Shown here: positions 1-64,000 of the stretch, one piece after another
Position numbering within the stretch: the first letter of the stretch is position 1
Layout of the letters: every line of letters starts with the position of its first letter
Virus record (IMG/VR): IMGVR_UViG_3300032335_000499
Length of the DNA stretch: 64,000 bases
Origin: a virus
Taxonomy: Duplodnaviria; Heunggongvirae; Uroviricota; Caudoviricetes
Strand: one strand, 5' to 3'
Position numbers and translations under genes: made by a program
The notes under the pieces: model-generated
The model's database searches: none
What the model saw: the letters and a program-made list of their open reading frames with translations, nothing else
What the model was told of the DNA's origin: nothing

Positions 1-148
1 CGCTGGATGGAAGAGTTCAGGTACCGGCACAATAACTTTCAATACAATTGGACAAGCTTGTACTTTACAGTATATTAGTAGCAAGTGGTTCTGCATCGGT
101 AACAACGGGGCAACTTTCGCATAACAACAAATATAATAGGAAGCAAAA

Positions 149-2317
149 ATGGTCGATAGCATTAAAATTACCGCATTACAAGATATAGGTGCAAACATTG
201 CCTATACTACCTTAGTTCCATTAGTCAATATGGCAGGAACTCCTACTACTCAGAAAGCTAATCTACAAAATTTAGGCAATCTGATTCTTAACGGTGCGGG
301 TGGTTCGTACTTTGCTCGTGCAGCACAGGCTAACTTAGCTCTCAGTGTTGCAAATGCTGCACAACCAAACATAACGAGCGTAGGTACTCTTACTTCTTTA
401 GTTGTTACAGGAAACATTACTACTGGTAACATTAACGGTGGAAATATTGTAGTGGCAAACTTCTACTACGGTGATGGTAGATTCTTAACTAACGTAGTGG
501 CTAATAGTTCATATAGTAATAGCAATGTTGCAAACTATCTTCCAACCTTCACTGGTAACGTAGGCGCAGGTAACGTTAACGTTACTGGTACAGTATATGC
601 TAATGGATTAAGTTCTACTGGTTTAGCGTCATTAACTACACTAACTGTTGGGGCATCTGCTAATTTAGGTGCTGTTGGTAATATTACAATTACCGGCGGA
701 AGCAATGGTCAAGTTCTTACTACAAACGGCAATGGTGTATTGAGTTGGTCAAATGATGCTAACAGTTCATACGGAAATAGCAATGTAGTTACATTATTAT
801 CAGCGTTTGGTAGTAACACTATCACTACAACTGGTAATGTTTCCGTAGGTAATATCATTGGTAATGGCCAAGCATTGACTAATATTGCCGGTGCTAATGT
901 CTCTGGTTTCGTCCCTAATGCTAATGTTGCTAATACTGCGTTTGCAGTCGCAGCCGCTAATGTTTCTGGCTTAGGTAACATCGCTACTATCAATTTAACC
1001 GGTAGTAATGCTAATGTGTTGTACGGTAACGGAGTATTTGCTCCTGTTTCTGGTGCTGGTGGATTACCATTAGCCAATGGCTCATCAAACTTTAATATTG
1101 CTACCAGTGGTGGTAATGTTACTATTGATGTAGCAGGATTAGAAACTTGGACATTTGATACCAACGGCAACTTGACTATTCCTGGTAGTATCGTTGGTAC
1201 TGCTACTGTAGATATCGACAACCGTGCCACAGGCAACACCGCAGATATCAATTTATATTCAGCCGATGACATATTGATACAAGCCCGTGATCGTGATGCA
1301 GGATCTACTGCTGAAGGTGGTGACATTAATATTTTTGCCGGTGATAGTGCCGAAGATAGTGATACATCAGCAGGTGACATTGTTATTGAAGCCGGTCGTG
1401 GTGGCGCAGCCAATCTTGATTTTGGTGGTGATGGTGGATTCATTCGTATAGAGGCCGGTCGAGGCGGTAATGCCGTAGGTGCTAATTACTCTGCACAAAG
1501 CGGCGGTTCTCTTACACTTAATGCAGGCAATGCCGGTGGTAACAATGGTAATATTGACCTAGGTAATTCAGGCGGTGATGTAACCATAAATGCCGGTGAT
1601 AGTACGGGCAATGGTGATCCTGGTGGCAGTATCATTCTAAGATCAGGCGACGCCGGTGCAAACGCATTAGCAGGACAAATTCAACTAATCATATCTGGTG
1701 GAGATGTTGGCCCCGGCGGCACTTGGATATTCGACGGTGAAGGCATAATTCAACTACCTAATAGCGGAACTATTGGTAATGACGGAAACAATATTGATAT
1801 TGGTAGCACTAGTGCTATCAGTCTTGAAGCATCTAGTGCAGTAAACATCTATACTGATACAGGTACTGCCGCTTGGCAATGGCAATTTCAGGATGACGGT
1901 AATCTAAGATTGCCAACTATTGAATTGGATGTAGGTAACACTATCAACGAGCAGACAGTAATTCAAAGTCAACGTAAGATTATCCCAGGGCTTAGATACA
2001 GTGCTGAAATCAATGGTACTACACCAACAGTTGTTTATACTGCTACCAGTATTGACACAACTTCAATGAAAGTTGCAATGCAAATTCAGCACATTGGCTT
2101 AGGATTTGAATTTTTTGATGTGTCTGCTACATCTACAGGTGGTGATACTTTCTATACAGTAAGCAACAGAGTTCAACCACCTACAATTGATAACAGCGAT
2201 GTAGTAGTTGACTTGAACGGCTCTAATATAATGGAAATTACAGTAACAATTAACTCAGGCGCAGCCAATAGTTGGGTTACATATGATGCTACCGAATTCG
2301 GTATCGCAGTAGATTAA
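149..2317 (+). CDS. tail fibre protein (repeat-rich, Gly/Asn/Thr-rich)
   Basis: 722-aa ORF; low-complexity GN(V/I)T repeats plus recurring W(T/Q)FD.(D/N)GNL.(L/I)P motif; AGGAAG RBS 8 nt upstream of ATG; TATAATA late-promoter-like box at ~131-138. Confidence 0.6.
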   Translation: MVDSIKITALQDIGANIAYTTLVPLVNMAGTPTTQKANLQNLGNLILNGAGGSYFARAAQANLALSVANAAQPNITSVGTLTSLVVTGNITTGNINGGNIVVANFYYGDGRFLTNVVANSSYSNSNVANYLPTFTGNVGAGNVNVTGTVYANGLSSTGLASLTTLTVGASANLGAVGNITITGGSNGQVLTTNGNGVLSWSNDANSSYGNSNVVTLLSAFGSNTITTTGNVSVGNIIGNGQALTNIAGANVSGFVPNANVANTAFAVAAANVSGLGNIATINLTGSNANVLYGNGVFAPVSGAGGLPLANGSSNFNIATSGGNVTIDVAGLETWTFDTNGNLTIPGSIVGTATVDIDNRATGNTADINLYSADDILIQARDRDAGSTAEGGDINIFAGDSAEDSDTSAGDIVIEAGRGGAANLDFGGDGGFIRIEAGRGGNAVGANYSAQSGGSLTLNAGNAGGNNGNIDLGNSGGDVTINAGDSTGNGDPGGSIILRSGDAGANALAGQIQLIISGGDVGPGGTWIFDGEGIIQLPNSGTIGNDGNNIDIGSTSAISLEASSAVNIYTDTGTAAWQWQFQDDGNLRLPTIELDVGNTINEQTVIQSQRKIIPGLRYSAEINGTTPTVVYTATSIDTTSMKVAMQIQHIGLGFEFFDVSATSTGGDTFYTVSNRVQPPTIDNSDVVVDLNGSNIMEITVTINSGAANSWVTYDATEFGIAVD

Positions 2318-2337
2318 TAAGAATAAGGAAAAATAAA

Positions 2338-5300
2338 ATGGCAGCTAACTTACTACCAATCACGTCGGACGGTGGATTTACATCTGGCGGAAATATCAAC
2401 TCATCCGGTGATCCAAGTTCGGCACCAAGTCTAAATGATTTCTTCAGTATAACTTCTGCGGCTAACTTTGCTATTGTAACTGACAATGCTAACACTGACC
2501 AAACTTGGACATTTGATGATACTGGTAACTTGACCTTGCCATTAGGCAGTATTGTTCATGAAACCAACATTCCAGACCAATCACTTAGTGGTAGTGCTAT
2601 TGCTTTAAAACCAATAGGTGGAACTACTGCCAATCAACAGTTATTAATATATCCAACAGCGGCTGATGGTGATCACATTCACTTGACAAGTGGCAACTTG
2701 TACGCAACCGAGTTGTTCTTAGGTAGTGATAACTTATATGTTAAGTTAGCAAACACAGGTAATGTTGTTATCAACAGTAATGATGGTAATAGTAGTAATG
2801 CTATGTGGACATTTGACACAGATGGTAACCTAACACTACCAGGTAATACTTTTGCAGTTAACTACGCTAACGGTACTCAAGTATCAATTGGTGGCGGTGG
2901 TGCTAATACAGGTAATGTGACATTTAGCGACCAAATTGTAATAGGCACTGGCAGCAATGATGGCAGTGGCGGATTGTATTTGGCTCCTGGAAATAATAGT
3001 ATTGCTAATAGTGCATTACAATACCTGAGAGTGCGCGGTGGTGATGTTGTCACACACATTCACCTTGACACAGGCAACAACGCCTTTTATGACCAATACT
3101 TTGGTGATGATGCCAAATATGTAAAACTTGAATTGGGTGATACAGGCAATGTCGTAATCGGTACTGATGATGCTAATGGTAATCAGTACAGTTGGTCATT
3201 TACTAGTGACGGTAATTTAATCCTAGCTGATGGCAACAGTATAATTACGAGCGTTGCTAATAGTTCTTTGGATCCAAATAATGCAAATGTCAGCACAATG
3301 GTCTTTACACCGGATCAAAATTATACCTCACAATCATTAGTTATTGACCCAACTGGTCCAAGTCATATTCACTTACGAGCACCAGGTGCAAATATTGACG
3401 AACCAGATGCTAATATATTCTTAGGTGGTGAAGATTCAAGTTTTGAAGTAGGTTACTATAACGGTGCCGCTCCTAACTTATACATTCACAGTAATAACAA
3501 CACTTGGACATTTGGAACTGATGGTAACTTAACTACACCAAGTAACTTAGTGATTGGCCCAGGTACCGGTAGTGGTTCAAGGATATTTCAATATGACGAG
3601 GGTCTAGAAATTGTAGGAGAAGGTGCTAACTCCGTTGTACTAATGGGTTGGACAGCAAATACAAGCGCACCCGATAGTGTTGCAACAATAGCAATGAATT
3701 ACCCAAGTGGTGGCGAAGGTAATATATTGATTGCTGTAGGTAATAACGCAACTACAGTAAACTACTGGCTCTTCGACAATACCGGTAATACAACATTCCC
3801 GCGTGATACTGGTCCTAATACGACTGATCCTATCTTAACTATTACAGGTGGTGCAAATCCAAAAATCTTGTCAGAAGATGCTAGTTTAGCAGGTCCTGCT
3901 AATCTTGAGATTACTGCTCTTAATACTATATTCACCGGCTCTAGTGGTAGCGCAATCAAGATTTATCCTGATGATGGTGAAGTTGCGTCTGATGGTAATC
4001 TTCAGATTTGGGCTAACTCGGGCGGCAATACTGAATACAGTTGGACATTTGACACAACTGGTATATTAACATTGCCTCAAGGTAGTCAAATAACTGAAAC
4101 TGCTAATACTAGTGTTAATATCACAGCCAATGCTAATACATGGGCCTTTGGTGTAGATGGTAACTTAACAGTCCCGGGTAGTTTGATTAATGATACTTCA
4201 ATAGTTCTATCAGCGCCCGCTGTTTTTAACATCTGCACTATTGCTACTGCCGGCAGTGGATATAATACTGGCAGCAGTTTGAAAGCAACTACTGGAGGTT
4301 CAGGCACAGGAATGACTGTAGGTATAGGCTACGGACTGAGTAATCAATTAACAAGTGTAAGTGTAGTAAATCCAGGTACAGGATATGTTAATGGTGATGT
4401 GATTACTGTATCTGAAGGCACCGGCGGAACATTTGTAATAACCAAATATAATGTATTAGCCAATCAAACCAATAATAACACTGTTCAAACTAATCTTACA
4501 TTTGCTAATAATACATTAACACTACCAATATACGGTGAAATAGCATCCAATGCTAATATGACATTGACTACTAATTATAGTAACGCAGGTAATACAAGTA
4601 GTTGGATACTTGACACAACTGGTAACTTAACTCTACCAGACACCACAAGCGTTCTTGCTAATGTAGGCATAACACTTGAAGCAAACGACACTGGAAATAT
4701 CACGGGATTAAGTGTAATCGGCGATTCCCACGCAAATCTATATGCTCATGGTAATATAACATTATATGCGAATACCGGTGGCGCGGGAAGTAGTTGGACA
4801 TTTGACAATACAGGTAACTTAGTATTGCCAGGCAATACTTTTGCAGTTAACTACGCTAATGGTACTCAAGTGTCCTTAGGTGGTGGCAACGTTACTTGGT
4901 CACAGATAGAAGATAAAGATGGTAACAGTGGACCTACTATAATAACCCTAGGTCAAAATGCAGGATTTGACGGTCAAGGCAATGCCGCAATAGCAATTGG
5001 TAAAAATGCTGGTCAAGGTGGTCAAGGTGATTCATCAATAACAATCGGAGAAGATGCTGGTGGTAACACTACTCAAGGCGCTAATGCAGTAGCAATTGGT
5101 AGATCGGCTGGTTTTGATGCACAGGGTGAGTATGCTGTGGCCATTGGTCAAAATGCTGGTTACGCCTTTCAAGGCCTCCAAACAGTGGCTGTTGGCCTAA
5201 ATGCTGGTTCAAACACACAAAGTAATTTGGCAGTGGCCATTGGTGTTAGTGCTGGTTCAAACACACAAGGTGATGCCGCAGTGGCCATTGGTGCGACGGC

Positions 5301-6327
5301 TGGTTTTGATGCACAAGGCAATCAGGCAGTGGCCATTGGGACCGGTGCTGGCGAAACCTCACAAGGTACTTACGCAGTGGCCATTGGTAGTGGCGCAGGC
5401 GCAAATGCTCAAGGTAACAACTCAATCATATTGAATGCTACTGGCGCAAACTTAAATCAAACTACAGCAAATACATTCACTGTATCACCAGTACGCAATG
5501 ATACTTCAAATATTGCTGAAGTTATGTTCTACAATGCTACTAGTAAAGAAGTTACATATGGTAACACAATAAGTATTGCTGGTAATGCTAACGTTGGTAA
5601 CTTGAGTACAACAACTGCAATCATTACAACCGGTAACATCACTACTATCAATAGCGGTCTATTACAGAATGGTAACTCAAACATCACTCTTACCGCTAAT
5701 GGTAATGTTTCAATTCAAGCAGCCGGTAGCAACGTTGAATTAGTAGTTACAAGTACTGGTGCTAACGTCACTGGTACATTTAATGCCACTGGCAATATCA
5801 CAGGATCATATCTAATATCAGCCCAGGCTTCAGGTGATGAAGGCGGTGAGATTTCGTTGGCACAACCACCAAATGGTAATCTATCAGGTGGTATTACTAT
5901 TGATGCATATCAAAATACATTGCGAATGTTTGAGCAAGGTGGAACTGCAAGAGGCTTATCAGTAGATATTGCTAATAGCCCGGCTGGTGGTGGCACTGCA
6001 ATAGGTTACAGAGATATTCCTCAAGTGGCTGCCGGTAACGTTACATTGGCTGCAACCGATGCAGGTAAACATTACTACTCAACTACTGCTGGTAACTTAA
6101 CGTTGACTATTCCATTGAACTCATCAGTTCCATTCACTACAGGTACAGCAATCAGTATCGTTGTTCAGGCGGCGGGCAATGTCTTAGTCAATGCAGCAAG
6201 CGGTGTTACATTGTATATGGCAGGTAACAGTACAGCGGCTAATCGTGTAGTTGGTGGTTATGGTATGGCAACACTACTGAAAGTAGCAAGTGATACTTGG
6301 TTCATTAACGGTGCAGGAGTAGCATAA
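2338..6327 (+). CDS. large tail fibre protein (1329 aa) with internal duplications and 13-aa tandem repeats
   Basis: Long ORF immediately downstream of previous fibre gene; about 10 copies of WTFD.(D/T)GNLTLP motif; duplicated segment PGNTFAVNYANGTQVS at aa ~165 and ~835; AVAIG.NAG..QG tandem repeats. Confidence 0.6.
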   Translation: MAANLLPITSDGGFTSGGNINSSGDPSSAPSLNDFFSITSAANFAIVTDNANTDQTWTFDDTGNLTLPLGSIVHETNIPDQSLSGSAIALKPIGGTTANQQLLIYPTAADGDHIHLTSGNLYATELFLGSDNLYVKLANTGNVVINSNDGNSSNAMWTFDTDGNLTLPGNTFAVNYANGTQVSIGGGGANTGNVTFSDQIVIGTGSNDGSGGLYLAPGNNSIANSALQYLRVRGGDVVTHIHLDTGNNAFYDQYFGDDAKYVKLELGDTGNVVIGTDDANGNQYSWSFTSDGNLILADGNSIITSVANSSLDPNNANVSTMVFTPDQNYTSQSLVIDPTGPSHIHLRAPGANIDEPDANIFLGGEDSSFEVGYYNGAAPNLYIHSNNNTWTFGTDGNLTTPSNLVIGPGTGSGSRIFQYDEGLEIVGEGANSVVLMGWTANTSAPDSVATIAMNYPSGGEGNILIAVGNNATTVNYWLFDNTGNTTFPRDTGPNTTDPILTITGGANPKILSEDASLAGPANLEITALNTIFTGSSGSAIKIYPDDGEVASDGNLQIWANSGGNTEYSWTFDTTGILTLPQGSQITETANTSVNITANANTWAFGVDGNLTVPGSLINDTSIVLSAPAVFNICTIATAGSGYNTGSSLKATTGGSGTGMTVGIGYGLSNQLTSVSVVNPGTGYVNGDVITVSEGTGGTFVITKYNVLANQTNNNTVQTNLTFANNTLTLPIYGEIASNANMTLTTNYSNAGNTSSWILDTTGNLTLPDTTSVLANVGITLEANDTGNITGLSVIGDSHANLYAHGNITLYANTGGAGSSWTFDNTGNLVLPGNTFAVNYANGTQVSLGGGNVTWSQIEDKDGNSGPTIITLGQNAGFDGQGNAAIAIGKNAGQGGQGDSSITIGEDAGGNTTQGANAVAIGRSAGFDAQGEYAVAIGQNAGYAFQGLQTVAVGLNAGSNTQSNLAVAIGVSAGSNTQGDAAVAIGATAGFDAQGNQAVAIGTGAGETSQGTYAVAIGSGAGANAQGNNSIILNATGANLNQTTANTFTVSPVRNDTSNIAEVMFYNATSKEVTYGNTISIAGNANVGNLSTTTAIITTGNITTINSGLLQNGNSNITLTANGNVSIQAAGSNVELVVTSTGANVTGTFNATGNITGSYLISAQASGDEGGEISLAQPPNGNLSGGITIDAYQNTLRMFEQGGTARGLSVDIANSPAGGGTAIGYRDIPQVAAGNVTLAATDAGKHYYSTTAGNLTLTIPLNSSVPFTTGTAISIVVQAAGNVLVNAASGVTLYMAGNSTAANRVVGGYGMATLLKVASDTWFINGAGVA
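4945..5415 (+). repeat. about 12 tandem copies of a 39-nt (13-codon) repeat inside the tail-fibre gene (..gcagtggccattggt..aatgctggt..caagg..)
   Basis: Nucleotide-level periodicity visible: gcagtggccattgg recurs at ~5088, 5136, 5231, 5280, 5328, 5382; encodes AVAIG.NAG..AQG units; creates spurious alternate-frame ORF 5201..5434. Confidence 0.6.
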
Positions 6328-7064
6328 TGGCAGGTGCAATGTTGGCTATGATGAATAATGTAGCAGGTGTGTCTTATACACCTCTTGCTGGTAGCCTTCA
6401 GTTTAACGGAAGTAGTCAGTATCTTAGTATGTCACCAGGCTCCGCATTAGGCACCGGTGCTTATACTATAGAAGGTTGGTTCTACAACAATAGTACCTAT
6501 GCTACTCAAAAGGCATTTGTTGCAACAGATCAATCAGGCGCACTAAGTCTATTCAACACTGATGCACAGTCATTTACACTAGACAAATACGGTGGTGGTG
6601 GTGCAAGAACTTATACTTTTCCCAATAACACTTTGCAAGTCAACAAGTGGCAGTATATCATACTCAATCGTAATGCCAGCACACAGGTAGAAACAATGTG
6701 GGTAGGCACTTTTGTCAATACCAGTGCTTATGTGACCTGCAATCGTGCTACCGGTGCCGCAGGCGGAACCAGTGTCAGTGGTGGAACACAGGTAAACAAT
6801 CTTGATTACACAGGTGTTTGTAACTGGATAGGTAGATTCTATGGTGGGTATTGGCCTGGCTTTATTACCAACCTTAGAATCACTGTTGGAACGGCTGTGT
6901 ATAACAGTACTAGTAGCACAGTCATAGCTCCTTCAGCGCCGTTAGCTAGCTTAGCTAATACCAAATATTTGATGCTGGGTGCGGCTGTAACCACAGATAC
7001 ATCAGGTACGCAAACTGTGACTAACAACGGCACAGTAACACAAACTGCCACTGTACCATTCTAA
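6327..7064 (+). CDS. LamG/ConA-like jelly-roll protein, probable tail-fibre tip / adhesin
   Basis: Start overlaps stop of the upstream fibre gene (ATAATGG); contains FNGSSQYLS...YTIEGWF motifs typical of Laminin_G_3-type domains; followed by bidirectional terminator. Confidence 0.5.
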   Translation: MAGAMLAMMNNVAGVSYTPLAGSLQFNGSSQYLSMSPGSALGTGAYTIEGWFYNNSTYATQKAFVATDQSGALSLFNTDAQSFTLDKYGGGGARTYTFPNNTLQVNKWQYIILNRNASTQVETMWVGTFVNTSAYVTCNRATGAAGGTSVSGGTQVNNLDYTGVCNWIGRFYGGYWPGFITNLRITVGTAVYNSTSSTVIAPSAPLASLANTKYLMLGAAVTTDTSGTQTVTNNGTVTQTATVPF

Positions 7065-7086
7065 AACAAGATTTGGATACTAATAG

Positions 7087-7112
7087 AAAAGCCCCTTTCG
7101 GGGCTTTTCGTT
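7087..7112. terminator. bidirectional rho-independent terminator (aaGCCCCtttcGGGGCtttt)
   Basis: 7-bp GC-rich stem with tttc loop flanked by A-run upstream and T-run downstream; sits between convergent genes 6327..7064 (+) and 7111..7314 (-). Confidence 0.7.
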
Positions 7113-7314
7113 ATTCTTTCGGAAGTGAATCTACTTCTTCAAGTAAGGTCTGAACCTCAGACAAATCTCGGCATACTAGTTTTGCAGTAGCCCAATCATC
7201 TTCTGCATCCTTGCCCGAAATCTCAACCATATATGCGTTGTCATAAAAATAAACGTTGACGGTCTCGCCAACCTTAGTCAGCTTATCACTGACTTTTGAA
7301 ATACCCTTAGCCAT
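7111..7314 (-). CDS. hypothetical protein (67 aa)
   Basis: ORF only. Confidence 0.35.
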   Translation of the reverse strand: MAKGISKVSDKLTKVGETVNVYFYDNAYMVEISGKDAEDDWATAKLVCRDLSEVQTLLEEVDSLPKE

Positions 7315-7681
7315 TAATCGTCTCCAAAATATCTGCTACAGTTACGTCCTTACGGGGACGGTTCTTAATTGCGTCAAGTGAAACTGTAGCCTTGACTGTA
7401 CCTGAACCCTTACGGGCTTCACGTTCTTTATCTTCAAGCGTATCTTGAATCGTTGCTTGATCGTCCTCTGATGAGAACTCCTTACAAGTCAACATATACT
7501 TGAGTGCTTCAATCTTAGTCATAGGATTCGGCAGTTCGATAAAGTCAATACGACCAGCACCGCCTTTAGCAAACTGCTTCACACGACGAACCATGTCATC
7601 AGTGAAACGAACTTTAACATTGCCACCGTGGTCAGTAATACCAACAACAGTGAATGTGTTTCCAGTAATTCTAAAATTCAT
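7307..7681 (-). CDS. hypothetical protein (124 aa)
   Basis: ORF; overlaps downstream gene by 8 nt, typical phage operon packing. Confidence 0.4.
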   Translation of the reverse strand: MNFRITGNTFTVVGITDHGGNVKVRFTDDMVRRVKQFAKGGAGRIDFIELPNPMTKIEALKYMLTCKEFSSEDDQATIQDTLEDKEREARKGSGTVKATVSLDAIKNRPRKDVTVADILETING

Positions 7682-8043
7682 AATATCTTCCTTATTTTAC
7701 ACTGTTTTACATTATTTTACATTAACACAAAAGGCACCCAAAGTCAATAACTTTAGGTACCCATTTCATTTAAGCGTAGTTCGCAGATTCAGAAATCAGC
7801 AAACGACCATATAGTGCCTTAGCCATCTGAATTGCTTCATATGGATTAGCGGCGTTGACATACTGACGAGCAAAGCCTGCACCCGGCTCATCCTTATACT
7901 TTACGAGAACCCAAAATTGACGCTGTGACATATTAATTTACTCCTGCTATAACGCCAATAAAGGCAATCAATGCGAAAAACCCAACAATCTCCCAATATG
8001 CGGGAGTCTGCTTGTACACCCAAAATCTTAGACGTTCAAACAT

Positions 8044-8412
8044 TTACTTCTCCAAAACATAGGGCGTGTTCCACTTGCCCAAATTAATGTCAATGTAATG
8101 ACTGCAATGAAAATAGTCAGTCATAGCATCCGAATGATCAAAGAACTTCGGACCCTTCATCGCAGCAATGACTTCTGCGAAAAACTTTTTAGCTTTACCG
8201 GTATAATGCGAATCAGTGTGATAGACATTGACCTGATTATAATGCGAACCGGTCGTGCTGTTAGCATCAAAGTCAATCTTACCCGACTTGATATTGAGAA
8301 CCAGGGTAGAGTGATTACGAACTGCAAGCGAACCCTTAAGACCATACTTCTTGAGAATGGTCTTGATTACGGGGGCGAGTTCAGACTTCATTTCTTGTGA
8401 AACATATGCCAT
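8044..8412 (-). CDS. hypothetical early protein (start moved to internal Met MAYVSQ)
   Basis: ORF-track N-terminal extension is read-through of the upstream promoter cassette; ATG at ~8412 preceded by GGAG. Confidence 0.45.
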   Translation of the reverse strand: MAYVSQEMKSELAPVIKTILKKYGLKGSLAVRNHSTLVLNIKSGKIDFDANSTTGSHYNQVNVYHTDSHYTGKAKKFFAEVIAAMKGPKFFDHSDAMTDYFHCSHYIDINLGKWNTPYVLEK

Positions 8413-8443
8413 TTTGTATCTCCGTTTTCTCAGCTTATAATTA

Positions 8444-8472
8444 ACTATATACCCATTTAATGGGCATGTCAA
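8444..8472 (-). promoter_or_regulatory. sigma70-like early promoter TTGACA-N17-TATAGT with palindromic spacer CCCATTTAATGGG
   Basis: On - strand reads ggTTGACAtgcccattaaatgggtaTATAGTtaattataagctgagaaaacggagatat then ATG; cassette repeated at 8808, 11224, 10242, 47815. Confidence 0.6.
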
Positions 8473-8497
8473 CCAAAAAATGACCATATTGTCATTT

Positions 8498-8776
8498 TTA
8501 CCAACTTAAGGTAGCCTTCAACCGATATCCCTTCTTTGAAAGGATGTACGTAGGTGTCGCAAGTCCGTGTTTTGCGGCATAACTAAACAAAGAATCAACT
8601 CGGGCAGTACCGGGGATTGTAGCATTTGAGATACCCATCGCATCAGTAACTTGTCTAGATGCCTTGCCAAGTTCCGCGGCAGTTATTTTTCCTGTCTGGG
8701 AAATAGACCTGCGTGAATGAATGATTGATTCAAAGTGTTCAATCTGTTCGGCTTCTGTTTTAAAAATCACTGACAT
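8498..8776 (-). CDS. hypothetical early protein (start moved to MSVIFKTEAEQ)
   Basis: ATG at ~8776 directly after conserved leader ...gagaaaacggagatatattATG. Confidence 0.45.
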   Translation of the reverse strand: MSVIFKTEAEQIEHFESIIHSRRSISQTGKITAAELGKASRQVTDAMGISNATIPGTARVDSLFSYAAKHGLATPTYILSKKGYRLKATLSW

Positions 8777-8807
8777 AATATATCTCCGTTTTCTCAGCTT
8801 ATAATTA

Positions 8808-8836
8808 ACTATATACCCATTAAATGGGCATGTCAA
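8808..8836 (-). promoter_or_regulatory. sigma70-like early promoter TTGACA-N17-TATAGT (second copy, spacer CCCATTAAATGGG)
   Basis: Near-identical ~70-nt cassette to 8444..8472. Confidence 0.6.
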
Positions 8837-8844
8837 CCAAAAAA

Positions 8845-9090
8845 TCACCTAAGGTTATATTTTTTTGCTAACTCATTATGACCTGCTGTTGCTGCCTCTT
8901 CGGTTTCATACCGGGCCAAAACCTCGCTTCCATCTTTACGAAAGATGCAGCTTTCATAAATCTTACCGGCTGGCGCTGGCAGTAATACGGTAGATAAAAA
9001 GGTTTCATCTTCACGCAGAATACCAAATACATCGTCGGTATCTCGACTAGTCATTTGCCATAATATGTCAAACATTAGTAATTGCTTCAA
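8845..9090 (-). CDS. hypothetical protein (81 aa)
   Basis: ORF only. Confidence 0.35.
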   Translation of the reverse strand: MKQLLMFDILWQMTSRDTDDVFGILREDETFLSTVLLPAPAGKIYESCIFRKDGSEVLARYETEEAATAGHNELAKKYNLR

Positions 9091-9292
9091 GCATCTTCTG
9101 CTTTGCTTCTACCTGCTGATTGGTCCAGTCAACAATAGATACTAGCGCATCAATGCCATTTTCAGCAACATCTTTTAGAGTGGGCTGAAGGTATCCTGCA
9201 ATGAATTGGCTTTCTGCACCCTGAGGAGCCATGATACGAAGATTAGCGTACAGCTGGTCAATCAATTCGCTAGTGGTGTAAGACTTATTCAT
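9068..9292 (-). CDS. hypothetical protein (74 aa)
   Basis: ORF only. Confidence 0.35.
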   Translation of the reverse strand: MNKSYTTSELIDQLYANLRIMAPQGAESQFIAGYLQPTLKDVAENGIDALVSIVDWTNQQVEAKQKMLEAITNV

Positions 9293-9304
9293 ATTGATAT
9301 CTCC

Positions 9305-9490
9305 TTAGTTAGCCTTTTCAAGCAGTGCGTCAAATTGGTCTTCAATCCAATTCACACGGCCCTCAGTTGTAGTGATATCAGCTGGGTCAAGAATGTTGTC
9401 AACAACCCACAACCACTTGTCAATGGTGCTATTGTATGCTAGGGCATTCTCAAGCGTGATATATTCTGCTACACGATCACGAAACGACAT
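9305..9490 (-). CDS. hypothetical protein (61 aa)
   Basis: ORF only. Confidence 0.3.
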   Translation of the reverse strand: MSFRDRVAEYITLENALAYNSTIDKWLWVVDNILDPADITTTEGRVNWIEDQFDALLEKAN

Positions 9491-9502
9491 GTTACTATCT
9501 CC

Positions 9503-9685
9503 TTAATTGAGGATTTCAGCGGCGACCAATTCACGCTCACAACGCTTGGCCCACTTCTTAAAAGAAGCAGCAGAGAGTTCGCTGAACCGAAGCCCATATG
9601 CGTACATCTGTTGAGAAATTTCATAAACTTCGGTTGACGAAGTGCGACCTGTAATCGCAGCGATATTTTTTTCAAAACCGTTCAT
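9503..9685 (-). CDS. hypothetical protein (60 aa)
   Basis: ORF; overlapping alternate-frame ORF 9469..9675 judged less likely. Confidence 0.3.
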   Translation of the reverse strand: MNGFEKNIAAITGRTSSTEVYEISQQMYAYGLRFSELSAASFKKWAKRCERELVAAEILN

Positions 9686-9709
9686 ATCAGTATCTCCTTG
9701 CTATATCTC

Positions 9710-9738
9710 TTTATAGCAAAATGGGTACCTTAAGTCAA
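9710..9738 (-). promoter_or_regulatory. sigma70-like promoter TTGACT-N17-TATAAA (subfamily with spacer gcaaaatgggta)
   Basis: revcomp of ctttatagcaaaatgggtaccttaagtcaag; same architecture as 24268 and 47815. Confidence 0.45.
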
Positions 9739-9764
9739 GTAAAAAATGACCTAAGGTACCTTTT

Positions 9765-10211
9765 TTATCCGTTTAGTCTAGACTGGATTTCAAGATAGAA
9801 TTGATTGTATTTTGCATTACGATCAATATCCTTTTGAGTAATGCCCTTGAGGCGACGGATATCAGTGTTGTGACGAAGGTCACAAGACTTAACACGCATT
9901 GCGTCAAGATTAGCGAAAATCTCTAGTTTATACTCATCGTAGGTCTGACCCGGTTGCTTTGTGAGAACTCGCACAGCAGAGATAACCCGTGATGTACATC
10001 CGATTGCTTCAAGGTCTTTCCAACTAGTGCTGGTATCTTCAATAACATCGTGCAATAGTGCGATGCACTGCAATTCTTCATCATCAGTCTTGAGATAATG
10101 CATCACCTTTAGGGGGTGAAGAATGTAAGGATTGCCACCTCTGTCAAATTGACCTGCGTGAGCGTTAGTAGCGAGAACTAGGACTTTGCCGAGTAATTCA
10201 CCTTTTTTCAT
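9765..10211 (-). CDS. HD-domain phosphohydrolase
   Basis: HPLKV...HDVIEDT motif (H...HD metal-binding signature) in a 148-aa protein. Confidence 0.55.
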   Translation of the reverse strand: MKKGELLGKVLVLATNAHAGQFDRGGNPYILHPLKVMHYLKTDDEELQCIALLHDVIEDTSTSWKDLEAIGCTSRVISAVRVLTKQPGQTYDEYKLEIFANLDAMRVKSCDLRHNTDIRRLKGITQKDIDRNAKYNQFYLEIQSRLNG

Positions 10212-10241
10212 ATTTTGCTCCTTTTTCTTAGCTTATAATTA

Positions 10242-10270
10242 ACACTACACTAGTTTTGGGTAAGAGTCAA
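10242..10270 (-). promoter_or_regulatory. sigma70-like promoter TTGACT-N17-TAGTGT plus conserved leader taattataagctaagaaaaaggag
   Basis: Cassette homologous to 8444/8808 upstream of HD-domain gene. Confidence 0.45.
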
Positions 10271-10304
10271 CCAAAAAATTACCTAAGATACGATTTTTTA
10301 CTAG

Positions 10305-10502
10305 TTAATCGTAGGGGACACCGGGGTCCTGTTTACGGCCCCTATAATGATCGTCACTTACACAAACCATTTCAGCGATTTGCTTTACTTTGACCTTATT
10401 CATTGCAAGATAGCATGAAGCTTTATCTTTATACTGAAATTGTTTCCTACTGATAAACTCACCTTCCGGCGTCAGAAAGAAAATTATCAGCCAAAACTTC
10501 AC
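10305..10502 (-). CDS. small hypothetical protein, paralog of 10499..10699
   Basis: MKFWLIIFFLTPEGEFISRK vs MSFWLIVYLFTQEGEFVAKD: clear paralogy with adjacent gene. Confidence 0.35.
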   Translation of the reverse strand: MKFWLIIFFLTPEGEFISRKQFQYKDKASCYLAMNKVKVKQIAEMVCVSDDHYRGRKQDPGVPYD

Positions 10503-10699
10503 TGGTCAAGTCCACGCTGAATGCGATAGTCTTCATCGCTAGTGCAATAAAACTGCGCTTGCAAATCGCTGTTGACAATGGTCTTAGCAACTTGACCAGC
10601 AAACTCTACGCACTGCTCTTTGTTAGCAGTTTCATAGATATCCTTAGCGACAAACTCGCCTTCCTGTGTAAACAGGTATACAATCAACCAAAAACTCAT
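10499..10699 (-). CDS. small hypothetical protein, paralog of 10305..10502
   Basis: see previous. Confidence 0.35.
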   Translation of the reverse strand: MSFWLIVYLFTQEGEFVAKDIYETANKEQCVEFAGQVAKTIVNSDLQAQFYCTSDEDYRIQRGLDQ

Positions 10700-10986
10700 T
10701 ACTTATACTCCTTAAACCATTTGAGGACATTCTGTTTATTCTTATCAAAGAACGAAACATCCATACCGAAATGCTTCTTACTCTTGAAAATCTTGCCCTG
10801 CCAAGCATAACCGCCTGCATTCTTAGGGCGATACGTCCACTTAAGCTGACCCACAACTTCACCATCACACTTGATAGCAAAGGTATGAAACTTTTCATTT
10901 CCAAGGTCAGCAAAACCGTCACGAACTTTAGCGAGAGTCCACATAGACAATATCCTTATTAGAATTAAGAGGCCTGCAAACAGCAT
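10699..10986 (-). CDS. hypothetical protein (95 aa)
   Basis: ORF, start overlaps upstream stop. Confidence 0.4.
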   Translation of the reverse strand: MLFAGLLILIRILSMWTLAKVRDGFADLGNEKFHTFAIKCDGEVVGQLKWTYRPKNAGGYAWQGKIFKSKKHFGMDVSFFDKNKQNVLKWFKEYK

Positions 10987-11192
10987 TGATCCCAGTACGC
11001 CATTTCTTTGGCAACAGAACGAACACCCTGCTCATCAAGATACACGGTGCGACCATCGTGAGTGCGAACGATAATATCCTGAATGTACTCTTCGGGATCA
11101 TCAGTGCGGAACATAAACGCACCGACTACGAGAACTTCGTTGCCCCGTGCATCGTAGCTATAACCTTGAACCATTTCACCGACTTGAAACAT
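10965..11192 (-). CDS. hypothetical protein (75 aa)
   Basis: ORF preceded by conserved leader/GGAG and promoter at 11224. Confidence 0.4.
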   Translation of the reverse strand: MFQVGEMVQGYSYDARGNEVLVVGAFMFRTDDPEEYIQDIIVRTHDGRTVYLDEQGVRSVAKEMAYWDQCCLQAS

Positions 11193-11223
11193 TTTATATC
11201 TCCGTTTTCTCAGCTTATAATTA

Positions 11224-11252
11224 ATACTACACTAGTTTTGGGTAGATGTCAA
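11224..11252 (-). promoter_or_regulatory. sigma70-like promoter TTGACA-N17-TAGTAT plus conserved leader
   Basis: revcomp of atactacactagttttgggtagatgtcaa; downstream attataagctgagaaaacggagat. Confidence 0.5.
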
Positions 11253-11314
11253 CTAAAATCGTGCCAGCCACAAAAAAAGGTAGAGCCGGTTAGGGCCCTA
11301 CCGATTTTTATATA

Positions 11315-11917
11315 TTATGCTTCGTAAAAAATATGAAGACCAATACGTGTTACTCTATCAAACTTGCGAGACCAGCTGGGCCTTACATAGGTTGCGTGGT
11401 AGAACAATGCATCATCTAATCCATGAATACGCTTACCATTTTCTAGAACATCACGAGCAATGCGCTTAGCTTCAATCCAGCTTTCACCTCGAGGGGTGGT
11501 CCAGCGTCTACCGTGATAGTTAGCCCAAGAAAATTGATAAGGTTCAAAAACTACCGAACACACCGTGTCTTTATACTGCGGTGATTTCATTCTGTTAATA
11601 GTAACTTGCGCTACTGCATATTTACCCAGTGTAGGTTCAGATCCGGCTTCGTGATAAATGTTCTTCGCCATGCAGAATAAATCCTGCTTGCTGTAGCGAA
11701 CGTCATCGTCGGTTTTGACAATCTGTAGGAATTTGGGCTTTACCGGAGCGACGGGTGTCACTTCTATCGGTTTAATTTGTTCGGCTTTTTCTTTGTACAC
11801 TGATGCTTGTACATCTTGTGGACGGAGCATCGTGAATTGCATGGCTGATAGTATCATAAGAAATGCTATAAATGTTTGCCACGGGAATAGCAAGTCTTGT
11901 TCTTTAATTGAATACAT
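11315..11917 (-). CDS. cell-wall hydrolase (SleB-like) with N-terminal TM helix
   Basis: C-terminal half resembles SleB/cell wall hydrolase fold (..RMKSPQYKDTVCSVVFEPYQFSW..FYHATYVRPSW); hydrophobic N-terminus. Confidence 0.5.
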   Translation of the reverse strand: MYSIKEQDLLFPWQTFIAFLMILSAMQFTMLRPQDVQASVYKEKAEQIKPIEVTPVAPVKPKFLQIVKTDDDVRYSKQDLFCMAKNIYHEAGSEPTLGKYAVAQVTINRMKSPQYKDTVCSVVFEPYQFSWANYHGRRWTTPRGESWIEAKRIARDVLENGKRIHGLDDALFYHATYVRPSWSRKFDRVTRIGLHIFYEA

Positions 11918-12264
11918 TTTATTTCCTTAATTGGGCCGCTTCATGATTCTACAGACTGTACGCATTTCAACAAAGTTGAAACATCTGTTAATCTACTAAA
12001 GTAGCACTTCCATCAATACAATATTGAAAGGATAAACCATATCAACTGATATGGTTTACAGACCCTTTACCTTGTAAAGTATGGCAATTAACTGAAATAT
12101 CAGTTAATCAAGGGTAAACATTGTATTAAGATGTTTATCCTTGCGTTTATAAAGAAGCTTTGATTGTACAATCTTTGGTTTGAAGGGACTGTTACTTGCG
12201 TAAAGTTCAATCGCCCGTGTTTTACGACGAGTCAAAGATGGTGCTTTCTTCTTCATAATAAGCT

Positions 12265-12293
12265 ATTATACTAAACTTGACATCAAATGTCAA
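12265..12293 (-). promoter_or_regulatory. sigma70-like promoter TTGACA-N17-TATAAT
   Basis: plus strand attata(12265-70)...17 nt...tgtcaa(12288-93); small basic 50-aa ORF (~12103..12255) lies downstream. Confidence 0.45.
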
Positions 12294-12363
12294 TAGTATT
12301 TAAGAGGATAGCACCCCTATAATATGCTTTTATTAAGTCAGTTCGTCTTGTTTAAAACACGGT

Positions 12364-12687
12364 TCAACTGCGGTGAACCGTGAAGTCTACACACTTCACC
12401 GATTTCTTAGTGAAGCTGCGCCAGCCTTGAACATCAAGGTCAAAGACAGCCATTGTTTCAGTTGAAACCTTACGTTCAGTCTTAGTTTCAGTGCTTTCCT
12501 GTACAGGAAGCTTTGCAGGATCAAGAGTACAGCGCATTACACGCTCGGTGCCGTCCTTCTTAGTGAAGGTGATCTTAATCTCTTGTTCACGCATGACTGT
12601 CTTGAGACGGTCAAAGAAGATTTCAGCACCTTCATCAGTCCATTCATCATCAATTGCGGGGAGTTCAGTAAAAGTTACATTCTGCAT
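12364..12687 (-). CDS. hypothetical protein (107 aa)
   Basis: ORF only. Confidence 0.4.
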   Translation of the reverse strand: MQNVTFTELPAIDDEWTDEGAEIFFDRLKTVMREQEIKITFTKKDGTERVMRCTLDPAKLPVQESTETKTERKVSTETMAVFDLDVQGWRSFTKKSVKCVDFTVHRS

Positions 12688-12837
12688 TATTTTATCCTTT
12701 AAGTTTAGTCATAATATTGTTTCGTTCAGTGTCAGTCATGTTTGACCAACGAGCGATTTCGTCAAGTGTGCGACCACACCCCGCACACTTTTTAGTAAGA
12801 CTATCAATCTTACATAGTTGTATGCAGGGTGTAATCA

Positions 12838-13170
12838 TCAAATTTTAGGCATAGTAGGCTTACGAATCTTTAGAATCTTACGATCCTCTTCGCTAAGACG
12901 ATCCCAAGCCCGTTGCTTGATTTCGTAAACTCTCCAAGCTTCCTTACGCTTCTCAACAGTAGCATTAGCCTGCTTTACAGTCTTAGACCACCATTCGCGG
13001 CTTTCATCGTCACGAAGGAACAAGAAGGCAGCGTGGCCTGACTTAACAAGCGAAACCATTGACTTACGCAGGATACGCTCATTCACATTCAGATAATTCT
13101 TCCTGTCGGTGTTATGAAGGATTTCTTCATACACTTCGGGAGCAATCTGTAGTTCATTGTCTTCCATCAC
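12838..13170 (-). CDS. hypothetical protein (110 aa)
   Basis: ORF only. Confidence 0.4.
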   Translation of the reverse strand: MMEDNELQIAPEVYEEILHNTDRKNYLNVNERILRKSMVSLVKSGHAAFLFLRDDESREWWSKTVKQANATVEKRKEAWRVYEIKQRAWDRLSEEDRKILKIRKPTMPKI

Positions 13171-13616
13171 CGCTTTCCCTTCCTTACCAAACCGAATGCT
13201 TCAAGTTCTTCCTTGGTCAGTTTGGTCATAACTTCTTCACGCAGTGCCTTTTCAGCGGCTTGCTTTTCGGCTAGCTTAGCTAAGCGAATCTTTTCCTGTT
13301 CGGCTCTCTTGAGCCTAGCAGCCCTTTCAGACTGAATATTATACCAAAACTGCCGTACAGCTTTGTTCTTCTTAATCAATGTTTCAAAAGGGACACCATC
13401 CGCATATGCTTCAAGTACCGCGGTAGCTACCTCTTTGCTATTAGTATCTTCGTAATAGCCTCTACTATAGGAGTATGCCATGTCACTTGCCTCATCTATC
13501 CAACTATTATTCGCAGATTTTCCATAGCCACGCTGACTTAAAATCTGTTTAATCAAATCAGTATAATCGTTCTCATTCATAAGATTCACTATACTACAAT
13601 AGTTAGGTGTTGTCAA
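13167..13616 (-). CDS. hypothetical protein (149 aa), coiled-coil C-terminus
   Basis: ORF; 4-nt overlaps with neighbours. Confidence 0.4.
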   Translation of the reverse strand: MTTPNYCSIVNLMNENDYTDLIKQILSQRGYGKSANNSWIDEASDMAYSYSRGYYEDTNSKEVATAVLEAYADGVPFETLIKKNKAVRQFWYNIQSERAARLKRAEQEKIRLAKLAEKQAAEKALREEVMTKLTKEELEAFGLVRKGKR

Positions 13617-14041
13617 CCGATTATTTGTTCAATCAGCTTTTTTTGACGGATAGAAACATCATATTCCCAGGGTAGCTGCATATACTCTTTGTATGAGATT
13701 TTAGCAGGATCCACTTTATATGTCTTGCCCTCCCATACATATAGTCCTGTTCTACTGACTGCTAACTTTCCCTCATACATTTGACTTAGGTGTATCAGTT
13801 CATGCGTTATAGGATAGATTATCTCTTTAACAGACAGGTCTAGATTTATAGTGATAACACGATTGATGCCGGGCTTGAGAATCGCTTCTCCGTAGGTTCC
13901 AGGACCCAAGTTGGCAAAGTGAACTTCGATGTAGTCTGGCAGGTTTAAACATAAAGAGGCAGCCTGACATAAGCGTTCGGCTATAGTAGCTTTGGCTATA
14001 TCAGGCTGTGAGTCTTTGGAGAATACAACTTTAATGTTCAT
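13613..14041 (-). CDS. putative HExxH zinc metallopeptidase-like protein
   Basis: ITHELIHL motif (HExxH) in 142-aa protein. Confidence 0.35.
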   Translation of the reverse strand: MNIKVVFSKDSQPDIAKATIAERLCQAASLCLNLPDYIEVHFANLGPGTYGEAILKPGINRVITINLDLSVKEIIYPITHELIHLSQMYEGKLAVSRTGLYVWEGKTYKVDPAKISYKEYMQLPWEYDVSIRQKKLIEQIIG

Positions 14042-14049
14042 TCATTTAT

Positions 14050-14616
14050 TTAATCTATGGCAGGTCCGTTACCATTACGGAAACCGACCTGCCCGCCCTG
14101 ATCCTTAATCTTCTGCAATACGTTCTCAAACGAAATGGGCCGGTAGTCTGTCTGCTCAACGCAAACGCAGAAGTAGTCAGGGTCGATGTTACCATCAGAG
14201 TCTAACACACGATTGCCGTGAGTATGACCGTGAATGTTAGCACCAAAACGAGCAATACTGTCCTTATGAACAGGGATATGTGATAGGATGCAACCGTTCA
14301 TCACACCATAAGAGCGAATATCACGGAAGTACTTCACATAGTCAGCCAAACGAAAGATATCGTGGTTGCCCTTGTACAGAACCTTATCACCGTTCAAACG
14401 ATCCAAGATGGGCAAAAACTTACGATTGATAACGACATCACCCAAGTGATAGACCTTATCTTTTGGACCTACGGTTTCGTTCCACCGCTTGATCATTTCT
14501 TCGTTCATTTCTTCAACGTCATCCCATGGCCGCACAGGAGAACCATCATAGTTTGTGAACTTGCAAATACCAGCATGACCCCAGTGGGTATCACTTGTCA
14601 AAAATACATTTGGCAT
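14050..14616 (-). CDS. calcineurin-like metallophosphoesterase (Ser/Thr phosphatase family)
   Basis: SDTHWGH...GDVV...GNHD...HGHTH motif series. Confidence 0.6.
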   Translation of the reverse strand: MPNVFLTSDTHWGHAGICKFTNYDGSPVRPWDDVEEMNEEMIKRWNETVGPKDKVYHLGDVVINRKFLPILDRLNGDKVLYKGNHDIFRLADYVKYFRDIRSYGVMNGCILSHIPVHKDSIARFGANIHGHTHGNRVLDSDGNIDPDYFCVCVEQTDYRPISFENVLQKIKDQGGQVGFRNGNGPAID

Positions 14617-14674
14617 GATTCTTCCTTTCTATAATCTGTTATATATGGTTTTGGGTAGAATGTCAACTGTTAAG

Positions 14675-15553
14675 TTAGATATACGGGGGAGAATTTAAAA
14701 TAAAATTAAGTCTGGGGTCGCCGAACATATTTTCATATGGATAACGAAACAGCCAGTCAAACGGCCTTGCTGAGGCTTTGTTGCCAAACTTTAATCTATT
14801 TTTAGGATCATCTTTAACATAGGTATGACTATCATAATGTTCTTTGAATTTCTCAAATCCAGTGAACTTCTGCTCCTGGGGTATTACCGGGAAACCAACT
14901 AAATTATATACACGTGCCTTACGCCGGTATGCCAATTTTTCTAGCTCATTGATTTGATCAAAATTATATTGCTTAAAACCGTGCATACTGTATGCTAATT
15001 CTGGCGTATGTAAGAAAAAATAAGGGATTGTATTTTGTCCCTCACTTGTTCTGCTATATCGGTATATTCCTAAGATAGCATGACTCAATACCGCAGATCC
15101 TGTCATTAAGAAGTTTCCAGAAAAAACATTAGTTCCAGTAAACATAGTTGCCATCTTAATGTGCATGGATATCTGCGGGCTACTGCACTTGTATTTTTTT
15201 GCTATACCATCATATTCTTCTTCTAAGAACTTGAAGTAATCAAAATCTACAATAGTGTAAGGTATGCTTTCCCGCTCACAAAATAAGAATAGCGTTTTTA
15301 TATCATGCATGTTGTAGGTTTGGTTGTAACGAAAAGTGTATACATTGAATGGGTGATTTGATATTTTCCAAGCATAAAGCATTGCCTGACTGTCTATCCC
15401 GCCGCTCACGAATAAGTTATACGGCGGGGGATAGTTGGCTACAATATCATTGACTGCTTCTACCGCTGCTTGGATAGGCGATTTTACGGTTTCTTTAAAT
15501 TCAGAAACCGTAAAATCTAACAGTTGATCTTTTATCTTAACCCAAGAGTGCAT
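14675..15553 (-). CDS. PP-loop superfamily ATP pyrophosphatase (PAPS-reductase / QueC / TilS-like)
   Basis: SGGIDS P-loop motif (FVSGGIDSQAMLYAW) near N-terminus of 292-aa protein. Confidence 0.45.
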   Translation of the reverse strand: MHSWVKIKDQLLDFTVSEFKETVKSPIQAAVEAVNDIVANYPPPYNLFVSGGIDSQAMLYAWKISNHPFNVYTFRYNQTYNMHDIKTLFLFCERESIPYTIVDFDYFKFLEEEYDGIAKKYKCSSPQISMHIKMATMFTGTNVFSGNFLMTGSAVLSHAILGIYRYSRTSEGQNTIPYFFLHTPELAYSMHGFKQYNFDQINELEKLAYRRKARVYNLVGFPVIPQEQKFTGFEKFKEHYDSHTYVKDDPKNRLKFGNKASARPFDWLFRYPYENMFGDPRLNFILNSPPYI

Positions 15554-15583
15554 ACAATTTAATAATTTAAGATAACATCTTCT

Positions 15584-17194
15584 TTAATTAGCGCAGGAGC
15601 AAGCCTTGCCACAGTAACATGACACAAAAGTTGGACAAGTTCTGAAGGAGCAATCACCGGGGGAACCGCATGCAAAGGATGTGCAGGCATTATTCAATTC
15701 GTACGGTATAATTTCATTTACATCCATCGGAATACGGTCAAGATTTGTATTAGTAATTGCAATCTCAAGTTCAGCATCACTAGAATTTCCATCTATGTCA
15801 GTAACAGTTAGTGAGATAAAATGTGCTGCGGTGTCACCTTCAATCGATTCAACATATCCTGCTAGAATTCCGTGATTATTAATGGCAAATCCCGGTGGCA
15901 GCGGATCATGCACCACAACCGACGAGACTACTGCCGGATTAAATAAAGTCGTTCTACAGAGCAGTCCTACTACTACTGTCGCAAATAATTCGGGTTTTGG
16001 ACCAACGTTATAATACGGGTCAACTATGTTAGTAATTAACATACTAGCCTTATTAGGAGAATTTTCGTACTTTGGATCATTCAAATCTAGTAAACCGTTT
16101 TTAGAAAAATATGACAGATTGTTTCTGGTTGCATCATTCCAAATTGAATTAATATTATCATCAAACTTATAGGCTGATAGAGTCACGTTGTACGCAATAA
16201 TTGCTGAATGAATTGCTGCTGCTACTGATGTTCCAGCAGAATATGCATATCCACCATCTAGCGTAGCAGTGTAGATATTTTCTCCGGGTGCCCAGCCTGA
16301 GAGTTTTCCTCCGTTTGTACTCCCTGCAGTCACGCTTATTGCAGATGTTCCTGTATAATCAGAGAAGTTTGAAGGTTGTAACATAGCGTTGTATGAACCA
16401 ACTACGATTGATTCCGGCATTGCAGCAGGAGTAACATCTCCGATATCGGATCCGTCATTACCGGCAGCAACTACAATTTGAACGCCTGCTAAGAATAACT
16501 TTTGCATTTTTGCTTCTACGTATTCGTTTCTTGCAATTTCCCAGCTACAGTTCATAATACCGTATGCGTTAACTGCAATAAAGTCGGTGTATATTGCATC
16601 CATTGCGCTTAAAAAGTCGCTTAACTTAGTAGGGGCGGTGGTATCAAATAGTTTAACTACCTTTAATTTTGCATTAGTAATTCCGCATGTTTTCCCTACG
16701 ATGAGACTGGCTAGTGCAGTACCGTGACCTTTTCGGTCAACAAAATCTTCATTGAATGAAAACAAGTTCTCTATGTCTGCGTCTGCAAATTCTACGTGAT
16801 CGGCTTTGATGCCGCTGTCTACTAGATAAACAATAGAGCCGGCACCACTTAGTGGTAACTCAAAACTTTCTGCATCTAAATCCACTACCGATCCACTGTA
16901 AACTTTCCACCAATCTTGTTGTTCAGCAATAACTACGGTTGTACTACCTTCATCAGATAACGTAGGATGTTCAATAGGAATAGTAGTTAAAAGCTTAATG
17001 TGATTGGTGTGATCATGATCATCTTTGATGTGTTCCACAATGTCATTGGCTGGCGGCTCGGTTAAACATTCTACTAGCACTACTTTTTCAAATGCGCTGA
17101 AAGTTTTAATTACCGTTGCTCCACATGCACTTAGATATTCATTGATATCTGCATCGGTAGCGTCATTAACGAAGTCAATAATATAGTGTGACAT
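15584..17194 (-). CDS. subtilisin-like serine protease (S8) with Cys-rich C-terminal tail
   Basis: Catalytic-triad contexts DSGI, HGTALAS, GTSVAAA; C-terminus CGSPGDCSFRTCPTFVSCYCGKACSCAN. Confidence 0.6.
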   Translation of the reverse strand: MSHYIIDFVNDATDADINEYLSACGATVIKTFSAFEKVVLVECLTEPPANDIVEHIKDDHDHTNHIKLLTTIPIEHPTLSDEGSTTVVIAEQQDWWKVYSGSVVDLDAESFELPLSGAGSIVYLVDSGIKADHVEFADADIENLFSFNEDFVDRKGHGTALASLIVGKTCGITNAKLKVVKLFDTTAPTKLSDFLSAMDAIYTDFIAVNAYGIMNCSWEIARNEYVEAKMQKLFLAGVQIVVAAGNDGSDIGDVTPAAMPESIVVGSYNAMLQPSNFSDYTGTSAISVTAGSTNGGKLSGWAPGENIYTATLDGGYAYSAGTSVAAAIHSAIIAYNVTLSAYKFDDNINSIWNDATRNNLSYFSKNGLLDLNDPKYENSPNKASMLITNIVDPYYNVGPKPELFATVVVGLLCRTTLFNPAVVSSVVVHDPLPPGFAINNHGILAGYVESIEGDTAAHFISLTVTDIDGNSSDAELEIAITNTNLDRIPMDVNEIIPYELNNACTSFACGSPGDCSFRTCPTFVSCYCGKACSCAN

Positions 17195-17472
17195 TAAATT
17201 TTATCCTCTGATTCTCTAATAAACTTTCCCCATTTTCCAACGGGACATTCCGCATTTGGAAGACGTGTTTTTGCCTTCATGAAACACCCGCACTTTTTGC
17301 ACTGGGAAGTTAGTGAAATAAAATGTTCGCACGAATGACAGATATCAAAACGCACTTTACTTTCCTCTGCCGAAAGAGGAGTTACTGTTCGCTTTAAATT
17401 CTTTACTCGTTCTTTTAGATGTTCTAACATATGTTTATTTATCATTAATGGATAGCAAATAAATAATATCAT
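17194..17472 (-). CDS. small Cys-rich zinc-binding protein
   Basis: CHSCEHF..CKKCGCF..C pattern in 92 aa; translationally coupled to protease gene. Confidence 0.35.
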   Translation of the reverse strand: MILFICYPLMINKHMLEHLKERVKNLKRTVTPLSAEESKVRFDICHSCEHFISLTSQCKKCGCFMKAKTRLPNAECPVGKWGKFIRESEDKI

Positions 17473-17914
17473 GCATCTAGAAAAAATATCGTTTGATCAA
17501 ATATTGCCAATATGGAACAACTATCTGTGGCCGGAGAGAGTCAGCGAAATTACTCCTACAAGTGCTATGTGTTATCTGGGCGGGTATGATTTAGTAAACA
17601 TGGATAGCATGCCAACCTTCTTTGCTTACATGATAGATGGGGAAATAGCCGGTGTGAACAGCGGGCACATGTGCAATGGAAAACATTATCGATCCAGGGG
17701 ACTATATGTGTTCGACAAATATCGGGGAAATGGGCTAGGTACCATATTGTTGAAGGCAACAATTGAGCAGGCGATTGTAGAAAATGCATCAATGTGCTGG
17801 AGCTACCCTAAAGATACCAGTTGGAAATCTTATTCTAGAGCAGGATATAGATTAGCTAGTGATTTTGAAATCAGTGAGAACGGCACTAATGCTTATTGTA
17901 CAATTGAACTTTAG
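17471..17914 (+). CDS. GNAT-family N-acetyltransferase
   Basis: YRGNGLGTILL (acetyl-CoA binding R/Q-x-x-G-x-G/A) motif; sole + strand gene in this block. Confidence 0.5.
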   Translation: MHLEKISFDQILPIWNNYLWPERVSEITPTSAMCYLGGYDLVNMDSMPTFFAYMIDGEIAGVNSGHMCNGKHYRSRGLYVFDKYRGNGLGTILLKATIEQAIVENASMCWSYPKDTSWKSYSRAGYRLASDFEISENGTNAYCTIEL

Positions 17915-18402
17915 TACCACTCACCTTCGTTACGCATTCGTCTAATGAAAGTGCAGAATACACTAGTAACGCCGTAGCAACGCAACTTAACGGTGCTAAG
18001 CATCGCTCTATCAGTGATCTCCGGAAGATATACAATACTGTTATTGTCAATAGGAACCGTTCCAGGAACGATTGTTTGACCACCTGTGCTTGTAGTAGGG
18101 CTTGCTTCTGTAGCGACATTACCAAATATGAACACGTTAGGATATAGCTTTCTAGGCTGGGCTAGTAGATAGTCATATGCATCTTGATTCTGGCAGTTAA
18201 GCCAAAATCTTACACCTTGTAGATATTTGTCTGTAACTTCTATCCAATCATTCTCTCTACCGAGATACAACTTATCATCGAATCTCCACACATCAGCCAT
18301 AACAGAATATCCGTTGTTGAACGCGGTTGTTATCTGACTAGGCGTGTTGGCATCCTCAAAGTTCTGCCCGTTATATATACCTTGATATGAAATAATCAGC
18401 AT
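17911..18402 (-). CDS. hypothetical protein (start moved to MLIISYQGIY; ORF-track N-terminus is read-through of tRNA-Gly)
   Basis: ORF track extension overlaps tRNA at 18469..18543. Confidence 0.4.
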   Translation of the reverse strand: MLIISYQGIYNGQNFEDANTPSQITTAFNNGYSVMADVWRFDDKLYLGRENDWIEVTDKYLQGVRFWLNCQNQDAYDYLLAQPRKLYPNVFIFGNVATEASPTTSTGGQTIVPGTVPIDNNSIVYLPEITDRAMLSTVKLRCYGVTSVFCTFIRRMRNEGEWY

Positions 18403-18468
18403 GAAGTATTTATGCAGCCACAAAAATACCCCCGAGTGCGAATGCACTGGGGGTACCGTATTAAGATT

Positions 18469-18543
18469 TGGAGCGGATGATGGGATTCGAACCCACGACC
18501 TTCTGCTTGGCAAGCAGAAGCTCTACCCCTGAGCTACATCCGC
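18469..18543 (-). tRNA. tRNA-Gly(GCC)
   Basis: Cloverleaf read by eye: GCGGATG acceptor, GGTTCGAATCC T-arm, anticodon loop TTGCCAA, CCA encoded. Confidence 0.75.
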
Positions 18544-18668
18544 GCTCTAACTTATAGACACATACGTCCTGCACAGCTGGATAGGCATTTATCGTCTTTG
18601 ACAGCAGTCCTAGTATGTATAATGATATGTGCCGTCCCCGGAATGTTTCACATAACATCGTCTAACTC

Positions 18669-18742
18669 TGGAGCGGAATGCGGGAATCGAACCCGCCTAG
18701 CTAGCTTGGAAGGCTAGTGCATTACCACTATGCTAATCCCGC
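18669..18742 (-). tRNA. tRNA-Gly(TCC)
   Basis: T-arm GGTTCGATTCC; anticodon loop CTTCCAA. Confidence 0.7.
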
Positions 18743-18752
18743 ATTCTATAAT

Positions 18753-18828
18753 TGGTTGCGCAGAGGAGAGTCGAACTCCTAGCGATAGGTTATGAGCCTA
18801 TCATGTTACCGTTACACTACCGCGCGCC
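18753..18828 (-). tRNA. tRNA with CAT anticodon (Met / fMet / Ile-lysidine), copy 1
   Basis: anticodon stem ATAGG/CCTAT loop CTCATAA; T-loop TTCGACT; acceptor pairing imperfect in my reading. Confidence 0.55.
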
Positions 18829-19298
18829 ATTTTTCTTTAAAACTATTTTGAAGAACACACTATAAACTCTACTGCGTAATATGCCGAAACGCCCATAGAG
18901 TCAGTCTTTCGGTCCACACTGTAGTGTATTCATCAAAATAGTCTAATATTATTTAGTCTATTTATAACCCACCCTGAGATTACGGGCTTGTAGCGAGAGT
19001 CTTTGGTCATTACCGAATCCCTTGCGAGGACCGTTCTACCGTTATCCACTAGGGCTTTTTACAGTCACCTAGTAACTCTCAATGCTGCCTTTTTTAGAGT
19101 CTGGCGTTTGACTCGTCGCATATGTCTACTCGACCATCTATCTTTCGCTAGCCTTGCGGGCTATTCAAGGTCGCTAAACCCTTACGCTTTCTTTCCGATC
19201 AATCAGTTCAGCCTTGCGAGCCTTCCTGAACCACATTCCCTTGCGAGTGAGGTATTAAGCATCTTTAAACATATACCGGAGCAGACTTTCGCTTTTGT

Positions 19299-19369
19299 AG
19301 TGCAATACAGGAGTTGAACCTATATCGATTCCTTATTATGGAATTGACTTACCATTAGTCAAATTGCGA
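19299..19369 (-). tRNA. degenerate tRNA-like element (intact D, anticodon and T arms; loop ATAATAA, acceptor with 2 mismatches) - possible pseudo-tRNA
   Basis: GACT/AGTC D-stem, ATTCC/GGAAT anticodon stem, ATAGG-TTCAACT-CCTGT T-arm; no CCA. Confidence 0.25.
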
Positions 19370-20194
19370 ACCTACCAAGATGTGCTGCTCCAGTTGCTCC
19401 ATATCTTGTTAGATACAGAATACAACACACCTTATGTCTTTTGCCTTGCGGGCTACTCAACCATACTTCACGAATCCAGCACAGCACCCTCAGGTCTATA
19501 CTTTCTTCGCTTGTATTGCTATCTTGCCTTTCCTTGCGAGGTCAGACTCAATAACTACCTGTTAACTTTCAATATTCATCAGTTTAGCTGTACTTCGTGA
19601 GGGCGCTAACCCTCTTAACTCCTCAGCGTTGCCCTGGAGCCTATCCCTTTCGGGACGTTCGTACCTGACTTACTACCTACCGCCTTTCTACGGACGGGCC
19701 TTTCGGCTAGTTCAGGCTTGCATAGATGGACCATTGCTGGCGCAAGTTTATAGGAAACCTTGCTTTGACAGAGATTACTCCCTGCTACCCTAGTGAGGCT
19801 ATGCCCCCAATTTCTATTCAATTTTCAAAGAACAAAGACAATCTCTTGTCTTGATTTACTCATTATATCAAAGTTCGTAACGTTTGTCAAGAACTATTTC
19901 GCCTATTTGCAAAAAAAGTTTGGAAGAGAAAAAGTAAGTGATAGACAATGCAATACACAGCGACCCGACCGTACGGTCAAAGTCTACGGACACTAAACAC
20001 TACACAATCTGCAAAAATAACGTATCTCTAAGCGGCAACTCACAAATCTGAATAAAGCTTAGTTCATGCTATTATGGAGCGTTTCAAGCGCCTGATCGGT
20101 ACAGTATCTCCGATACCAGGGTGTCTACTCTCGTCTCTCTTTCTCTTCCTGGTAGCGTCCTCAAGATGGAGTCAGAAGGAACGCTACCAAACTC

Positions 20195-20757
20195 TTAGAT
20201 GATGTCCTCAGACTTGAGAACTTCAACTGTGCTTGTAGCAAGTTCAATTGTAGTGCGAACATTGGCTTCAAGCAACGCATCCTGGACAGCTTGCTTCTTC
20301 TTCTTAGCAAGTGAAACATTGTTTCGGAAGCTTTCCAAATCAGTTTCAGTAAAGATAGAAGTGCTTACTTCGCTTGAATGGAAGCTGTAGCTTTCACCCT
20401 CACGATTAGCAATCTTGTCAAGCTTACCGCTGATGACCTTAAGGTCAGTCTGAACATTTGCCTTAGCAAACGGTGCAAAGAACACGAGGTCCTTTTCAAT
20501 GCGGGCAAGATCGGCAAGAAGGTTGTCGATGTTGTTCTCTGCATTAGCAGTAGCAACCTTAGTGCGAATGTCATAGAGCGCGGAAATTAGATTCCAACGG
20601 CGCTGAACATTGCGGTCAAACTTCTGCTTAGTAAGTTCAATTTCCTGAGCAGGAGTCTGGAACTCGTTGATGCTAACATCAGCCTTAAATTCCAAACCCT
20701 TGAGGGCTTCGTTGATTAAAACTTGAAGTGCATTGGCTTTGCGTAGTGAAACTTGCA
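20195..20757 (-). CDS. hypothetical protein (start moved to MQVSLRKANAL; track N-terminus overlaps tRNA-Asp)
   Basis: AGAGGAAAGAA SD upstream of ATG ~20757. Confidence 0.45.
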
Positions 20758-20777
20758 TTTTTCTTTCCTCTATAAAA

Positions 20778-20854
20778 TGGCGACTCGTACGGGACTTGAA
20801 CCCGTGGCCTCTAGCGTGACAGGCTAGCGATCTAACCAACTGATCTAACGAGCC
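20778..20854 (-). tRNA. tRNA-Asp(GTC)
   Basis: anticodon stem CTAGC/GCTAG loop CTGTCAC; T-arm GGGTTCAAGTCCC. Confidence 0.7.
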
Positions 20855-20920
20855 ATTAAACTCTTTATATACTTCTTATAATGTATTCTAAAACGATAGT
20901 CAATCGTTTTGGGTAAACTT

Positions 20921-20995
20921 TGGTGACGCGGGGTAGAATTGAACTACCGACATGGAGCTTATGAGACTCCTGTTCTACCACTGAACTACCGCGCC
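20921..20995 (-). tRNA. tRNA with CAT anticodon, copy 2
   Basis: anticodon loop CTCATAA; T-arm GGTAGTTCAATTCTACC. Confidence 0.65.
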
Positions 20996-21020
20996 ATTAA
21001 TAAAGGGTGTGTCAAGGATT

Positions 21021-22238
21021 TTACCCCTTGACACAAACTACCTGCTTCAACGTATGAACGATTTCTACAAGGTCAGACTGTGCAGCCATAACTGCATCAA
21101 TGTCCTTGTACGCATTTGGCGTTTCGTCAATAACGTCTGCGTCCTTGCGGCACTCAACCCCTGCCGTAGCAGCGATATGGTCCTCAATAGTGAAACGCTT
21201 CTTCGCTTCGGTACGGCTCATAGAGCGTCCAGCACCGTGTGAACACGAACTGAACGATTCACGATTACCCTTGCCGCGAACGATGAATGACTTTGCACCC
21301 ATTGAACCAGGGATGATTCCCAGTTCGTCCTTCTTAGCTGACACTGCACCCTTACGAGTAAGCAGAATGTCTTCACCGAAGTGACGCTCATGCGATACAT
21401 AGTTGTGGTGACAGTTAACTGCCATCATTTCACTATAGAACGGCTTCGTAATTACTGACTTGATAGCAGCAATAGTTGCTTCCATCATCACTTCACGATT
21501 GCTACGAGCAAAACGCTGTGCCCAAGACACTGCTTGCATGTAGTCGTTGAAGTGGTCAGTACCTTCTGCTAGATAGGACAAGTCCATGTCTGGCAGATTG
21601 ATGAACCACTTACGCATATCCTGCTTAGCAAGTTCAATGAAGTAGGAACCGATACGATTACCTACACCACGAGAACCTGAGTGCAACATGATCCAAACAT
21701 AATCATCTTCATCAAGACAAATCTCTACGAAGTGATTGCCGGAACCAAGCGTACCTAAGTGATACGGAGCCCGTTCAGCAGCCTGACTAATCTTAGGATG
21801 CTTTGCTACAATTTCTGAAAGCACAGGTAAATGTGCAACAAACTTAAGTGCAACTGCATTAGAATAATCACTGAATGCACCACGGTCATTCTTGCCACCG
21901 TTATCAGTACGACCATGTGGGACTCGTGCTTCAATCGCAGAGCGAATGCCGAACAGGTTGTCGGGCAAATCTTCTGCACGAAGGTTAGTACGATGAGCCA
22001 TCATGCCGCAACCGATATCAACACCGACTGCTGCTGGAATAATTGCGCCCTTAGTCGGAATAACCGAACCAACAGTCGCACCCATTCCCCAATGAACGTC
22101 AGGCATAATTGCTACGTGCTTGTGAATGAAGGGCATAGCAGCAATATTGTCAAGCTGGGCGCGGGCTTGATCCTCAACGGACACGCCGTCAATCCATGCC
22201 TTAATAAGACCGCCCTTGTTTCCTTGAATTACTTGCAT
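21021..22238 (-). CDS. rtcB: RtcB-family RNA 3'-phosphate/2',3'-cyclic-phosphate ligase
   Basis: 405 aa; conserved RtcB blocks MPDVHWGMGATVGS, GCGMMA, HNYV, CSHGAGRSMSR; AGGAAG RBS. Confidence 0.8.
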   Translation of the reverse strand: MQVIQGNKGGLIKAWIDGVSVEDQARAQLDNIAAMPFIHKHVAIMPDVHWGMGATVGSVIPTKGAIIPAAVGVDIGCGMMAHRTNLRAEDLPDNLFGIRSAIEARVPHGRTDNGGKNDRGAFSDYSNAVALKFVAHLPVLSEIVAKHPKISQAAERAPYHLGTLGSGNHFVEICLDEDDYVWIMLHSGSRGVGNRIGSYFIELAKQDMRKWFINLPDMDLSYLAEGTDHFNDYMQAVSWAQRFARSNREVMMEATIAAIKSVITKPFYSEMMAVNCHHNYVSHERHFGEDILLTRKGAVSAKKDELGIIPGSMGAKSFIVRGKGNRESFSSCSHGAGRSMSRTEAKKRFTIEDHIAATAGVECRKDADVIDETPNAYKDIDAVMAAQSDLVEIVHTLKQVVCVKG

Positions 22239-22302
22239 AACTACTTCCTTTAAAAAATGGATGGGCAGTTTACCGTCTTACCCAGGACCCTGTTTTTAAA
22301 AT

Positions 22303-22396
22303 AGGGGGAAAGTAGGGACTTGAACCCTAATAACACCGCTGTCACGGCTGCTCTATGATGACAGTCATAAAGCTGTTACGCACCGTACCCTTCCCC
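22303..22396 (-). tRNA. type-II (long variable arm) tRNA-like gene with non-canonical anticodon arm; identity unresolved
   Basis: 8-bp-capable acceptor GGGGAAGG/CTTTCCCC, T-arm TAGGGTTCAAGTCCCTA, long extra arm; anticodon region TTTATGACTGTCATCATAG folds with 6- or 8-nt loop, not 7. Confidence 0.4.
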
Positions 22397-22402
22397 GTTA
22401 AC

Positions 22403-22478
22403 TGGTAGACGATGTAGGATTCGAACCTACGACCTAGGGATTAAGAGTCCCGCGCTCTACCGACTGAGCTAATCGTCC
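22403..22478 (-). tRNA. tRNA-Lys(CTT)
   Basis: anticodon loop CTCTTAA; T-arm GGTTCGAATCC. Confidence 0.65.
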
Positions 22479-22517
22479 ATATAACAACTTAGAAGAACAC
22501 TGTAGAACCGTCGTTCT

Positions 22518-22588
22518 ATAATACTACTGGATTCGAACCAGTTACTCGTCCTTTCGAGGCAGGAAGTCTCCAATGCTTCTCAGTATTC
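22518..22588 (-). tRNA. tRNA-like remnant (good acceptor/D/T arms, no foldable anticodon stem), 7-nt tandem duplication agtattc at 5' end
   Basis: GAAG/CTTC D-stem, ACTGG-TTCGAAT-CCAGT T-arm, but anticodon region TGCCTCGAAAGGACG does not pair. Confidence 0.25.
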
Positions 22589-22748
22589 AGTATTCATCTA
22601 AACTGTTACAAGCAACAAGAAGCCGGTGCACTTAGCAATTCAGCAATTTACGAAACACCATTCGGGGCTTCTCGTCACTTGATATATTCACTATAACGTA
22701 CTTCTTGTTGATTGTCAACCAAAAAATGACCTTTTTCAAAGATAATTG

Positions 22749-24251
22749 TTACCAGCCCTTAAACCAGTAACTAAGCACTGCCTCAGCAGGCTTGTTTCGG
22801 ATACTAGCTGAAAAATCGTAACAAGTATCATTAAGTGTGTCTTTTTTTCTAGGGTTATCCAAATAGTGATATCCCCAGCTAAATATTCCTTTTATGATCC
22901 CTGAACCATCCGACCTTTGCTCATTGACAATTTCAGCAGCAGATTGATAAATGTCAGCTTGCACCTGATAGTCTCTTGTCTTATTGTTAAATTCAGAGCA
23001 ACGTAACCCAGACTCTATATAATCACTTGAAACCAATCCAGTATGAACTGAAGGCGTTCCGATCATAAGAAGAATAGGAACCTTTGCAGAAGAAATCGAT
23101 GCAATATGTTTCTTAATGTCTTTAGTGAGTTTAGTGCGTGATTGGGCAGCATGTAGTGTTTCGTTATTATCAGGAATGATTGGATTATAGAGACTCAACC
23201 CAATCTCATCAAAAAGATCAATAAAAGCGGTTCGCTTATTAACATCAGAAATCCCAAGCAAGCCATTATATGAACCGTTGGTCATAGAAAAATAAGATAT
23301 TTTTCCAGTAAACCCAGCCTCCCTGATAGCTTTGATAAGTTCAATCCATCTAGAATTTCCCTTATTTACCATGTAGTCCATATTAAAACCAATTACAAGT
23401 CTTGTTGCACCAGCTTGTTGTGCTAAAGCTGCTCTATCAACTAGTATCCTCTTATATTCACTAAACCACCTATCCCAGAAGGGGTCATTATCAGAAAGTT
23501 GACTGATGGCAGAATAGAACTTTGGAACGTCCCATGGATCATTTCCGAGAGTATCTCCGGGATAGATTCCCATCATAACTGTAAAATCCATACCCCGTGA
23601 TCTGGCTAAGTTACCCATATCCAAAATCACTTGATTAGCTGGAAAATATTTACCGTACAACTCAACTGACCGAGAATTAACATTCATTGATTTAATGAAT
23701 GCAGAATCAGCATAAACAACATTATTTCCACCAATGCTCTTTATTCTGTCAAAGGTAGTGGGGAAATATCCTCCATTGTAATAATCCATCAGCCAACCGC
23801 CAGCATCGTGCGGAACAATTGCTTTTGTAAAGTTTGGCTGTCTATTAATCGTATTGGCTTTGTACAAGCCGAGTTGTATCGGCGTGCTATCGTGTGATGT
23901 GTATGGGTACCAAGTTGGTTGATACCCTAATTTGTTCACGGAAAGCTGAGAGTATTCGCCGGTAGACTTCGGCGTTTCAACATTGACTGTTTCTTGAGTT
24001 AGACTTGCAATAGCTGACGTAACCGATGCTGGATGAGAGACTGTTGACAATCTTTCATATGTCTGTATATCTACAGGTGTTGTCTGAGGAACAGCAGGAG
24101 CTGGAGTAGGCAGCGCAACTGATGTCGTTGTTGGTATTTGTACAAAATTTGAACTAGTAGAAGACGTATCGCCGCCGCAACCACTGAGTGCTAATACTCC
24201 AGCAGCCGCCGCCATCATCAAAGTTGTTTTGTTCATACACGCTACTTTCAT
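22749..24251 (-). CDS. large secreted lipoprotein (start moved; lipobox LALSGC), possible polysaccharide-active enzyme
   Basis: Signal peptide plus lipobox; Thr/Pro-rich linker then ~420-aa globular domain; track N-terminus LVTHFAIVKYKL is translation of promoter cassette. Confidence 0.45.
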   Translation of the reverse strand: MKVACMNKTTLMMAAAAGVLALSGCGGDTSSTSSNFVQIPTTTSVALPTPAPAVPQTTPVDIQTYERLSTVSHPASVTSAIASLTQETVNVETPKSTGEYSQLSVNKLGYQPTWYPYTSHDSTPIQLGLYKANTINRQPNFTKAIVPHDAGGWLMDYYNGGYFPTTFDRIKSIGGNNVVYADSAFIKSMNVNSRSVELYGKYFPANQVILDMGNLARSRGMDFTVMMGIYPGDTLGNDPWDVPKFYSAISQLSDNDPFWDRWFSEYKRILVDRAALAQQAGATRLVIGFNMDYMVNKGNSRWIELIKAIREAGFTGKISYFSMTNGSYNGLLGISDVNKRTAFIDLFDEIGLSLYNPIIPDNNETLHAAQSRTKLTKDIKKHIASISSAKVPILLMIGTPSVHTGLVSSDYIESGLRCSEFNNKTRDYQVQADIYQSAAEIVNEQRSDGSGIIKGIFSWGYHYLDNPRKKDTLNDTCYDFSASIRNKPAEAVLSYWFKGW

Positions 24252-24267
24252 TTTTAGCTTATATTTT

Positions 24268-24296
24268 ACTATAGCAAAATGGGTAACCAATGTCAA
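24268..24296 (-). promoter_or_regulatory. sigma70-like promoter TTGACA-N17-TATAGT (gcaaaatgggta subfamily)
   Basis: revcomp of actatagcaaaatgggtaaccaatgtcaa. Confidence 0.5.
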
Positions 24297-24311
24297 CCGG
24301 TTTTATAGATT

Positions 24312-24387
24312 TGGTGGACACTCCGGGGCTCGAACCCGGGACCAACAGGTTAAAAGCCCGTTGCTCTACCTACTGAGCTAAGTGTCC
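24312..24387 (-). tRNA. tRNA-Lys(TTT)
   Basis: acceptor GGACACT/AGTGTCC, anticodon loop CTTTTAA. Confidence 0.7.
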
Positions 24388-24393
24388 GTTGTA

Positions 24394-24468
24394 TGGTGTG
24401 CATGGCAGGATTTGAACCTGCGACCTACGCCTTATCAGGGCGGTGCTCTACCGCTGAGCTACACGCAC
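24394..24468 (-). tRNA. tRNA-Ile(GAT)
   Basis: anticodon loop CTGATAA; T-arm GGTTCAAATCC. Confidence 0.7.
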
Positions 24469-24474
24469 GTAAAC

Positions 24475-24556
24475 TGGAGCACCGAGTAGGAATCGAACCT
24501 ACTTCACTTGCGTAGCGGATTTGCAGTCCACCGCATTCCCAATCTGCCATCGGTGC
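24475..24556 (-). tRNA. tRNA-Cys(GCA), unusually long (12-nt) variable loop
   Basis: anticodon stem GTGGA/TCCGC loop CTGCAAA; T-arm GTAGGTTCGATTCCTAC. Confidence 0.6.
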
Positions 24557-24626
24557 ATTAAACTTTATATATTAGTTATATCAACATTCAGGACGAATGT
24601 CAACCGTTTTTATGTTATTAGCGAAA

Positions 24627-25775
24627 TTAAATTACACGAATTAATGATGCTGCCTCGCGGGCGCTTTCAAGTGTATCACCTAGTACAACACCCATGCGAC
24701 GATATTTACGCACAAATGGTTTACCAAAAATTCTAACATCAATTCCTTCAATGTTCATAGCATCTTCGATGCCTTCATATTTTGGTGCATGATCGCTATT
24801 ATCTTGATACAGTACTACAGCACTTGCGCCACCGTTGCAATTCAAATCTGTGGCGTTAATCGGCAATCCTAATACTGCACGAGCATGAAGGTCAAACTCG
24901 GAATACCGTTGACTACGCAATGTAACCATGCCAGTATCATGTGGGCGAGGGCTAAGTTCGCTAAAGATAACTTCGTCATCCCTGATGAAGAACTCAACTC
25001 CAAACAGTCCAGCACCACCAAGATCATCAGTGATAATCTCAGCCATAGCTTGCGCCTGGGCAATTATTGAATTAGTATACTCTACGTTGTTAGGGATAAA
25101 CGGTTGCCAGCTATACTGGTAATCGCCGCGTTCCTGAACATGACCTATTGGTTCACAAAAAAGTGTAGGACCCGTATGTTGCTTAATAGTCAGCAATGTG
25201 ATTTCAGCATCAAACTTAATGAACTCCTCAACGATAACCTTCTTACGATCACCGCGCATATTGTTCACAGCATAATCCCATGCAACTTGCGCTTCCTCTG
25301 AATTGTGAACTACACTCTGTCCCTTGCCAGAACTTGACATTACTGGCTTAACTACGCAGGGAAAACCGATATTTAATACTGCCTGAGTAAACTCATCTAC
25401 ATTCTCTGCATAACCAAACTTTGCAGTACGCAGACCTAATTCATCGGCGCGGTCACGAATCTTATCGCGGTTCATAGTAAGATTGACTGCACGAGCAGAA
25501 GGAACTACTTGAATTCCGTTTGCTTCATAGTCATAAAGAACTTCCGTTGCTATTGCTTCAATCTCAGGAACAATAATATCTGGCATCCAAGCGTCTATAA
25601 TTGTATCCAATTGGTTTGAGTCAAGCATATTAATAACAACATTACGGTCAGCAACCTGCATTGCAGGAGCATCGGTGTAGCTGTCAACTGCGATAACAAA
25701 ATGTCCAAGACGTTTAGCAGAAATAACAAATTCCTTACCAAGTTCACCTGAACCCAATAGCATAATAGTTTTCAT
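24627..25775 (-). CDS. purT: formate-dependent phosphoribosylglycinamide formyltransferase (PurT)
   Basis: Strong block matches to E. coli PurT: LLGSGELGKE, IVPEIEAIAT, VVKPVMSSSGKGQ, LFGVEFF, IFSELSPRPHDTGM; start moved to MKTIML (track extension is tRNA-Ser read-through). Confidence 0.75.
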   Translation of the reverse strand: MKTIMLLGSGELGKEFVISAKRLGHFVIAVDSYTDAPAMQVADRNVVINMLDSNQLDTIIDAWMPDIIVPEIEAIATEVLYDYEANGIQVVPSARAVNLTMNRDKIRDRADELGLRTAKFGYAENVDEFTQAVLNIGFPCVVKPVMSSSGKGQSVVHNSEEAQVAWDYAVNNMRGDRKKVIVEEFIKFDAEITLLTIKQHTGPTLFCEPIGHVQERGDYQYSWQPFIPNNVEYTNSIIAQAQAMAEIITDDLGGAGLFGVEFFIRDDEVIFSELSPRPHDTGMVTLRSQRYSEFDLHARAVLGLPINATDLNCNGGASAVVLYQDNSDHAPKYEGIEDAMNIEGIDVRIFGKPFVRKYRRMGVVLGDTLESAREAASLIRVI

Positions 25776-25793
25776 ATTTTCTCCAGAAGTGTT

Positions 25794-25885
25794 TGGCGGA
25801 GAGTGAGGGATTCGAACCCTCGGTACCAATTTCTCAGTACGCCTTCTTAGCAGGAAGATGGTTTCAGCCACTCACCCAACTCTCC
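25794..25885 (-). tRNA. tRNA-Ser(GCT)
   Basis: acceptor GGAGAGT/ACTCTCC, anticodon loop CTGCTAA, long variable arm. Confidence 0.7.
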
Positions 25886-25895
25886 GTATTCTTAT

Positions 25896-26624
25896 TTATT
25901 TCTCTACGAATGCTCTCTCAAGAACATAATCGCCGGGCTCTCGCAACGAACCTTCTGTCATTCCGTTATTCTTGCACCACTCTGCAACTTCATGATTGAA
26001 GTCAAGATTGCCGCAAATCATAATCTTATCCTTAGTAGGGTCAATCTGCAATGTATCGCCTAGTTGTGCTGTGATACGCTTGCCACCTTCTCCGGTTACA
26101 ATAGGTATATAGTTCAGCACAGGCTTAACCATTTCTTCTAAATCGTCGCCTACGAATCCAGTTGACAGCAAATCATAGTACGCCAAATCATCACGACTAC
26201 GAACACTATGAACAATATGAATCTTTTCCCATGTTTCAAGCGTTTCAACATCACGAATCAAACTCATAAACGGAGCAAGACCGGTGCCAGTAGCTAACAG
26301 ATACAATTCGCCGCCCTTGTTCAGAGCATCGTTGCGTAGCGTACCAGTTGTCTTAGGATTCAATACTACTTCGTCACCTACTTGAATATGCTGTAGTTTG
26401 CTTGTAAGCTGACCATCTGGAATCTTAATGCTCAAGATTTCAAGTTCATCTGCCCAAGGAGGACTGACTACGCTATACGCTCTCAACACATTCTTACCAT
26501 CAATGTTAAGCCCGCACATAGCAAACTCGCCTGCGTTAAACTTGAAAGTTTGACTACGAGTGGTCTTAAAACTAAATGTTCGGTCACTCCAATGCTGGAC
26601 CCATGTAACTTTTTCAGTAATCAT
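25896..26624 (-). CDS. fpr: ferredoxin/flavodoxin-NADP+ reductase (Fpr family)
   Basis: Collinear with E. coli Fpr: RAYS FAD-binding motif, LLATGTGLAPF NAD(P)-binding motif. Confidence 0.7.
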   Translation of the reverse strand: MITEKVTWVQHWSDRTFSFKTTRSQTFKFNAGEFAMCGLNIDGKNVLRAYSVVSPPWADELEILSIKIPDGQLTSKLQHIQVGDEVVLNPKTTGTLRNDALNKGGELYLLATGTGLAPFMSLIRDVETLETWEKIHIVHSVRSRDDLAYYDLLSTGFVGDDLEEMVKPVLNYIPIVTGEGGKRITAQLGDTLQIDPTKDKIMICGNLDFNHEVAEWCKNNGMTEGSLREPGDYVLERAFVEK

Positions 26625-27028
26625 TATATACCTAAATGTTGTTTGGCGTTTTCAATATAGCCAATAATTCTTTCTTTGCCTGCTGGATTCATGGAGTGAA
26701 CAATGTACGGAGGAAACTTCTTGTTCTTTTCGGCACAGTAATCTACTAGCCATTTAGCGCAATCGTATCCAGTCTTTTCAGAACCATAGTCTACGATTGT
26801 CTCTAGCTGTTTCACTGGATCACTTTCGTTTTCTTTAAGCATAGCAGCATAGTGGTCATCGGCTAAGTCATGGTCAAAGCATACGAAACCCGGAACACCG
26901 CTAAGCATAATGTGCTTAACAAATGCATTGTAGTTTCGTACAGTAAAAATCATTTCATCACGAGGAAACATTTCCCATGTCACATCGTCTGGATTTCGAA
27001 CATCGTCAAGAAATAGTACGTATGACAT
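26624..27028 (-). CDS. small receiver-like protein resembling the cyclic-phosphate-processing REC-like (cREC) domain found next to RNA-repair genes
   Basis: Motifs VLFLDDVR, FDHDL, GYDCAKWL, IVHSMNPAG; start moved to MSYVLF (track extension is tRNA-Ser read-through); assignment from memory of motif pattern, not searched. Confidence 0.4.
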   Translation of the reverse strand: MSYVLFLDDVRNPDDVTWEMFPRDEMIFTVRNYNAFVKHIMLSGVPGFVCFDHDLADDHYAAMLKENESDPVKQLETIVDYGSEKTGYDCAKWLVDYCAEKNKKFPPYIVHSMNPAGKERIIGYIENAKQHLGI

Positions 27029-27046
27029 TATGAGCCTTTCTAATGC

Positions 27047-27136
27047 TGGAGGAAGCGGTGGGATTCGAACCCACGGTACTCTTTCAAGTACGCTGGTTTT
27101 CAAGACCAGATCATTAAACCGCTCTGACACGCTTCC
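27047..27136 (-). tRNA. tRNA-Ser(TGA)
   Basis: acceptor GGAAGCG/CGCTTCC; anticodon loop CTTGAAA; long variable arm. Confidence 0.7.
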
Positions 27137-27182
27137 GTATTGTTATTTAGATGTTATAGCATTACCTATATTTTTTATCAAG

Positions 27183-27878
27183 CTATTTTGGAACGTGTTG
27201 AAAATCAATAAAACTCAATGATTCTAGTTGCTTTCGTAACTCACCGTTTCCGTTCGACTTCTTTTCTATCTTAAAGCACTTGCTATATACTGTGTATGAA
27301 GTATCTACTTCTTGACAAAACTGCCAAAGTGCATTGTAAAGAGGAGCGGAATGAACATCGTCTCCGAATATGTAACCACCGTCTTTAACTATGCCCCATG
27401 CATATCTCAAGTCATTTAATACATCTTCATACGTATGGGATGCATCAACGAATACTAAGTCAATATTTTCAAGTTTTAAGTCTGTGCTGTTTCCTAAATG
27501 AGAAATGATATTAGGATAGTCTTCGATATGTAGCTTCCTAATTTCCAGCACATCTTCTACTGATATCCCCAGCAAACCATATGTTTCTTGTATCGTTACT
27601 ATCATCGGGTTCTCAGCGAAGTGGCCAAAATCTGGATTGATAATCGTATCGCCGAAAGTATCAATATCAATTGTGTGTATCGTTATATTAGGATTGGCTT
27701 GTGCAAACAATCGTGTTGTCCCGCCGACAAACGTTCCCATTTCTAAAATAATAGAGCCGGGCGGAAGTGTCTTCACAGTGTCGATAACAAACTGTATCGC
27801 CCAAGGAAACACACAACAATGCGGTGACATAATAATTTTGGCTTTTATTGATTCTCTGTTAGTGTCGTTTATGTTCAT
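27183..27878 (-). CDS. class I SAM-dependent (O-)methyltransferase
   Basis: ILEMGTFVGGTT glycine-rich SAM motif I, FVDASH motif; start uncertain. Confidence 0.5.
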   Translation of the reverse strand: MNINDTNRESIKAKIIMSPHCCVFPWAIQFVIDTVKTLPPGSIILEMGTFVGGTTRLFAQANPNITIHTIDIDTFGDTIINPDFGHFAENPMIVTIQETYGLLGISVEDVLEIRKLHIEDYPNIISHLGNSTDLKLENIDLVFVDASHTYEDVLNDLRYAWGIVKDGGYIFGDDVHSAPLYNALWQFCQEVDTSYTVYSKCFKIEKKSNGNGELRKQLESLSFIDFQHVPK

Positions 27879-27893
27879 GCTTATATTTATACG

Positions 27894-27968
27894 TGGTACT
27901 CCCGGAGGGACTCGAACCCCCAACCAAATCCTTATGAGGGATCGGCTCTACCATTGAGCTACAGGAGT
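27894..27968 (-). tRNA. tRNA with CAT anticodon, copy 3
   Basis: acceptor ACTCCTG/CGGGAGT; anticodon loop CTCATAA. Confidence 0.65.
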
Positions 27969-27974
27969 ATTGTT

Positions 27975-28059
27975 TGGTGGGCCGGTGAGGTATCGATCCT
28001 CCCCCGAAGACGGACGAGATTTACAGTCTCGCTGCTAGAGCCACTAGCTTTACCGACCC
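27975..28059 (-). tRNA. tRNA-Tyr(GTA)
   Basis: anticodon stem CGAGA/TCTCG loop CTGTAAA; long variable arm; unusual T-loop ATCGATA. Confidence 0.6.
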
Positions 28060-28066
28060 TTAAACT

Positions 28067-28282
28067 TTATAGAAATTGATGGAGCCAACCATCAGCGAAT
28101 GTTTTTACCTCATCATCTGCGGCAAAATATGCATCCGCGTTGTTGATTGCGTCAATAGTGTCAAGAATGTCTTCATCATCAACACCCTGTTCACGCAAAC
28201 TATCTAGATAAGCAGTAAGGCTATCAGGCACTTCCTGTGCATCGTTCTTCTTACCAAATTCAACATGAATTACGTTGCTCAT
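28067..28282 (-). CDS. small acidic hypothetical protein
   Basis: ORF only. Confidence 0.3.
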   Translation of the reverse strand: MSNVIHVEFGKKNDAQEVPDSLTAYLDSLREQGVDDEDILDTIDAINNADAYFAADDEVKTFADGWLHQFL

Positions 28283-28311
28283 GATTGGCTCCTTAGATTA
28301 GTTGTAATCCT

Positions 28312-28560
28312 TTATTTGCACTTCTCGTTTTCACCCAATACAGTGCCATCACCGCAAGGGCCGCCAGTTTGTTCTGCTGGAGCAGTAACTTCAACACGAT
28401 CATCAGCGGATGCGCCGACTTCGGGTGCAGTTACGTCAGCATTAGCAGCTTCGGTAGCGGCAGCTTCGGTAGCAGTTACTTCTGCTGGTGCTTCTGCGGT
28501 GCCGCAAGCAGCAAGAGTAGTCAACGCTGCGATTGCAGCAATAGTAGTAATAGTCTTCAT
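28312..28560 (-). CDS. small Ala/Glu-rich secreted lipoprotein
   Basis: Signal peptide with lipobox LAAC. Confidence 0.4.
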   Translation of the reverse strand: MKTITTIAAIAALTTLAACGTAEAPAEVTATEAAATEAANADVTAPEVGASADDRVEVTAPAEQTGGPCGDGTVLGENEKCK

Positions 28561-28634
28561 GTACTTTCCTTTTGTTTTTGGATCCTTAAGTGGATCAAAC
28601 TATTTATATAGTACGCAAATGCTACTAAAAAGAA

Positions 28635-28719
28635 TGGTGCGAGTAGCCGGACTCGAACCGGCACGCCACAAGGACACAAGATTTTAAGTCTCGGGCGTCT
28701 ACCAATTCCGCCATACTCG
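28635..28719 (-). tRNA. tRNA-Leu(TAA)
   Basis: acceptor GCGAGTA/TACTCGC; anticodon loop CTTAAAA; long variable arm. Confidence 0.7.
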
Positions 28720-28831
28720 CATAAAACATTTTTCACCAACGATGAGAAAGAACATAGAAAGTTTTGTTGCTCTCTATGTTCTTACTATACGACATGTTGA
28801 GGGTAATGTCAAGAACTATTTTCAAAAATTT

Positions 28832-28907
28832 TGGCACGGGAGGAGGGACTCGAACCCCCGGCACTCGGTTTTGGAGACCGATGCTCTACCAACTGAGCTA
28901 CACCCGT
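28832..28907 (-). tRNA. tRNA-Trp(CCA), copy 1
   Basis: anticodon stem TCGGT/ACCGA loop CTCCAAA. Confidence 0.6.
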
Positions 28908-28913
28908 ACTTAA

Positions 28914-29306
28914 TTAAAAAGTGATTACGCCACTGTCAATGACAGGGTGTTCATCGTCTGTGCGATCAACAACGGTGTAAGTGAACTTATAGGTTCCAAG
29001 TTCCTTTAGCATTTCTGCTACAGACTCAAGTGCAAAATCTTTGCACGAGTACAAATCAAACTTGTAATAACTCGGTTCACCTGACCAGAAATGTATTGAT
29101 GAGTGACTAGTGGTAATACCCACCATCCCTGTTACGCCTTCGTTACCCTTGTCGTTACACCATACACAGATGGGATCAATTAAGACCGTCATGTCAACTG
29201 CTTCAACTAATCGCTTGAACCAATCTTCAAGAAAAGTAACGTACTCCGCTTGTGGAGCTTCATTTAGATATCCTGTAACTAGGATGTGCTTATTAACCTG
29301 TGCCAA
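28914..29306 (-). CDS. speH: S-adenosylmethionine decarboxylase proenzyme (small pyruvoyl SpeH type)
   Basis: GITTSHSSIHFWSGE...YKFDLYSCKDF aligns with Bacillus SpeH IISESHLTIHSFPEH...IDVYTCGDL (self-cleavage Ser context). Confidence 0.55.
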   Translation of the reverse strand: MAQVNKHILVTGYLNEAPQAEYVTFLEDWFKRLVEAVDMTVLIDPICVWCNDKGNEGVTGMVGITTSHSSIHFWSGEPSYYKFDLYSCKDFALESVAEMLKELGTYKFTYTVVDRTDDEHPVIDSGVITF

Positions 29307-29385
29307 CTCATAAAATCCTTTCCAATATTAATTTTACTGTCAGATAGCGAATGATTATTTATCATTATATACGTAGATTTAAAAA

Positions 29386-29460
29386 TGGTACCTCGTGACG
29401 GGATTGAACCGCCGACCTTATCCGTGTAAAGGATCTGCTCTACCGCTGAGCTAACGAGGC
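29386..29460 (-). tRNA. tRNA-Val(TAC)
   Basis: anticodon loop TTTACAC; T-arm GGTTCAATCC. Confidence 0.65.
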
Positions 29461-29470
29461 ACAAAATCAG

Positions 29471-29785
29471 TTAATCAAACTTATTCATCAAGTCATCTGT
29501 TAACTTTTGATTAACAAGGGTATGACATTTTTTACTAAGTTCAAGAAATCTTTGTCCAACATGAGAGTGTTGTGTATTAACAAGTCGTTCTCCCATTATT
29601 TGAAGGCGGCTTCCGATAATAGCAATGACACCATCAGTAGGTTCTTTGTTCGTGAACCTCAATCGTCTCAAATAGGCCTCACTTTGACCTAACCAGTGTT
29701 CACTGAATTGGTTTTCAGCCTCAACAAGTTTTTGCTGTTTCAAAAAATCAAAAATCTCTAAAACTACGGTACTATTTTTCATCAA
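29471..29785 (-). CDS. hypothetical protein (104 aa)
   Basis: ORF only. Confidence 0.35.
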   Translation of the reverse strand: MMKNSTVVLEIFDFLKQQKLVEAENQFSEHWLGQSEAYLRRLRFTNKEPTDGVIAIIGSRLQIMGERLVNTQHSHVGQRFLELSKKCHTLVNQKLTDDLMNKFD

Positions 29786-29800
29786 TCTTCTTTCAAAAAA

Positions 29801-29877
<77 letters not shown>

Positions 29878-29892
29878 AAAACTTTAATTACT

Positions 29893-30096
29893 TTACTTTG
29901 AATCTGCTTGAATGGCAGAACCAGTAGCATCTACCTTTTCGCCAAGAACAACTACTTCTCCCTTTTCACATTCAACAGTTACATCACCACGTTGAATGGC
30001 AGTTGCGAAACCGTAACCAGTTAACCCGCCAGCAATTAAAAGTCCGATAACTACACCGGCTGCAAACTTAGCTGCATCAATTAAAAATTTCTTCAT
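29893..30096 (-). CDS. small membrane/secreted protein
   Basis: hydrophobic N-terminus; ORF. Confidence 0.3.
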   Translation of the reverse strand: MKKFLIDAAKFAAGVVIGLLIAGGLTGYGFATAIQRGDVTVECEKGEVVVLGEKVDATGSAIQADSK

Positions 30097-30125
30097 ATTC
30101 TACATTATCCTATATGCTTGTTATT

Positions 30126-30201
30126 TGGTGGAGAATAGCGGGATCGAACCGCTGACCTCCTGAATGCAAATCAGGCGCTCTCCCATCTGAGCTAATTCCC
30201 C
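30126..30201 (-). tRNA. tRNA-Ala(TGC)
   Basis: anticodon stem CCTGA/TCAGG loop TTTGCAT. Confidence 0.7.
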
Positions 30202-30244
30202 ATGAAACTATTTATAACTTACTTACTCATCAATCAAAAAAGAA

Positions 30245-30321
30245 TGGTGACCCTGGCAGGGCTCGAACCTGCAACCCCAAGTTTAGAAGACTCGTACTCT
30301 ATCCAGTTGAGCTACAGGGCC
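30245..30321 (-). tRNA. tRNA-Arg(TCT)
   Basis: anticodon loop CTTCTAA. Confidence 0.7.
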
Positions 30322-30403
30322 AATCTCTTGTTATGAATTAACTATATCAATAATATGAAAAGAAGTCAAGAGCTTTTGGGTACTGCTCTTGACTTCTTAT
30401 AGA

Positions 30404-30480
30404 TGGTGCCCCCAGTAGGATTCGAACCCACGACATCCTGATTACAAATCAGGCGCTCTGGCCAACTGAGCTATAAGGGC
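30404..30480 (-). tRNA. tRNA-Thr(TGT)
   Basis: anticodon loop TTTGTAA. Confidence 0.7.
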
Positions 30481-30488
30481 ATTAAGTT

Positions 30489-30563
30489 TGGCTCCCTAAG
30501 ATGGATTCGAACCACCGACCAATTGATTAACAGTCAACTGCGCTACCGCTGCGCCATTAGGGA
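30489..30563 (-). tRNA. tRNA-Asn(GTT)
   Basis: acceptor TCCCTAA/TTAGGGA; anticodon loop CTGTTAA. Confidence 0.7.
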
Positions 30564-30614
30564 ATAAACTCTATAAACTATTTAATCTTGTTATAGCAGC
30601 TTGACAAATAAATG

Positions 30615-30809
30615 TCAAGCCGCTAATTGCGCTACGCAGTAATACCGAACCTCTATGTTTATAGAAGCTTCAAGCGCATACTTGTATCTCTCACCTGTAT
30701 CCTTGCACATTTCAATAGACTCTTGTGGCATATTGTCTTGCCACAAGAGTTCTACCTTCTTAGTGCTAGGATTCATATAGAATACATAAGCTATCAGTAG
30801 TATTTTCAT
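30615..30809 (-). CDS. small hypothetical protein
   Basis: ORF, promoter-like tgtcaag upstream. Confidence 0.3.
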   Translation of the reverse strand: MKILLIAYVFYMNPSTKKVELLWQDNMPQESIEMCKDTGERYKYALEASINIEVRYYCVAQLAA

Positions 30810-30840
30810 ATACTACTCTTAACATATTATTAACTATATG

Positions 30841-31407
30841 TCAAGCCGCTAATTGAACAATTCTACTGTGTTTGGGCACACCGCTCAACAGATACTCCAT
30901 TTGGTCAGCAAGGATGCTGCGATTCTGGAGAATCATGTTTTCGTAGTGGTTGGGCGCATACGGAATGTATAACAGTTCCATACCTGATTGCTTCAAACTC
31001 TTACAGCCCTTCTTTTGGTTGCAAGGAATACAAGCAGTAACAACATTAGTCCATTCGTCAATACCACCGTGGTACCTAGGTACAATGTGGTCTCGACTTA
31101 ACTTAGCGTGATTGTTAATGTGAACACCACAGTAACCACAAATGTTACGATCACGAGCGAACAGAGTTTTGTTAGTCAAGATAACCTTGTTGTGCTTCTT
31201 GAAGTTGAAACCCTCACCTTTAATAGCGATAATGCTAGGAGTTTCAAGATAACTCTGCGTACCATCAATTCGATAGCCGCCTCGATATCTAGCAATTACA
31301 TCGCCCAGTGTCCAACCTACCAAGTTCTTTGCGTGATACGAAATTGCTTCGTCGTGGGAGACCCACGTTCGCGGGGTACCCGATATGTCTAAGGCTAGTA
31401 CTGCCAT
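30841..31407 (-). CDS. HNH endonuclease
   Basis: CGYCGVHINNHAKLSRDHIVPRYHGGIDEWTNVVTACIPCNQKKG (HNH with flanking Cys pairs). Confidence 0.65.
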   Translation of the reverse strand: MAVLALDISGTPRTWVSHDEAISYHAKNLVGWTLGDVIARYRGGYRIDGTQSYLETPSIIAIKGEGFNFKKHNKVILTNKTLFARDRNICGYCGVHINNHAKLSRDHIVPRYHGGIDEWTNVVTACIPCNQKKGCKSLKQSGMELLYIPYAPNHYENMILQNRSILADQMEYLLSGVPKHSRIVQLAA

Positions 31408-31503
31408 AAAAACTCCTATTTCTTTCTATATTTAATTCAACTGATATTCCTTAGTGTCAGTTTACATTACATCAGATTGACCTCATTGTCAACTAGAATC
31501 TGC

Positions 31504-31589
31504 TGGTGCCCAAGAAAAGACTCGAACTTTCACGGGCTTTCGCCCACAACGACCTCAACGTTGCGTGTCTACCATTCCACCACCTGGGC
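31504..31589 (-). tRNA. tRNA-Leu(GAG)
   Basis: anticodon stem CAACG/CGTTG loop TTGAGGT; long variable arm. Confidence 0.65.
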
Positions 31590-31593
31590 ATAT

Positions 31594-31685
31594 TGGTACT
31601 CCTGCTCGGATTCGAACCGAGACCGATCCCTAATCTGGGCTTCGGGATATAAATCCGACCGCTCTAACCATTAAGCTACAGGAGT
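31594..31685 (-). tRNA. tRNA-like gene with ~17-nt expansion of the anticodon region (possible TAT anticodon, tiny intron, or pseudo-tRNA); acceptor identical to CAT tRNA at 27894..27968
   Basis: ACTCCTG/CAGGAGT acceptor, GCTT..GAGC D-arm, perfect CTCGG-TTCGAAT-CCGAG T-arm, 38 nt between D- and T-arms. Confidence 0.35.
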
Positions 31686-31686
31686 A

Positions 31687-32355
31687 TTAAATTTTAAATG
31701 TGAATGCAAAAGATACAGTGTTGTCTTCAATCCGATCCTTTGTATACAAGTCTTGAATTGAGAAACTTGTTTTCTCACTCAATTTGTATTTGATTTCTGC
31801 TTTATTCTGAATGAAGGTTCTAGAACCCTGCTCAATCATGAACTTATTAGATACAGATAGTGCTTTGCTTAGATTATGACTAATCCATACACTTTCACGA
31901 ACTACTACATCGCTGTATCCACCCGTGCCGTGCTTGTAACCAACGCTAAGTTCGTTTGATATCTTAGTCTTATCATTCTTTACGATTCTGAAACCGTGAC
32001 CAATGCTATAAACTGCTTGATCTTCTGAGAATGTTCTTGGATCGTGACGATAGCGAACACCTGCTTGAACATAGTGCTTAGGATGAATGTCCTGATTGAT
32101 TTTAGCAAATGCGTTAATCTGCTCTCTAGAAGTTACGCCGTTAGCACTCTTATAAAGAATGTCACTCTCAAATGAGTATTCTCTAGGGCCCGTGTCAGTA
32201 ACGTGCTTGAATGCTCCTGTCAAAACAATGTTATCGTCATTGATAACTGTTCCGCCTAATGAACCCGTTGTTTCTCTCTCAACCTGAGCATATGCAGGTA
32301 AAGAAAATAATAATGCTGCTGATAGTATAAGTGTTCTAAACATAGTAATCTCCAA
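31687..32355 (-). CDS. outer-membrane beta-barrel protein (OmpA/OmpW-like small porin family) with signal peptide
   Basis: Signal peptide ending AYAQ; alternating hydrophobic beta-strand pattern; C-terminal FTFKI. Confidence 0.5.
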   Translation of the reverse strand: MEITMFRTLILSAALLFSLPAYAQVERETTGSLGGTVINDDNIVLTGAFKHVTDTGPREYSFESDILYKSANGVTSREQINAFAKINQDIHPKHYVQAGVRYRHDPRTFSEDQAVYSIGHGFRIVKNDKTKISNELSVGYKHGTGGYSDVVVRESVWISHNLSKALSVSNKFMIEQGSRTFIQNKAEIKYKLSEKTSFSIQDLYTKDRIEDNTVSFAFTFKI

Positions 32356-32372
32356 ACTACTATTTAGCAGTT

Positions 32373-32458
32373 TGGTGCCCCGAGAGGGACTTGAACCCCC
32401 ACGCCTTTTGGGCAGAAGATTTTGAATCTTCCGCGTCTACCGATTCCACCATCGGGGC
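32373..32458 (-). tRNA. tRNA-Leu(CAA)
   Basis: anticodon stem GAAGA/TCTTC loop TTCAAAA; long variable arm. Confidence 0.7.
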
Positions 32459-32561
32459 AAATTGGTATCGGTTCAGCAGTTCAGGTTCTAGTTATAGTGA
32501 CCCTCATAGTGTGCCTTGAAGCATCGTTCTAGACCGATGACTTCTTCCGATTTCTGAATTT

Positions 32562-32646
32562 TGGTGCGGCTGAAGGGACTCGAACCCCCACACCTTACGA
32601 TACTGGTACCTAAAACCAGGGCGTCTACCAATTCCGCCACAGCCGC
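32562..32646 (-). tRNA. tRNA-Leu(TAG)
   Basis: anticodon stem CTGGT/ACCAG loop TTTAGGT; long variable arm. Confidence 0.7.
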
Positions 32647-32799
32647 ATGTTAAATGTATTTACTCGCCGTAACTAGTGTCTCAAATTTAGTTACTGATAC
32701 TAACTCAATAGTACTGCTACGGACATCAGGTACACTCCTGTTTGGTTTGAGAATGAAACAGGGTCACATATGGTCACCGTACACACACGAGTAAAATTA

Positions 32800-32875
32800 T
32801 GGTGCCTCCCCAGGGAATCGAACCCCAACCTCTGCTTCTTCAGAGCAGCGCGCCAACCATGTACGCCAGAGAGGC
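32800..32875 (-). tRNA. tRNA-Phe(GAA)
   Basis: anticodon stem CTGCT/AGCAG loop CTGAAGA. Confidence 0.7.
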
Positions 32876-32881
32876 ATTAAA

Positions 32882-33508
32882 CTATTTTATACCTGGATCA
32901 ATCAAACCTAATTGACTGAATGCCCAAGCTCTTTCATTGCATCTATTACAAGTGCCACATGGTGTATCAATATCATAAACACAGCTATGCGTCAATGTAA
33001 ATAGCTTTTCCAATCCTAACTGAATAATTAGCTGCACTACATGTGCTTTGGTTAGGTCTTTTAGTGGATAGTTGAACATTTCAGAATTTACAGGTACATA
33101 TGGTTTAGGTACATTATGCAATGCATGTTCTTCCAATGTCTGTATTATTCCTATATAGATCCTATTACGATTAGTTTTATATAACTCACGCATGCCGGCT
33201 GCTACTTGTAATTCACTATCTATTTCATCTATATCAAGTTTAGTAGCATACTGTTGCTCAATACCCAAACTCTCATGAACATAGTCAATGACAGGTTGAG
33301 CATATCGTGATGAACCATCGTTCCTAATTATAGTATAAGGTATAACGCTATATCTATCATCAGATAATGTCAGCTTCCTTATCAAATAATACAGCAATGC
33401 ACTATCTAACCCACCACTAACTAACACTCCTATTCTTCTATGGAGCGTTAATTTTACTTTTACCGGTCTAAGGTCACCATTAATATTTGATTCTAATCTG
33501 ATAGCCAT
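32882..33508 (-). CDS. QueC-like PP-loop ATPase (7-cyano-7-deazaguanine synthase family) with C-terminal Cys4 zinc site
   Basis: LVSGGLDSALL PP-loop plus C-terminal HSCVYDIDTPCGTCNRCNERAW resembling QueC CxxC...C zinc ribbon. Confidence 0.5.
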   Translation of the reverse strand: MAIRLESNINGDLRPVKVKLTLHRRIGVLVSGGLDSALLYYLIRKLTLSDDRYSVIPYTIIRNDGSSRYAQPVIDYVHESLGIEQQYATKLDIDEIDSELQVAAGMRELYKTNRNRIYIGIIQTLEEHALHNVPKPYVPVNSEMFNYPLKDLTKAHVVQLIIQLGLEKLFTLTHSCVYDIDTPCGTCNRCNERAWAFSQLGLIDPGIK

Positions 33509-33593
33509 ATAATATTTAGCCTAAAGAAAAAGAAGGTTACTTTTTAAATCTTCGCAACTTATCCTGCGTAAATACATGATAACGGAGAATAAA

Positions 33594-34403
33594 ATGAAAA
33601 TAATAGTGGTTAGTACTGGTAGAGCTAGATGTACTTTGCTAGCAAAATATCTTCACATCTTACATGACGATTTAGAATTTTGCGGAGAGTTTTACAATGC
33701 ACAGCAGGCAAAACTTGACAGGCAAGTTGAAAAATTTGCAGTAACTCCCTCAATCAGAAAAGACTTTTTAACAGATCCTACCGGCGAAAACATTGACTTA
33801 GTTAAGAGTACTAATGCACTATTTGATAAAGAAAACTTTTTAGTAAAATTAATGGCACTATGTCTTGACTTTGATAAAAATCAAGACCCTTCAGTATTCA
33901 GACTTGCAGAATACGATCAAATACACTTTATTGAACGACATGATTTTTTTGAACAATGTTGTAGTTGGGAAGTATCAACGAAAGAAAAAGTATTTCATTT
34001 AACTAACAATCCCGAAATAGAAAAAGAATTTAGTAACATAAGACAACGAAAATATAAAATATCACCGGAACGAATAGAACATGCTGCAACTTTTGTTGAT
34101 CTTTACTTAAAAATAAAAAAGTATGCAACAGATAACAATCTGCCATATACCGTTCATACCTATGAAAGTGCTAAACAGTTTGACAAAACACAAAATGAAT
34201 TAGTTGATGCAAAACTTGATTATAGCGAGTTAATAACTAACTATCACCTGAAGGAAGAAGTTAATAAACTATTCAATAAATATTTTTCGTATGACGACAT
34301 AACAAGTGATCCAAAAGCGTTTATGGCAGCGATTAGTCAAGTCGAAGGACTTCGTTCTTTACAAAGTTTTGCAGATAAGATGGCTGCTAAATGGAAAAAG
34401 TAA
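33594..34403 (+). CDS. hypothetical protein, possibly P-loop sulfotransferase-like (Stf0-type)
   Basis: Start moved to MKIIVV (GGAG 8 nt upstream); VSTGRARCTLL resembles sulfotransferase 5'-PSB-like loop; weak. Confidence 0.35.
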   Translation: MKIIVVSTGRARCTLLAKYLHILHDDLEFCGEFYNAQQAKLDRQVEKFAVTPSIRKDFLTDPTGENIDLVKSTNALFDKENFLVKLMALCLDFDKNQDPSVFRLAEYDQIHFIERHDFFEQCCSWEVSTKEKVFHLTNNPEIEKEFSNIRQRKYKISPERIEHAATFVDLYLKIKKYATDNNLPYTVHTYESAKQFDKTQNELVDAKLDYSELITNYHLKEEVNKLFNKYFSYDDITSDPKAFMAAISQVEGLRSLQSFADKMAAKWKK

Positions 34404-34413
34404 ATATTTAATA

Positions 34414-34488
34414 TGGTAGCCCGAACGGGTTCCGACCCCGCTTCTCTGCCTTGAAAGGGCAGTGTCCTAGCCACTAGACGACCGGGCC
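34414..34488 (-). tRNA. tRNA-Glu(TTC)
   Basis: Closely resembles E. coli tRNA-Glu (TCGTCTAGTGGCTAGGACACTGCCCTTTCAAGGCAG); anticodon loop CTTTCAA. Confidence 0.7.
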
Positions 34489-34562
34489 ATAATCTCTCGG
34501 GGCCTGCACAGCCCCTTCCCCCGTAACAATTGTGCAGTATCCCAGGGAGTACCTCTATAAAT

Positions 34563-34639
34563 TGGTCGGGGTAGCCGGATTTGAACCGACGACCACTTGT
34601 CCCCCAGACAAGTGCGCTACCTGGCTGCGCTATACCCCG
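34563..34639 (-). tRNA. tRNA-Pro(GGG)
   Basis: C1-G72 acceptor CGGGGTA/TACCCCG; anticodon loop CTGGGGG. Confidence 0.7.
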
Positions 34640-35114
34640 TTGATGTGGCCGCCCGGCAAGTTTGTTCCGTCCCCCTGCGAACAACATAAACAGTGAAGCA
34701 CAAGGTGAGCCGGGCGATAATATGGCGCGCCCGCTTATTTTCTATGCTGGGGCTACTTTCGGAAGGTAGTCCATGCATGCGGACGCATAAGAATGGAGCC
34801 AGCGGTAACGGTATGTTCGTCACTACTATAGTGGGTATCACTCGCCGGCATAAGTTAAATTCCGAGAAACTGCATTACTAGCTTGAAGGGCCAGACATGT
34901 TCCCAGAGAAAGTGTTCTAGTGGATAGCTGATAGTTACGCCAATCCAGAATCTATAATCAGTAATCAAATTTGAACACGAATTCATACACCGAACCAGTA
35001 GTCCAGTCTTCTTGTCTTCGTGATAATGTGGTTCATGGTTTTTCATACAATGTCTATCTCTTTGTTCATATACTAGTATACTATATATCAAGTAGCTTGT
35101 CAACCTAATATGTA

Positions 35115-35189
35115 TGGTACACCCTACTGGGCTTGAACCAGTGACCTTCTGGATGTCGACCAGATGCTCTACCACTGAGCTAAGGGTGC
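35115..35189 (-). tRNA. tRNA-Val(GAC)
   Basis: anticodon loop TCGACAT. Confidence 0.65.
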
Positions 35190-35196
35190 ATAAAAC

Positions 35197-35274
35197 TGGG
35201 GTGAAAGACGGGACTCGAACCCGCGACATTCGGCATCACAAGCCGACGCTCTAACCAACTGAGCTACAATCACC
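35197..35274 (-). tRNA. tRNA-His(GTG) with G-1:C73
   Basis: anticodon stem TCGGC/GCCGA loop TTGTGAT; extra 5' G pairing with discriminator C. Confidence 0.65.
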
Positions 35275-35280
35275 ATAAAC

Positions 35281-35354
35281 TGGCATACGCTGTAGGAGTC
35301 GAACCCACGCTAACTGGGTTGGAACCAGTCGTGCTACCGTAACACTTAGCGTAC
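35281..35354 (-). tRNA. tRNA-Trp(CCA), copy 2 (different sequence from copy 1)
   Basis: anticodon stem ACTGG/CCAGT loop TTCCAAC. Confidence 0.55.
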
Positions 35355-35584
35355 ATGAAATTAGATTCTAGGCGCGGTTGATGTAGCCTCTACCTTGATA
35401 GGGCTTCTTATCTACCGGTGCAGACCTAGGAATATCTTTAAATACGATCTTAATATTCGAAAGTTTATATATTTCTGCTAGCAATAATTCTTTGCCCATG
35501 AATGCCGATCGGTTTTCAGGCGTGTCGGGCACAAACATTACGCATTCTACAGATTCGCTTCTCATATTATCATATTCCTTATAA

Positions 35585-35662
35585 TGGTGCAACCAGAAGG
35601 ATTCGAACCTTCAACCTTCGGTTTCGTAGACCGACGCTCTATCCAGTTGAGGCTATGGCTGC
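35585..35662 (-). tRNA. tRNA-Arg(ACG)
   Basis: anticodon stem TCGGT/ACCGA loop CTACGAA. Confidence 0.7.
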
Positions 35663-35669
35663 ATTAACT

Positions 35670-35746
35670 TGGTGGTCCCTGAGGGATTCGAACCCCCGAC
35701 ATTCTGTTTCGAAGACAGACGCTCTATCCGGCTGAACTAAGAGACC
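35670..35746 (-). tRNA. tRNA-Arg(TCG)
   Basis: anticodon loop CTTCGAA. Confidence 0.65.
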
Positions 35747-35756
35747 AAATAAGAAA

Positions 35757-35832
35757 TGGTGCTGTTGGAGAGGATTGAACTCTCGACCTCTTCATTACCA
35801 ATGAAGTGCTACTACCACTGAGCTACAACAGC
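35757..35832 (-). tRNA. tRNA-Thr(GGT)
   Basis: anticodon stem CTTCA/TGAAG loop TTGGTAA. Confidence 0.7.
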
Positions 35833-36025
35833 ATATTACAATATTGCGCTGCTTTCTTTTCGGCAGTGCTTAATTTTTTATATCGTTTACTTTCGTCAAC
35901 GACCTTCATGAAGGAAGCATATCTTACATAATAGCCTTGTTCGTCTTTGCAAACAGTGGCACCTTTTCTGCTACCAGATAAGCCCCAATATGCTTTAATT
36001 ACTATCATACTTCCTCACAAAATTT

Positions 36026-36099
36026 TGGATGCCCCACAAGGACTCGAACCTCGATTGACGGAGTCAAAGTCCGCTCTCTTACCATTAGAGGATGGGGCA
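36026..36099 (-). tRNA. tRNA-Gln(TTG)
   Basis: U1-A72 acceptor TGCCCCA/TGGGGCA; anticodon loop CTTTGAC. Confidence 0.65.
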
Positions 36100-36151
36100 A
36101 CATCAAAGCAAGTGTTATTATATATGTTTTGTCAAACATTGTCAAATATTT

Positions 36152-36227
36152 TGGATGCCCGACTAGGGCTCGAACCTAGAACCTACTGAGTCAGAGTCAG
36201 TTGATCTACCAATTGATCTATCGGGCA
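36152..36227 (-). tRNA. tRNA-Gln(CTG)
   Basis: U1-A72 acceptor TGCCCGA/TCGGGCA; anticodon loop CTCTGAC. Confidence 0.7.
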
Positions 36228-36898
36228 ATGTGTCATTCATTATTAGAGGACACTCAAAGGTGCCAGTCGGTTTACAAAGCCGGTGCATTTTTTAACAGTG
36301 AATGTTCTCAAATAATGAATGTGAATAACAAGATGTGTGGGCTTCACAGACAACTCCTATAGTTGCTGGCACTGTATGTAAATCTTGATATAGGTTAGCC
36401 TTTTGTTGATAAGCGATCTATGTTTCCTGGCATTTCAGGATTGACCGCTTGAGAGGATCGTAATGTCCTCATCTGATAGTTTTTTCATCACCGCAAAGTG
36501 AATCCATCATTACCACCGCCCGTTTATTTTTTATAGTGCTTTGCAGCCTCGTTCCGACTTGCACTTCTAATGGAAAACCCCAAGAACTTGAGTCCCCGGG
36601 GTCTAAATAAACTAGTTTAACTATGTCTACTTAACCGCCGGGTTCTTGTTCCACTGATGGAGTAAAGTCGCCGCGAATACTTGTATTATATACTGCCGCA
36701 ACTGTACCCGATGGAGCCAATAATTGTCCCCAGAGAGTATGTTGTTTCAGTGATATGTTACAAGTAGTTTTCATAGTATGTTTATTTAGTCCTGGTTATC
36801 AATAACGCTTTTTAACGGCTAGTTTTTCAACTTTCGTCAATTTGCATTACATATACTCTTATATCATTTCAAAACTGTTGTCAAGAAAAAAAATGACC

Positions 36899-37036
36899 TT
36901 AGTCAGAATTTTGTTGTTGCAGTAGAAACTTCTGTGTTTCTTCTAGTGCGGCTTGATAGCCTTTTTGAAAGAGCGTGTCAGCTGGGTCCTTTCCAAAACT
37001 AGCAATAGCTTCTTTCAGATATTCTTCTATATTCAT
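36899..37036 (-). CDS. small hypothetical protein (45 aa) not in ORF track
   Basis: ATG preceded by AGGAGA SD and by promoter 37062..37090. Confidence 0.3.
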   Translation of the reverse strand: MNIEEYLKEAIASFGKDPADTLFQKGYQAALEETQKFLLQQQNSD

Positions 37037-37061
37037 CAGTATATCTCCTTGCTATAATCAG

Positions 37062-37090
37062 ACTATAGCACCGTTAGCTTTCTATGTCAA
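37062..37090 (-). promoter_or_regulatory. sigma70-like promoter TTGACA-N17-TATAGT
   Basis: revcomp ggTTGACAtagaaagctaacggtgcTATAGTc. Confidence 0.5.
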
Positions 37091-37115
37091 CCCCTAATTT
37101 GCTTCTAAATAGAAG

Positions 37116-37676
37116 ATGAACTACGATTCCTTCTCACACGGTCAAATCCAAAGCAAAGTCTGGCTTTGCAAAGAAATTGAACGCTTTGTCCATGCTAACA
37201 TCAAGATTGCTATCTTGGGAAGCTGGTACAATGTGCTTTCATTTATGCTTCTTACACGGAACGCAGATAGATATCAATACATTTTGGGCGTAGACATTGA
37301 CCCGGAGACAAAAGAGATTGCAGACAAGCTTACCGAAGCTTGGCGAATCGGTAAGGATTATAAGGTTGAGAACATCATAGCCGATGCAAACTCTATTGAT
37401 GTGGCGGGCTACGACCTCATAATCAACTGTTCACCGGAGCATATGGATAGCAACGATTGGTTTGAGAATCTTGAGTATGGCACTATGGTCTGTATTCAAT
37501 CAAGCAACGTACATATCGCAGATGATGATGTTTGGAAGTGTGTCAACTCTAACGAATCATTGGAAGACCTGACACTAAAATACCCGTTATCAAAGTATCT
37601 TTACTCCGGGGAGAAGGAGATTCGATATAGCGATGACAACGGGTATAAGAGGTTTATGCTAATCGGTATTAAATGA
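37116..37676 (+). CDS. Rossmann-fold protein, possible SAM-dependent methyltransferase
   Basis: IAILGSW..N then LGVDIDPE (motif I / II-like spacing); weak. Confidence 0.35.
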   Translation: MNYDSFSHGQIQSKVWLCKEIERFVHANIKIAILGSWYNVLSFMLLTRNADRYQYILGVDIDPETKEIADKLTEAWRIGKDYKVENIIADANSIDVAGYDLIINCSPEHMDSNDWFENLEYGTMVCIQSSNVHIADDDVWKCVNSNESLEDLTLKYPLSKYLYSGEKEIRYSDDNGYKRFMLIGIK

Positions 37677-38133
37677 GACACTTACCAATAGCAGGGATTA
37701 AACCTGCTATCTTAGCAATATCTATAAGTTGTTCATCAGTGTAGTCCAACTCTTTCAACCCAATCCTAACAATATCAATACTAAGTTCATCTTTGAGAAC
37801 CATAGCAACAGCTAAATTATAGGGAGTAATCTTGATATCTAAATCAGTAAAGCAATCTCTACTGACATTGTTAATAGTCATATCTAGTACTGATGCAGCT
37901 ACTTCCGCGCGGACATCATTTCCTCTAAGTTCACTACTCATTGAAATTTCAAGAGCCAGTTCACCATAACCTACTGCTAAAGCAGCAGCTAAAGCACAAG
38001 AATGTGCCTCTACAGTAGAAAGACTATTATCTTTCATAACGGCTTCAAGCCGTTCTCCCAACTGCGATGCATAGTCGGGTAAACTCATTGTTACAGCAGT
38101 GACCCAATTGCCGGGTTGTATTAATGGTTGCAT
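37669..38133 (-). CDS. hypothetical protein, possibly AhpD/carboxymuconolactone-decarboxylase-like
   Basis: All-helical, EAHSCALAAALAVGY segment reminiscent of AhpD core; weak. Confidence 0.3.
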   Translation of the reverse strand: MQPLIQPGNWVTAVTMSLPDYASQLGERLEAVMKDNSLSTVEAHSCALAAALAVGYGELALEISMSSELRGNDVRAEVAASVLDMTINNVSRDCFTDLDIKITPYNLAVAMVLKDELSIDIVRIGLKELDYTDEQLIDIAKIAGLIPAIGKCLI

Positions 38134-38714
38134 TATTGCTTTCCTTTTACTACTCTATACATTGCCCTTGCGCCTTGACCACCGGGGTGAATACCATCAC
38201 CTAGTGCGCCATACTTTTCTAGTGAACCCAAGAAGATGGCGCCTTCTTGACGGGCAACTTCTGCTAAACGTGCATTAACGTTCTGTTTAGCAAAGTTAAC
38301 ACGATAGGTACCATATCGATTGGTTAACCAAGGGCTGTAACGTGACCCTGTACCGACAAGATACACAGTAGCACCTGCATTCTTCAACAAGCGAATTTGC
38401 TGATTGATGGGGCTAGTATCAAGATTACGTCCTTCACCATTCTTTCGCTCATATGTGCTATTACTAGCGCCGCTGCTAAGAATAACAATTGCACCCTTAG
38501 CATTACCAGTACTAATGAAACGTTTAATGTAGCCAATGATTACGCGGGTATCTTTGCCACCCTTGCGCCAAACATTATTACCCGCACGATCAAGTCCATT
38601 TGCATTAGCAATACCCACAGCAATACTATCACCAATGACATATGTTGCTGCATTAGCAGGAACTGTGAAGGCGAACAACGCAGCAAAACTCAATACCAAA
38701 TTCTTAAACATCAA
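38133..38714 (-). CDS. secreted SGNH/GDSL-family hydrolase
   Basis: Signal peptide MMFKNLVLSFAALFAFTVPANA then YVIGDSIAVG (block I GDS), later GDGIHPG (block V DxxH-like). Confidence 0.5.
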   Translation of the reverse strand: MMFKNLVLSFAALFAFTVPANAATYVIGDSIAVGIANANGLDRAGNNVWRKGGKDTRVIIGYIKRFISTGNAKGAIVILSSGASNSTYERKNGEGRNLDTSPINQQIRLLKNAGATVYLVGTGSRYSPWLTNRYGTYRVNFAKQNVNARLAEVARQEGAIFLGSLEKYGALGDGIHPGGQGARAMYRVVKGKQ

Positions 38715-38722
38715 TCTTCTCC

Positions 38723-39127
38723 TTAAAGTCCAGAATCTTTTACGATTCTACGGTAGCCGGTAAAAGTTGGATGAACACCATCTTTACTGAGAGACTTAAT
38801 AGTTACTGTTGAGTCGCCATATTGGCTAGCAATTTTCTTAACAATAGCCTGCTTTGCCGGCTTGATTGCAGGTACAATCCAAACCACTCTTTTAGCTTGG
38901 ATTTGTTTACGCAATTTGTTAAGTTCTTTTTCACTATTCAGATACCTGGTATCGTTGCTACCTAAGCTAATGACTACTGTATTTGCATCCAACTGCTTGG
39001 TGTGCAGATATACATCATTCCAATGCTTTGAATTCCAACCACTGTGGGCATAAGATACGCAATGCGTCGGCGCGACCATCTTTGTACCAACTGCAATGCT
39101 ATCGCCCAAAATTAAACATTCTAACAT
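38723..39127 (-). CDS. SGNH/GDSL-family hydrolase (paralog of upstream gene, no signal peptide)
   Basis: MLECLILGDSIAVGT ... SKDGVHPT. Confidence 0.5.
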   Translation of the reverse strand: MLECLILGDSIAVGTKMVAPTHCVSYAHSGWNSKHWNDVYLHTKQLDANTVVISLGSNDTRYLNSEKELNKLRKQIQAKRVVWIVPAIKPAKQAIVKKIASQYGDSTVTIKSLSKDGVHPTFTGYRRIVKDSGL

Positions 39128-39138
39128 TATCTTCTCCT

Positions 39139-39543
39139 TTAAAAATCTACATTATGGTGTTGCCAAATCTTATCAGTGCCGCCTAAATGACCCCAATCGC
39201 TATCAACAACCATTTTGCTACTAATACCGCCTCTTGGCCTAAACTTGATTTCAAGTCGCATTCTGAATGGGCTGTATGCTTCCATTAGATGCTTATACAT
39301 TACATCAATTGCTCGTTCATAACTAATAATAGTATCTCTATATTGTAGCAGATATTCCTTCAAACTCTTTAGTTCAATCGTCTTTTCATTACCGTGAAAC
39401 CAAATCTTAATATGTCCAAAATCAGGCTGATTCTTTACTCCAAGAAAAGTGAATTCTGGAATATCAATCTGTTGTTCATATCCGTTTGCTGCATTTGGCA
39501 AACTAGCTAATGTGTTTTCTATATTCTTCCAAAGTTTTGGCAT
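39139..39543 (-). CDS. hypothetical protein (134 aa)
   Basis: ORF only. Confidence 0.4.
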   Translation of the reverse strand: MPKLWKNIENTLASLPNAANGYEQQIDIPEFTFLGVKNQPDFGHIKIWFHGNEKTIELKSLKEYLLQYRDTIISYERAIDVMYKHLMEAYSPFRMRLEIKFRPRGGISSKMVVDSDWGHLGGTDKIWQHHNVDF

Positions 39544-39596
39544 TAACTATATTCCTTTCTAGATAGGTTGGAAGGGACCGAATTCCCTTCCGTAGA

Positions 39597-40664
39597 TTAC
39601 AGTGCGAGGTGACTGTAATCAAACATTGCCTTTTCCTTAGCACGAGTAAGAATGAGACGGGCACCTTTGCTTTCAAAGATGAACTTACCTTCCTGACTGT
39701 TTAAGTTGATAAGATGCTCAGGGGTGAAGTGCAAATCTGCCCATTCGCCATCCTCATCATTTGGATTAGGATCATATTCTAAACCAATTCCCTTGATAGC
39801 AAGCGGGTTGCCTCGCCAGATTTCAGGACTAATGTCGCCCTTACGAACTTCCTTACCATCACTGATAAGCTTGATTTCGTACTTAGCGCCATCATCATAT
39901 TCAGGCTTAGCGTTAAGCATTTCAAGTGCTTCGGAAGGAGTCTCGTTGTAACGATTCATTTCTTCAACAAGTGCCTTGAGCATGTCAAAATTGAACTCAC
40001 CGAACAAGCTAGTCAACGAACAAATCTGATCGATGTACTGCTTATTGTTGAGGTTGTCTTCGCAATATTCACGAATGAATACCTGGTCAAGACCCTTGAA
40101 GTCAAGCAAGTAGAAGATACGACCGGGGCGATTACGCATGTGCGAATCAACACGCCACTTGTCATTCACTGTCAAGATGTAAAGCTTCTTTGAACCGAAC
40201 ACACCATCAAGCAGTGTGAGGATTTCTTCCTGCTTCTCGCGGTCATAGACCTTTTCAAATTCATCAAAGAGAACGACACACGGCTGGTCAATGTCCTGTA
40301 ACAGCTTGAAGAAACCATCGCCAGTCCAATCACGATTGATTACGATAGTAGGAACGCCTTCCTTCGCAAGTTCAACAGAAATGTTCTTAGCAAGAAGTGT
40401 CTTACCAGAACCTTTTTCACCGTTCAATAGAACACCAGTCTGTTGCGGGCGTTCCCAAAAGCTGTTGATGATTCGGTCAGTATGACGAAGTGTGTTGCCG
40501 TACATCTTTGATGGGATTTCAAAATTGTCAATAGATTCAAGATAGAAGTTGCCCATCGGGTCTACTGCAACAGTGTAGTTGCCTGCAGGAAGCTGTTCAT
40601 GCAAATCCATTGCTTCCTTGCTGGAAACTCGAAAACTTGTACCGTTCTTCAAAAAGTATGCCAT
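39597..40664 (-). CDS. AAA-family ATPase
   Basis: Walker A GEKGSGKTLLAK, Walker B VVLFDEFE; start moved to MAYFLKNG. Confidence 0.55.
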   Translation of the reverse strand: MAYFLKNGTSFRVSSKEAMDLHEQLPAGNYTVAVDPMGNFYLESIDNFEIPSKMYGNTLRHTDRIINSFWERPQQTGVLLNGEKGSGKTLLAKNISVELAKEGVPTIVINRDWTGDGFFKLLQDIDQPCVVLFDEFEKVYDREKQEEILTLLDGVFGSKKLYILTVNDKWRVDSHMRNRPGRIFYLLDFKGLDQVFIREYCEDNLNNKQYIDQICSLTSLFGEFNFDMLKALVEEMNRYNETPSEALEMLNAKPEYDDGAKYEIKLISDGKEVRKGDISPEIWRGNPLAIKGIGLEYDPNPNDEDGEWADLHFTPEHLINLNSQEGKFIFESKGARLILTRAKEKAMFDYSHLAL

Positions 40665-40677
40665 CTTATCTTCTTTC

Positions 40678-40974
40678 TTAGATATGTTCGCCGTCAGGAC
40701 GACGACCCAGAACAACTCGGAATGCTTCTGGCTTTAATGACGCAGTAGTATATGCCGCAACAGTTAATGCAGCAGCGCCAATAAGTACAGCATGAGCGAT
40801 TAGATTCACTCCCATAAACGCATATGTGCCAGTTGCGATTGAGAATGAAATTGCCCACATCCAACCCAAAAGTTGATAGACCATATGCCTAATGTTGCCC
40901 TCAGGGATATTTCGCAGGGGACTCTTGTTATAATCAAAAATAAAATTCCAACTTGCTAATATAATATTCTTCAT
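40678..40974 (-). CDS. small integral membrane protein (2 TM)
   Basis: two hydrophobic stretches. Confidence 0.4.
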   Translation of the reverse strand: MKNIILASWNFIFDYNKSPLRNIPEGNIRHMVYQLLGWMWAISFSIATGTYAFMGVNLIAHAVLIGAAALTVAAYTTASLKPEAFRVVLGRRPDGEHI

Positions 40975-40984
40975 TGGGGTATCC

Positions 40985-41365
40985 TCAAAACTTCAAAAGG
41001 TTAAACGCAAGCAAAATATCTCGCTTGTCTTCATCAATGGGATGAACTGCAATTGCAGTCATTTCACCACCATTCAAGTCTGGCTCAACAAAGTGTTCGT
41101 ACTTGATACCAAACTCAAACAGAATCTTTTCGACAGCAAGAAGTGCCTCAAGATTCCTAACTCCGACACAGGTAAAATATGTATTATCTGCATCAGCATC
41201 CTTACCCAACGCGGAACCTAGCTTGTACGCAACATGTGCAGTCTGCACAAGCTGGTACTCCTTAAAGATATCTTGACGGGTAAAGAAATATGCGTATCGT
41301 TTTGTCATATTCTTCTTATAACAGGGGTTAACCGTAAAGTCAACCCCTATTTTAAGTTTAGGCAA
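40985..41365 (-). CDS. hypothetical protein (126 aa)
   Basis: ORF only. Confidence 0.4.
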   Translation of the reverse strand: MPKLKIGVDFTVNPCYKKNMTKRYAYFFTRQDIFKEYQLVQTAHVAYKLGSALGKDADADNTYFTCVGVRNLEALLAVEKILFEFGIKYEHFVEPDLNGGEMTAIAVHPIDEDKRDILLAFNLLKF

Positions 41366-42188
41366 AAATTTCTAGTGCTGTTCCACACTCGCTACAGAAC
41401 TTTGCAGTAGCTTTGTTCTGCTTGCCGCAAGTTACACACTTAGGCTTAGACTTAACAGTGATTGGCTTGCGAATCGCTTCATTGTCAGGTGTTTCACCTA
41501 GCAACTTGAGAATGATATTGTGCTTCTCTGATTCAGTTGCGAACCAACTTGCAGTCACAAACTTCTGTTCACTCTTACTACCTGCAACAGTGATTCCTGT
41601 TTCAGTCTGCGGTGCTGCGTTGTATGACTGGGCTGCGGCACTTGTGTTTATTGTCGCAGAACCAACTGCCATACTAGTTGCGGCATAGGATGCGCTTGAA
41701 CAAGTAATGGTGCCTGACATTGACTTAGGTGCGGCGGCTGTTGTATGTCTTATTACATCGCCATAATATGAATCCATTGAAGTAGGTTGCCAATTTGGCG
41801 TAGTGACAGCCCAGGTCGCTGGCTGATATGTCGTATAGACTTTTTCAAACTGATATTCTACACGAATCAAGCCATCTTCTAGCTTGACACCGCGATGGTC
41901 TTCAATCTTACCAGTGCGTTCAATAAACTTGAACTTGTTACCTTCATTCATGTTACCATTGCGAATGGCTCGTTGTAAGTCAATCTCTTGCCCCGCATTT
42001 AACACGAGTCCGCCTGGCACGATATTGTCACCATCAATATAGATGTTAATCAATGCTCTTACTGTGTTGAGATTTTTGAGAAGAATACTGTATTCACTTC
42101 CGAATGGAACATAAACAGTATCTTTGAATTCGCGGAGTACTTTTCCGTTGGCTTTGATGCTGGCAACCAGCTTACTATTATACATCAT
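41358..42188 (-). CDS. hypothetical protein with C-terminal zinc ribbon
   Basis: CVTCGKQNKATAKFCSECG at C-terminus. Confidence 0.4.
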   Translation of the reverse strand: MMYNSKLVASIKANGKVLREFKDTVYVPFGSEYSILLKNLNTVRALINIYIDGDNIVPGGLVLNAGQEIDLQRAIRNGNMNEGNKFKFIERTGKIEDHRGVKLEDGLIRVEYQFEKVYTTYQPATWAVTTPNWQPTSMDSYYGDVIRHTTAAAPKSMSGTITCSSASYAATSMAVGSATINTSAAAQSYNAAPQTETGITVAGSKSEQKFVTASWFATESEKHNIILKLLGETPDNEAIRKPITVKSKPKCVTCGKQNKATAKFCSECGTALEIFA

Positions 42189-42266
42189 GTTTCTTCCTTT
42201 CTACGGACCACAGACTAAGGCCCTAATTCTTAAAGTCTGTTACGAAGCTTCATACTTCAACTATAT

Positions 42267-43253
42267 TTATATTATGACGAGGTTGTTTTTAAAAATCAAC
42301 CAGCAGTTTTCCCAAGTCCACTTTTTGCTTTTTTCATATACGGTTGTCCTGTCTAAATCCAAACAGTGGTCAATAGCAACAGACAGACTATTATCCATAA
42401 AGCCTGTTTCGTGTTGGTCAATAACATCTTTAGGACCAGTAACATTGTAAGCTGCGACAGGGACACCACAAGCCATTGATTCAATCATTACAATACCGAA
42501 TGTATCTTCTCTGCTTGGAAACACGAATACATCACTGTTAGCATAATATTCTGCTAACTCGTTGCCACGCTTTACCCCAACAAATTCTACATTAGGATAT
42601 TTTGATTCTAGTTCTTTTCTATAAGGACCATCGCCTACTACAATCTTTTTAGCATTAGGATACGCCAGTGAACAAAAATCATCTAGTCCTTTTTCTTTAC
42701 TGACTCTACCCACATTGATTAAGGTTAGACCAGATGTTTTTGTTCTAGGGTAAAATATCTTAGTATCTACTCCTCGGGTCCATGACAGTATATTGCCAGT
42801 AAAGCCATTGTCTTTTAATTCTTCTACCATAGTCTGAGTAGTAGTTAGTACAACACCGCTATGTTTGTGGAACCAGCGCAAATAGTTGTATGTATATTTT
42901 TCAGGTATGTGGTATATTCTTTCTACAAATTCTGGAAACTTAGTATGATAGCTTGTATTGTATTTCCACTTGTGTTTATCAAGCCAAAGTTTAGCAGCAA
43001 GACCAATAGGTCCTTCTGTTGCAATATGCACATAGTCTGGATTTATATCTTTAATCTTCTTACCTATCCTAAGTGGTATAGAAAGCTTTACCTCAGGATA
43101 TCTAGGTGCTGAAAAATTATAGAAACAATGCGGATTGATGAACTCTATCTTAAAGTTATCTTTTCCAGCCAGCATTTTTAGATTTTCAAATGTGGTTGCT
43201 ACACCATTCACTTGTCCATCAACAATATCAGTAATTACAAGTATCGTTTTCAT
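42267..43253 (-). CDS. GT4-family glycosyltransferase (GT-B fold)
   Basis: FPSREDTFGIVMIESMACGVPV (E-x7-E motif) and overall GT4 architecture. Confidence 0.65.
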   Translation of the reverse strand: MKTILVITDIVDGQVNGVATTFENLKMLAGKDNFKIEFINPHCFYNFSAPRYPEVKLSIPLRIGKKIKDINPDYVHIATEGPIGLAAKLWLDKHKWKYNTSYHTKFPEFVERIYHIPEKYTYNYLRWFHKHSGVVLTTTQTMVEELKDNGFTGNILSWTRGVDTKIFYPRTKTSGLTLINVGRVSKEKGLDDFCSLAYPNAKKIVVGDGPYRKELESKYPNVEFVGVKRGNELAEYYANSDVFVFPSREDTFGIVMIESMACGVPVAAYNVTGPKDVIDQHETGFMDNSLSVAIDHCLDLDRTTVYEKSKKWTWENCWLIFKNNLVII

Positions 43254-43346
43254 TTTATAACGAAAGTGTTTTTATGCTTGAGCGATTTTTTTAATGACTT
43301 CATCCAAAGCTCTTTTTCTTTTTTTTGGTCTTTATTCAAAATAGCT

Positions 43347-44132
43347 TCATACATCTTTCTTACTAGTGTTTGTACCTTCATTTTTCATCTCCTGCCAAGT
43401 AATGATTTCCCAGCGTCCATCGTGATGCTCTACTAATGCAGTGCATGATTCTACCCAGTCACCGTCATTCATATAAACAATACCGTCTATCATTTTTATT
43501 TCAGCATTATGGATATGACCGCATATTACACCATCATAACCTTTACGCTTACAGTATGCAGTAACGTTTTGTTCAAACTTAAACATGAAGTCTACTGCCT
43601 TTTTGACTTTATGTTTGAGAAACTTTGATAGCGACCAATACCCGAAGCCCATCCGGTGTCTAATCCAGTTGAACCTACTGTTTAGTTCTAGCACAAAATC
43701 ATACGCTTTATCACCCAAAAAGCTTAACCAAGGAGCCAATCTAGTGATGCCATCAAACAGGTCGCCGTGTACTACGAGATACTTTTTGCCATCTACGCCC
43801 AAATGAGTATGCATGTTAGCGATTTGCATTCTGCCAAAACTTGCTGCATAAGGAATCATAGGGCGCAGAAATTCGTCATGGTTACCGGCAACATAAATCA
43901 CATCAGTATCTCTTTTACTGTGACCAAGAATCCTACGGACCACATTAGTATGTGATTGTTTCCAGCGTAGTTTATTTTGCTGCATTTTCCATGCATCTAT
44001 AATGTCACCTACAAGATATAATGTCTCACAAGTATTGTGCTTTAGAAAGTTGTTGAGAAGTTCTGCTTTACAGGATTTAGTACCCAAATGGACATCGCTG
44101 ATAAAAATTGTTCTGTAGGTTTTCTGTGACAT
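43347..44132 (-). CDS. LpxH-like metallophosphoesterase (UDP-2,3-diacylglucosamine pyrophosphatase family)
   Basis: ISDVHLG, LVGDIID, GNHDEFL, HGDLFD, GHIH motif order matches LpxH. Confidence 0.55.
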   Translation of the reverse strand: MSQKTYRTIFISDVHLGTKSCKAELLNNFLKHNTCETLYLVGDIIDAWKMQQNKLRWKQSHTNVVRRILGHSKRDTDVIYVAGNHDEFLRPMIPYAASFGRMQIANMHTHLGVDGKKYLVVHGDLFDGITRLAPWLSFLGDKAYDFVLELNSRFNWIRHRMGFGYWSLSKFLKHKVKKAVDFMFKFEQNVTAYCKRKGYDGVICGHIHNAEIKMIDGIVYMNDGDWVESCTALVEHHDGRWEIITWQEMKNEGTNTSKKDV

Positions 44133-44140
44133 ACAGCTAT

Positions 44141-44371
44141 TTAGCTAAACTTGCTGCGGACCGCTGTTGTAACATTATTAATGTCGGTGTTCTGTTTACG
44201 AATCTGCCTGCTATTAAGATTGAGTGTAGAAGCCATCTTGTGCAATTGTTCGCTTAACATGCGAACCTTTTCCTCTAAAACTTTAATACGCTTTTCGGCA
44301 TCAAGTTCTTTTTTATCAAACTCAACTATTTCTGTTTCTATTACCGGCTTGTTTGTATACATCGTCGCCAT
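44141..44371 (-). CDS. small coiled-coil protein
   Basis: ORF only. Confidence 0.3.
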   Translation of the reverse strand: MATMYTNKPVIETEIVEFDKKELDAEKRIKVLEEKVRMLSEQLHKMASTLNLNSRQIRKQNTDINNVTTAVRSKFS

Positions 44372-44373
44372 TG

Positions 44374-45270
44374 TTATTTCCTTTTTAAAGATATCTTATA
44401 CTTTATATATTCAGCAATATGCTCGGCTACATTTATTCCGCAGTATTTTTCAAATCCTTCGAAGCCTGGAGCACTATTTGCTTCACATATTTTATAGCCA
44501 TCTTTGTCAAACAACAAGTCTATTCCTGCAATTTCTAAACCACAGATTCTTGCTGTTTCTCTAGCAAGGTATTCTATTTCTCCAGTGACTGCAAACGGTT
44601 CGCCGTACCCACCATTTGAAATGTTTGCTCTGAAATCTCCGGGCGGAGCAATACGCTTCATTGCACCTATAACTTTTCCGCCAATGACTAATACACGCAA
44701 ATCTTCACCTGGTCGTTCGCCTATATATTCTTGAACTAGTAATGTTTTTGGAGTAGCAAGATTGCCTATGAACTCCATCATCTTTTTAAATGCTGTCTTG
44801 TTCTCGCACAGATAGATGCCCTCGCCATAACTACCACTGATGATTTTAACAACGCAAGGCCATCCTATTAGATTGTCTGCGATATCTACATCTACAGGAA
44901 ATCTAACAAGCATGGTATTAGGTACTGGCATTCCCTTACTAGCCAGTAACTGGTGACTACGCATTTTATCTTTTGCAATGTCTACGCCTACGGAAGAATT
45001 AATACATTTGATATGTTCTTCTTCAAACTGTCTAACGATAGCAGTGATGAACTCTGTGGTGCCTGAGCCTGTACGGGGTAATACGATATCAGGCATGTCA
45101 AACTCTTGTCCATTGTATTTGACACCATGACCGGTACCTTTTCCCACAACAACATCAAAGTTATCTGGATGATAAATGGTTGCAGGAATGCCTAAGTCAC
45201 GAAGACTTTCTACGAGACGACGATTTTCGTATTCGTCCTCGTCTTTTTTAGACAATATAAGTATTGACAT
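44374..45270 (-). CDS. RimK-family ATP-grasp ligase (alpha-L-glutamate ligase-like)
   Basis: Collinear with E. coli RimK (RSHQLLASKG vs RSMQLLARQG; VVKIISGSYGEGI; ILVQEYI; DLRVLVIGGKV; GDFRAN; GIDLL; EANSAPGFEG). Confidence 0.7.
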   Translation of the reverse strand: MSILILSKKDEDEYENRRLVESLRDLGIPATIYHPDNFDVVVGKGTGHGVKYNGQEFDMPDIVLPRTGSGTTEFITAIVRQFEEEHIKCINSSVGVDIAKDKMRSHQLLASKGMPVPNTMLVRFPVDVDIADNLIGWPCVVKIISGSYGEGIYLCENKTAFKKMMEFIGNLATPKTLLVQEYIGERPGEDLRVLVIGGKVIGAMKRIAPPGDFRANISNGGYGEPFAVTGEIEYLARETARICGLEIAGIDLLFDKDGYKICEANSAPGFEGFEKYCGINVAEHIAEYIKYKISLKRK

Positions 45271-45315
45271 TCATTAATCCATTTATAGTATTTATCGGAT
45301 TAACATACATATAAA

Positions 45316-45340
45316 GAAACGGGGACTTGCCCCGTTTCCC
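45316..45340 (-). terminator. rho-independent terminator after peroxiredoxin gene
   Basis: aaACGGGGacttgCCCCGTtt hairpin, U-run on - strand transcript. Confidence 0.6.
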
Positions 45341-45880
45341 TTAATTAGAACCCTGCAAGTATGCAAGGATTGTTTCAGGCGAAGTTTCACCATACGGGTC
45401 AGTTTCGCAGTTATGTTCAATGCCTGGTTCAATGAACCACTTTTCAACGTTACCGTTGTCAACGATAACTGCATAACGCCATGAACGAACACCGAAACCA
45501 AGATTGTCCTTTTGAACAAGCATATTCATCTGCGAAGTGAACGCGCCAGAACCGTCTGGGATAACCTTGACGTTTTGAATGTTTTGATCCTTAGCCCAGC
45601 AATTCATGACAAATGCATCATTTACTGACATGCAGTAGATTTCATCGATGCCCGCAGCCTTAAACTGGTCAAAGTTCTGCTCAAAGCCCGGAAGCTGATA
45701 AGTTGAGCAAGTTGGGGTAAAAGCGCCCGGAAGCGAAAATAGGATTACTCGCTTACCAGCGAAATAATCATATGAAGTTACGTCCTGCCAACGATATGGA
45801 TTCGGGCCCTCGATGGAGTCATCGCGGACACGAGTCTTAAAAGTTACAGCAGGAACAACTGTGGGTAATTGTTCAATCAT
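45341..45880 (-). CDS. peroxiredoxin (Prx5/glutathione-dependent type)
   Basis: GAFTPTCS peroxidatic Cys motif; thioredoxin fold size. Confidence 0.65.
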   Translation of the reverse strand: MIEQLPTVVPAVTFKTRVRDDSIEGPNPYRWQDVTSYDYFAGKRVILFSLPGAFTPTCSTYQLPGFEQNFDQFKAAGIDEIYCMSVNDAFVMNCWAKDQNIQNVKVIPDGSGAFTSQMNMLVQKDNLGFGVRSWRYAVIVDNGNVEKWFIEPGIEHNCETDPYGETSPETILAYLQGSN

Positions 45881-45889
45881 TAGTTTCTC

Positions 45890-45930
45890 CTAAAAAAATA
45901 TTGGGTAGGAGCACTATACCCCTACCCAAT
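45890..45930 (-). terminator. rho-independent terminator after SPFH gene
   Basis: 10-bp stem ttgggtagg..cctacccaa followed by U7 on - strand transcript. Confidence 0.65.
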
Positions 45931-45935
45931 TATAC

Positions 45936-46733
45936 TTACTTTACGTTAACGATACCCTTAAAGTCGTAAGGGACGATGATCGTATTGACCTTGCCTTCCT
46001 TAACAGCTTCGGCAATCGTCACAAGAGCAGTTGCTTCCATGTACTTAGTAGCGCCTGCGTTAGCATTAAGAGCAGCAATACGCTCGGCTTCAAGCTTTGC
46101 AGTACGAACTTCTACCTGCTTCTGCTTTTCAGCATTTTGTGCCTCGACCAAAAGGTTAGCTGATGCTACGATATTCGCAGCAGGCTTAACCTGACGAACA
46201 AGAACCTGTGAGATTGAAATTGCACCATCTAGCTTTTCAGCAGCGAGGCTAGCAACGATTTCAGCACGAACAAGCTGTTCAATTTCAGCACGGTTGTCAG
46301 CCATCTTCAACGACTCGTAACGACGAGCAACCTTGTATGCAGCGTTACGACCAAGCTGACGAATGTAGTTATACATCAACAGAGTGTCGCCGTCTTCGGT
46401 TTCGGCGTGAAATCCGCGATTCTTTTCAATATAGATTTCAGCAGCACTTGTTGGATTGATTGAATAGATAACTGCCATATCAAAGTCGGCAACAGTTGAG
46501 TTATCGCTAGCGAGAGGGGTCAAGTCAGCAATATCAACCTGAACATCCTTAGTCGGGAAAGTGAGAACTTCACCGATCATAGTCTGGTTAATTGAACCAG
46601 GTTGAAGTTCAGTAGTTTGAATCTGCTTATCAAAGCCGCGACGAACGCCGACTTCACCAGTTTCAATACGAGTACAAGCAGCAGTCGTGGCCATCAAGCC
46701 AGCGAGAACGGCAATCTTAGCAATACGATTCAT
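45936..46733 (-). CDS. SPFH/band-7 (prohibitin-like) lipoprotein
   Basis: Lipobox signal MNRIAKIAVLAGLMATTAAC; SPFH-like core then Ala/Glu-rich coiled coil. Confidence 0.5.
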   Translation of the reverse strand: MNRIAKIAVLAGLMATTAACTRIETGEVGVRRGFDKQIQTTELQPGSINQTMIGEVLTFPTKDVQVDIADLTPLASDNSTVADFDMAVIYSINPTSAAEIYIEKNRGFHAETEDGDTLLMYNYIRQLGRNAAYKVARRYESLKMADNRAEIEQLVRAEIVASLAAEKLDGAISISQVLVRQVKPAANIVASANLLVEAQNAEKQKQVEVRTAKLEAERIAALNANAGATKYMEATALVTIAEAVKEGKVNTIIVPYDFKGIVNVK

Positions 46734-46977
46734 TTTAGTTTATTCCTTAAAAAAGTAGAACGATTAATGTTACAGCACCAATTGCTAGTAACGAACACAC
46801 TGTACTATAGCCTAACCACTTAGTCAAGCTAATTTTTTCTTTTCCGGTCATTTTCCGAAAAATATCGATCCCAAAAAAGAAAATGAGAAAGAGTGAAATA
46901 AAGGCAACGATAATCTTAACCATACGTAGGTCTCCTTGTTATTAACAATTAAGTTATAGCAGATAATTAGGAGGATG

Positions 46978-47238
46978 TCAAGAGTTTTGGTTGTCCATTT
47001 TGTAACCTTGTACAAAACGTTTCTCTTGAATGGTAGGCTTGTTGAAAACCTTTTCTGAATGGCAAACCAAACATTCGGTATTGCCGCAGTCTAGTGCGTG
47101 GTGCTTTGCATAGCGATGAGGTTGATTATGTGAGTGTGCTACACCTAACGATTTAGCGATACGAGTTTGGCGTTTGATTACTGCATCTGTCTTAGCAATA
47201 CGCTTTGACTTTTTGAATTTAGTAACTTCATCGCTCAT
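46978..47238 (-). CDS. small basic zinc-finger protein
   Basis: CGNTECLVCHS motif. Confidence 0.3.
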   Translation of the reverse strand: MSDEVTKFKKSKRIAKTDAVIKRQTRIAKSLGVAHSHNQPHRYAKHHALDCGNTECLVCHSEKVFNKPTIQEKRFVQGYKMDNQNS

Positions 47239-47417
47239 TGTTTCGGGCTTTCGTCTCTGGTTTTTTTAGTATGTGGGTTTTTACGCTGGTTGATAGCATC
47301 TTTTTGCTGCTGGCGTGTCCATCGCATATTTTTTACTAAGCCTTGATCAGCAATTTGCTGTATCAGTTTGCGACCTGATCCTAAACGGTTTAAATTCATA
47401 ATTTCCTCTGAGAGTAT

Positions 47418-47783
47418 TTAGTCACAGAGTTGCGATGCCTCTTCATACCGCTTAAAGCCAAACGTATCACACATATAGATGTTACCGTTAACTACAAACA
47501 GATCGCCAATCATCGAACTACGATGACCGTACTTGCGACCGTCAATGGTCAAGAGAGGCATAACGGCGACAACGTTTTCGCTATAATCTTCGTTTGAAGT
47601 ACCGTCTTCAAACGTCGAACCCATGCTCCAAGAGCCAAAGATGTTTTGAGTACGAGCAAATGCATATTCACATGCATCCAGTTCAGCTTCTTTGAAGCCC
47701 AGCTGGTGTTTGGGGACATTCACGAGAGCAATCGTGTCCATTGCACTCGTAGTAGCATCAAAATGAATAACCTTGACTAACAT
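47418..47783 (-). CDS. hypothetical protein (start moved to MLVKVIHF)
   Basis: conserved leader ...gagaaaacggagatacgaaATG. Confidence 0.4.
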   Translation of the reverse strand: MLVKVIHFDATTSAMDTIALVNVPKHQLGFKEAELDACEYAFARTQNIFGSWSMGSTFEDGTSNEDYSENVVAVMPLLTIDGRKYGHRSSMIGDLFVVNGNIYMCDTFGFKRYEEASQLCD

Positions 47784-47814
47784 TTCGTATCTCCGTTTTC
47801 TCAGCTTATAATTT

Positions 47815-47843
47815 ACTATAGCAAAATGGGTAACTAATGTCAA
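47815..47843 (-). promoter_or_regulatory. sigma70-like promoter TTGACA-N17-TATAGT
   Basis: revcomp of actatagcaaaatgggtaactaatgtcaa. Confidence 0.5.
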
Positions 47844-47866
47844 CCGATTTTTCAAAAAAATGGATA

Positions 47867-48127
47867 TTAGGCAGCGGCGGATTCTTCATGAGTGTAGTTT
47901 CGGAAAGTGACTACAAACTTCATCATTTCAAGAGATGTATCAGCAAGCCGGGCAATAGAGTAGTTGCAAGGAGACTTTTCGTTATGATATTCAACGTAAA
48001 TCCAATCAATTAGCTTGCCTGCTGCGTTTGGCGCCCTCATAATTTTAACTACTTCACCGCTGATAGTACCAGCAGCAGACTCATAACGAACACGATCACC
48101 AATAAGAACAGTTTTAGGGGTAGCCAT
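47867..48127 (-). CDS. hypothetical protein (86 aa)
   Basis: ORF only. Confidence 0.35.
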   Translation of the reverse strand: MATPKTVLIGDRVRYESAAGTISGEVVKIMRAPNAAGKLIDWIYVEYHNEKSPCNYSIARLADTSLEMMKFVVTFRNYTHEESAAA

Positions 48128-48189
48128 TTGTATAGAACCTTTTGTTGCTCTTTATTTATGACTAATAATATCAGTTTTGAGTAATCATG

Positions 48190-49287
48190 TCAATCAAAAA
48201 GATCAACCTTTTCCCAAGGGAGATACGATTTTCCAAAGTGTCCGTAGTTGGTAGTAGAACTATAGATTGGTGAGAATAACTCAAAACGTTCAATAATACC
48301 TTTAGGGGTTAGGTCTACGTTTTCACGAATCCACTTTTCAATATCACGATTTTCACTGTCACTATCGACATAAAGACTAGTAGGTTCTTCTACTCCGATT
48401 GCATAGCTAAGCTGCACTTGTGCCCACTTAGCCTTACCACTAGCAACGATATTCTTAGCAAGATAACGAGCCATGTATGCTGCTGACCGGTCTACCTTAG
48501 TAGGGTCCTTACCGCTAAATGCGCCGCCTCCGTGTGGTGCGTAGCCGCCGTAAGTATCTACTATGATCTTGCGACCAGTTAAGCCAGTGTCACCGTTTGG
48601 TCCACCAATGACAAATCTTCCAGTAGGGTTGATAAGGAATTTAGTATCTTTGTCAATGTACTCTTTCGGTAATAATTCAGTGATAAATTCTTGTACTGAA
48701 CTTCTAACGTCTTCGATAGCAATATCAGGACTATGTTGGGTAGAGCATACAATTTTATCAAACCGCTTGATGGTATTATCATCATTGTACTCAATAGTAA
48801 CCTGACTCTTTGCATCAGGTCCTAACCAAAGAGCATCAGCGTTCTTACGAGCAAACGAAAGTCCTTCTACAATACGATGACTATAGTGAAGTGCTGCGGG
48901 CATATACGTGTCGGTGTCACTACATGCATATCCAAACATGATCCCTTGATCTCCGGCGCCAAAAGTATCAGTACCTAATGCAATATCAGGACTCTGACCG
49001 TGCATCAAGTTAGTAATCGCTAGGTCCTTCCAGTGAAAGCCTTCTTGGTCATAACCGATATTTTTTACAGTCTTACGAACTAGATATTCAACATCAAGTG
49101 AATCAAGTTCACCCTTATATTCTCCTGCAATAATAACTTGGTCAGTAGTTACTAACGTTTCGCAAGCGCAACGAAGTTTGGGGTCTTTATTAGTCATGAA
49201 CAAGTCTAGAATTGCATCGCTAATAGCATCTGCAACTTTGTCTGGATGTCCTTCTGACACTGATTCACTGGTAAATAGGTATGACAT
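48190..49287 (-). CDS. metK: S-adenosylmethionine synthetase (MetK)
   Basis: MSYLFTSESVSEGHPDKVAD, GAGDQGIMFGYA, GGGAFSGKDPTKVDRSAAY hallmark blocks; start moved to MSYLF (AGGAAA SD). Confidence 0.8.
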   Translation of the reverse strand: MSYLFTSESVSEGHPDKVADAISDAILDLFMTNKDPKLRCACETLVTTDQVIIAGEYKGELDSLDVEYLVRKTVKNIGYDQEGFHWKDLAITNLMHGQSPDIALGTDTFGAGDQGIMFGYACSDTDTYMPAALHYSHRIVEGLSFARKNADALWLGPDAKSQVTIEYNDDNTIKRFDKIVCSTQHSPDIAIEDVRSSVQEFITELLPKEYIDKDTKFLINPTGRFVIGGPNGDTGLTGRKIIVDTYGGYAPHGGGAFSGKDPTKVDRSAAYMARYLAKNIVASGKAKWAQVQLSYAIGVEEPTSLYVDSDSENRDIEKWIRENVDLTPKGIIERFELFSPIYSSTTNYGHFGKSYLPWEKVDLFD

Positions 49288-49350
49288 ATTATTTCCTTTA
49301 TTAAGAATTATAGAATAGTTTGCAGGGATTTGCAATATGTTTTGGGTGAT

Positions 49351-52227
49351 TTAAATCCAGCAATCGCAATTACATTCAACTACTTGATCGATAGCATCTT
49401 GAATTGTCGGTGATGCTGGTAGTAGAGTAGTTGCTGTAAAGTTTGGATTAAGGTTTGGTGGAAGATTATCCGGCGAGAGTTCTAACGGTGCCTGAACGAT
49501 AGGTGCTGTTACTCTAGTTTCAATAACGTTTATTGGTCCAGCTGGTACGACCGTAGAAACTGACGGAATAGGATTGCCTTCTAAGATAGGTTCAATGCCA
49601 CCTGGCTTGATTTCAGTAGTAGGCAAGAATTCTCCGGAATATCCAGCTGGATCAAAATATCCATTTGGTGTCGGAAACCCAATTTCTGTAGCAGGCCATG
49701 CCGGAATAGTAAATTCAACATTAGTATCTGCAAACGGAATGCCGGTACCGGGTATGGCTCCGGCAATAACGCCATTAGTAGTAAGTATCTTAACTTCTTT
49801 ATCAGATAATGCATCTGGTATATTGTTATCTTGATCTATACCTACTTGTTGCAGTCTGCGTTGATTTCTCTCTTGACGCATTCCACCAATCGTACTTTGA
49901 CCGCCCACTGTTGATAAATCTGAGATTGCTTCTAGGGTCTGTGCATTCATATGAGGTCTAGTATCTTGAGCTAACGACGGGATAGAATCAGTAAAGCTGT
50001 ACAAAGATGTATGAAGTGGGTTTAGAAACACATCTTTAGGAACTGACACCGGAGTCACTGCAAGATATCTAGCACGTTGTTCAATTTTTAACTGAGTGCC
50101 TAATATATTCCAGTACGCATTTAACAGCCTAGCCGGTCTAGGATTACTCTGTAGGATTGAAACGAGTTCTGCATTAGCTTGGTCAATATAATCTTGCACA
50201 ATACTATTAGAAAAAGATGAACCTCCCGGAGGATATGCAATTGATATAGTAGGAACAGATGATGTTGTTCCTGGTGTAAAATTCAATGCAGTAACTCTAC
50301 CAAAATTTGTAATGTCAGTAGCATCGGTTCCTATAGTAGCAGTAACAGTAGCACCGTTAACTGTAACTACAGGTGCAGCGGCACCTTCACGACCGTAACC
50401 ACCTCCCGGATCAGTAATTGTTACACCGGTAGTAGTATATGTGCTTATTCCATCATATGTATATTGAACTGTTGCTGTTGCACGTTCCCATGTGACAGCT
50501 AGATATAACTGTTGATAGATGTCATACAGCGTTGGCGTTTCTAGTTGACTTATGCTTTCATAAATTTTTTGCCATGGATAAGGTAGACCACTCATACTTC
50601 CAAACATGTCGCTCATAGTGAACGAACCGTATGGACCTGATCCTAATGCACCTTTTGATATGTTAGTGTCAATTGATTCTTGATTTGTGGGCTTACTAGT
50701 TCCAGCAACTAGTGGAAGATTCTGCATGTTTTCCATGCCTTGTGCAATTTTTGCAAATTTCTTAAAATCTACTTGGTCAATTTTACGAACTTGACGCATA
50801 GTGAATGACAATGCGCCTGCTGCAATAACTTGATCTCCAGGAATTATTCCTCTAGCATATGCACCGAAACCAATTGGAAGGTCTCCGTAATTATTAGGAT
50901 CTACTTTAGTAATAGCCCTGTCATATACTGGAGGAGTTCCTTTGGGAACTTGGATGCCTACGTAGTCTCGCATATCAGGGGTATCTAGTGCTGCGTTTAC
51001 TGCACCATTCTCGTAGATTAGGTAATACGTTTTGCTATTCGTTGGTCCTGGATTAGCATTATATTTAGGAACAGTTAATGAGGTATAACTTAGAGGGAAC
51101 ATTTTTTTGACGTTCAACAAATCAGCCAATGATGTAAGCCCTTGAGTTACGCACTGCAATGGAGCTAGTATCTCTGATAGATTTGTGCCTGCAATAATCA
51201 AAAATGCCCCGTATGCTTTACGCTCTTGTTCAGGAGTAATCGATTGTGCTGAACTTGAGGTCAGTGTACTGATCTCATCACTGGCTAGACCAGACGCTAA
51301 TAATGCTAGACTTAAATCCGGAGTGACGGCGTTGTTTGCACCTAAAATCTCTAGCAAGGTAGAGGGCAATCCAAATGCATCTAGCTTCTTTAGGTTAAAT
51401 GCTTTGCCCAAATTGATTAAGTCAGTACCAAAATCTTTACTTGAGAGGCTAATGCCAGAAATATCAGCAGTAACTAGGTCATCCATGTTACTGTACGTAT
51501 CTTCTAGGAATGAGTTAGAATTATGTGCTGCTAGAATTGCTTCATTAACATAAGCTACATACGAACTCATGGTTGTAAAGGAAGAAGTAAAATCATTATA
51601 CTGGGGAGCAGCTTGATTTACTTCATTACCGTTCCAATTAAATTCATTCCATGCTTGTAATGCATGACACCGAATCCAACCCCACTGAGTAATAGAATCA
51701 TTGGGGTTAGTCATGTTATACGGGTACCAAGTAGCGTTTTGCTTTTGGTCAGTTAATCCGTAACCTTGCAACGAATCCCCGTATGTGCCGTCATAGTTTC
51801 CATAACCCGAAGTTGCTGGACCGGGTAATACATCATTGGGATCATATCCGCCAGCAACTGCGTTTTGCTCTCCGTACATAACAGCAGCATCAGTCCAGAC
51901 ACCTGATGGGTCTTCAACTGTGTAAGTTGGTGGCTTAGCATTACCTAAAGCAGGAAGTGTGGTTGCCCCGATAGATATGAGATTGTCGTATGTGCTAGTA
52001 CCTGCGGGAGTCTTTAATACTTGTCCTCTATTGTATGCATCATTGATAGCATACGTTAACCAACGTAGTGCAGTTTGCTCTACTAGTGAACCAGGAGTGT
52101 ATGCAGCATTAGTTTTGCTTGCACCCATGTACTTAGCTGCTACTGAATTGATAGCATACCCTGTGTTATTGAGGATAGAACCCGTTACGTTTACCCCTAA
52201 AGGACTATTTTTACCTGTGTTAGCCAT
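49351..52227 (-). CDS. large virion structural protein (baseplate / tail-associated, 958 aa)
   Basis: Large ORF co-oriented and adjacent to PAAR gene; no enzymatic motifs. Confidence 0.45.
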   Translation of the reverse strand: MANTGKNSPLGVNVTGSILNNTGYAINSVAAKYMGASKTNAAYTPGSLVEQTALRWLTYAINDAYNRGQVLKTPAGTSTYDNLISIGATTLPALGNAKPPTYTVEDPSGVWTDAAVMYGEQNAVAGGYDPNDVLPGPATSGYGNYDGTYGDSLQGYGLTDQKQNATWYPYNMTNPNDSITQWGWIRCHALQAWNEFNWNGNEVNQAAPQYNDFTSSFTTMSSYVAYVNEAILAAHNSNSFLEDTYSNMDDLVTADISGISLSSKDFGTDLINLGKAFNLKKLDAFGLPSTLLEILGANNAVTPDLSLALLASGLASDEISTLTSSSAQSITPEQERKAYGAFLIIAGTNLSEILAPLQCVTQGLTSLADLLNVKKMFPLSYTSLTVPKYNANPGPTNSKTYYLIYENGAVNAALDTPDMRDYVGIQVPKGTPPVYDRAITKVDPNNYGDLPIGFGAYARGIIPGDQVIAAGALSFTMRQVRKIDQVDFKKFAKIAQGMENMQNLPLVAGTSKPTNQESIDTNISKGALGSGPYGSFTMSDMFGSMSGLPYPWQKIYESISQLETPTLYDIYQQLYLAVTWERATATVQYTYDGISTYTTTGVTITDPGGGYGREGAAAPVVTVNGATVTATIGTDATDITNFGRVTALNFTPGTTSSVPTISIAYPPGGSSFSNSIVQDYIDQANAELVSILQSNPRPARLLNAYWNILGTQLKIEQRARYLAVTPVSVPKDVFLNPLHTSLYSFTDSIPSLAQDTRPHMNAQTLEAISDLSTVGGQSTIGGMRQERNQRRLQQVGIDQDNNIPDALSDKEVKILTTNGVIAGAIPGTGIPFADTNVEFTIPAWPATEIGFPTPNGYFDPAGYSGEFLPTTEIKPGGIEPILEGNPIPSVSTVVPAGPINVIETRVTAPIVQAPLELSPDNLPPNLNPNFTATTLLPASPTIQDAIDQVVECNCDCWI

Positions 52228-52235
52228 AATTTACC

Positions 52236-52505
52236 TTAAGGAACAAATACATCGGGACTACCTTCGGTAATTTTGTGACCACAATTATTACCTGACCCAA
52301 CTCGTAGAACGGCGACGCCTTCAGCGAAGACAGTTGGACTGCCTTCTGTAGTTTTAGCTGCATTGTGTTTGCCGCCACCAGGATGCTTTGTAATGTCACT
52401 TACATGCAATCCTACTTGAATACCGTTAGCAAATACGGTACTTGCGCCTCGCACAATTTTACCACCTACTGCGTTAGCATCGCCTTTTCTACTTAGTTTT
52501 GCCAT
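52236..52505 (-). CDS. PAAR-repeat protein (spike tip, gp5.4-like)
   Basis: 89 aa, repeated G..V..G/S..V.ANG and GHK/HPGGG motifs typical of PAAR beta-structure. Confidence 0.6.
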   Translation of the reverse strand: MAKLSRKGDANAVGGKIVRGASTVFANGIQVGLHVSDITKHPGGGKHNAAKTTEGSPTVFAEGVAVLRVGSGNNCGHKITEGSPDVFVP

Positions 52506-52508
52506 CCA

Positions 52509-52808
52509 TTATCCCAAAATTAGCTTTTTATCCGGAACGATGATTCCAGAAGTTGCTTGTATGTATTTAGCTTTTACGGATTCGTCGGTTAATGCAAAGA
52601 TAGTAACGTTATTCATATTCAATCTTGCAGATTCTTTAGGATCTGCGGTAAACATGCTTTGAATCAATCCGAGACCCTGTGGTCCCGGTGCAACTGAAAC
52701 CGGATCATGCAGTAATGCAATATTATCTTCAAGTGCGGTAACTTTTCCTACAACTTCTTCACCGCTTGTAAGCTTGAATGTATAGGTTTCTCCAACTTTA
52801 ATTGTCAT
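52509..52808 (-). CDS. hypothetical protein (99 aa)
   Basis: ORF only. Confidence 0.4.
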   Translation of the reverse strand: MTIKVGETYTFKLTSGEEVVGKVTALEDNIALLHDPVSVAPGPQGLGLIQSMFTADPKESARLNMNNVTIFALTDESVKAKYIQATSGIIVPDKKLILG

Positions 52809-52821
52809 ATTTTTTTCTTTC

Positions 52822-53055
52822 TTATGCTGCTTCTGCTAATAACTTAGCACGAAGTTCTGTAAATCCACCGACAAGTTCTCCGTCGAGGAAAATCTGAGGT
52901 ACGGTACGTGCATTAGGGACTGCTTCAAGCAAGTCTTCCTTAGTGTACCCTTCACCAATCTTCTTTTCTTCAAATTCAATACCCTTCTGTTCTAGAAGTG
53001 TCTTAGCCTGCACACAATAGGGGCAGTGATCCTTTGACCAAATTATTGCTTTCAT
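52822..53055 (-). CDS. glutaredoxin (NrdH/Grx-like)
   Basis: CPYC active site at N-terminus; TVPQIF..G..IGG. Confidence 0.7.
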   Translation of the reverse strand: MKAIIWSKDHCPYCVQAKTLLEQKGIEFEEKKIGEGYTKEDLLEAVPNARTVPQIFLDGELVGGFTELRAKLLAEAA

Positions 53056-53066
53056 TCGTTTTCTCC

Positions 53067-54167
53067 TTATAAATTCGGTAGTTCATCGTAATCTAGTGAA
53101 TCACTCATCACTCCGATTACATATGAGGTTGATTCTGATTCTTGAAGTGCAGTCTGTTTCTTACTAGTATCCATATGCTTATTGAACCAAGGAATAGGAG
53201 TAGTCTTTGGGGCTGGATTCCAATACTTAATGCCAATCTGCTTAAGAGCGTCTACCGAGTTGTAGTCAACAAAATCCATCATAATCTTTTCGTTCAGACC
53301 GATGACTGGACCCTTCTTAAAGAGATACGCAGCCCACTCTTTTTCTTCACGAATTACATCTTCATAAATCTTACGAACTTCATGTTCGCAGTCAATCTTT
53401 GCCTTAGCAAAACGAGGGTCTTCTTTGATAACCTGATTAATCATCCAAGCAGTCCACTCTTTGTGCAAGAGTTCGTCTTGTAGAATCAAACTGATAATAT
53501 TGCCATTACCCATGAACATCTTATTCTCGACCATTGCAAGACTTGTAGCAAACGATACCATAAAGCGGAAAGCTTCAAGTGCATAACTTGCGTGTAGAGC
53601 TAACCAAATCGCATTGATATGTTCTTGTTCAGTTACAGCTATTCCAAGTTCTTTCTTGCAATTAAGAGCGTGTAGCTTATCATAATAATCACCTACACTA
53701 GAAGCCATATCAATGATTTCTTGAGTGTCGTGAATAGTGTTAAACACTTCTTTAGGAACATTGTAGATGTTGCGAATGATGTGACTGTATGAACGAGAGT
53801 GAATGTTAGTTTCAAAGAAACTCCAGTTACTCATAATAGCTTCAAGTTCAGGGATAGAGCATACAGGGGTAAAGACCTGTGCTGGTGCTCTGCCCTGCAA
53901 TGAGTCAAGTGCAGTCTGTCTAAGAACGTTACTAGTAAAGATATGAGCAACGGCTTCACTTGCATCCTTCATATCATTAGCATCTTTAGAAAGATTGACT
54001 TCTTCCGGAACCCAAAAGAACCCACGGGCTGATTGTTCAATCTTCTGTAGCTTTTGATACTTGACTTCTTCAAAACGCTGAATGGTTACAGGGCCTGCTG
54101 GGTCAAGAAACATCTTGCGATTAAGGTAGTCTGTTTTTGTAGTTAGATTATATTGACTCTTGCTCAT
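53067..54167 (-). CDS. nrdB: ribonucleotide reductase class Ia small (beta) subunit
   Basis: Di-iron/tyrosyl radical helices (E..H pairs), C-terminal tail; size 366 aa. Confidence 0.8.
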   Translation of the reverse strand: MSKSQYNLTTKTDYLNRKMFLDPAGPVTIQRFEEVKYQKLQKIEQSARGFFWVPEEVNLSKDANDMKDASEAVAHIFTSNVLRQTALDSLQGRAPAQVFTPVCSIPELEAIMSNWSFFETNIHSRSYSHIIRNIYNVPKEVFNTIHDTQEIIDMASSVGDYYDKLHALNCKKELGIAVTEQEHINAIWLALHASYALEAFRFMVSFATSLAMVENKMFMGNGNIISLILQDELLHKEWTAWMINQVIKEDPRFAKAKIDCEHEVRKIYEDVIREEKEWAAYLFKKGPVIGLNEKIMMDFVDYNSVDALKQIGIKYWNPAPKTTPIPWFNKHMDTSKKQTALQESESTSYVIGVMSDSLDYDELPNL

Positions 54168-54800
54168 TTAATAATTCCCCGATGCTAATACGATTTTACA
54201 AATATGTTCTAGGCGCTCAATATGTTCATATGCTCGCCAAGGAGTAGTGTCAATAGCAACTACTCCGTGCCCCTTAATGCCTACAATATCATAAGCGATG
54301 TTGCCTTCACTGTCAAGTCCTAAGTTATTATGACACTGTGTAGCAAGTTCTTCACTGATAGGAGGAACATCACCTACATTAGGAGCAACTCTAGTGTACC
54401 TGCCCAACTCAGGGAAGTGTGTCACTAGCTCGTTCAAGTTAATACCGGCATGCATTGCGGCAACACAGTAAGTAGGGTGAACGTGAACTACTACACGAAT
54501 GTCATCACTGTGCTGTCCCAGTTCTTTGAGTAAGCCAAAGTGCAATGGCAATTCACCGCTTGGCTGTAACTCGCTAGAGATAGCAGTGTAGGGTAGAATC
54601 TTACAGATTGTTTCAGTACCAGTGTCCACTAGCCCAATCTTTTTGAATTGATCGGGCTGTAGTGTCTGCTTTCTTACACCACTAGGTGTGATATAGAAGT
54701 GGTCACGGTCATGATGGCGAATACTGATGTTGCCGTCGCGGCTAGTAATCCAGTTACGAGCATAGGAATCCTTTAAAATATCGCAAATTGTTTCTAACAT
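54168..54800 (-). CDS. class II aldolase/adducin-family protein (FucA / MtnB-like)
   Basis: GNISIR, ITPSG, VVHVHPTYCVAAM, GHGVVAID align with E. coli FucA blocks. Confidence 0.55.
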   Translation of the reverse strand: MLETICDILKDSYARNWITSRDGNISIRHHDRDHFYITPSGVRKQTLQPDQFKKIGLVDTGTETICKILPYTAISSELQPSGELPLHFGLLKELGQHSDDIRVVVHVHPTYCVAAMHAGINLNELVTHFPELGRYTRVAPNVGDVPPISEELATQCHNNLGLDSEGNIAYDIVGIKGHGVVAIDTTPWRAYEHIERLEHICKIVLASGNY

Positions 54801-57109
54801 TATAATTTACAACTTTCGCAATCACCATCATCTTCAAAGAAGTCAATAACTTCTAGTGGTGCTTCATCTTCTTCTTCTTTAGAACCCTTCTTATTAATCA
54901 AGCTGTAATAGAGAGTCTTAATTCCCCACTTATGAGCAAGCATCAAGTTCTTTGCGATAAGAGTTGTTGGAACTTTACGATCAGGGAAGTGAGCAGGGTT
55001 ATAGAATGTGTCAGTACTGATTGACTGATCCATATAAGCAGCAAGAACAGCAGAGGTCTTGAGATAGCCTACGCAATCTGTTTGGTCCCACATAAGCTGA
55101 TACTTGTTCTTCAACTTCTGATATTCAGGAACAACCTGAATGAACGAACCAGCCTTACTTTCCTTTACAGAAATCAAGCTCATGGGCATAGCAATTCCGT
55201 TAGTAGAATTGATAACTACTGAACTTGATTCTACTGGAGCAATTGCACCAACAGTAGCATTACGCACACCGTATTCTACCATGTCCGCACGAAGCGTTTC
55301 CCATTCAAGTTCGGGAGTAAAGTCAGCTAGTTCGTTAGCTCCATTTGAGCGAAGCTCCCACGAAAAGATTCCGTTACCATAACGAGTCTTGTCACTGTCT
55401 AAGCACTTGCCACGTTCTTTAGCGAGTTCAACATTAGCTTCCATCAAATAATATGTTTGATGTTCTGCCCAACTCTTTACGTCTTGTAGTGCTTCTGATT
55501 CACCATACTTGTATCCACGCTTGGCATGCCAGTAAGCAAGATTAGTTACTCCAATGCCAATTGGACGAATCTCATCATTAGATAGCTTACTCTGAATTGA
55601 CAAGAAATCTTGATAGTCTAGGATGTTATTCAAGCTGCGTAATAGAATACGACAAGCTCTACGCATATCTTCTGGGTTTCTAAACGCACCCCAATTCATA
55701 CTCCCGAGGGTACACAGTGCGATACGGCCAGCTGGATCATCTAGGCGCTTGAATGACTTTGTAGGAAGAAGAATCTCTACGCAAAGGTTTGACTGATAGA
55801 TAGTATGATACTCAGGGTCAAACGGACCTTGATTCATTACATTATCAATAAACACTAGATAGATTCTGCCAGTGTCAGTGCGTTCCTTGAGAATACCGCC
55901 CTTGAATACTTCCTCAGCACTCATAGTCTTCTTACGCAAGTCTTTACGCTTCTCATACTTCACATAAAGTTCTTCAAACTTTGCTGTGTTCTGATAGAAG
56001 GCTTCATACAATTCAGGCACTTCGTTTGGATCGAAGAATGTAATGTTCTCTTTGTTCTTGAAACGCTTCCAAAAGAATGCACTAAGAACAACACCATAGT
56101 CCATGTGACGAACACGAGTTTCTTCGGTGCCCTGATTGTTTTTGAGAACGATCAAGTCATCAAACTGGTAATGCCAGATAGGGTAGAACACAGTAGCACT
56201 TGCATTACGAATGCCGCCTTGTGAACAAGAGCGCAAGTCACCGAACCACTTCTTCAGAAACGGAATCATACCAGTATGCATGATTTCGCCCCCTCGAATA
56301 GGCGAACCGAGGGAGCGAAGCCTGCCGATTTCTAAGCCAATGCCAGCTCGTTTGCTAGCATATTTAGCCATCATTTCTCCAGAAGCGAAAATCGAATCCA
56401 AATCATCATCACTGCGAATAAGTACGCAACTACTAAATTGCTTTGTAGGAGTGCCCAAACCAGCGAGAACAGGAGTAGCGAGAGTAAACAAACCATCACT
56501 AGCTGCATTGTAATATTCTTTAACAAGCTTAAGTCGTGTAGATGGACCTTCACTATGGAAGATAGTTGCAGCCGCAATCAAGTAGCGAACTTGCGGGGTT
56601 TCGTAGATTTCTTTTGTTGCTCTATTGCGAACAAGATATTTTTCAATCATCTGTTCGATTGCTGCGTATGAGTATTCCTCATCCTTTTCATGGTCAATGA
56701 AGTCATTCATCTTGTTCCAATCGTCTTCGGAATACCATTCTAAAAGTTCATTAGTATATAGGCCTGTTGCTATATTAGTCTTAACGATTTCATACAAGTG
56801 TGGTACTTGGTAGTCTCCGTAAACATCTTTGCGAAGCATGGAGAGTCTTTGTCTACCTGCAACGTACTGATAGTTAACGTGTCCAACGTCAGGGTTACTT
56901 TCAACATCAATCAAGTCTACAATAGCTCTAAGAGTGATTTCATCAATCTCTCGTGTAGTGATGCCATCATAAAATTGTGGATGTGCCTTGATTTCTATCA
57001 TAGATTGACTTACATCAGCCGTGCCATTGCACACCTTTGTAATCTGTTGTTGCCACTTTTCCAGGGCAAGCGGCTCTGTGTTACCTGATCGTTTCTTTAC
57101 ATTAATCAT
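54800..57109 (-). CDS. nrdA: ribonucleotide reductase class Ia large (alpha) subunit
   Basis: 769 aa; ATP-cone N-terminus, catalytic NLCVEI / C-terminal CESC redox pair. Confidence 0.85.
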   Translation of the reverse strand: MINVKKRSGNTEPLALEKWQQQITKVCNGTADVSQSMIEIKAHPQFYDGITTREIDEITLRAIVDLIDVESNPDVGHVNYQYVAGRQRLSMLRKDVYGDYQVPHLYEIVKTNIATGLYTNELLEWYSEDDWNKMNDFIDHEKDEEYSYAAIEQMIEKYLVRNRATKEIYETPQVRYLIAAATIFHSEGPSTRLKLVKEYYNAASDGLFTLATPVLAGLGTPTKQFSSCVLIRSDDDLDSIFASGEMMAKYASKRAGIGLEIGRLRSLGSPIRGGEIMHTGMIPFLKKWFGDLRSCSQGGIRNASATVFYPIWHYQFDDLIVLKNNQGTEETRVRHMDYGVVLSAFFWKRFKNKENITFFDPNEVPELYEAFYQNTAKFEELYVKYEKRKDLRKKTMSAEEVFKGGILKERTDTGRIYLVFIDNVMNQGPFDPEYHTIYQSNLCVEILLPTKSFKRLDDPAGRIALCTLGSMNWGAFRNPEDMRRACRILLRSLNNILDYQDFLSIQSKLSNDEIRPIGIGVTNLAYWHAKRGYKYGESEALQDVKSWAEHQTYYLMEANVELAKERGKCLDSDKTRYGNGIFSWELRSNGANELADFTPELEWETLRADMVEYGVRNATVGAIAPVESSSVVINSTNGIAMPMSLISVKESKAGSFIQVVPEYQKLKNKYQLMWDQTDCVGYLKTSAVLAAYMDQSISTDTFYNPAHFPDRKVPTTLIAKNLMLAHKWGIKTLYYSLINKKGSKEEEDEAPLEVIDFFEDDGDCESCKL

Positions 57110-57552
57110 TCGTTGCCTATTTTCTGTTTTAATGAACTTATATTTAATTGATTTGTCACAGTGAAGTCTGCAAGAGATGTATTTAATACCGACTCGGGCC
57201 AGTAATTCATCACATATTTTGCGTCATCAACTAAAACTAATACTACATTTTCTCTATTATAATCTATTGCATCAACAAAGTCAATGTCGTTGATACCCAA
57301 TAGCATTAGCGTGTATACCATTCCCAAAGCTCGGGCATACTTGCAATAATCATTATCACTAATAAGTTCCCAAGGTCCAGGCCAATCTACTACATCTGCT
57401 GGATGCAGGTAGTGAGAACTGATTGGTGCTCGTTGCCAAAATCTATCGACCTCAACACATATGGTTTGCAAGTCAGACTCTTGTAAATTATCTCTAAGTT
57501 TGTGCCACTCGCGGAGACGAGTGTAATAATCTAATAGGAATACATTAATCAC
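57106..57552 (-). CDS. hypothetical protein (148 aa; GTG start in track)
   Basis: ORF, 4-nt overlap with nrdA. Confidence 0.35.
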   Translation of the reverse strand: MINVFLLDYYTRLREWHKLRDNLQESDLQTICVEVDRFWQRAPISSHYLHPADVVDWPGPWELISDNDYCKYARALGMVYTLMLLGINDIDFVDAIDYNRENVVLVLVDDAKYVMNYWPESVLNTSLADFTVTNQLNISSLKQKIGNE

Positions 57553-57565
57553 AGTGTACTTATCA
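57546..57565. repeat. 20-bp direct repeat taatcacagtgtacttatca (copy 1); second copy at 58798..58817
   Basis: Identical 20-mers flank gene 57591..58754; TATAAATT late-promoter-like box adjacent (revcomp of 57571-57578). Confidence 0.55.
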
Positions 57566-57590
57566 TATGTAATTTATACCGATTAGATAA

Positions 57591-58754
57591 TTATAAATCC
57601 CCTGTATTTGTTGATGGGAATTGGCGTGTGTTTCCGGGCCAGATGATGCGGACAGTGCCGCCTCCACCATTGCCTCCGGCTCCCCATTCAGTATAGTCTT
57701 GAATGTTATTGTCGTATACGGCCCCGCCCATGCCGCCGCCAGCGCCATAGCCGCCGCCTCCTGCAGAGCCGGTGTATCCGAAGCCTCCTGTCGCACCGCC
57801 AGAGCCGCCTAATCCAGCCTGACCCGGCGCAGCGCCGCCGGCACCGTTCGTGCCTTGTCCAAGCGATCCTACCCCGCCGCCTCCGCCGCCGCCGTAGTAA
57901 AAAACGTATTGACCCTGGACACTATCGCTGAAGCCTCCACCGCCTCCACCGCCGCCGCCCGCGCCAGCCGATCCAGACGAACCTGCTGCGCCAGAGCCTC
58001 CCTGCCCGCTGTATCCACCAGCTCCGCCGCCGCCGCCGTTAGTACCACCAGCGCCACCCTGTCCGCCAGTTCCAACTACGACAGTGCCGCCAGCGCCCCT
58101 TGCGGCATACACCCAACTACCGCCGTTTGCTGAGACAAGAGATGTTGCGCTTCGAACAAGCCTGCTATTCCCGCCGTCTCCGACCTCCGAGCTTCCGCCA
58201 TTTATACCAGCTCCACCTGCGCCAACCACAACAGTTAATGTCTCTCCTGGGGTTACGGAAATATTGTTCGTATAGGCAAGTGCGCCGCCGGACCCGCCGC
58301 CGCCATTGAAGATATTTTGTCCGCCGCCGCCGCCGCCGACTGCCACAGCCGAAATGCTTGTAACACCCGCAGGGACAACAAAACTAAATGTGCCAGCAGT
58401 AGTGTATTGCTGCTGCCCCTGAGCAATGGGCGTCACGCTGTTCGACGCGGCACTTGCAGGCCCGGTACCAGCGGAGTTGGTTGCTGTAACTGTAAATGTA
58501 TAAGATGTGTTAGTAGTCAATCCAGATACAGTAATAGGACTACTTGCACCACTAGCAGTTATGTTGCCCGGACTTGAAGTGACGGTGTAGCTTGTAATAG
58601 CGGAAGTTCCGGAGTTAGCGGGGGCGGAAAAACTTACTGAAGCGGTTGTAGATCCTGTAGCAGTAGCACTTGCACCTGTTGGTGCTCCAGGCGGGAAGGT
58701 AGTTGCAAAGCTAATTCCACCAGAAAATTTTACTCCAGAAAACGAAAATGGCAT
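57591..58754 (-). CDS. virion-associated protein: N-terminal fibronectin type III domain plus C-terminal glycine-rich domain
   Basis: FN3 signature (..SYTVTSSPG...TNTSYTFTVTATNSAG..) followed by poly-Gly tracts and C-terminal GGGGTVRIIWPG. Confidence 0.5.
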   Translation of the reverse strand: MPFSFSGVKFSGGISFATTFPPGAPTGASATATGSTTASVSFSAPANSGTSAITSYTVTSSPGNITASGASSPITVSGLTTNTSYTFTVTATNSAGTGPASAASNSVTPIAQGQQQYTTAGTFSFVVPAGVTSISAVAVGGGGGGQNIFNGGGGSGGALAYTNNISVTPGETLTVVVGAGGAGINGGSSEVGDGGNSRLVRSATSLVSANGGSWVYAARGAGGTVVVGTGGQGGAGGTNGGGGGAGGYSGQGGSGAAGSSGSAGAGGGGGGGGGFSDSVQGQYVFYYGGGGGGGVGSLGQGTNGAGGAAPGQAGLGGSGGATGGFGYTGSAGGGGYGAGGGMGGAVYDNNIQDYTEWGAGGNGGGGTVRIIWPGNTRQFPSTNTGDL

Positions 58755-58797
58755 TGATTATCCTTTATGTATTAGCTTTCATTATTGTATTTAGTCA

Positions 58798-58817
58798 ATA
58801 ATCACAGTGTACTTATC
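58798..58817. repeat. 20-bp direct repeat copy 2 (taatcacagtgtacttatca)
   Basis: see 57546..57565. Confidence 0.55.
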
Positions 58818-58985
58818 ACCACTTATTGAGCGGACAGGTTCCTTGTTCTTCTGAGGTTTGCACTGAAAGTGGAATATCATTAAGTCTACATTTTGGATAG
58901 GGTAGTTCAATGTTTTCTTCACAAGTGGTACAGAATGAAATTCTTATTGCTTGAGTTGCAGGGTCAATGTTGTTTCCTAATTGTG

Positions 58986-60188
58986 TCATACTCCGTATTT
59001 CCCTCTAAATGCAGCAAAGTTTAATGCAACCTGTTCTGCTGTCAGTGCGACATTATACACTTGTATAGCGGGTATGCTACCTGCAAATTTTGCGTTCCAA
59101 GAGTTGCCTATTGTATCAACCGGGTTATTATTTCCTGATGTAGAGTTTGCCACATTACTGTCTAATACCCCGTCTACATACATAGCCATCGTACTATTAG
59201 AATTGTTTACCCAAGTTAGCAAATGCCAGTTATTATCGTTGACAGTTGTACCAACGCCTAACTTCTGTGCCCATGCAGAGTTTTGATAAGTCCAATATGC
59301 AATCTTTCCGCTGTTTACACATAAAGCTGAGTATACTGGTCCGCCACTTAAGTTGGACAGTATTGAACCTTGACCAAGACCGGTTGCATCAGTAGTAGTT
59401 TTAACCCAAGCACTAACAGTCCATGGCAGATTTCCATTACCTAAACTAATTGTAGGGATAGTTAAGAAGTCGGTTGATCCGTTAAAGCTAAATGTATTAT
59501 TAGATGCGTAGGTTAAACTATTGATAGTTATTGTTCTACTTCCAGTAACATCTAGCAGTGCATTAGTTGAGCTTCTGGAGCCAAACGGACCTACAAACGG
59601 AGCAGTAAAGTTACTAGATGAACTAATTAATACCTGAGGGTTTTTATAAAGAATGAATCCACTAGTAGCTAAACTAGTTCCGTTACATGCACCTGGATAT
59701 AATAACATTCTACATGTGCCAGTAGATCCGGCCTGAGCAGTAAATGTAGCCGTTTTCCAAACGCCGGTTACTGTCGGCGTAGGATCGGCTGCTGAGTTAC
59801 TTACTGCCGATTCAAAATTAGCGAGATAGTTGGTAACAGGATATCCGCCAGCACCCGGGGAAATATAATAATCAAATGTAAACGTTGCCCACTGACCAGC
59901 AGTAATACTAACATCATTGCCGTGATAATAGCAGCCGGCGGCTGCAACTAAATCATATCGGTATACTACATCATTATTCGTAATAGAGTAGTTATCAAAT
60001 GTTCCTGAATATGTTCGCTGAAACGTTCCGGTGCCTTGAACTTGAAAGGCAACATTATTGCTACCATCGGGAATAGGGACCGCAAATTGGTTTGATACGG
60101 CTGCTCCTCTATACGACTGCGGATCATACATATCATAACCAAACAGTAATCCATCAGTTGTTATTTTAGGACCGGATGCTACGCTCAT
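58986..60188 (-). CDS. LamG/ConA-like jelly-roll domain protein, paralog 1 (putative adhesin / receptor-binding protein)
   Basis: C-terminal YN(R/V)ALTAEQV..NF.A.RG.YGV signature; internal NNTFSFNGSTDFL motif; shared N-terminus MS(V/L)ASGP. Confidence 0.55.
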   Translation of the reverse strand: MSVASGPKITTDGLLFGYDMYDPQSYRGAAVSNQFAVPIPDGSNNVAFQVQGTGTFQRTYSGTFDNYSITNNDVVYRYDLVAAAGCYYHGNDVSITAGQWATFTFDYYISPGAGGYPVTNYLANFESAVSNSAADPTPTVTGVWKTATFTAQAGSTGTCRMLLYPGACNGTSLATSGFILYKNPQVLISSSSNFTAPFVGPFGSRSSTNALLDVTGSRTITINSLTYASNNTFSFNGSTDFLTIPTISLGNGNLPWTVSAWVKTTTDATGLGQGSILSNLSGGPVYSALCVNSGKIAYWTYQNSAWAQKLGVGTTVNDNNWHLLTWVNNSNSTMAMYVDGVLDSNVANSTSGNNNPVDTIGNSWNAKFAGSIPAIQVYNVALTAEQVALNFAAFRGKYGV

Positions 60189-61507
60189 AAGTTGAATCTC
60201 CCGCGGATAGCGTTGAAGTTTTGTGCTACTTCAGCATCAGATAGTGCCCTAGTGTAGGCAGTAACCATAGCCATATCACCCTGCCAAAATCCTGCATAAC
60301 CATTACCAATGGTGATGTTCGCTGCGGTGGTTGCGAGAGTTCCGTATGGATTGGATGCAGTGCTACTAAGACTTCCGTTGATAAACCACTTATATTGAGT
60401 TGTGCTTCTAACTGCACACATCACATTCCATACATTCCTGGGAGTTGCGGGGCTTGATACTCCAACATATGGTTCTGCATTAGCTCCCGCATTTCCGTAA
60501 TACTGACTAATAGAGTCTCCCTGTTCATGCGTCCAAGTGCCATAACCACCGTATGCTTGGTCCCATGGATTTCTTCTGCCTGAAGTATAAGAATGTCTCA
60601 TTACTATCTGCAATGTTTGTGCAGAGGAAAAGTTCAACGAACTAGTATTAATAACAGTTCCATAGTTACTAGTACCGTTAAATGTATAGGAGCTGGTGCT
60701 AGTAGAAGGCAAGTCTAAGAATGTGCAATTGTTATTGTTGCCACTTATATCATACCAAGTGTTACCTGCATTTTGCAGTAGTTCTTGAATACTAGGCTCA
60801 GTACCATCACATAAATCTACCCGTGGTTGATAGAATTGTAATCTTGTTGTGTTATCAGGGCAATAATATAGATATGTTCTATGTATACTCGTAGTTGAAT
60901 TAGAATTCCACTTTAAATCGCCGGAACCAATATTACAACCATTAATGTTACCTGCTCTACCGTTTACTGTATAGTAACCGGTATTTGGATTTCTACCGGT
61001 AAAAGTAGTATTAGCTGGATATATATGACCTACAAACAAGTACCAAGTATTTTGTGCTAATATCCCTGTATTGCTGCACTCCCAATATGGATTGTCTGCT
61101 GCCGTGCTATCATCTGTTTTACGCACTCCGCCGTTACTTCCAGTACCTAAATAAAAGGTGCCGCCTGATGTACTTGATGTTCTACGCACCCATACTGAAA
61201 AACGATATAGTTGAGTATTGTCTATAGCAAAATCTGTTGTATTCCAGCCACCGTCATCATTTGTTTCTGCAAGCGGTCTTGCTTCCCAAACAACTGCATT
61301 GTTTCCCCAAGGATTGCTTGCGACTACTCTTTCGTTCTCAGCGGTTTGACCGTTTTGAGTATAACCAGTAACGCCTCCCGAACCGACAGTCCAGTTGTTC
61401 CAGTTGATGAGAGAGCGATTACCCACATTTGACTGTGGGTTAGTAGCGTCAAGCATTAACGCTAGATTGCTCGTACTAGCAAAAAGAGGACCGGATGACA
61501 CGCTCAT
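60185..61507 (-). CDS. LamG-like protein, paralog 2
   Basis: YTRALSDAEVAQNFNAIRGRF C-terminus; 4-nt overlap with neighbours. Confidence 0.55.
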   Translation of the reverse strand: MSVSSGPLFASTSNLALMLDATNPQSNVGNRSLINWNNWTVGSGGVTGYTQNGQTAENERVVASNPWGNNAVVWEARPLAETNDDGGWNTTDFAIDNTQLYRFSVWVRRTSSTSGGTFYLGTGSNGGVRKTDDSTAADNPYWECSNTGILAQNTWYLFVGHIYPANTTFTGRNPNTGYYTVNGRAGNINGCNIGSGDLKWNSNSTTSIHRTYLYYCPDNTTRLQFYQPRVDLCDGTEPSIQELLQNAGNTWYDISGNNNNCTFLDLPSTSTSSYTFNGTSNYGTVINTSSLNFSSAQTLQIVMRHSYTSGRRNPWDQAYGGYGTWTHEQGDSISQYYGNAGANAEPYVGVSSPATPRNVWNVMCAVRSTTQYKWFINGSLSSTASNPYGTLATTAANITIGNGYAGFWQGDMAMVTAYTRALSDAEVAQNFNAIRGRFNL

Positions 61508-62670
61508 ACTCCATATCTCCCTCTGAGAGCGTTGAAGTTTTGCTGTATCTCTTGAGCAGAGAGTACCCTATTATAAACTTTTGCAACACTTATTTGACCA
61601 TTAAAGACTTCAGTGTTTACCCCATAGCACCCAATTAGTAAATTACTTGCGGTTGCATTAGCGGGAGAATATGCAGAACCGGATGATCCTACTAGATTAC
61701 CATTAACATAAAGATAAATTCCAGTAGAACCAAAAGTAGCAACACAATGCCACCATGATCCATTTGTACATAGTGGCGTGCTTGAAGTTGCTCCGTTACC
61801 ATTAGAATAAGCCCAAAGTTCACCATTCTGTATTCTATATCTATACCCACTATTTTCATTTTTAGAAATTATATTTCCTAGTCCGCTAGAACTAGTCGGG
61901 TTAACCCAAGATTCTAATGTAAGAGCAGAGGATAGTTGTAATGCAGTTGAATTTCCACCATCAACATAATTACTAGAACCATTAAAACTAAATGTATTAT
62001 TAGAAGCATATGTTAAGCTAGTAGCAGTAAGGGTGTTTTGGCCAGTAGGGTCTAATAATGCTTGTGTGGTTGAGCGAGTGCCATTGACAAATGGAGTGGC
62101 ATACGTACCAAGTTCTAATTGAAATCCACAATACTGAATTGTGTATCCGCCCGTCAATGAACCGGAGTGTATCGGGAAATAATCTAATGAAGTACCAGCA
62201 GTACACGGTCCAGTAGTTGAATATCTTACCCACTCAGTAGTATATGTTGGATTCCAATCGCCGGTAACCGACTGGTCAACTCCATTCGATCTCCACAACT
62301 GAGCGTTGTTAAGATTAGAGCTAGCGGTTGGGCCGCCGACAAGTCTAGCATAATATGAAAAGGTATGAGTGCCCGTTGTCGCTATTGTACTTGCAATTGC
62401 CCAATATTTATAGCCAGTCGTGCCAGTAGTATATTGCATTACTGCGGGAGAACCAATTGGATTTGGAACATTAGTAACATAATTGTATGCAGCGCCTCCG
62501 GAACCATCATAGTTATAACTTAATACAAAACTAGATCCGTTCCAATTAGCGTACGGGTTTGGTACTAGGTTTGTAGTGGGGGCGCCTTTCCAGGAACGGC
62601 CCGTATTGCTCATATCATAAACAAGTACTAATCCATTAGTAACTATAGAAGGAGAGTGACCGAGTGCCAT
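61504..62670 (-). CDS. LamG-like protein, paralog 3
   Basis: MALGHSPSIVTNGLVLVYD N-terminus; YNRVLSAQEIQQNFNALRGRYGV C-terminus. Confidence 0.55.
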   Translation of the reverse strand: MALGHSPSIVTNGLVLVYDMSNTGRSWKGAPTTNLVPNPYANWNGSSFVLSYNYDGSGGAAYNYVTNVPNPIGSPAVMQYTTGTTGYKYWAIASTIATTGTHTFSYYARLVGGPTASSNLNNAQLWRSNGVDQSVTGDWNPTYTTEWVRYSTTGPCTAGTSLDYFPIHSGSLTGGYTIQYCGFQLELGTYATPFVNGTRSTTQALLDPTGQNTLTATSLTYASNNTFSFNGSSNYVDGGNSTALQLSSALTLESWVNPTSSSGLGNIISKNENSGYRYRIQNGELWAYSNGNGATSSTPLCTNGSWWHCVATFGSTGIYLYVNGNLVGSSGSAYSPANATASNLLIGCYGVNTEVFNGQISVAKVYNRVLSAQEIQQNFNALRGRYGV

Positions 62671-63344
62671 TAGATGCCATACCTCCCTCGAGTCGCATTA
62701 AAGTTTTGTAGTACTTCTGCGGCTGATAATACTCTGTTGTACACCCTGCAAATAGACAATGCACCGTTGTAAAAATATCCAGTTCCCGTACCATACGCAC
62801 CGATAAACATACCTGAACTATTAGTGCTGATTGTTCCGGTTTGTGCATCTGAATTTACTTGGACACCGTTAATATAAAGTATTCTACTACCAGATGTATA
62901 AGTCCCTACAACCTGAAACCAATTAGATGTATTCATAAATGATGCAGTAGTTGTAGAAAGATTTGTGACACCCCCAATATTCATTCTCCATTGTATCAAA
63001 CCGCCTTCTTGAAACAATGCATATTGAGAATTTACAGTTCCTTTTTCGAACCAGAATCCATTTTGTGTAGTTGCGTTTGTCTTAACCCATACTTCAACTG
63101 TAGGAGTTTGTGTGTTAAGTGCAGTGTTGTCACTTGCGCTTGCAAAGTCATTTACGCCATCAAACGTAAATGATCCCAAATTGCTACTTGAATATACGGG
63201 ACCATTAGTTAGGGCAAAATTAAAACCACTACTAGTGGCATCGTTCCATTGGGTACCCGACCCCGAATATGATCTAGGATTCCCTGCATCTACGCATAGT
63301 ACTAATCCGTTAGTTACGATAGAAGGAGAGTGTGCTAGAGCCAT
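62670..63344 (-). CDS. LamG-like protein, paralog 4 (short, single domain)
   Basis: MALAHSPSIVTNGLVLCVD N-terminus nearly identical to paralog 3; same C-terminal motif. Confidence 0.55.
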   Translation of the reverse strand: MALAHSPSIVTNGLVLCVDAGNPRSYSGSGTQWNDATSSGFNFALTNGPVYSSSNLGSFTFDGVNDFASASDNTALNTQTPTVEVWVKTNATTQNGFWFEKGTVNSQYALFQEGGLIQWRMNIGGVTNLSTTTASFMNTSNWFQVVGTYTSGSRILYINGVQVNSDAQTGTISTNSSGMFIGAYGTGTGYFYNGALSICRVYNRVLSAAEVLQNFNATRGRYGI

Positions 63345-63347
63345 GTA

Positions 63348-63617
63348 TTATACCAGAGGAATATCAATAGTCCAGGCTTCAGTGGACATTAGTTCTAGTG
63401 CTTCATCATGCGTCATATATGGGCCTTTTGTTGTCAATGCTGCTACTGAGCTAGGAACACCATTGGCTGTTATCCACTTGACAATTGTTTCAGTTCCATC
63501 TACACTGATACGAAGTGTATCAATTGATGTTTGTTCTATCTGTTCAAAGTCCAACGATGACGCTTCGCTCAAATCAAGCGTAACATATGTTAGACCGTTT
63601 TCTTCTGTTAAAATCAT
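63348..63617 (-). CDS. hypothetical protein (89 aa)
   Basis: ORF between LamG paralogs. Confidence 0.3.
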   Translation of the reverse strand: MILTEENGLTYVTLDLSEASSLDFEQIEQTSIDTLRISVDGTETIVKWITANGVPSSVAALTTKGPYMTHDEALELMSTEAWTIDIPLV

Positions 63618-63988
63618 AATCCGTATCTCCCTCTAGTGGCATTGAAATTCTGTGTTACTTGGTCAGCCGTTAGTGCAGTGTTATACATCATAACGTTTGA
63701 AATGAGACCTTGCCAAGCATATGCTCCTCCGGGTTGCCACCAGCCTACACGCAAGCCAACTGACCAATCAGCAGTTCCGGTAGTTGATTGCTGACCCTGA
63801 TAGATACCCTGCCTATAAATTGATACATTTGAACCGTTATATGACACGCAATAACATCCCCAAGTTCCGAGTGGGATACTTGTAGGCTTGCTATAATAGT
63901 ATTCTCCCGTTGCTCCCCCGTGAGTGTAGAACCAACTGTTGTCACCATACCAATAAAATGAAGTGTTAGTTCTTGCTGCTACTGGCAT
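63614..63988 (-). CDS. LamG-like protein, paralog 5 (may extend beyond window end)
   Basis: YNTALTADQVTQNFNATRGRYGL C-terminus. Confidence 0.4.
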   Translation of the reverse strand: MPVAARTNTSFYWYGDNSWFYTHGGATGEYYYSKPTSIPLGTWGCYCVSYNGSNVSIYRQGIYQGQQSTTGTADWSVGLRVGWWQPGGAYAWQGLISNVMMYNTALTADQVTQNFNATRGRYGL

Positions 63989-64000
63989 TCTGTTTTCAGC

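What the first reader, a model, noticed from the sequence alone, without database searches (positions are those of the whole stretch)
22303..22396. Type-II tRNA-like gene with a non-7-nt anticodon loop and a possible 8-bp acceptor
It has a clean T-arm (TAGGG-TTCAAGT-CCCTA), a long variable arm and an acceptor that pairs as 8 bp (GGGGAAGG / CTTTCCCC). The anticodon region TTTATGACTGTCATCATAG only folds into a stem with a 6-nt (CTGTCA) or 8-nt (ACTGTCAT) loop, and no CCA is encoded. Possibilities are a selenocysteine-like or frameshift/suppressor tRNA, an otherwise unusual decoder, or a pseudogene. All 20 canonical specificities are already supplied elsewhere in the island, so this one is surplus to standard decoding.
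Basis: seen in the sequence. Interest (0 to 1): 0.6.

Follow-up and report, generated by a model that had tools for sequence, protein, structure and literature searches.

The report
Conserved non-decoding tRNA-like phage RNA
A jumbo-phage tRNA gene cluster contains a small, evolutionarily conserved RNA gene that folds like a tRNA but has an over-long "anticodon" stem, a 6-base loop and no CCA end, so it is probably a tRNA look-alike with a non-translational job rather than a selenocysteine tRNA, a suppressor or a dead gene.

Summary
The structural observation is real. Window 22303-22396 (minus strand) folds into a cloverleaf with an 8-bp acceptor, a miniature D hairpin, a 9-bp "anticodon" stem capped by a 6-nt loop (CUGUCA), a 5-bp variable arm and a canonical T arm, with no encoded CCA. 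One supporting claim is wrong: the island supplies 19 specificities, not 20, because tRNA-Tyr is absent.

I found four further distinct homologs in uncultivated freshwater phages. Across the five, 98% of proposed pairs hold, and 6 of 31 pairs change on both sides, in the D, long, variable and T stems. The 6-nt loop length, the CUGYCA loop sequence and the acceptor are conserved. The element is as conserved as the adjacent tRNA-Lys, while its flanks are unalignable. It is therefore not a decaying pseudogene.

It fails the tRNA and tRNA-Sec covariance models and the defining features of Sec, allo-tRNA, Tyr and His tRNAs. It alone among the stand-alone tRNA genes lacks CCA (35 of 35 others have it). 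It is sporadic: absent from about 0.9 Mb of related loci, including phages with 98-100% identical RtcB.

Best reading: a new family of non-decoding tRNA mimics carried as an accessory module of phage tRNA arrays, next to tRNA-repair genes. Its function is inferred, not shown.

The parts
22303..22396 (-). The tRNA-like RNA gene: 8-bp acceptor reading 22396..22305 plus a 2-nt tail CU
   Evidence: ARAGORN tRNA-???. Cloverleaf MFE with z = -3.56. Covariance-model family of 5 members. Covariation in four helices.
22389..22396 (-). Acceptor 5' strand GGGGAAGG. It pairs with 22305-22312 (CUUUCCCC) and can also be read as G-1 plus a 7-bp stem.
   Evidence: All 8 pairs are invariant in all 5 members.
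22377..22387 (-). Miniature D hairpin UACG-GUG-CGUA (4 bp, 3-nt loop)
   Evidence: Two pairs change on both sides (U-A<->C-G and G-C<->A-U); one A.G mismatch in L122.
22350..22373 (-). 'Anticodon' arm: a 9-bp stem (GCUUUAUGA/UCAUAGAGC) capped by the 6-nt loop CUGUCA at 22359-22364
   Evidence: 97.8% of cells are paired, and the two loop-proximal pairs change on both sides. The loop is 6 nt in all 5 members, CUGUCA or CUGCCA.
22335..22348 (-). Variable arm GCCGU-GACA-GCGGU. The segment UGACAG is the exact reverse complement of the 6-nt loop.
   Evidence: One pair changes on both sides in L122. The loop/variable-loop complementarity holds in 4 of 5 members with one co-varying change, but only 44/500 in the shuffle control.
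22313..22329 (-). T arm UAGGG-UUCAAGU-CCCUA
   Evidence: One pair changes on both sides (G-C<->A-U in L122). L116 has an A.C intermediate, and L122 has G at T-loop position 55.
22305..22312 (-). Acceptor 3' strand CUUUCCCC, followed by CU (22303-22304). No CCA.
   Evidence: 35 of 37 ARAGORN calls in the window end in CCA. The only exceptions are this element and the tRNA-like module inside GOLLD.
22397..22402 (-). 6-nt spacer GUUAAC between tRNA-Lys(CUU) and the element
   Evidence: Same length and type as other tRNA-tRNA spacers in the island. RUUAAC is conserved in 4 of 5 members.
22403..22478 (-). tRNA-Lys(CUU), immediately upstream and probably co-transcribed
   Evidence: ARAGORN; Rfam tRNA 72.6 bits. 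It precedes the element in the window, L116 and L108, and lies about 400 nt upstream in L112.
22690..22718 (-). Sigma-70-like promoter TTGACA-17-TATAGT (11 of 12), the likely start of the unit tRNA-Lys, element, rtcB
   Evidence: Consensus scan only. A terminator-like hairpin lies at 22748-22771 just upstream.
21021..22238 (-). rtcB (RNA 3'-phosphate ligase), 66 nt downstream of the element. It is context, not a conserved partner.
   Evidence: ORF; PF01139. Relatives with 92-100% identical RtcB lack the element.

Best explanation
**What it is.** It is a genuine, selectively maintained RNA gene of about 92-94 nt: a tRNA mimic that travels as an accessory module of phage tRNA arrays.

**Shown.**
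- It folds as a five-way cloverleaf: an invariant 8-bp acceptor stacked on a canonical 5-bp T arm, a tiny D hairpin, a 9-bp stem capped by a conserved 6-nt loop (CUGYCA), and a 5-bp variable arm.
- All four variable helices are kept by compensatory change.
- It sits at tRNA-like spacing within tRNA arrays.
- It never encodes CCA.
- It fails tRNA models.

**Inferred.**
- It is transcribed with the array. In the window this would be from the promoter at 22718-22690, together with tRNA-Lys(CUU) and rtcB.
- It is released by the tRNA-processing enzymes, which recognise the acceptor/T-arm half (RNase P at the 5' end, exonucleases or RNase Z at the 3' end). It then accumulates as a stable tRNA-shaped RNA.
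- It does not read codons on the ribosome.
- Most likely it works by occupying a tRNA-binding factor, as a decoy or a dedicated adaptor. This would be part of the phage-host conflict over tRNA cleavage and repair that the neighbouring genes (RtcB, cREC, PTH2, mini-HisRS) point to.

**My confidence by step.** Conserved structured RNA gene, about 0.85. Not a standard decoder, about 0.7. Decoy or adaptor mode of action, about 0.3.
For: - **Structure.** Cloverleaf MFE with z = -3.56. It is also the MFE in L112 and L122, and in L116 apart from a T arm weakened by its A.C mismatch.
- **Family.** Five distinct members: the window (= L120), L116, L108 (= L114), L112 and L122.
- **Covariation.** 98.1% of cells are paired, against 46-54% for slid registers. 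6 of 31 pairs change on both sides, across the D, long, variable and T stems, and only 5 of 500 shuffles reach that.
- **Conservation.** The element is 82-97% identical between phages, tRNA-Lys is 85-100%, and the 60-nt flanks are 44-56%.
- **Independent modules.** The tRNA-Lys and element trees disagree, so the two modules reassort.
- **Second lineage.** L122 lies in an unrelated phage background: no marker homolog, and a manA RNA.
- **Against decoding.** Rfam tRNA gives no hit and tRNA-Sec gives 20 bits against a gathering score of 47. ARAGORN ignores 4 of the 5 members. The loop is 6 nt in every member, and the middle 'anticodon' base differs (U or C). The stem is 9 bp, whereas reviews list 5-6 bp stems and 7-nt (rarely 8-nt) loops for active tRNAs. 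No CCA is encoded, against 35 of 35 bona fide tRNAs in the window.
- **Context.** tRNA-like 6-10-nt spacing to neighbouring tRNAs, a promoter-like site, and RNA-repair or tRNA-metabolism neighbours.
Against: - There is no expression, processing or binding data; everything downstream of 'conserved structure' is inference.
- The family has only five sequences in roughly three lineages, so each compensatory change is one or two events.
- The element is dispensable: it is absent from about 0.9 Mb of related loci, including phages with 98-100% identical RtcB.
- A decoy for an anticodon nuclease would be expected to copy a 7-nt target loop, which this does not.
- A 9-bp stem equals the canonical D-stem plus anticodon-stem stack (4+5), so geometry alone does not forbid ribosomal use.
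- A CCA-adding enzyme could supply the missing CCA.
Confidence: 0.5

Rival explanations
1. RNA-processing or punctuation element. The tRNA-shaped fold exists only to recruit RNase P or RNase Z, so that the polycistronic array transcript is cut between tRNA-Lys and the downstream mRNA (rtcB, or the 53-aa ORF and PTH2), or to give that mRNA a stable 5' end.
For: In 4 of 5 members the element lies directly upstream of protein-coding genes, 21-100 nt before rtcB, PTH2 or the 53-aa ORF. No CCA is needed for such a role.
Against: A bona fide tRNA-Lys already sits 6 nt upstream in three members and would provide the cut. RNase P needs only the acceptor/T-arm half, yet the D, long and variable stems are also kept by compensatory change, and the 6-nt loop sequence is conserved. 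In L122 the element is followed by another tRNA, not an ORF. The distance to the start codon is not conserved.
Confidence: 0.15
2. Aminoacylated but non-ribosomal tRNA-like carrier with histidine-type identity. The 8th acceptor pair is read as G-1:C73, CCA is added post-transcriptionally, and host HisRS, or the phage group's anticodon-blind mini-HisRS, charges it. This would serve a non-translational use, or would titrate the synthetase.
For: G-1:C73 geometry is invariant in all 5 members. By established tRNA identity rules, C73 with G-1 is the hallmark of bacterial tRNA-His. A 190-aa HisRS catalytic core without an anticodon-binding domain (PF13393; hisS 151 bits) is encoded in this phage group, and in L112 it lies about 600 nt downstream of the element. 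The 3' acceptor strand resembles that of the window's own tRNA-His (CUUUCCCC versus CUUUCACC).
Against: No CCA is encoded, whereas every real tRNA here encodes it. The mini-HisRS is common in genomes without the element (L146-L153) and was not found in the 64-kb window, so there is no obligate pairing. The mini-HisRS has GGGTY where HisRS has GGGRYD. Nothing about charging was tested.
Confidence: 0.1
3. Decaying tRNA pseudogene, for example a damaged type-II tRNA such as Tyr, Ser or Sec, that hitch-hikes in the array.
For: It is dispensable and patchy. It lacks CCA. L116, L108 and L122 each carry one stem mismatch, and L122 has G at the near-universal U55. The window lacks tRNA-Tyr while relatives have it.
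Against: Six compensatory pair changes lie in four helices, and most of the single-sided stem substitutions are wobble-compatible. Conservation equals that of the functional tRNA next door while the flanks are randomised. It persists in two unrelated phage backgrounds. A one-base deletion cannot make a 9-bp stem. There is no significant similarity to the group's tRNA-Tyr or to any of 151 tRNAs. L124 lacks both Tyr and the element.
Confidence: 0.08
4. A functional but highly unusual decoder: Sec-like, a -1 frameshifting or doublet-reading tRNA, or another recoding adaptor.
For: The 13-bp (8/5) acceptor branch, long variable arm and compact D arm recall tRNA-Sec, which is the best (weak) Rfam hit. 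ARAGORN reports a 2-base anticodon. A 9-bp stem could replace the canonical D-stem plus anticodon-stem stack (my geometric reasoning).
Against: It falls below the Sec threshold (20 versus 47 bits). There is no UCA in register, the D arm is 4 bp with a 3-nt loop, and the discriminator is C. The putative anticodon is not conserved (GUC versus GCC), and real tRNA-Asp(GUC) and tRNA-Gly(GCC) are already present. There is no CCA. No precedent for decoding with a 6-nt loop was found.
Confidence: 0.07
5. A DNA-level element: the inverted repeat CTGTCA-N15-TGACAG (CTGCCA...TGGCAG in other members) is a protein-binding or recombination site, and the RNA fold is incidental.
For: The two 6-mers are exact reverse complements in 4 of 5 members and change together once. 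The module moves between contexts.
Against: It does not explain compensatory changes in four separate helices, nor the canonical T loop. The repeat is broken in L112. The shuffle control is weak, at 44/500.
Confidence: 0.03

Closest known systems
Bacterial selenocysteine tRNA (selC, Rfam RF01852)
   Same: 13-bp acceptor/T-arm branch in 8/5 configuration, a long variable arm, a compact D arm with a GGUG-like loop, and an anticodon stem longer than 5 bp. It is the best, though sub-threshold, Rfam match.
   Different: The D arm is 4 bp with a 3-nt loop, not 6 bp with a 4-nt loop. The stem is 9 bp and the loop 6 nt, against 5-6 bp and 7 nt. There is no UCA anticodon. The discriminator is C in 4 of 5 members, not G73. 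It scores 20 bits against a gathering score of 47. No CCA is encoded, unlike every real tRNA in this window.
allo-tRNAs and 8/4 tRNA-Ser/His of bacteria and phages (Mukai et al. 2017, PMC5389517)
   Same: Non-canonical cloverleaves with an 8-bp or longer acceptor and a long variable arm. They are found in metagenomes and in phage tRNA clusters, and some are proposed to be regulatory rather than decoding.
   Different: allo-tRNAs are defined by a 12-bp branch (8/4 or 9/3), whereas this element has 13 bp (8/5). The paper shows tested allo-tRNAs to be translationally active, whereas this element has a 6-nt loop on a 9-bp stem.
Bacterial tRNA-His (G-1:C73)
   Same: An extra eighth acceptor pair formed by G-1 and C73, which is invariant in all members. 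The 3' acceptor strand resembles the window's own tRNA-His.
   Different: It is type II, with a long variable arm. It has no GUG anticodon and no CCA, and the D and anticodon arms are unrelated.
tRNA-like non-coding RNAs: bacterial Y RNA YrlA (RF02553), mascRNA, plant-virus tRNA-like structures, and the stable RNAs C and D of the phage T4 tRNA cluster (the last from my own knowledge, not checked here)
   Same: They work alike in principle. All are RNAs that borrow the acceptor/T-arm shape so that tRNA enzymes process or bind them, without decoding. YrlA is linked to rtcB operons, and the T4 RNAs are co-transcribed with phage tRNAs.
   Different: No sequence or model match: there is no YrlA hit on the element, and mascRNA and Tymo_TLS score only 13-17 bits. 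YrlA closes its acceptor with a loop and carries a Ro-binding helix. Viral TLSs use pseudoknotted acceptors at mRNA 3' ends. This element is a free-standing five-arm cloverleaf.
Phage tRNAs that evade anticodon nucleases (van den Berg 2023, PMC10264068; Burman 2024, PMC11464382; Azam 2024, PMC11555353; known to me from their titles and abstracts)
   Same: Encoded in phage tRNA arrays, and interpreted in the setting of host tRNA-cleaving defences and phage RNA repair.
   Different: Those are fully functional decoders with 7-nt loops carrying point changes. This element cannot be assigned an anticodon and lacks CCA.

Membership tests
Canonical elongator tRNA (Rfam RF00005) | Scores at or above the family gathering score (29 bits) | tested here: not met
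   No RF00005 hit at E<=1 in the island scan, where 36 other tRNAs score 41-74 bits. In the 141-nt scan the best clan member is tRNA-Sec at 20.2 bits. No hit at gathering score for the L108, L112, L116 or L122 copies.
Canonical elongator tRNA | 5-bp anticodon stem with a 7-nt loop presenting a 3-nt anticodon | tested here: not met
   9-bp stem and 6-nt loop in all 5 members. ARAGORN reports a 2-base anticodon.
Canonical elongator tRNA of this genome | Genome-encoded 3' CCA | tested here: not met
   35 of 35 bona fide tRNAs have it; the element ends ...CCCC-CU. The same holds in all homologs.
Bacterial tRNA-Sec | 8/5 acceptor/T-stem configuration (13 bp) | tested here: met
   8 + 5 bp; the acceptor is invariant, and the T stem has one compensatory change.
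Bacterial tRNA-Sec | 6-bp D stem with a 4-nt D loop (the SelA determinant, per PMC7609411) | tested here: not met
   4-bp stem with a 3-nt loop.
Bacterial tRNA-Sec | UCA anticodon in a 7-nt loop, and G73 | tested here: not met
   The loop is CUGUCA or CUGCCA (6 nt). The base after the 8-bp stem is C in 4 members and G only in L122.
Bacterial tRNA-Sec | Rfam RF01852 gathering score (47 bits) | tested here: not met
   20.2 bits, E = 0.051.
Bacterial tRNA-Sec | Accompanying SelA/SelB/SelD machinery and SECIS-containing genes | not tested
   None was seen among the roughly 50 window ORFs scanned with Pfam. The host and the rest of the genome are unknown.
allo-tRNA (Mukai 2017) | 12-bp acceptor branch in 8/4 or 9/3 configuration | tested here: not met
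   The branch is 8/5 = 13 bp. Definition taken from PMC5389517.
Bacterial tRNA-His | G-1 paired with C73 | tested here: met
   The first G and the eighth-pair C are invariant in all members. Whether RNase P leaves G-1 cannot be tested here.
Bacterial tRNA-His | GUG anticodon, type-I (short variable loop) body, CCA end | tested here: not met
   Loop CUGYCA, a 14-nt variable arm, and no CCA.
Bacterial tRNA-Tyr | A73, a GUA anticodon in a 7-nt loop, and homology to the phage group's tRNA-Tyr | tested here: not met
   C73, with GU only in the window clade. Local alignment to tRNA-Tyr of L123, L125 and L129 scores no more than 23, indistinguishable from other tRNAs at 18-21.
YrlA / bacterial Y RNA | Match to RF02553; Ro-binding helix formed by the 5' and 3' ends; linkage to rsr | tested here: not met
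   No YrlA hit on the element at E<=10. Its ends form the acceptor stem. No TROVE protein was seen in the scanned ORFs.
tRNA pseudogene | Neutral decay: stem-breaking substitutions, and divergence like that of the flanking DNA | tested here: not met
   98.1% of cells paired, with 6 compensatory pairs. The element is 82-97% identical against 44-56% for its flanks.
Structured tRNA-like non-coding RNA (functional class, not a curated family) | Conserved tRNA-shaped fold supported by covariation, without decoding features | tested here: met
   for fold and conservation; for the lack of decoding features. Expression cannot be tested with these tools.

The most novel reading that the evidence does not exclude
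The element is the RNA half of a phage-borne, anticodon-independent aminoacylation pair. After RNase P leaves G-1 and CCA is added, the G-1:C73 acceptor is histidylated by HisRS or by the 190-aa anticodon-blind mini-HisRS found in this phage group (adjacent in L112). This would yield a charged tRNA-like molecule that the ribosome cannot use: an aminoacyl donor or a synthetase/defence sponge. The conserved complementarity between its 6-nt loop and its variable loop might let molecules pair with each other. This would be a new class of non-translational aminoacyl-tRNA mimic in viruses.
Probability: 0.07. Interest if true: 0.8.

Novelty: new variant of a known kind. Interest (0 to 1): 0.5.

Why it matters
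Phage tRNA arrays are now read mainly as counter-measures to host tRNA-cleaving defences. A conserved array member that has the shape of a tRNA but cannot be a normal decoder would show that these arrays also carry tRNA mimics, adding a new kind of player to that conflict.

For annotation, it shows that an ARAGORN 'tRNA-???' call is not necessarily junk or a pseudogene. It also supplies a seed alignment and structure (5 sequences) for a family that matches nothing in Rfam 15.

For tRNA biology, it is a natural example of an 8/5 cloverleaf with a 9-bp stem and a 6-nt loop that evolution maintains. It could be used to probe what RNase P, CCA-adding enzyme and HisRS accept.

Tried and rejected
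1. **Link to RtcB.** The element sits 66 nt upstream of rtcB, but relatives with 92-100% identical RtcB lack it. L028, L032 and L036 show a clean 101-nt indel, and L121 has a different, unstructured 190-nt insert. None of the 80 RtcB loci has the element. I rejected it as an RtcB-specific partner.
2. **Exact-word searches.** The 16-mer from the loop region gave 27 chance hits. The variable-arm 20-mer gave chance hits in a coding region.
3. **Other collections.** The INPHARED phage collection gave only T-arm-sized matches to ordinary tRNAs. Bacterial and archaeal genomes (185k species) gave no member, only two unrelated oddities, L118 and L119.
4. **L113.** It scores 33.5 bits and ARAGORN calls it '???', but it does not fold as a cloverleaf and comes from a GC-rich organism, so I treated it as unrelated.
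5. **Descent from, or replacement of, tRNA-Tyr.** No significant similarity was found, and L124 lacks both.
6. **Loop:variable-loop helix as an alternative fold.** It is 4-8 kcal/mol worse than the cloverleaf in 4 of 5 members. An intramolecular kiss is geometrically implausible for a 9-bp and a 4-5-bp hairpin joined by one nucleotide (my reasoning). I kept it only as an unexplained observation.
7. **Widening the family through a syntenic marker protein.** 31 more neighbourhoods held no new member.
8. **Literature on 6-nt anticodon loops.** Nothing was found. The recoding review cites only a few loop-size exceptions and no 6-nt precedent, and its reference list was beyond the held text.
Full report
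**1. The observation**

On the minus strand, window 22396->22303 reads GGGGAAGG-G-UACG-GUG-CGUA-ACA-GCUUUAUGA-CUGUCA-UCAUAGAGC-A-GCCGU-GACA-GCGGU-GUUAU-UAGGG-UUCAAGU-CCCUA-CUUUCCCC-CU. ARAGORN calls it 'tRNA-???' with a two-base anticodon (gt) at 22304-22395.

The minimum-free-energy fold is exactly this cloverleaf: -36.6 kcal/mol, z = -3.56, and none of 200 shuffles folds as well. The T arm, the 8-bp acceptor, the long variable arm, the non-7-nt loop and the missing CCA are all real.

Two refinements apply. The stem under the loop is 9 bp long. The 8-nt-loop alternative is unlikely, because the closing pair is C-G in three homologs.

One claim is wrong. The island does not supply all 20 specificities. 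ARAGORN (whole window) and Rfam (18-37 kb) find 36 tRNAs for 19 amino acids and no tRNA-Tyr.

**2. It is not a recognisable tRNA**

Rfam's tRNA model hits 36 genes in the island at 41-74 bits but not this one. Scanned alone with lax filters, the best match is tRNA-Sec at 20.2 bits, against a gathering score of 47.

Of 37 ARAGORN calls, 35 end in a genome-encoded CCA. The exceptions are the tRNA-like module inside a GOLLD RNA and this element.

Reviews of non-canonical tRNAs list 5-6-bp anticodon stems and 7-nt (rarely 8-nt) loops for active tRNAs. I found nothing on 6-nt loops.

**3. It is a conserved family, not an accident or a wreck**

Pattern scans of IMG/VR and JGI/ENA metagenomes, and a look-up of contigs encoding the same RtcB, gave four further distinct homologs:
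- L116, nearly identical to the window copy.
- L108, which is the same contig as L114.
- L112.
- L122, the most divergent.

L120 is the window's own genome. A covariance model built from four of these scores members at 97-120 bits and ordinary tRNAs at 33 bits or less.

On the five-sequence alignment the cloverleaf pairs 98.1% of cells, against 46-54% when partners are slid by 1-3 columns. Six of 31 pairs change on both sides: two in the D stem, two at the loop end of the long stem, one in the variable stem and one in the T stem. Only 5 of 500 column shuffles reach that number.

The acceptor is invariant. The loop is always 6 nt, CUGUCA or CUGCCA.

Between phages the element is 82-97% identical, like the adjacent tRNA-Lys (85-100%). 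The 60 nt on either side are at background (44-56%), even between the window and L116.

The tRNA-Lys and element trees disagree, so the two modules reassort. L122 belongs to a different phage lineage: it has no homolog of the 187-aa marker protein and it carries a manA RNA.

These are the signatures of a selected, structured RNA gene. The caveat is that five sequences in about three lineages mean each compensatory change is only one or two events.

**4. Context and distribution**

The window comes from a freshwater jumbo-phage group. Homologs of the marker protein lie on contigs of 330-350 kb. The tRNA island (18.4-36.3 kb, all minus strand) is interspersed with RNA-repair and tRNA-related genes:
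- RtcB at 21021-22238.
- A cREC cyclic-phosphate receiver domain protein at 26624-27130.
- QueC-like and QueF genes.
- An HNH endonuclease.

A near-consensus promoter (TTGACA-17-TATAGT, 22718->22690) follows a terminator-like hairpin and precedes tRNA-Lys(CUU), a 6-nt spacer, the element, and then rtcB after 66 nt. This transcription unit is inferred.

In four members the element occupies the same slot, between tRNA-Lys(CUU) and a variable cluster of RtcB, a 53-aa ORF, PTH2 and a mini-HisRS. In L122 it heads a run of tRNAs, 10 nt before tRNA-Pro, just after a weak promoter-like site.

It is an accessory gene:
- Relatives with 92-98% identical RtcB join tRNA-Lys directly to the rtcB leader, a clean 101-nt indel.
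- L121, with 100% identical RtcB, has an unrelated, unstructured insert instead.
- About 0.9 Mb of related loci hold no further copy.
- Scans of bacterial and archaeal genomes and of deposited phage genomes found none.

**5. What it is not**

- **Selenocysteine tRNA.** Only the 8/5 branch and the long variable arm fit. The D arm, loop, anticodon, discriminator and model score do not.
- **allo-tRNA.** That class is defined by a 12-bp 8/4 or 9/3 branch; this branch is 13 bp.
- **tRNA-Tyr stand-in.** Three element-less relatives carry a normal tRNA-Tyr (A73, CUGUAAA loop, CCA). The element's central region matches it no better than it matches other tRNAs (a score of 23 or less, against 18-21 across 151 tRNAs). 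L124 has neither.
- **Decoder.** The would-be anticodon differs between clades (GUC-like versus GCC-like), and real tRNA-Asp(GUC) and tRNA-Gly(GCC) are present.

**6. How it most likely works**

What is shown is a conserved five-arm tRNA-shaped RNA gene inside tRNA arrays. What I infer is that it is co-transcribed with neighbouring tRNAs and excised by the tRNA-processing enzymes. Those enzymes read the acceptor/T-arm half, which is the one part that is canonical and invariant.

The lower half (9-bp stem, 6-nt loop) and the absent CCA argue that it does not enter translation. I therefore favour a tRNA mimic that acts by binding a tRNA-recognising factor, as a decoy or adaptor in the tRNA damage/repair conflict that its neighbours point to.

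The mode of action is the weakest step, at about 0.3. A 9-bp stem equals the canonical D-stem plus anticodon-stem stack, and a CCA-adding enzyme could supply CCA, so neither decoding nor charging is strictly excluded.

**7. Two leads left open**

*(a) Histidine-type identity.* The 8-bp acceptor can be read as 7 bp plus G-1:C73, the hallmark of bacterial tRNA-His identity (established knowledge). This phage group encodes a 190-aa HisRS catalytic core without an anticodon-binding domain. In L112 it lies about 600 nt downstream of the element. However, it is common in genomes lacking the element and was not found in this window, so the link is only suggestive.

*(b) Loop complementarity.* The 6-nt loop is the exact reverse complement of the variable-loop segment in 4 of 5 members (CUGUCA/UGACAG and CUGCCA/UGGCAG). 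The two change together once, and L112 breaks the pairing. Chance is about 2% per sequence, the shuffle control gives only 44/500, and as an alternative fold it is 4-8 kcal/mol worse in 4 of 5 members. It remains unexplained.

**8. Verdict**

This is a real and conserved member of a previously undescribed small family of phage tRNA-like RNAs, with no match in Rfam 15. It is a new variant of the known kind 'tRNA mimic / non-canonical tRNA'. I score interest at 0.5. It is a clean, testable oddity with covariation support, but the family is small, it is dispensable, and its function is unknown.

Noticed in passing
window 18971-19433 (-); also L108 4347-4779 (-): Full-length GOLLD RNA (RF02032; 203 and 191 bits) inside the tRNA island. 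It encloses a tRNA-like module that ARAGORN calls tRNA-Ile(aat) at 19299-19369, which has no CCA and scores only 41 bits as a tRNA.
   Followed up: partly
window 31594-31685 (-); L125 3064-3154 (+): A 92-nt tRNA with a UAU anticodon and a long variable arm (Rfam tRNA 54.9 bits; A73 and CCA present). It shares its acceptor (ACUCCUG) with the tRNA(CAU) at 27894-27968 and is conserved in a related phage. A type-II-shaped tRNA-Ile(UAU) is unusual, and UAU is the commonest allo-tRNA anticodon in PMC5389517.
   Followed up: partly
window, whole; L123 3673-3758, L125 2971-3056, L129 2475-2561: The window's 36-tRNA island lacks tRNA-Tyr, although three related jumbo phages carry a normal type-II tRNA-Tyr(GUA) in the array. 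L124 also lacks it.
   Followed up: yes
L146 5201-5773 (+) and L147-L153; L112 5772-6344 (-): A 190-aa minimal HisRS-like protein (PF13393; NCBIfam hisS 151 bits). Motif 2 and the RGLSYY motif are intact, GGGTY stands in place of GGGRYD, and there is no anticodon-binding domain. It is encoded next to PTH2 in the tRNA array of this phage group.
   Followed up: partly
window 21021-22238, 26624-27130, 32882-33508, 39139-39543 (all -): A phage-borne RNA-repair and modification gene set within and near the tRNA island: RtcB ligase, a cREC_REC cyclic-phosphate processing receiver domain protein, a QueC-like protein and QueF. PTH2 replaces or joins RtcB in relatives (L108 6555-6968).
   Followed up: partly
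L121 366-545 (+): In a phage with 100% identical RtcB, the slot between tRNA-Lys(CUU) and rtcB holds a different insert of about 190 nt. It ends in a T-arm-like GTAGGTTCGAATCCTAC and contains AUGACAG. It has no Rfam hit and no significant fold (z = 0.44).
   Followed up: partly
L122 4739-4812 (+) and 5675-5844 (+): The unrelated phage contig that carries the fifth family member also encodes a tRNA with a CUA (amber-reading) anticodon, which ARAGORN calls 'tRNA-Pyl', and a manA RNA (RF01745, 67 bits).
   Followed up: no
window 22359-22364 versus 22339-22344 (-): The element's 6-nt loop is the exact reverse complement of its variable-loop segment. The pairing co-varies once across the family and is broken in L112. 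It is unexplained.
   Followed up: yes
window 35196-35274 (-): The phage tRNA-His(GUG) has G-1:C73 but two U.U mismatches in its acceptor stem (positions 5:68 and 6:67). Its 3' acceptor strand, CUUUCACC, differs by one base from the element's CUUUCCCC.
   Followed up: no
L119 2220-2325 (+) (Bacteroidales MAG); L113 4471-4561 (+): Two unrelated curiosities from the pattern scans. L119 is a tRNA frame (normal acceptor, D and T arms) in which two hairpins replace the anticodon loop. L113 is a GC-rich tRNA-like sequence that ARAGORN calls '???' with a 2-base anticodon.
   Followed up: no
window 24475-24556 (-): tRNA-Cys(GCA) is 82 nt long with an enlarged variable region. The same 82-nt form recurs in relatives (L116, L120, L123-L125, L129).
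   Followed up: no
L112 7540-8571 (-): The ORF upstream of tRNA-Lys(CUU) in L112 contains an RNase II/R-type motif (TSPLRRYVDLVNQWQL), which would be another RNA-metabolism gene in the array. I recognised the motif by eye and did not scan the ORF.
   Followed up: no

Follow-up and report, generated by a model that had tools for sequence, protein, structure and literature searches.

A phage-borne plcP–agt gene pair of the bacterial lipid-renovation type in an accessory-gene-rich region of a large uncultured phage

The window is a 64,000-nucleotide stretch of DNA from one large uncultured phage, of which we analysed positions 37116–45270, previously described in a sequence-only reading as one co-oriented run of eight envelope-modification genes. 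All ORFs named in that reading are present in the interval, together with five that it did not name (37116–37676 on the plus strand, 37669–38133, 39139–39543, 40985–41308 and 44141–44371). The minus-strand genes are tightly packed, but the run is only partly co-oriented, since the ORF at the left edge lies on the plus strand and converges on it, and its edges are arbitrary, since minus-strand genes (peroxiredoxin, SPFH, MetK, RNR) continue far past 45270.

The convergent left-edge ORF (186 aa, 37116–37676, plus strand) matched nothing in Pfam, PHROG or NCBIfam and is 87–94% identical in relatives L001–L004. It is followed by a 154-aa backbone ORF with weak AhpD-like similarity (37669–38133, minus strand, as are all features below; TIGR00777 20.9 bits, far under cutoff), which is conserved beside the SGNH and AAA genes in relatives. 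Two SGNH hydrolases had been proposed here, one of them secreted. Both assignments are weak by HMM, while the GDS, GxN(D) and DxxH motifs can be found by eye in each protein. The 193-aa SGNH-like protein (38133–38714; PF13472 only 22.6 bits against a cutoff of 32.9; GDS, GASN, DGIHP) does carry a hydrophobic signal-like N-terminal segment ending in PANA|AT, and was found at ≥50% coverage in only 4 of 160 loci. The 134-aa short SGNH/GDSL hydrolase (38723–39127; PF13472 33.2 bits, cutoff 32.9; GDS, GSND, DGVHP) is cytoplasmic, and in related phages its gene often comes just after the AAA gene, at position +1 or +2 in 17 loci. A rare accessory gene encodes a QueF-like T-fold protein of 134 aa (39139–39543; PF14489 1.2e-18; TIGR03139 78 bits, under the cutoff of 87); among the tested loci it was confined to the near-identical L007/L082 and L171 contigs.

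The AAA+ ATPase (39597–40664; with the ATG at 40664 as start, about 355 aa) was confirmed by PF00004 (7e-9) and phrog_2376 (2e-95). It is a generic large-phage ATPase, with more than 520 related viral contigs and 409 records of cultured phages whose hosts span many phyla. The small membrane protein of the earlier description likewise held up: this 98-aa backbone protein (40678–40974) has a TM-like hydrophobic stretch at residues 51–80, and its gene is present in the PlcP-less relatives L003–L005. Homologues of the adjoining backbone ORF (40985–41308) begin MTKRYAYFF and are 107 aa long, and its listed TTG start at 41365 probably lies too far upstream; the ORF occurs in relatives that carry PlcP–Agt and in others that do not. 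The C-terminal zinc ribbon of the variable 276-aa protein (41358–42188) exceeded its cutoff (PF13240, 30.7 versus 25 bits).

At the right end lies a RimK-family ATP-grasp alpha-L-glutamate ligase of 298 aa (44374–45270), confirmed at family level by PF08443 (1.4e-49) and TIGR00768 (230 bits, cutoff 143); the S6-ligase equivalog NF007764 reached 173 bits, under its cutoff of 331. PlcP and/or Agt occurred within 6 kb in 19 of 78 RimK-anchored viral loci, in at least four gene orders, and the closest relatives retain RimK without PlcP–Agt. RimK is thus a recurrent but non-obligate neighbour of plcP and agt. A 76-aa backbone ORF with a weak DUF948 match only (44141–44371) travels with RimK, following it in L001–L011, which carry no PlcP.

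The proposal that the eight genes form a co-conserved operon failed on comparison with related contigs, where the gene set is not conserved together. The nearest relatives (AAA 89–92% identical) lack PlcP–Agt, while contigs with 100% identical PlcP have other genes where the zinc-ribbon, AAA and QueF-like ones would be. The zinc-ribbon gene is missing from L170/172/173/174 and L081/L082, all of which have PlcP–Agt, and so lies outside that unit. The SGNH, AAA, QueF-like and zinc-ribbon genes, whose presence varies even among strains with identical PlcP, are, like the small ORFs, independent backbone or accessory genes. The PlcP–Agt cassette is missing in the closest relatives, yet occupies the same slot. 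Rather than one system, the interval is a slice of a fast-changing phage region rich in accessory genes; unrelated accessory genes make up the eight named ones like a patchwork, and two of them are viral copies of PlcP and Agt. The sole functionally coherent unit is this two-gene cassette, plcP (43347–44132) followed by agt (42267–43253).

The 261-aa protein encoded at 43347–44132 is a metallophosphoesterase (PF00149, 1.3e-12) that had been called LpxH-like. That label holds for the fold and superfamily. As an enzyme identity we rejected it, because both NCBIfam LpxH equivalog models remained far under cutoff (53.9 versus 134 bits and 40.1 versus 190 bits) and identity to E. coli LpxH was 24% (35 bits), compared with 55% (266 bits) to PA3219 of P. 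aeruginosa and 48% (247 bits) to SMc00171 of S. meliloti. The latter two, recognised via their flanking genes (cyaB/azoR3 and an AHL synthase/LuxR pair, respectively), are both characterised PlcP phospholipases C and are 47% identical to each other. The metal-binding motifs are intact in the phage protein (D13, H15, D43, N84, H122, H206, H208), and the PlcP-only signatures GNHDEFLR, YWSLS and GDWVESCTALVEH are common to phage and reference PlcP, these PlcP-specific conserved blocks being missing in LpxH. Sequence comparison with LpxH in the PDB gave 26.9 bits. Structure does not separate the two families, because the nearest solved folds to a moderately confident AF2 model (pLDDT 68) are those of LpxH itself (TM 0.50–0.57). 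Since the metallophosphoesterase is of the PlcP and not the LpxH type, the interval gives no pointer to lipid A, LPS or capsule. Annotation pipelines use one product name for PlcP and LpxH, and the "lpxH" listed under LPS biosynthesis in viromics papers is probably this PlcP family.

The GT4 assignment of the 328-aa protein at 42267–43253 was confirmed by PF00534 (1.5e-24). Over its full length the protein is 37% identical (E 6e-79) to PA3218/Agt1, a monoglucosyl-diacylglycerol synthase, and 28% identical (141 bits) to PA0842/Agt2; Agt1 and Agt2 resemble each other less than the phage protein resembles Agt1. Its top NCBIfam matches, all under cutoff, include several lipid-acceptor GT4 enzymes. 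From these comparisons, the identities of the predicted phage PlcP and Agt are well supported. The two genes are bridged by a lysine-rich ORF of 34 aa (43250–43354), whose first 8 nt overlap the end of plcP and whose last 4 nt overlap the beginning of agt. No obvious Shine-Dalgarno sequence precedes agt. The small ORF, called as a gene on contigs L170–L174, is of uncertain status and possibly acts as a translational coupler between plcP and agt.

In bacteria, plcP→agt is a known lipid-renovation operon for phosphate stress, which swaps phosphorus-containing membrane lipids for sugar lipids when phosphate is scarce (PMC4796936, PMC8528852). The core pair thus belongs to a described system, contrary to what had been supposed for the cluster; for the phage-encoded pair we found no describing paper in the literature. 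The best bacterial homologues are adjacent and in the same order in Pseudomonas, Ralstonia, Methylobacterium, Sphingomonas, Roseomonas gilardii and two MAG contigs. Linkage in viruses was evident from both anchors: a co-oriented glycosyltransferase lies ≤2.5 kb downstream of PlcP in 57 of 68 viral genes (84%; 35 GT4 and 22 GT2/GT21-like, the GT2 alternative having no characterised close homologue), and PlcP lies directly upstream in 65 of 72 viral Agt-like loci (90%). PlcP homologues are numerous, with at least 597 stretches in IMG/VR and at least 8000 proteins in databases. PlcP is 75–87% identical where AAA reaches about 56% and Agt about 53% on one and the same 367-kb contig. The remaining viral PlcP loci include 9 of the 68 without any glycosyltransferase. 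The partner is not obligatory, because the cultured phages Mosig and S-SRM01 carry PlcP without Agt, and selection may have favoured phosphorus release by itself or some other role.

PlcP lies between nrdA and nrdB in five loci, with nrdA upstream in two more; a secreted SNase-like nuclease or ThyX often adjoins it, and in Pelagibacter phage Mosig its gene and one for a phosphate ABC transporter stand side by side in divergent orientation. These neighbours hint at a supply of phosphorus or nucleotides. A holin-like 3-TM protein (PF11351) is encoded two genes upstream of PlcP in about nine loci. Pho-box-like sites near the cassette did not exceed chance (9 matches versus 7.4 expected), and none was upstream of it.

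The enzyme families and the operon linkage of the pair are established at the level of sequence. By analogy with characterised orthologues, PlcP, a predicted cytoplasmic metallophosphoesterase with a helical insertion, would cleave PE, PG and PC to diacylglycerol and the phosphorylated head group, and Agt would glycosylate the diacylglycerol from a UDP-sugar, most likely yielding monoglucosyl-diacylglycerol, a phosphorus-free glycolipid. The phage could thereby draw on host phospholipid phosphorus to make its large DNA genome when the water is poor in phosphate, while the glycolipid would refill the bilayer and keep the cell intact until lysis. Judging from neighbourhood and analogy, we infer such a phosphorus-scavenging role during infection, and we regard PlcP–Agt as a likely auxiliary metabolic cassette through which phospholipid phosphorus would become available for phage DNA without loss of membrane integrity.

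An active PlcP–Agt could instead have been selected for altered membrane properties of the infected cell, a reading that we consider rather unlikely. Possible benefits would be superinfection exclusion, resistance to cationic antimicrobials or grazers, or membrane stability in the long latent period of a jumbo phage. PlcP–Agt glycolipids shield P. aeruginosa from polymyxin B (PMC8528852), and lipid renovation changes the outcome of grazing (PMC9457565) and has been argued to influence the receptors of phages (PMC9804370); a partner that varies between GT4 and GT2 is expected for surface-diversifying functions. Yet the pathway works from the cytoplasmic side on bulk glycerophospholipids, cultured phages and the viral loci counted above have PlcP with no glycosyltransferase, and the neighbours of PlcP are nucleotide-metabolism rather than receptor or tail genes. 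Far less probable is that PlcP serves as a lysis or host-damaging phospholipase, or generates a diacylglycerol signal, with an unrelated glycosyltransferase acting, for example, on DNA or O-antigen. Such modifications are what phage glycosyltransferases are commonly assigned to (PMC7029224), and the holin-like gene near PlcP would fit lysis, but the GT4 protein is homologous over its full length to Agt1, which is itself linked to plcP, the pair is in the bacterial gene order and joined by overlapping codons, and the linkage holds from either anchor.

The original proposal, one co-evolving eight-gene module remodelling LPS, lipid A or surface polysaccharide (LpxH cleaving UDP-diacylglucosamine, GT4 glycosylating, SGNH de-O-acetylating and RimK modifying), is largely refuted by these comparisons and very improbable. 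It draws on the tight packing of genes on one strand, on SGNH, GT4 and metallophosphoesterase folds that are real, and on LpxH as the nearest solved fold of the 261-aa protein. Against this stand the failure of both LpxH models and the much closer match to PlcP, the absence from the window of any other lpx or LPS-pathway gene in our searches, the lack of co-conservation, and the occurrence of the AAA family in phages of Gram-positive hosts, which have no LPS. HMM searches bore out the motif-based GT4, RimK, AAA and zinc-ribbon assignments, left SGNH weak and contradicted LpxH, and the idea of a remodelling module survives in a loose form: not for the whole cluster, but in the adjacent PlcP–Agt as a predicted lipid-remodelling, glycolipid-making unit to which RimK is recurrently linked.

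Known members of the PlcP–Agt system are PA3219–PA3218/Agt1, SAR11 HTCC7211 PB7211_983 and PB7211_960, the PlcP of Phaeobacter MED193, S. meliloti SMc00171 and the Agt of A. tumefaciens. With the bacterial operon the phage cassette shares both enzyme families at orthologue level (PlcP 48–55%, Agt1 37%), the tightly coupled order of plcP then glycosyltransferase, and the occurrence of non-GT4 partners, also known from published neighbourhoods of types 3 and 5 (PMC4796936, PMC8528852). It differs in being carried by phages, on contigs of >340 kb and about 130 kb, in lacking a recognisable Pho box, in the bridging 34-aa ORF of this phage lineage, in the unusual uniformity of the phage PlcP clade (75–87% identity), and in RimK, which often lies beside or between the phage genes and was seen in none of the bacterial loci examined. 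LpxH, the UDP-2,3-diacylglucosamine diphosphatase of the lipid A pathway, has the same calcineurin-like core, metal-binding motifs and helical insertion, whereas phage PlcP is without lipid A gene context. The cyanophage "ribosomal protein S6 glutaminyl transferase" of S-RIM8, S-RIM12 and S-CAM8 shares 42–44% identity with the RimK of the window across 94% of its length and is likewise a phage accessory gene, but it ranks among the least identical members of the RimK-anchored set, in whose vicinity neither PlcP nor Agt was found. Cyanophages and pelagiphages carry host-derived auxiliary metabolic genes for phosphate stress (pstS, phoA, phoH) in hypervariable regions. PlcP–Agt resembles these as a set of host-derived phosphate-starvation genes in hypervariable regions of aquatic phages, of which the Mosig plcP adjoins a phosphate ABC transporter gene; however, pstS, phoA and phoH import or release external phosphate, whereas PlcP–Agt would mobilise and replace internal membrane phospholipid.

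The sequence-only reading had called the 261-aa metallophosphoesterase encoded at 43347-44132 (minus strand) LpxH-like, and database annotation everywhere names this protein "UDP-2,3-diacylglucosamine diphosphatase/LpxH". This assignment does not hold: the protein scores below the cutoffs of both NCBIfam equivalog models for LpxH (53.9 versus 134 bits for NF003743 and 40.1 versus 190 bits for TIGR01854), its best LpxH match in the PDB reaches 26.9 bits, and it shares 24% identity and 35 bits with E. coli LpxH, versus 266 bits with the P. aeruginosa protein PA3219. References for this comparison were found by tblastn against PLSDB, in chromosomal replicons that the database lists as plasmids. 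The P. aeruginosa match adjoins cyaB (PA3217) and azoR3 and is therefore PA3219; the S. meliloti match adjoins an AHL synthase/LuxR pair, which we take to be sinI/sinR, and is therefore SMc00171. These two proteins have been characterised as phospholipases C of the PlcP type that act in lipid remodelling under phosphate stress (PMC8528852; PMC4796936 and references therein).

Over its full length, the protein from the window is as similar to characterised PlcPs as these are among themselves, with 55% identity to PA3219 (266 bits) and 48% to SMc00171 (247 bits), versus 47% (249 bits) between PA3219 and SMc00171 and about 46-47% reported for characterised PlcPs (PMC8528852). The metal-binding motifs (DxH, GD, GNH[D/E], H, GHxH) are intact, residues D13, H15, G42-D43, G83-N84, H122, G205-H206 and H208 are invariant in an alignment of seven sequences, and PlcP-specific sequence blocks are common to the window protein and the PlcP references. 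The AF2 model (pLDDT 68, with a low-confidence insertion) finds LpxH structures as its nearest solved folds (TM 0.50-0.57); as there is no solved PlcP to compare, structure does not separate PlcP from LpxH, and the proximity of the LpxH fold accounts for the name given by annotation pipelines.

The gene at 42267-43253 (minus strand) encodes a 328-aa GT4 glycosyltransferase with the expected two-domain architecture (PF13439 together with PF00534 and PF13692). It aligns over its full length with PA3218/Agt1 at 37% identity (233 bits, E 6e-79) and matches PA0842/Agt2, recognised by its plcH/plcR/cerN context, at 28% (141 bits). Agt1 and Agt2 are 35% identical to each other (153 bits), and characterised Agts share 35-41% identity (PMC8528852); the end-to-end similarity of the window protein to Agt1 is thus comparable with that among characterised Agts. 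For PA3218/Agt1, the formation of monoglucosyl-diacylglycerol has been demonstrated experimentally (PMC8528852).

The two genes are linked well beyond the window. In 57 of the 68 metallophosphoesterase-anchored loci with enough downstream sequence, a co-oriented glycosyltransferase follows within 2.5 kb, belonging to GT4 in 35 cases and to the non-homologous GT2/GT21-like type in 22; conversely, a metallophosphoesterase lies directly upstream in 65 of 72 GT4-anchored loci. In bacteria, the best homologues of both window genes are likewise neighbours and keep this order (five genera and two MAG contigs); a plcP gene directly upstream of a glycolipid-type glycosyltransferase is the arrangement of the window as well as of viral and bacterial loci. 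A scan of genome contigs with the single protein returned three loci; an alignment query would reach further. In published bacterial plcP neighbourhoods, agt is the most frequent downstream gene and other glycosyltransferases such as pgt occur in some (PMC4796936), the same pattern as in the phage loci. The GT2 partner, a 238-aa protein that also scores above the GT21 Pfam cutoff, stands directly after PlcP instead of GT4 in 22 PlcP-anchored loci (e.g. L134, at ORF +1, L105, L106 and L149), a non-homologous swap of the glycosyltransferase partner. A search for bacterial plcP-linked homologues of this protein gave two weak matches only (29-30% identity), one lying next to the gene of a PAP2 lipid phosphatase.

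Within the window, the gap between plcP and agt is filled by a lysine-rich ORF of 34 aa (MYEAILNKDQKKEKELWMKSLKKSLKHKNTFVIK; 43250-43354, minus strand), which shares nucleotides with the plcP stop at its start and with the agt start at its end (ATGA); no Shine-Dalgarno sequence is visible ahead of agt. Many other phage loci lack this small ORF, and there plcP and agt themselves overlap. Phage-type PlcP (79% identity) and Agt (52%) were also found on an 18.5-kb contig of a MAG assigned to 'Haliscomenobacter sp.' of the Bacteroidota (L163; NZ_JBBAKG010000110.1), which is a phage contig binned in error or, alternatively, a clue to the host. At the level of sequence, the comparisons show that the two proteins are orthologues of PlcP and Agt1 and that their genes are linked as an operon; the window pair is very probably a PlcP–Agt pair.

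Around this pair, the sequence-only reading had proposed a single eight-gene envelope-modification cluster spanning 37116-45270. This interval contains 14 ORFs, of which 13 lie on the minus strand with spacings of -8 to 78 nt, as claimed for a co-oriented run; the leftmost ORF (37116-37676) reads from the plus strand, towards the others. Five of the 14 had been passed over, namely a QueF-like T-fold protein (39139-39543, minus strand; PF14489, 1e-18), a weak AhpD-like protein, ORFs of 107 and 76 aa, and the plus-strand ORF. HMM searches confirmed the families of the GT4 glycosyltransferase, the RimK-family ATP-grasp ligase, the AAA+ ATPase, a C-terminal zinc ribbon and the calcineurin-like metallophosphoesterase fold, though not its LpxH identity. 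The two SGNH-like proteins scored weakly (33.2 and 22.6 bits, with the Pfam cutoff at 32.9); their catalytic motifs look plausible, and the N-terminus of one is signal-like.

The minus-strand run extends far past 45270, through genes for a peroxiredoxin, an SPFH protein, SAM synthetase and ribonucleotide reductase (RNR), and the window as a whole belongs to a large phage and is rich in accessory genes, with 37 tRNA genes, RtcB, PurT-like, SpeD, MetK, RNR and tail-fibre-like proteins; the boundaries of the proposed cluster are therefore arbitrary. The tRNA genes lie among ORFs at 18469-36227 (minus strand), one ARAGORN call (22304-22395) having an abnormal anticodon loop, alongside RtcB (21021-22238) and a cyclic-phosphate-processing receiver-domain protein (26624-27130), and this looks like a tRNA supply-and-repair region. 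The phage also encodes MetK (48190-49335, minus strand) and the SAM decarboxylase SpeD (28914-29306, minus strand), suggesting polyamine or SAM-related auxiliary metabolism, and a class II aldolase (54168-54800) adjoining RNR. Among 50,697 phage records, none matched the whole interval by megablast, and tblastn with two large neighbours, a 958-aa ORF and a structural-like 387-aa ORF, gave no match either, so the phage lineage is not tied to a cultured relative. Scans for sigma-70 promoters and terminators performed no better than on shuffled sequences.

To follow the eight genes, 160 related viral loci were fetched with the AAA gene and the metallophosphoesterase as anchors, and all window genes were mapped onto them. 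The genes proved not to be co-conserved, an outcome that the sequence-only reading had itself named as counting against its cluster. In the nearest relatives, with AAA 89-92% and RimK 94-98% identical to the window, the metallophosphoesterase and GT4 are absent (PlcP–Agt is lacking from L001-L005, for example), and the backbone reads SPFH–Prx–RimK–76aa–[slot]–107aa–(98aa)–AAA–SGNH–154aa–186aa. Contigs with a 100% identical PlcP fall into two arrangements. One, in L171, matches the window; in the other (L170, L172, L173 and L174), a 5-kb insert with a Peptidase_S8 gene separates RimK from the 76-aa ORF, and other genes, including a PMM-like one, take the place of the Zn-ribbon, AAA and QueF-like genes. 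These differences among contigs of identical PlcP reflect strain-level cassette turnover in the RimK/PlcP neighbourhood. The AAA family (phrog_2376) is widespread, with 409 cultured-phage records from very different hosts, Gram-positive ones included. Its members include proteins of Microbacterium phages (58% identical), Serratia jumbo phage BF, Phapecoctavirus and Herelleviridae; in the window, the listed TTG start of the AAA ATPase gene (39597-40715, minus strand) is probably 17 codons too far upstream.

A smaller grouping of AAA, SGNH and Zn-ribbon as a separate module was considered. The 134-aa SGNH and the 154-aa ORF tend to come after AAA in related phages, and the Zn-ribbon sometimes flanks AAA; this adjacency recurs in part only, and we take it to be synteny of the backbone. 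The secreted SGNH (present in 4 of the 160 loci) and the QueF-like gene are rare accessories among the loci compared. No link to lipid A, LPS or capsule was seen for the SGNH, 154-aa ORF, AAA, Zn-ribbon and QueF-like genes. The QueF-like gene as a sign of 7-deazaguanine DNA modification was likewise rejected: at the expected site of the catalytic Cys it reads FLGVKNQPDF, versus SLCPKTGQPDF in B. subtilis QueF, so that the canonical Cys seems to be missing and the protein is probably not a nitrile reductase. Six kb away, a 208-aa ORF (32882-33508, minus strand) matches the C-terminal end of QueC only, and no complete 7-deazaguanine pathway was seen in the window.

By analogy with the characterised orthologues, PlcP would cleave PE, PG or PC, taking off the phosphorylated head group and leaving diacylglycerol, which Agt would convert with a UDP-sugar to a phosphorus-free glycolipid. 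During infection, the freed phosphorus could then feed nucleotide synthesis while membrane integrity is kept. The idea of a module remodelling a surface glycolipid or polysaccharide thus survives in a narrower form, as a putative glycolipid-forming lipid-remodelling unit that comprises fewer than the eight genes and is not related to LpxH or LPS. Membrane phospholipid holds roughly a tenth or more of cell phosphorus under phosphate starvation, by a rough estimate of ours about as much as the DNA of a few genomes of 340-367 kb, the size range of the related contigs. Several hints point to a role in phosphorus supply. PlcP lies between nrdA and nrdB in five loci (L095, L113, L118, L120 and L122), with ThyX two genes upstream, and nrdA is upstream of PlcP in two further loci, including L092. 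The gene preceding PlcP is often a secreted SNase (staphylococcal-nuclease)-like gene or ThyX, and elsewhere BPL_N/GATase-like; in Pelagibacter phage Mosig, the neighbour of PlcP is a gene for a phosphate ABC transporter. One contig of 367 kb encodes a PlcP 79% identical to that of the window, compared with 56% for AAA and 53% for Agt. Against this role stand cultured phages that carry PlcP but not Agt. Nor did a Pho box scan exceed chance, with 9 matches versus 7.4 expected and none of them upstream of the cassette; the scan used an E. coli-type consensus that may not be that of the host, and promoters of phages may deviate from it. On balance, we consider the whole explanation, phosphorus supply included, likely.

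The RimK gene (44374-45270, minus strand; 298 aa) requires separate consideration. Its assignment as a RimK-like ligase was borne out, as it passes the family model TIGR00768 (230 bits, cutoff 143) and matches PF08443 (1.4e-49) and the pre-ATP-grasp domain PF18030 (1.8e-15); it falls short of the S6-ligase equivalog NF007764 (172.9 bits, cutoff 331). PlcP and/or Agt lie within 6 kb of RimK in 19 of 78 RimK-anchored viral loci, in at least four gene orders, including PlcP>RimK>Agt, PlcP>Agt>RimK and RimK>PlcP. RimK is beside or between PlcP and Agt in the RimK-anchored loci L204, L207, L212, L217, L220, L222, L248, L192, L215 and L216, with further linked loci in L087/L088, L117, L125 and L126; PlcP identity across the RimK-linked lineages ranges from 38 to 87%. 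Five of the PlcP-anchored loci show an overlap of about 22-28 nt between RimK and the stop of PlcP. The viral contig L248 (130 kb) carries a tightly stacked PlcP>Agt>RimK cassette at 789-8951, its PlcP being 46-48% identical to that of the window; the flanking genes encode FecR-like and curlin-repeat proteins and a CHASE2–adenylate/guanylate cyclase. As curli genes have been reported in pelagimyophages (PMC7029224), these curlin-repeat genes raise the possibility that a second phage group carries the cassette.

RimK is linked with PlcP/Agt more often than chance placement in genomes of such size would lead us to expect, among loci that are not phylogenetically independent. The recurrence of the association in variable gene orders, with PlcP diverged to 46% identity, suggested that in several phage lineages the three genes might form a true operon, a virus-specific extension of bacterial lipid renovation. 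The ligase could then add glutamate to a carboxylated lipid head group or a released metabolite, giving an undescribed phosphorus-free lipid, or it could couple the liquidation of lipids to modification of the ribosome (S6) in starved hosts. RimK is kept in close relatives that have no PlcP–Agt; the RimK homologues of lowest identity in the set, which are cyanophage-like, have neither PlcP nor Agt nearby; and the bacterial plcP–agt loci examined showed no RimK. We regard the three-gene operon as improbable and treat the proximity of RimK to the PlcP–Agt pair as a recurrent but non-obligate association.

The enzymes and their operon are known from bacteria, and phosphate-stress auxiliary genes are known from aquatic phages; a plcP–agt cassette borne by a phage joins these known types. 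In the literature searched (full text), no paper was found that ties plcP to phages, auxiliary metabolic genes or phage-encoded lipid renovation. Viral 'lpxH' (K03269) has been reported as an LPS-biosynthesis auxiliary gene in viromes of Lake Baikal and of Eastern Mediterranean surface waters, the latter being phosphate-poor (PMC9611531, PMC10653327), and a survey of pelagimyophages placed phage glycosyltransferases and UDP-glucose 6-dehydrogenase under LPS modification (PMC7029224). These sets may include mis-assigned genes of the PlcP/Agt pathway. If the published "lpxH" entries belong to the PlcP family, re-labelling them would alter inventories of viral auxiliary genes with respect to phosphorus cycling; PlcP is strongly conserved and abundant, being present in at least 597 stretches of IMG/VR and numbering thousands of proteins in metagenomes. 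According to a virocell study from 2025, little is known of how lipids are remodelled in infected cells (PMC12282109); the cassette offers a concrete, clonable handle on this question. The finding corrects a widespread mis-annotation and makes the use of host membrane phosphorus by phages directly testable.

In lakes and oceans, phosphate is often the limiting factor for phage production. The phosphate genes known from phages, pstS, phoA and phoH, act on external phosphate, whereas the plcP–agt pair would act on the phospholipid of the host membrane; phages would then also draw phosphorus from the host's own membrane, patching the bilayer with glycolipid.

Follow-up and report, generated by a model that had tools for sequence, protein, structure and literature searches.

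The region described here closes the stretch of viral DNA that was analyzed (the window, 64,000 nucleotides); between positions 58,986 and 64,000 its minus strand carries four complete LamG genes and a fifth cut by the window end (Table 1). The source contig (L001) holds six LamG genes in total, two of them reaching or lying past the window end, and directly upstream of this array, beyond the window end, is a giant repetitive fiber-like gene of at least 3,323 amino acids. The order of transcription is thus the giant fiber; LamG genes of 219 and 217 aa; an 89-aa ORF; LamG genes of 224, 388, 440, and 400 aa, the last of the array; a 57-aa Cys-rich ORF; and an FN3/Gly-rich gene. A sequence-only reading had proposed a consecutive cassette of at least five paralogous minus-strand genes. 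The ORFs were confirmed at the positions given and the paralogs are there, but the fifth gene is incomplete (no in-frame stop lies within 12 nt upstream, and the frame runs off the window end), the source contig continues with a sixth, of 219 aa, and the 89-aa acidic ORF interrupts the series. The full 217-aa gene occupies L001 positions 9078-9731 and shares 98% identity with the ortholog in a related locus, L003. The 89-aa ORF is kept at the same position in L003 and L011 (95-98% identity; dN/dS, 0.04-0.19). The arrays of L011, L015, and L017 also contain small ORFs that resemble the 57-aa ORF and end in CP(L/I).KW, and profile searches with the 57-aa product returned no family match.

Table 1. 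Genes and repeats of the LamG array and its surroundings (window coordinates)
Feature	Position	Strand	Remarks
Second, looser fiber-then-LamG pair	2338..7064	+	1329-aa fiber-like protein, then 245-aa weak LamG protein
20-nt perfect direct repeat TGATAAGTACACTGTGATTA, downstream copy	57546..57565	-	Overlaps GTG start of 148-aa gene
FN3 + Gly_rich_2 protein, 387 aa	57591..58754	-	Pfam fn3 E 6.8e-13, Gly_rich_2 E 5.8e-8
20-nt perfect direct repeat TGATAAGTACACTGTGATTA, upstream copy	58799..58818	-	Flanks FN3/Gly-rich insertion
57-aa Cys-rich small ORF (CxxC...C...CPLNKW)	58816..58989	-	ATGA overlap with stop of 400-aa gene; called as a gene in L001
400-aa LamG paralog	58986..60188	-	N-box, N-terminal beta-domain type N3, core C5; Pfam Laminin_G_3 E 1.7e-17, residues 236-388
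Junction repeat, copy 1	60168..60256	.	C-box coding, embedded GGGAG, overlapping ATG, first codons of next gene; copy 2 at 61487-61575
440-aa LamG paralog	60185..61507	-	Different N-terminal domain (type N2), core C4; Pfam E 7.4e-13; PHROG 8510 over residues 42-437
388-aa LamG paralog	61504..62670	-	N-box 1-31; CBM4/22-like beta-sandwich ~33-200 (modeled); LamG core ~235-360; C-box with helix 361-388
N-box DNA repeat, copy 1	62624..62670	.	47-nt repeat, 85% identity; copy 2 at 63298-63344
224-aa LamG paralog	62670..63344	-	Minimal single unit N-box/LamG/C-box; Pfam E 2.9e-21; PHROG 24074 and 8510, E 1e-25
89-aa acidic ORF, non-LamG, embedded in array	63348..63617	-	No Pfam or PHROG match
217-aa LamG paralog, C-terminal 128 codons in window	63614..64000 (listed ORF 63614-63988)	-	Pfam match from profile position 45 of 151

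Judged by profile scores, the similarity of the five window genes is paralogy and not chance. Each matches Pfam Laminin_G_3 (49-89 bits; E about 7e-13 to 5e-25; gathering cut-off, 27.6 bits), as does every member of the array above the gathering score, and all five match PHROG 8510, labeled "virion structural protein." This label, like those given to the S-PM2 and immuto proteins discussed below, is an annotation, a point that counts against reading the products as adhesins. The jelly-roll/LamG fold that had been predicted is supported, as a lectin-type jelly-roll, by the Pfam matches together with structure models and structure comparison; the latter returned carbohydrate-binding modules, with several phage tail and baseplate proteins among the neighbors, and the best hits in both sequence and structure are to modules without catalytic function. 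A motif search found no GH16 (E.D..E) or PL7 catalytic motif in the array proteins, and inspection of their N-termini without a predictor revealed no hydrophobic stretch of the signal-peptide type. Pfam and PHROG searches found no recognizable docking or anchor domain in the stand-alone units, which likewise counts against an adhesive role. Three of the six genes have an additional beta-domain that follows the N-box and precedes the LamG body: a CBM4/22-like sandwich, according to the model, in the 388-aa protein, a homologous domain in the 400-aa protein, and one of a different type in the 440-aa protein. Over its full length the 400-aa paralog is 29% identical to the 388-aa paralog. The 400-aa gene is 99% identical to its L003 ortholog (dN/dS, 0.04-0.22), and the 440-aa gene corresponds, at 84% identity, to residues 302-741 of an L003 protein of 741 aa that has an extra N-terminal Gly_rich_2 domain.

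The shared ends that first drew attention to these genes are real. The N-terminal peptides had been read correctly, as MAL(G/A)HSPSIVTNGLVL in the 388- and 224-aa genes and MSV(A/S)SGP in the 400- and 440-aa genes, whereas the C-terminal signature is looser than originally written, the 400-aa gene ending YNVALTAEQVALNFAAFRGKYGV and the 440-aa gene YTRALSDAEVAQNFNAIRGRFNL. The F.FNGSS.Y block, attributed to all paralogs, is found in four of the five window genes; the fifth has LSFDGVDDY, and only beyond the window end. The notion that these ends serve as anchors is not supported: in the cyanophage S-PM2 protein S-PM2p176 the same N-box and C-box bound two internal tandem LamG units within one polypeptide, and in our model confidence in the N-box depends on the LamG domain. 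Removal of that domain from the model reduced the confidence (pLDDT) of the N-box, residues 1-31, from 91 (residues 11-20) to below 50, and because this confidence is lost without the LamG domain, the N-box seems to form the opening strand of the LamG sandwich, an assignment based on model confidence and not on coordinates. The C-box is the last strand of the LamG unit plus a terminal helix. The two boxes thus mark where a LamG repeat unit starts and stops, and each gene of the array is one copy of that unit.

Translational coupling had been suggested on the basis of 4-nt ATGA overlaps; these are present at three junctions, while the 224- and 388-aa genes share 1 nt. The overlaps are accompanied by a Shine-Dalgarno-like motif inside the C-box, which fits coupling: the R-G-R codons spell GGGAG about 8-10 nt ahead of the next start codon. 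GGG is used at six of six C-box Gly codons, compared to 16 of 204 (8%) elsewhere in these genes, and among coupled LamG genes of relatives a Shine-Dalgarno-like motif occurs in the last 30 nt of 32 of 37. The junction sequence is itself an 89-nt direct repeat with 73% identity between its copies. Terminator-like sites occur at the chance rate (5 found versus 4.5 expected); four lie inside array genes, three of those on the coding strand, and none in intergenic gaps.

On the promoter-distal side, the array is followed by the FN3/Gly-rich gene, a 148-aa ORF, nrdA, an aldolase_II gene, nrdB, and glutaredoxin. The earlier placement of the cassette next to the FN3/Gly-rich gene was right; the baseplate/PAAR genes said to adjoin it were not found there, nor was any such match obtained among the ten ORFs at 7307-15553. 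That the window array adjoins nucleotide-metabolism genes, and not neck or baseplate genes, counts against an adhesin function. Compared with close relatives, the FN3/Gly-rich gene is by sequence an insertion: it is missing from L003, L011, and L012, whose 57-aa and 148-aa genes directly adjoin each other, and the 20-nt repeat that flanks it has two exact copies in the window, against 0 expected by chance, but a single copy, at the uninterrupted junction, in the relatives. Gly_rich_2 is also fused to LamG in relatives (the 741-aa protein and one of 713 aa). The plus strand of the window carries a second, looser pair of fiber and LamG genes, in which the 1329-aa protein and a 722-aa protein upstream of it have repeat segments in common with the giant fiber. 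Its 245-aa product (6327-7064), previously credited with the same LamG-type motifs, has a weak LamG match (E 4e-7) and an FNGSS-like block but neither N-box nor C-box.

Fourteen related loci from metagenomes, several of which are T4-like, repeat the layout of a fiber gene followed by a LamG array; several arrays adjoin T4 gp13 and gp15 genes, and one adjoins glycosyltransferases. Across the relatives, the number of LamG genes varies between 1 and about 10, and 32 core types are distributed among 51 LamG genes. All relatives but phage immuto, discussed below, are metagenome assemblies, in which chimeric assembly can inflate mosaics in paralog-rich regions. Counting against chimeras, the window arrangement is 100% identical in two independent assemblies and that of L003 is present in four records. 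Identities of N-domain and core are decoupled (r = 0.27); one window protein, for example, is 98.5-99% identical to P0004 and P0005 over the N-domain and 24% over the LamG core. Type N1 of the N-domain occurs with at least eight core types, and core type C6 with two N-domain types. At the DNA level L001 and L022 are 94-97% identical, the exception being the cores of the 224- and 388-aa genes, with a breakpoint about 33 nt into the 224-aa gene, and core replacements in general break at the conserved boxes, with near-identical flanks around unrelated cores. Among array genes, dN/dS is 0.02-0.23 and dS runs from 0.025 to 1.0, a 40-fold difference between neighboring genes; by this measure, retained units are under purifying selection. 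The sequence-only reading of the cassette as a diversification locus is therefore borne out by copy number, core variety, and the replacement of whole cores between otherwise near-identical genomes, and the dN/dS and breakpoint analyses that it proposed gave, respectively, purifying selection on retained orthologs and sharp breaks of DNA identity at the boxes.

We suggest, with a probability of roughly 0.55, that these genes encode modular, co-translated, lectin-like accessory adhesins of a fiber/host-recognition cluster, evolving by gain and loss of units and by core swapping. The cassette is best read as the promoter-distal part of the fiber operon of an uncultured phage. Its genes would be translated together with the fiber through translational coupling, the conserved junction DNA would offer a substrate for unequal or homologous recombination leading to unit turnover and core swaps, and the products, as non-enzymatic glycan-binding proteins, would assemble onto the fiber or tail and set or broaden the range of host surface polysaccharides that the phage can hold. 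We infer both the virion location and the host-range function of the array proteins. Variation in unit number combined with core swapping is the behavior expected of a host-recognition toolkit.

Diversifying turnover would, however, be expected of any protein touching variable host glycans, and the units could instead be soluble, non-virion lectins made late in infection that attach, when the cell lyses, to glycans of the host envelope or to debris, for example by masking receptors so that progeny phage do not adsorb to dead cells, or by keeping competitors out. The stand-alone form of the units, with no recognizable anchor domain, and the adjoining metabolic genes in the window suit such a role, but we consider it unlikely: co-orientation, overlaps, and embedded ribosome-binding sites tie the array to the fiber gene, homologous units belong to proteins annotated as virion structural, several structural neighbors are phage tail or baseplate proteins, and N-termini without a signal-peptide-like stretch leave no apparent route to the envelope before lysis. 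T-even gp38 and the Tfa proteins of Mu and P2 are encoded directly downstream of a fiber gene and are exchanged with fiber tips, and the position of the array, together with the fiber/LamG pairing repeated at 2338-7064 and at many other loci, would suit fiber-assembly factors or tip adaptors of this kind. We regard this as decidedly improbable, given six to ten paralogs per fiber, far above the need for a chaperone, structural matches to carbohydrate-binding modules, and no Pfam match to Tfa families; moreover, the C-terminal sequence of the giant fiber is identical in relatives with differing arrays, so that the array does not co-vary with the fiber tip. The ConA-like superfamily includes GH16, GH7, and PL7 enzymes, and phage depolymerases are often multiplied and swapped, but enzymes depolymerizing capsule or exopolysaccharide are very improbable here, with GH16 and PL7 motifs missing from the array proteins, best matches that are non-catalytic, and Laminin_G_3 being the superfamily's lectin-type branch. 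An ordinary paralog family, with boxes reflecting mere fold conservation and phages differing through gradual divergence, is already disfavored and scarcely credible: the boxes are indeed fold edges, but decoupled N-domain and core identities (99% versus 24%), sharp DNA breaks at the boxes, the range in copy number, and the 40-fold spread of dS all speak against it.

Several known systems resemble the proposed adhesin array in part. At the T-even distal tail-fiber locus gp37/gp38, recombination at conserved motifs reportedly swaps adhesin specificity; as proposed for the array, short conserved motifs at which recombination occurs flank the variable segments that bind the receptor, and the adhesin is encoded immediately after the fiber gene, but there is one adhesin and no array, the gp38 fold (a Gly-rich motif sandwich) is unrelated, and no sequence similarity between the array and gp37/gp38 was found. 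In other phage adhesion devices, accessory proteins such as Tuc2009 BppA (PMC4742702) contain carbohydrate-binding modules, and some baseplates are decorated with such modules, although those phages infect Gram-positive hosts and have other architectures and no tandem gene arrays. Several paralogous UmbA lectins of the Streptomyces umbrella toxins each combine an N-terminal part that is conserved with a lectin domain that is highly diversified, its types including Laminin_G_3 and CBM_4_9, and these lectins dock on one scaffold to give a combinatorial target range (PMC13274773). UmbA is not a phage protein, its trypsin-like docking domain has no homology to the array, and the analogy is functional only; comparable docking of LamG units on the fiber is purely hypothetical.

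The statement that no system of this architecture has been described was too strong. Fiber proteins of polinton-like viruses carry up to seven Laminin_G_3 repeats, read as glycan-binding host-attachment modules (PMC12220804), but within one polypeptide, in eukaryotic viruses, and often with a Peptidase_S74 chaperone. LamG/ConA modules are found in structural proteins and in the host recognition cluster (HRC) of aquatic T4-like phages, which in pelagimyophages and cyanomyophages is the hypervariable, fiber-containing island enclosed by VrlC and gp14 (PMC7029224). The related arrays L007, L013-L017, and L026 are found beside gp15, gp14, and gp13 genes; the window array, in contrast, abuts nrd genes and not neck genes, and tandem stand-alone LamG units and core swapping are absent from that account, nor did our literature search find a description of an array of stand-alone units with core swapping at boxes. 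The LamG "virion structural proteins" of T4-like cyanophages (S-PM2p176, S-RSM4, Syn1, S-RIM44; PHROG 8510 and 24074) contain the same unit at about 30-39% identity, with N-box ..IV.NGL.L.LDA....SY, an F.FDG..DY block, a LamG core, and C-box IYNRAL...E..QNFNA.R.R[YF]G., and sit in clusters of large fiber-like structural genes. In those phages, proteins of 1000-1500 aa carry the units as tandem fusions at their C-terminal end, whereas the window phage has one gene per unit, three units with an extra N-terminal beta-domain, and a unit number that varies between close relatives. Flavobacterium phage vB_FspM_immuto (NC_055915), a cultured myovirus, also comes near: although it has two units only and no CBM-like insertion type, its tail fiber-like gp052 overlaps by 1 nt with the first of two stand-alone LamG genes behind it, gp051 and gp050, whose products of about 220-230 aa are annotated "structural protein," and gp051 shares 34% identity with the whole of the 224-aa paralog.

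All five large minus-strand ORFs at 58986-64000 (400, 440, 388 and 224 aa and, after an ORF of 89 aa, one that crosses the window end and has no in-frame stop in the 12 nt ahead of its first ATG) scored above the Pfam gathering cutoff for Laminin_G_3 (49-89 bits against 27.6; E values of 7e-13 to 5e-25) and matched PHROG 8510, "virion structural protein" (E values of 3e-9 to 1e-25), confirming the five paralogous LamG genes described in the sequence-only reading; PHROG 24074 was also matched by array LamG units, with E values of up to 3e-30. Source contigs located by exact-protein look-up carried the locus past the window end: L001, an ENA scaffold of 42,990 nt, was 100% identical to the window over 11,331 nt, and L002, an independent Logan assembly, was 100% identical to L001 over 11,934 nt. 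In transcription order, the full locus comprises a gene of at least 3323 aa, LamG genes of 219 and 217 aa (the latter cut by the window end), the 89-aa ORF, LamG genes of 224, 388, 440 and 400 aa, a 57-aa Cys-rich ORF, an FN3/Gly-rich gene of 387 aa, a 148-aa ORF and nrdA. The 219- and 217-aa genes scored 39.7 and 68.2 bits with Laminin_G_3 (PF13385). With a giant fibre-like gene upstream, the array is thus seen to consist of six LamG genes and to make up the distal section of a fibre operon.

The sequence of the giant protein marks it as fibre-like. It is built from dozens of repeats of type TAGTVTTAAQPNITSVGTLTSL, described also as dozens of ...TTAAQPNITSVGTLTSL... repeats, carries two near-identical globular inserts of ~180 aa each with NLATP.NSTDAATKQYVDD, has a C-terminal domain that ends ...EFVSVSATQWYTLNATYG, and matches PHROG 6942, "tail fiber protein" (E value of 8e-7), and PHROG 30390. 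Its C-terminal motif TQWYTLN(A/T)TY(G/A) is common to the 850-aa fibre of the more distant related loci L016 and L019 and to a cut upstream ORF of L017. Two further large fibre-like proteins, on the plus strand of the window, have repeat segments in common with the giant fibre, and the longer of them gives weak, sub-threshold B_lectin and Ricin_B matches near residues 129-183. Since these plus-strand proteins carry repeats of the giant fibre, a fibre gene and a LamG gene are paired once more at 2338-7064. The plus-strand ORF that completes the pair had been credited with the same LamG motifs as the array; a weak LamG match stands (E value of 4e-7), but the N- and C-terminal boxes of the array proteins are absent from it.

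On its distal side the array adjoins the FN3/Gly_rich_2 gene, the 148-aa ORF, nrdA, an aldolase_II gene, nrdB and glutaredoxin; the FN3/Gly-rich neighbor had been correctly placed, but no baseplate or PAAR genes were found beside the cassette among the ORFs tested. The best identity of nrdA is 59%, to phages of Xanthomonas, Ralstonia and Stenotrophomonas, and both nrdA and the SAM synthetase, which is ~52% identical to bacterial and phage MetK, are uninformative with respect to the host. The class II aldolase-like gene is wedged between nrdA and nrdB, and other auxiliary genes are dispersed in the window (Table). The FN3/Gly-rich gene constitutes a 1.23-kb insertion relative to the close relatives L003, L011 and L012, in which the 57-aa gene runs directly into the 148-aa gene. 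A perfect 20-nt direct repeat, TGATAAGTACACTGTGATTA, brackets the insertion and is present as a single copy at the uninterrupted junction of these relatives; the repeat looks like a target duplication or microhomology junction or, alternatively, may have been a substrate for deletion of the FN3/Gly-rich gene in the relatives. In several phages the LamG arrays contain, or terminate in, small Cys-rich ORFs (~57-104 aa) with a C(P)(L/I).KW-type motif at their C terminus; these ORFs have no family match and may encode zinc-ribbon-like proteins. The acidic 89-aa ORF, also without a family match, occupies the same in-array position in close relatives, at 95-98% identity and under purifying selection.

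Table. Coordinates of features in the window and in source or related loci
Feature	Locus	Position	Strand	Remark
Fibre-like protein	window	149-2317	+	722 aa
Fibre-like protein	window	2338-6327	+	1329 aa
Weak LamG ORF	window	6327-7064	+	
Cell-wall hydrolase	window	11315-11917	-	
RtcB RNA ligase	window	21021-22238	-	
Glycosyltransferase	window	42267-43253	-	
RimK-like glutaminyl transferase	window	44374-45270	-	
SAM synthetase (MetK)	window	48190-49335	-	381 aa
Class II aldolase-like gene	window	54168-54800	-	
20-nt direct repeat	window	57546-57565	-	
FN3/Gly-rich gene	window	57591-58754	-	
20-nt direct repeat	window	58799-58818	-	
Cys-rich ORF	window	58816-58989	-	
LamG gene	window	58986-60188	-	400 aa
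LamG gene	window	60185-61507	-	440 aa
LamG gene	window	61504-62670	-	388 aa
LamG gene	window	62670-63344	-	224 aa
Acidic ORF	window	63348-63617	-	89 aa
GGGAG-bearing gene end (example)	window	60185-60210		
GGGAG-bearing gene end (example)	window	61504-61530		
GGGAG-bearing gene end (example)	window	63614-63640		
Giant fibre-like gene	L001	1-8416		beyond window end
Gly_rich_2-LamG fusion	L003	13160-15385		741 aa
Gly_rich_2-LamG fusion	L007	12595-14736		713 aa
Gly_rich_2-LamG fusion	L025	3274-4896		540 aa
Cys-rich ORF	L011	5705-5899		
Cys-rich ORF	L015	3040-3354		
Cys-rich ORF	L017	3983-4422		

Alignment of the paralogs recovered the N-terminal peptides MAL[GA]HSPSIVTNGLVL and MSV[AS]SGP as originally given, an F.F[ND]G block, and a C-terminal box, Y[NT].[AV]L[ST]..[EQ][IV]..NF.A.RG[RK][YF][GN][VLI], that is present as claimed and more degenerate than the signature first proposed. 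The suggestion that these conserved ends serve as anchors did not hold. The 1058-aa S-PM2 p176, an annotated virion structural protein of a T4-like cyanophage, contains two tandem LamG units in one chain, with ...IYPRALTPAQVFQNYNATREKYTG-linker-LIVKNGLILNLDAG..SY...FDGSNDY... between the units and ...IYNRALTAQEVLQNFNALRTRFGL* at the end of the protein, and residues 7-222 of the 224-aa paralog align to internal positions 137-358 of the 892-position PHROG 24074 profile; on both counts, the N-box and C-box read as the two edges of a repeat unit and not as special terminal anchors.

Structure prediction bore out the expected jelly-roll/LamG fold. The LamG paralogs are predicted to adopt the beta-sandwich jelly-roll of the ConA-like lectin superfamily, pentraxins being among the fold likenesses listed, and the model of the 388-aa protein (63 homologs; pLDDT of 87.6) comprises two beta-sandwiches and a C-terminal helix (residues 372-386). 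In this full model the N-box is a confident strand at residues 14-19; when residues 1-210 were modelled alone, residues 33-200 were still confident, residues 1-31 fell below a pLDDT of 50 and the strand was gone. The models suggest that the N-box would be the first strand of the LamG sandwich and residues 33-200 a domain inserted after it, a boundary that fits the library-wide search, in which the inserted-domain match begins at about query residue 32 in longer proteins (P0128, P0130, P0131, P0134 and P0135). The inserted domain, which has a homolog in the 400-aa paralog, is predicted to be a beta-jelly-roll similar to solved CBM4/22/61 structures. For the 388-aa paralog, PDB sequence profile searches map to residues 203-386 only, and residues 1-230 gave neither a CBM_4_9 or similar Pfam match nor a PDB sequence match, so that the relation to CBM4/22 is one of fold level.

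From their sequences, the array proteins look like non-catalytic lectin modules that stay cytoplasmic until lysis; sequence reading detected no hydrophobic stretch of the signal-peptide kind in their N termini. We infer that they bind glycans, sit on the fibre or tail and affect host range. Carbohydrate binding by LamG proteins (Sakka et al. 2019, as cited in PMC12220804) applies here by analogy only, and the virion status of the homologs S-PM2p176 and gp050/gp051 of the cultured Flavobacterium phage vB_FspM_immuto consists of annotations, for which mass-spectrometric support was not found or not verifiable in the literature. A bolder reading, with a probability of roughly one in five, is that the giant, highly repetitive fibre of at least 3323 aa could be a scaffold for a variable set of separately encoded, noncovalently docked lectins, the repertoire of which is re-dealt between strains. 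The stand-alone LamG units have no recognisable docking domain, and docking would perhaps proceed via the first ~10 residues, which are conserved and otherwise disordered; a single virion would then present several glycan specificities simultaneously. Among the rivals to the adhesin reading, it is unlikely that the LamG proteins are soluble lectins. We consider it doubtful that they are fibre-assembly or tip-adaptor proteins: the array resembles gp38/Tfa-type fibre adhesins or assembly proteins in being encoded directly downstream of a fibre gene, but homology is lacking, Pfam and PHROG scans of the array return LamG-type families only, and the fold matches are to LamG and CBM modules. That they are depolymerases is very unlikely, since no GH16 or PL7 catalytic motif occurs in the array proteins.

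The likeness of variable cores between conserved ends to a diversification locus has been strengthened by the evidence for core swapping and by a gene number that ranges from 1 to about 10. In proteins of the 388-type family, conservation extends over residues 1-235 (entropy of ~1.0 bit), the LamG core at residues 240-360 is hypervariable (2.5-3.0 bits), and the C-box is conserved again. The 388-aa protein and its homologs P0004 and P0005 are 98.5-99% identical in the N-domain and 24% identical in the core, a difference that reads as replacement and not as fast drift and that leaves plain drift among paralogs a most improbable account; over 1953 pairs, N-domain and core identities correlate with an r of 0.27. 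DNA of L001 and of the related locus L022 aligns at 97.4% identity from the end of the fibre gene across the 219- and 217-aa genes and the 89-aa ORF; the similarity breaks off ~33 nt into the 224-aa gene, is regained (94.6%) 63 nt ahead of its stop, runs through the N-domain of the 388-aa gene and is lost again at about residue 233, at the FSFNGSSNY block, which places the breakpoints near the boxes. Clustering at 60% identity separates the cores of 51 genes into 32 types, with N-domain type N1 joined to at least 8 different cores and core type C6 to 2 different N-domains. These three lines (entropy, pattern of replacement and family-wide shuffling) point to unit turnover and core swapping.

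Close relatives differ little at the two ends of the array (identities of the window proteins to their L003 orthologs of 98% for the 217-aa, 95.5% for the 89-aa, 96% for the 224-aa and 99% for the 400-aa protein), and whole genes, of 412, 530, 122, 238, 232 and 204 aa, are gained or lost in mid-array. The 440-aa gene corresponds to the C-terminal 440 residues of a 741-aa L003 protein with an N-terminal Gly_rich_2 domain. Gly_rich_2 is fused to LamG units in further relatives (Table) and, in the window phage, to FN3 instead, in a separate gene; this domain shuffling suggests a functional link between the Gly-rich protein and the LamG array. Retained orthologs have dN/dS values of 0.02-0.23, against 0.03 for nrdA, and these units are under purifying selection, whereas dS among neighboring array genes spreads from 0.025 to 1.0, indicating mosaic histories. 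Junction DNA is repeated inside the array (89 nt at 73% identity; 47 nt at 85% identity) and may be a substrate for unequal crossing-over; were the giant fibre a lectin scaffold, unit-level events of this kind at the junctions would re-deal the repertoire between strains. A diversity-generating retroelement (DGR) or shufflon was considered and rejected: within 57500-64000 the direct repeats are confined to box junctions, Gly-codon runs and the 20-nt insertion repeat, with no template/variable repeat pair and no significant inverted repeat, and all array genes lie on one strand.

The 4-nt ATGA overlaps from which translational coupling had been suggested occur at three junctions, and one further junction overlaps by 1 nt. 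In all six LamG genes, the codons for R-G-R/K in the C-box read (A/C)G(A/C) GGG A(G/A)(A/G), which places GGGAG, within the last ~24 nt of each gene, ~8-10 nt ahead of the overlapping start codon of the gene that follows. In 6/6 cases the Gly at this position has the rare codon GGG, compared with 16 of the 204 Gly codons (8%) elsewhere in these genes, and a Shine-Dalgarno-like motif lies in the last 30 nt of 32 of the 37 LamG genes that directly precede another gene in related loci. Coupling is therefore supported by sequence, and the C-box appears to be constrained twice, as protein and as ribosome-binding site; on the scaffold reading, the crossing-over junctions would double as C-box and as ribosome-binding site of the next gene. 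Frameshift or read-through fusion into an S-PM2p176-like polyprotein was rejected because the junction types differ (4-nt ATGA, 1-nt overlap, 3-nt gap), no slippery heptamer was seen at the junctions read, and every junction has a start codon and a Shine-Dalgarno-like motif. Terminator-like sites numbered 5 against 4.5 expected by chance, with 4 inside array genes (3 of those on the coding strand) and none in an intergenic gap, and sigma-70-like promoter sites at 57000-64000 were in modest excess (26 against a shuffled mean of 16.7, sd of 4.2); neither scan adds usable evidence. The T4 late promoter TATAAATA occurred in the window at chance frequency (6 found, 6.0 expected).

Metagenomic homologs of the 388-aa paralog number more than 2000, of which at least 120 are full length with identities of 43-90%, and the N-box and CBM-like part of this paralog retrieved 587 representatives (E ≤ 1e-3) among 1.84 billion clusters. 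Among cultured phages, megablast against 50,697 phage records found no near-identical cassette DNA, and the CBM-like N-domain was not detected at tblastn sensitivity. A long fibre gene followed by LamG genes with the same boxes was found in 14 related loci, and the arrays contain one LamG gene in L013, two in L026, three in L005, L007, L014 and L017, four in L016 and L019, six in the window phage, eight in L003, L009 and L012, nine in L011 and about ten in L015. The comparison rests on metagenome assemblies, which gave the key arrangements repeatedly and independently of one another.

Mosaic adhesin loci with conserved motifs at their borders are familiar from T-even gp37/gp38. Our search of the literature, of incomplete coverage, yielded no description of a tandem stand-alone LamG array in phages; apparently undescribed are the LamG unit as a separate, translationally coupled gene array behind a giant fibre, a copy number that varies between 1 and about 10, the exchange of entire cores at the unit boxes, and the additional use of the C-box as ribosome-binding site for the following gene, the last a small example of two-level constraint on coding sequence. 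Earlier accounts cover LamG modules in the fibres of phages and other viruses (PMC12220804), hypervariable host-recognition regions with ConA-type domains in aquatic T4-like phages (PMC7029224) and CBM accessory proteins on tail devices (PMC4742702). If the array encodes virion-borne adhesins, the locus would offer a compact, naturally modular system in which to study the retargeting of host glycans by large aquatic myoviruses, with defined unit boundaries, identifiable recombination points and a large natural library of cores; the box-delimited cores could serve as host-range engineering parts, and the locus would help in reading the "host recognition clusters" of abundant environmental T4-like phages, which are poorly annotated. 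The scaffold reading, if true, would represent a distinct receptor-binding organisation, with many monomeric lectins on one fibre as opposed to one tip domain per fibre.

A comparable arrangement in a cultured phage is that of Flavobacterium phage immuto, in which two stand-alone LamG genes, both with the annotation "structural protein", come after a tail-fibre-like gene (gp052). The locus also resembles the hypervariable "host recognition cluster" that lies between VrlC and the neck gene gp14 in pelagimyophages and cyanomyophages (PMC7029224), an island with tail-fibre genes, in its giant fibre and array of variable content; many related arrays match that setting in adjoining T4-type gp13 and gp15 genes (L007, L013 to L017 and L026), whereas the window array abuts nrdA/nrdB instead. 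With the cyanophage-type LamG repeat unit (PHROG 8510/24074), the array units share the profile match and the delimiting N-box, FDG block and C-box, but the cyanophage units are concatenated in one large structural polypeptide, whereas each array unit has its own start and stop codon, boundaries that are kept in independent assemblies. Streptomyces umbrella toxins employ combinatorial lectin "bet hedging" (PMC13274773), and the scaffold reading would make the array a phage counterpart of their lectins.
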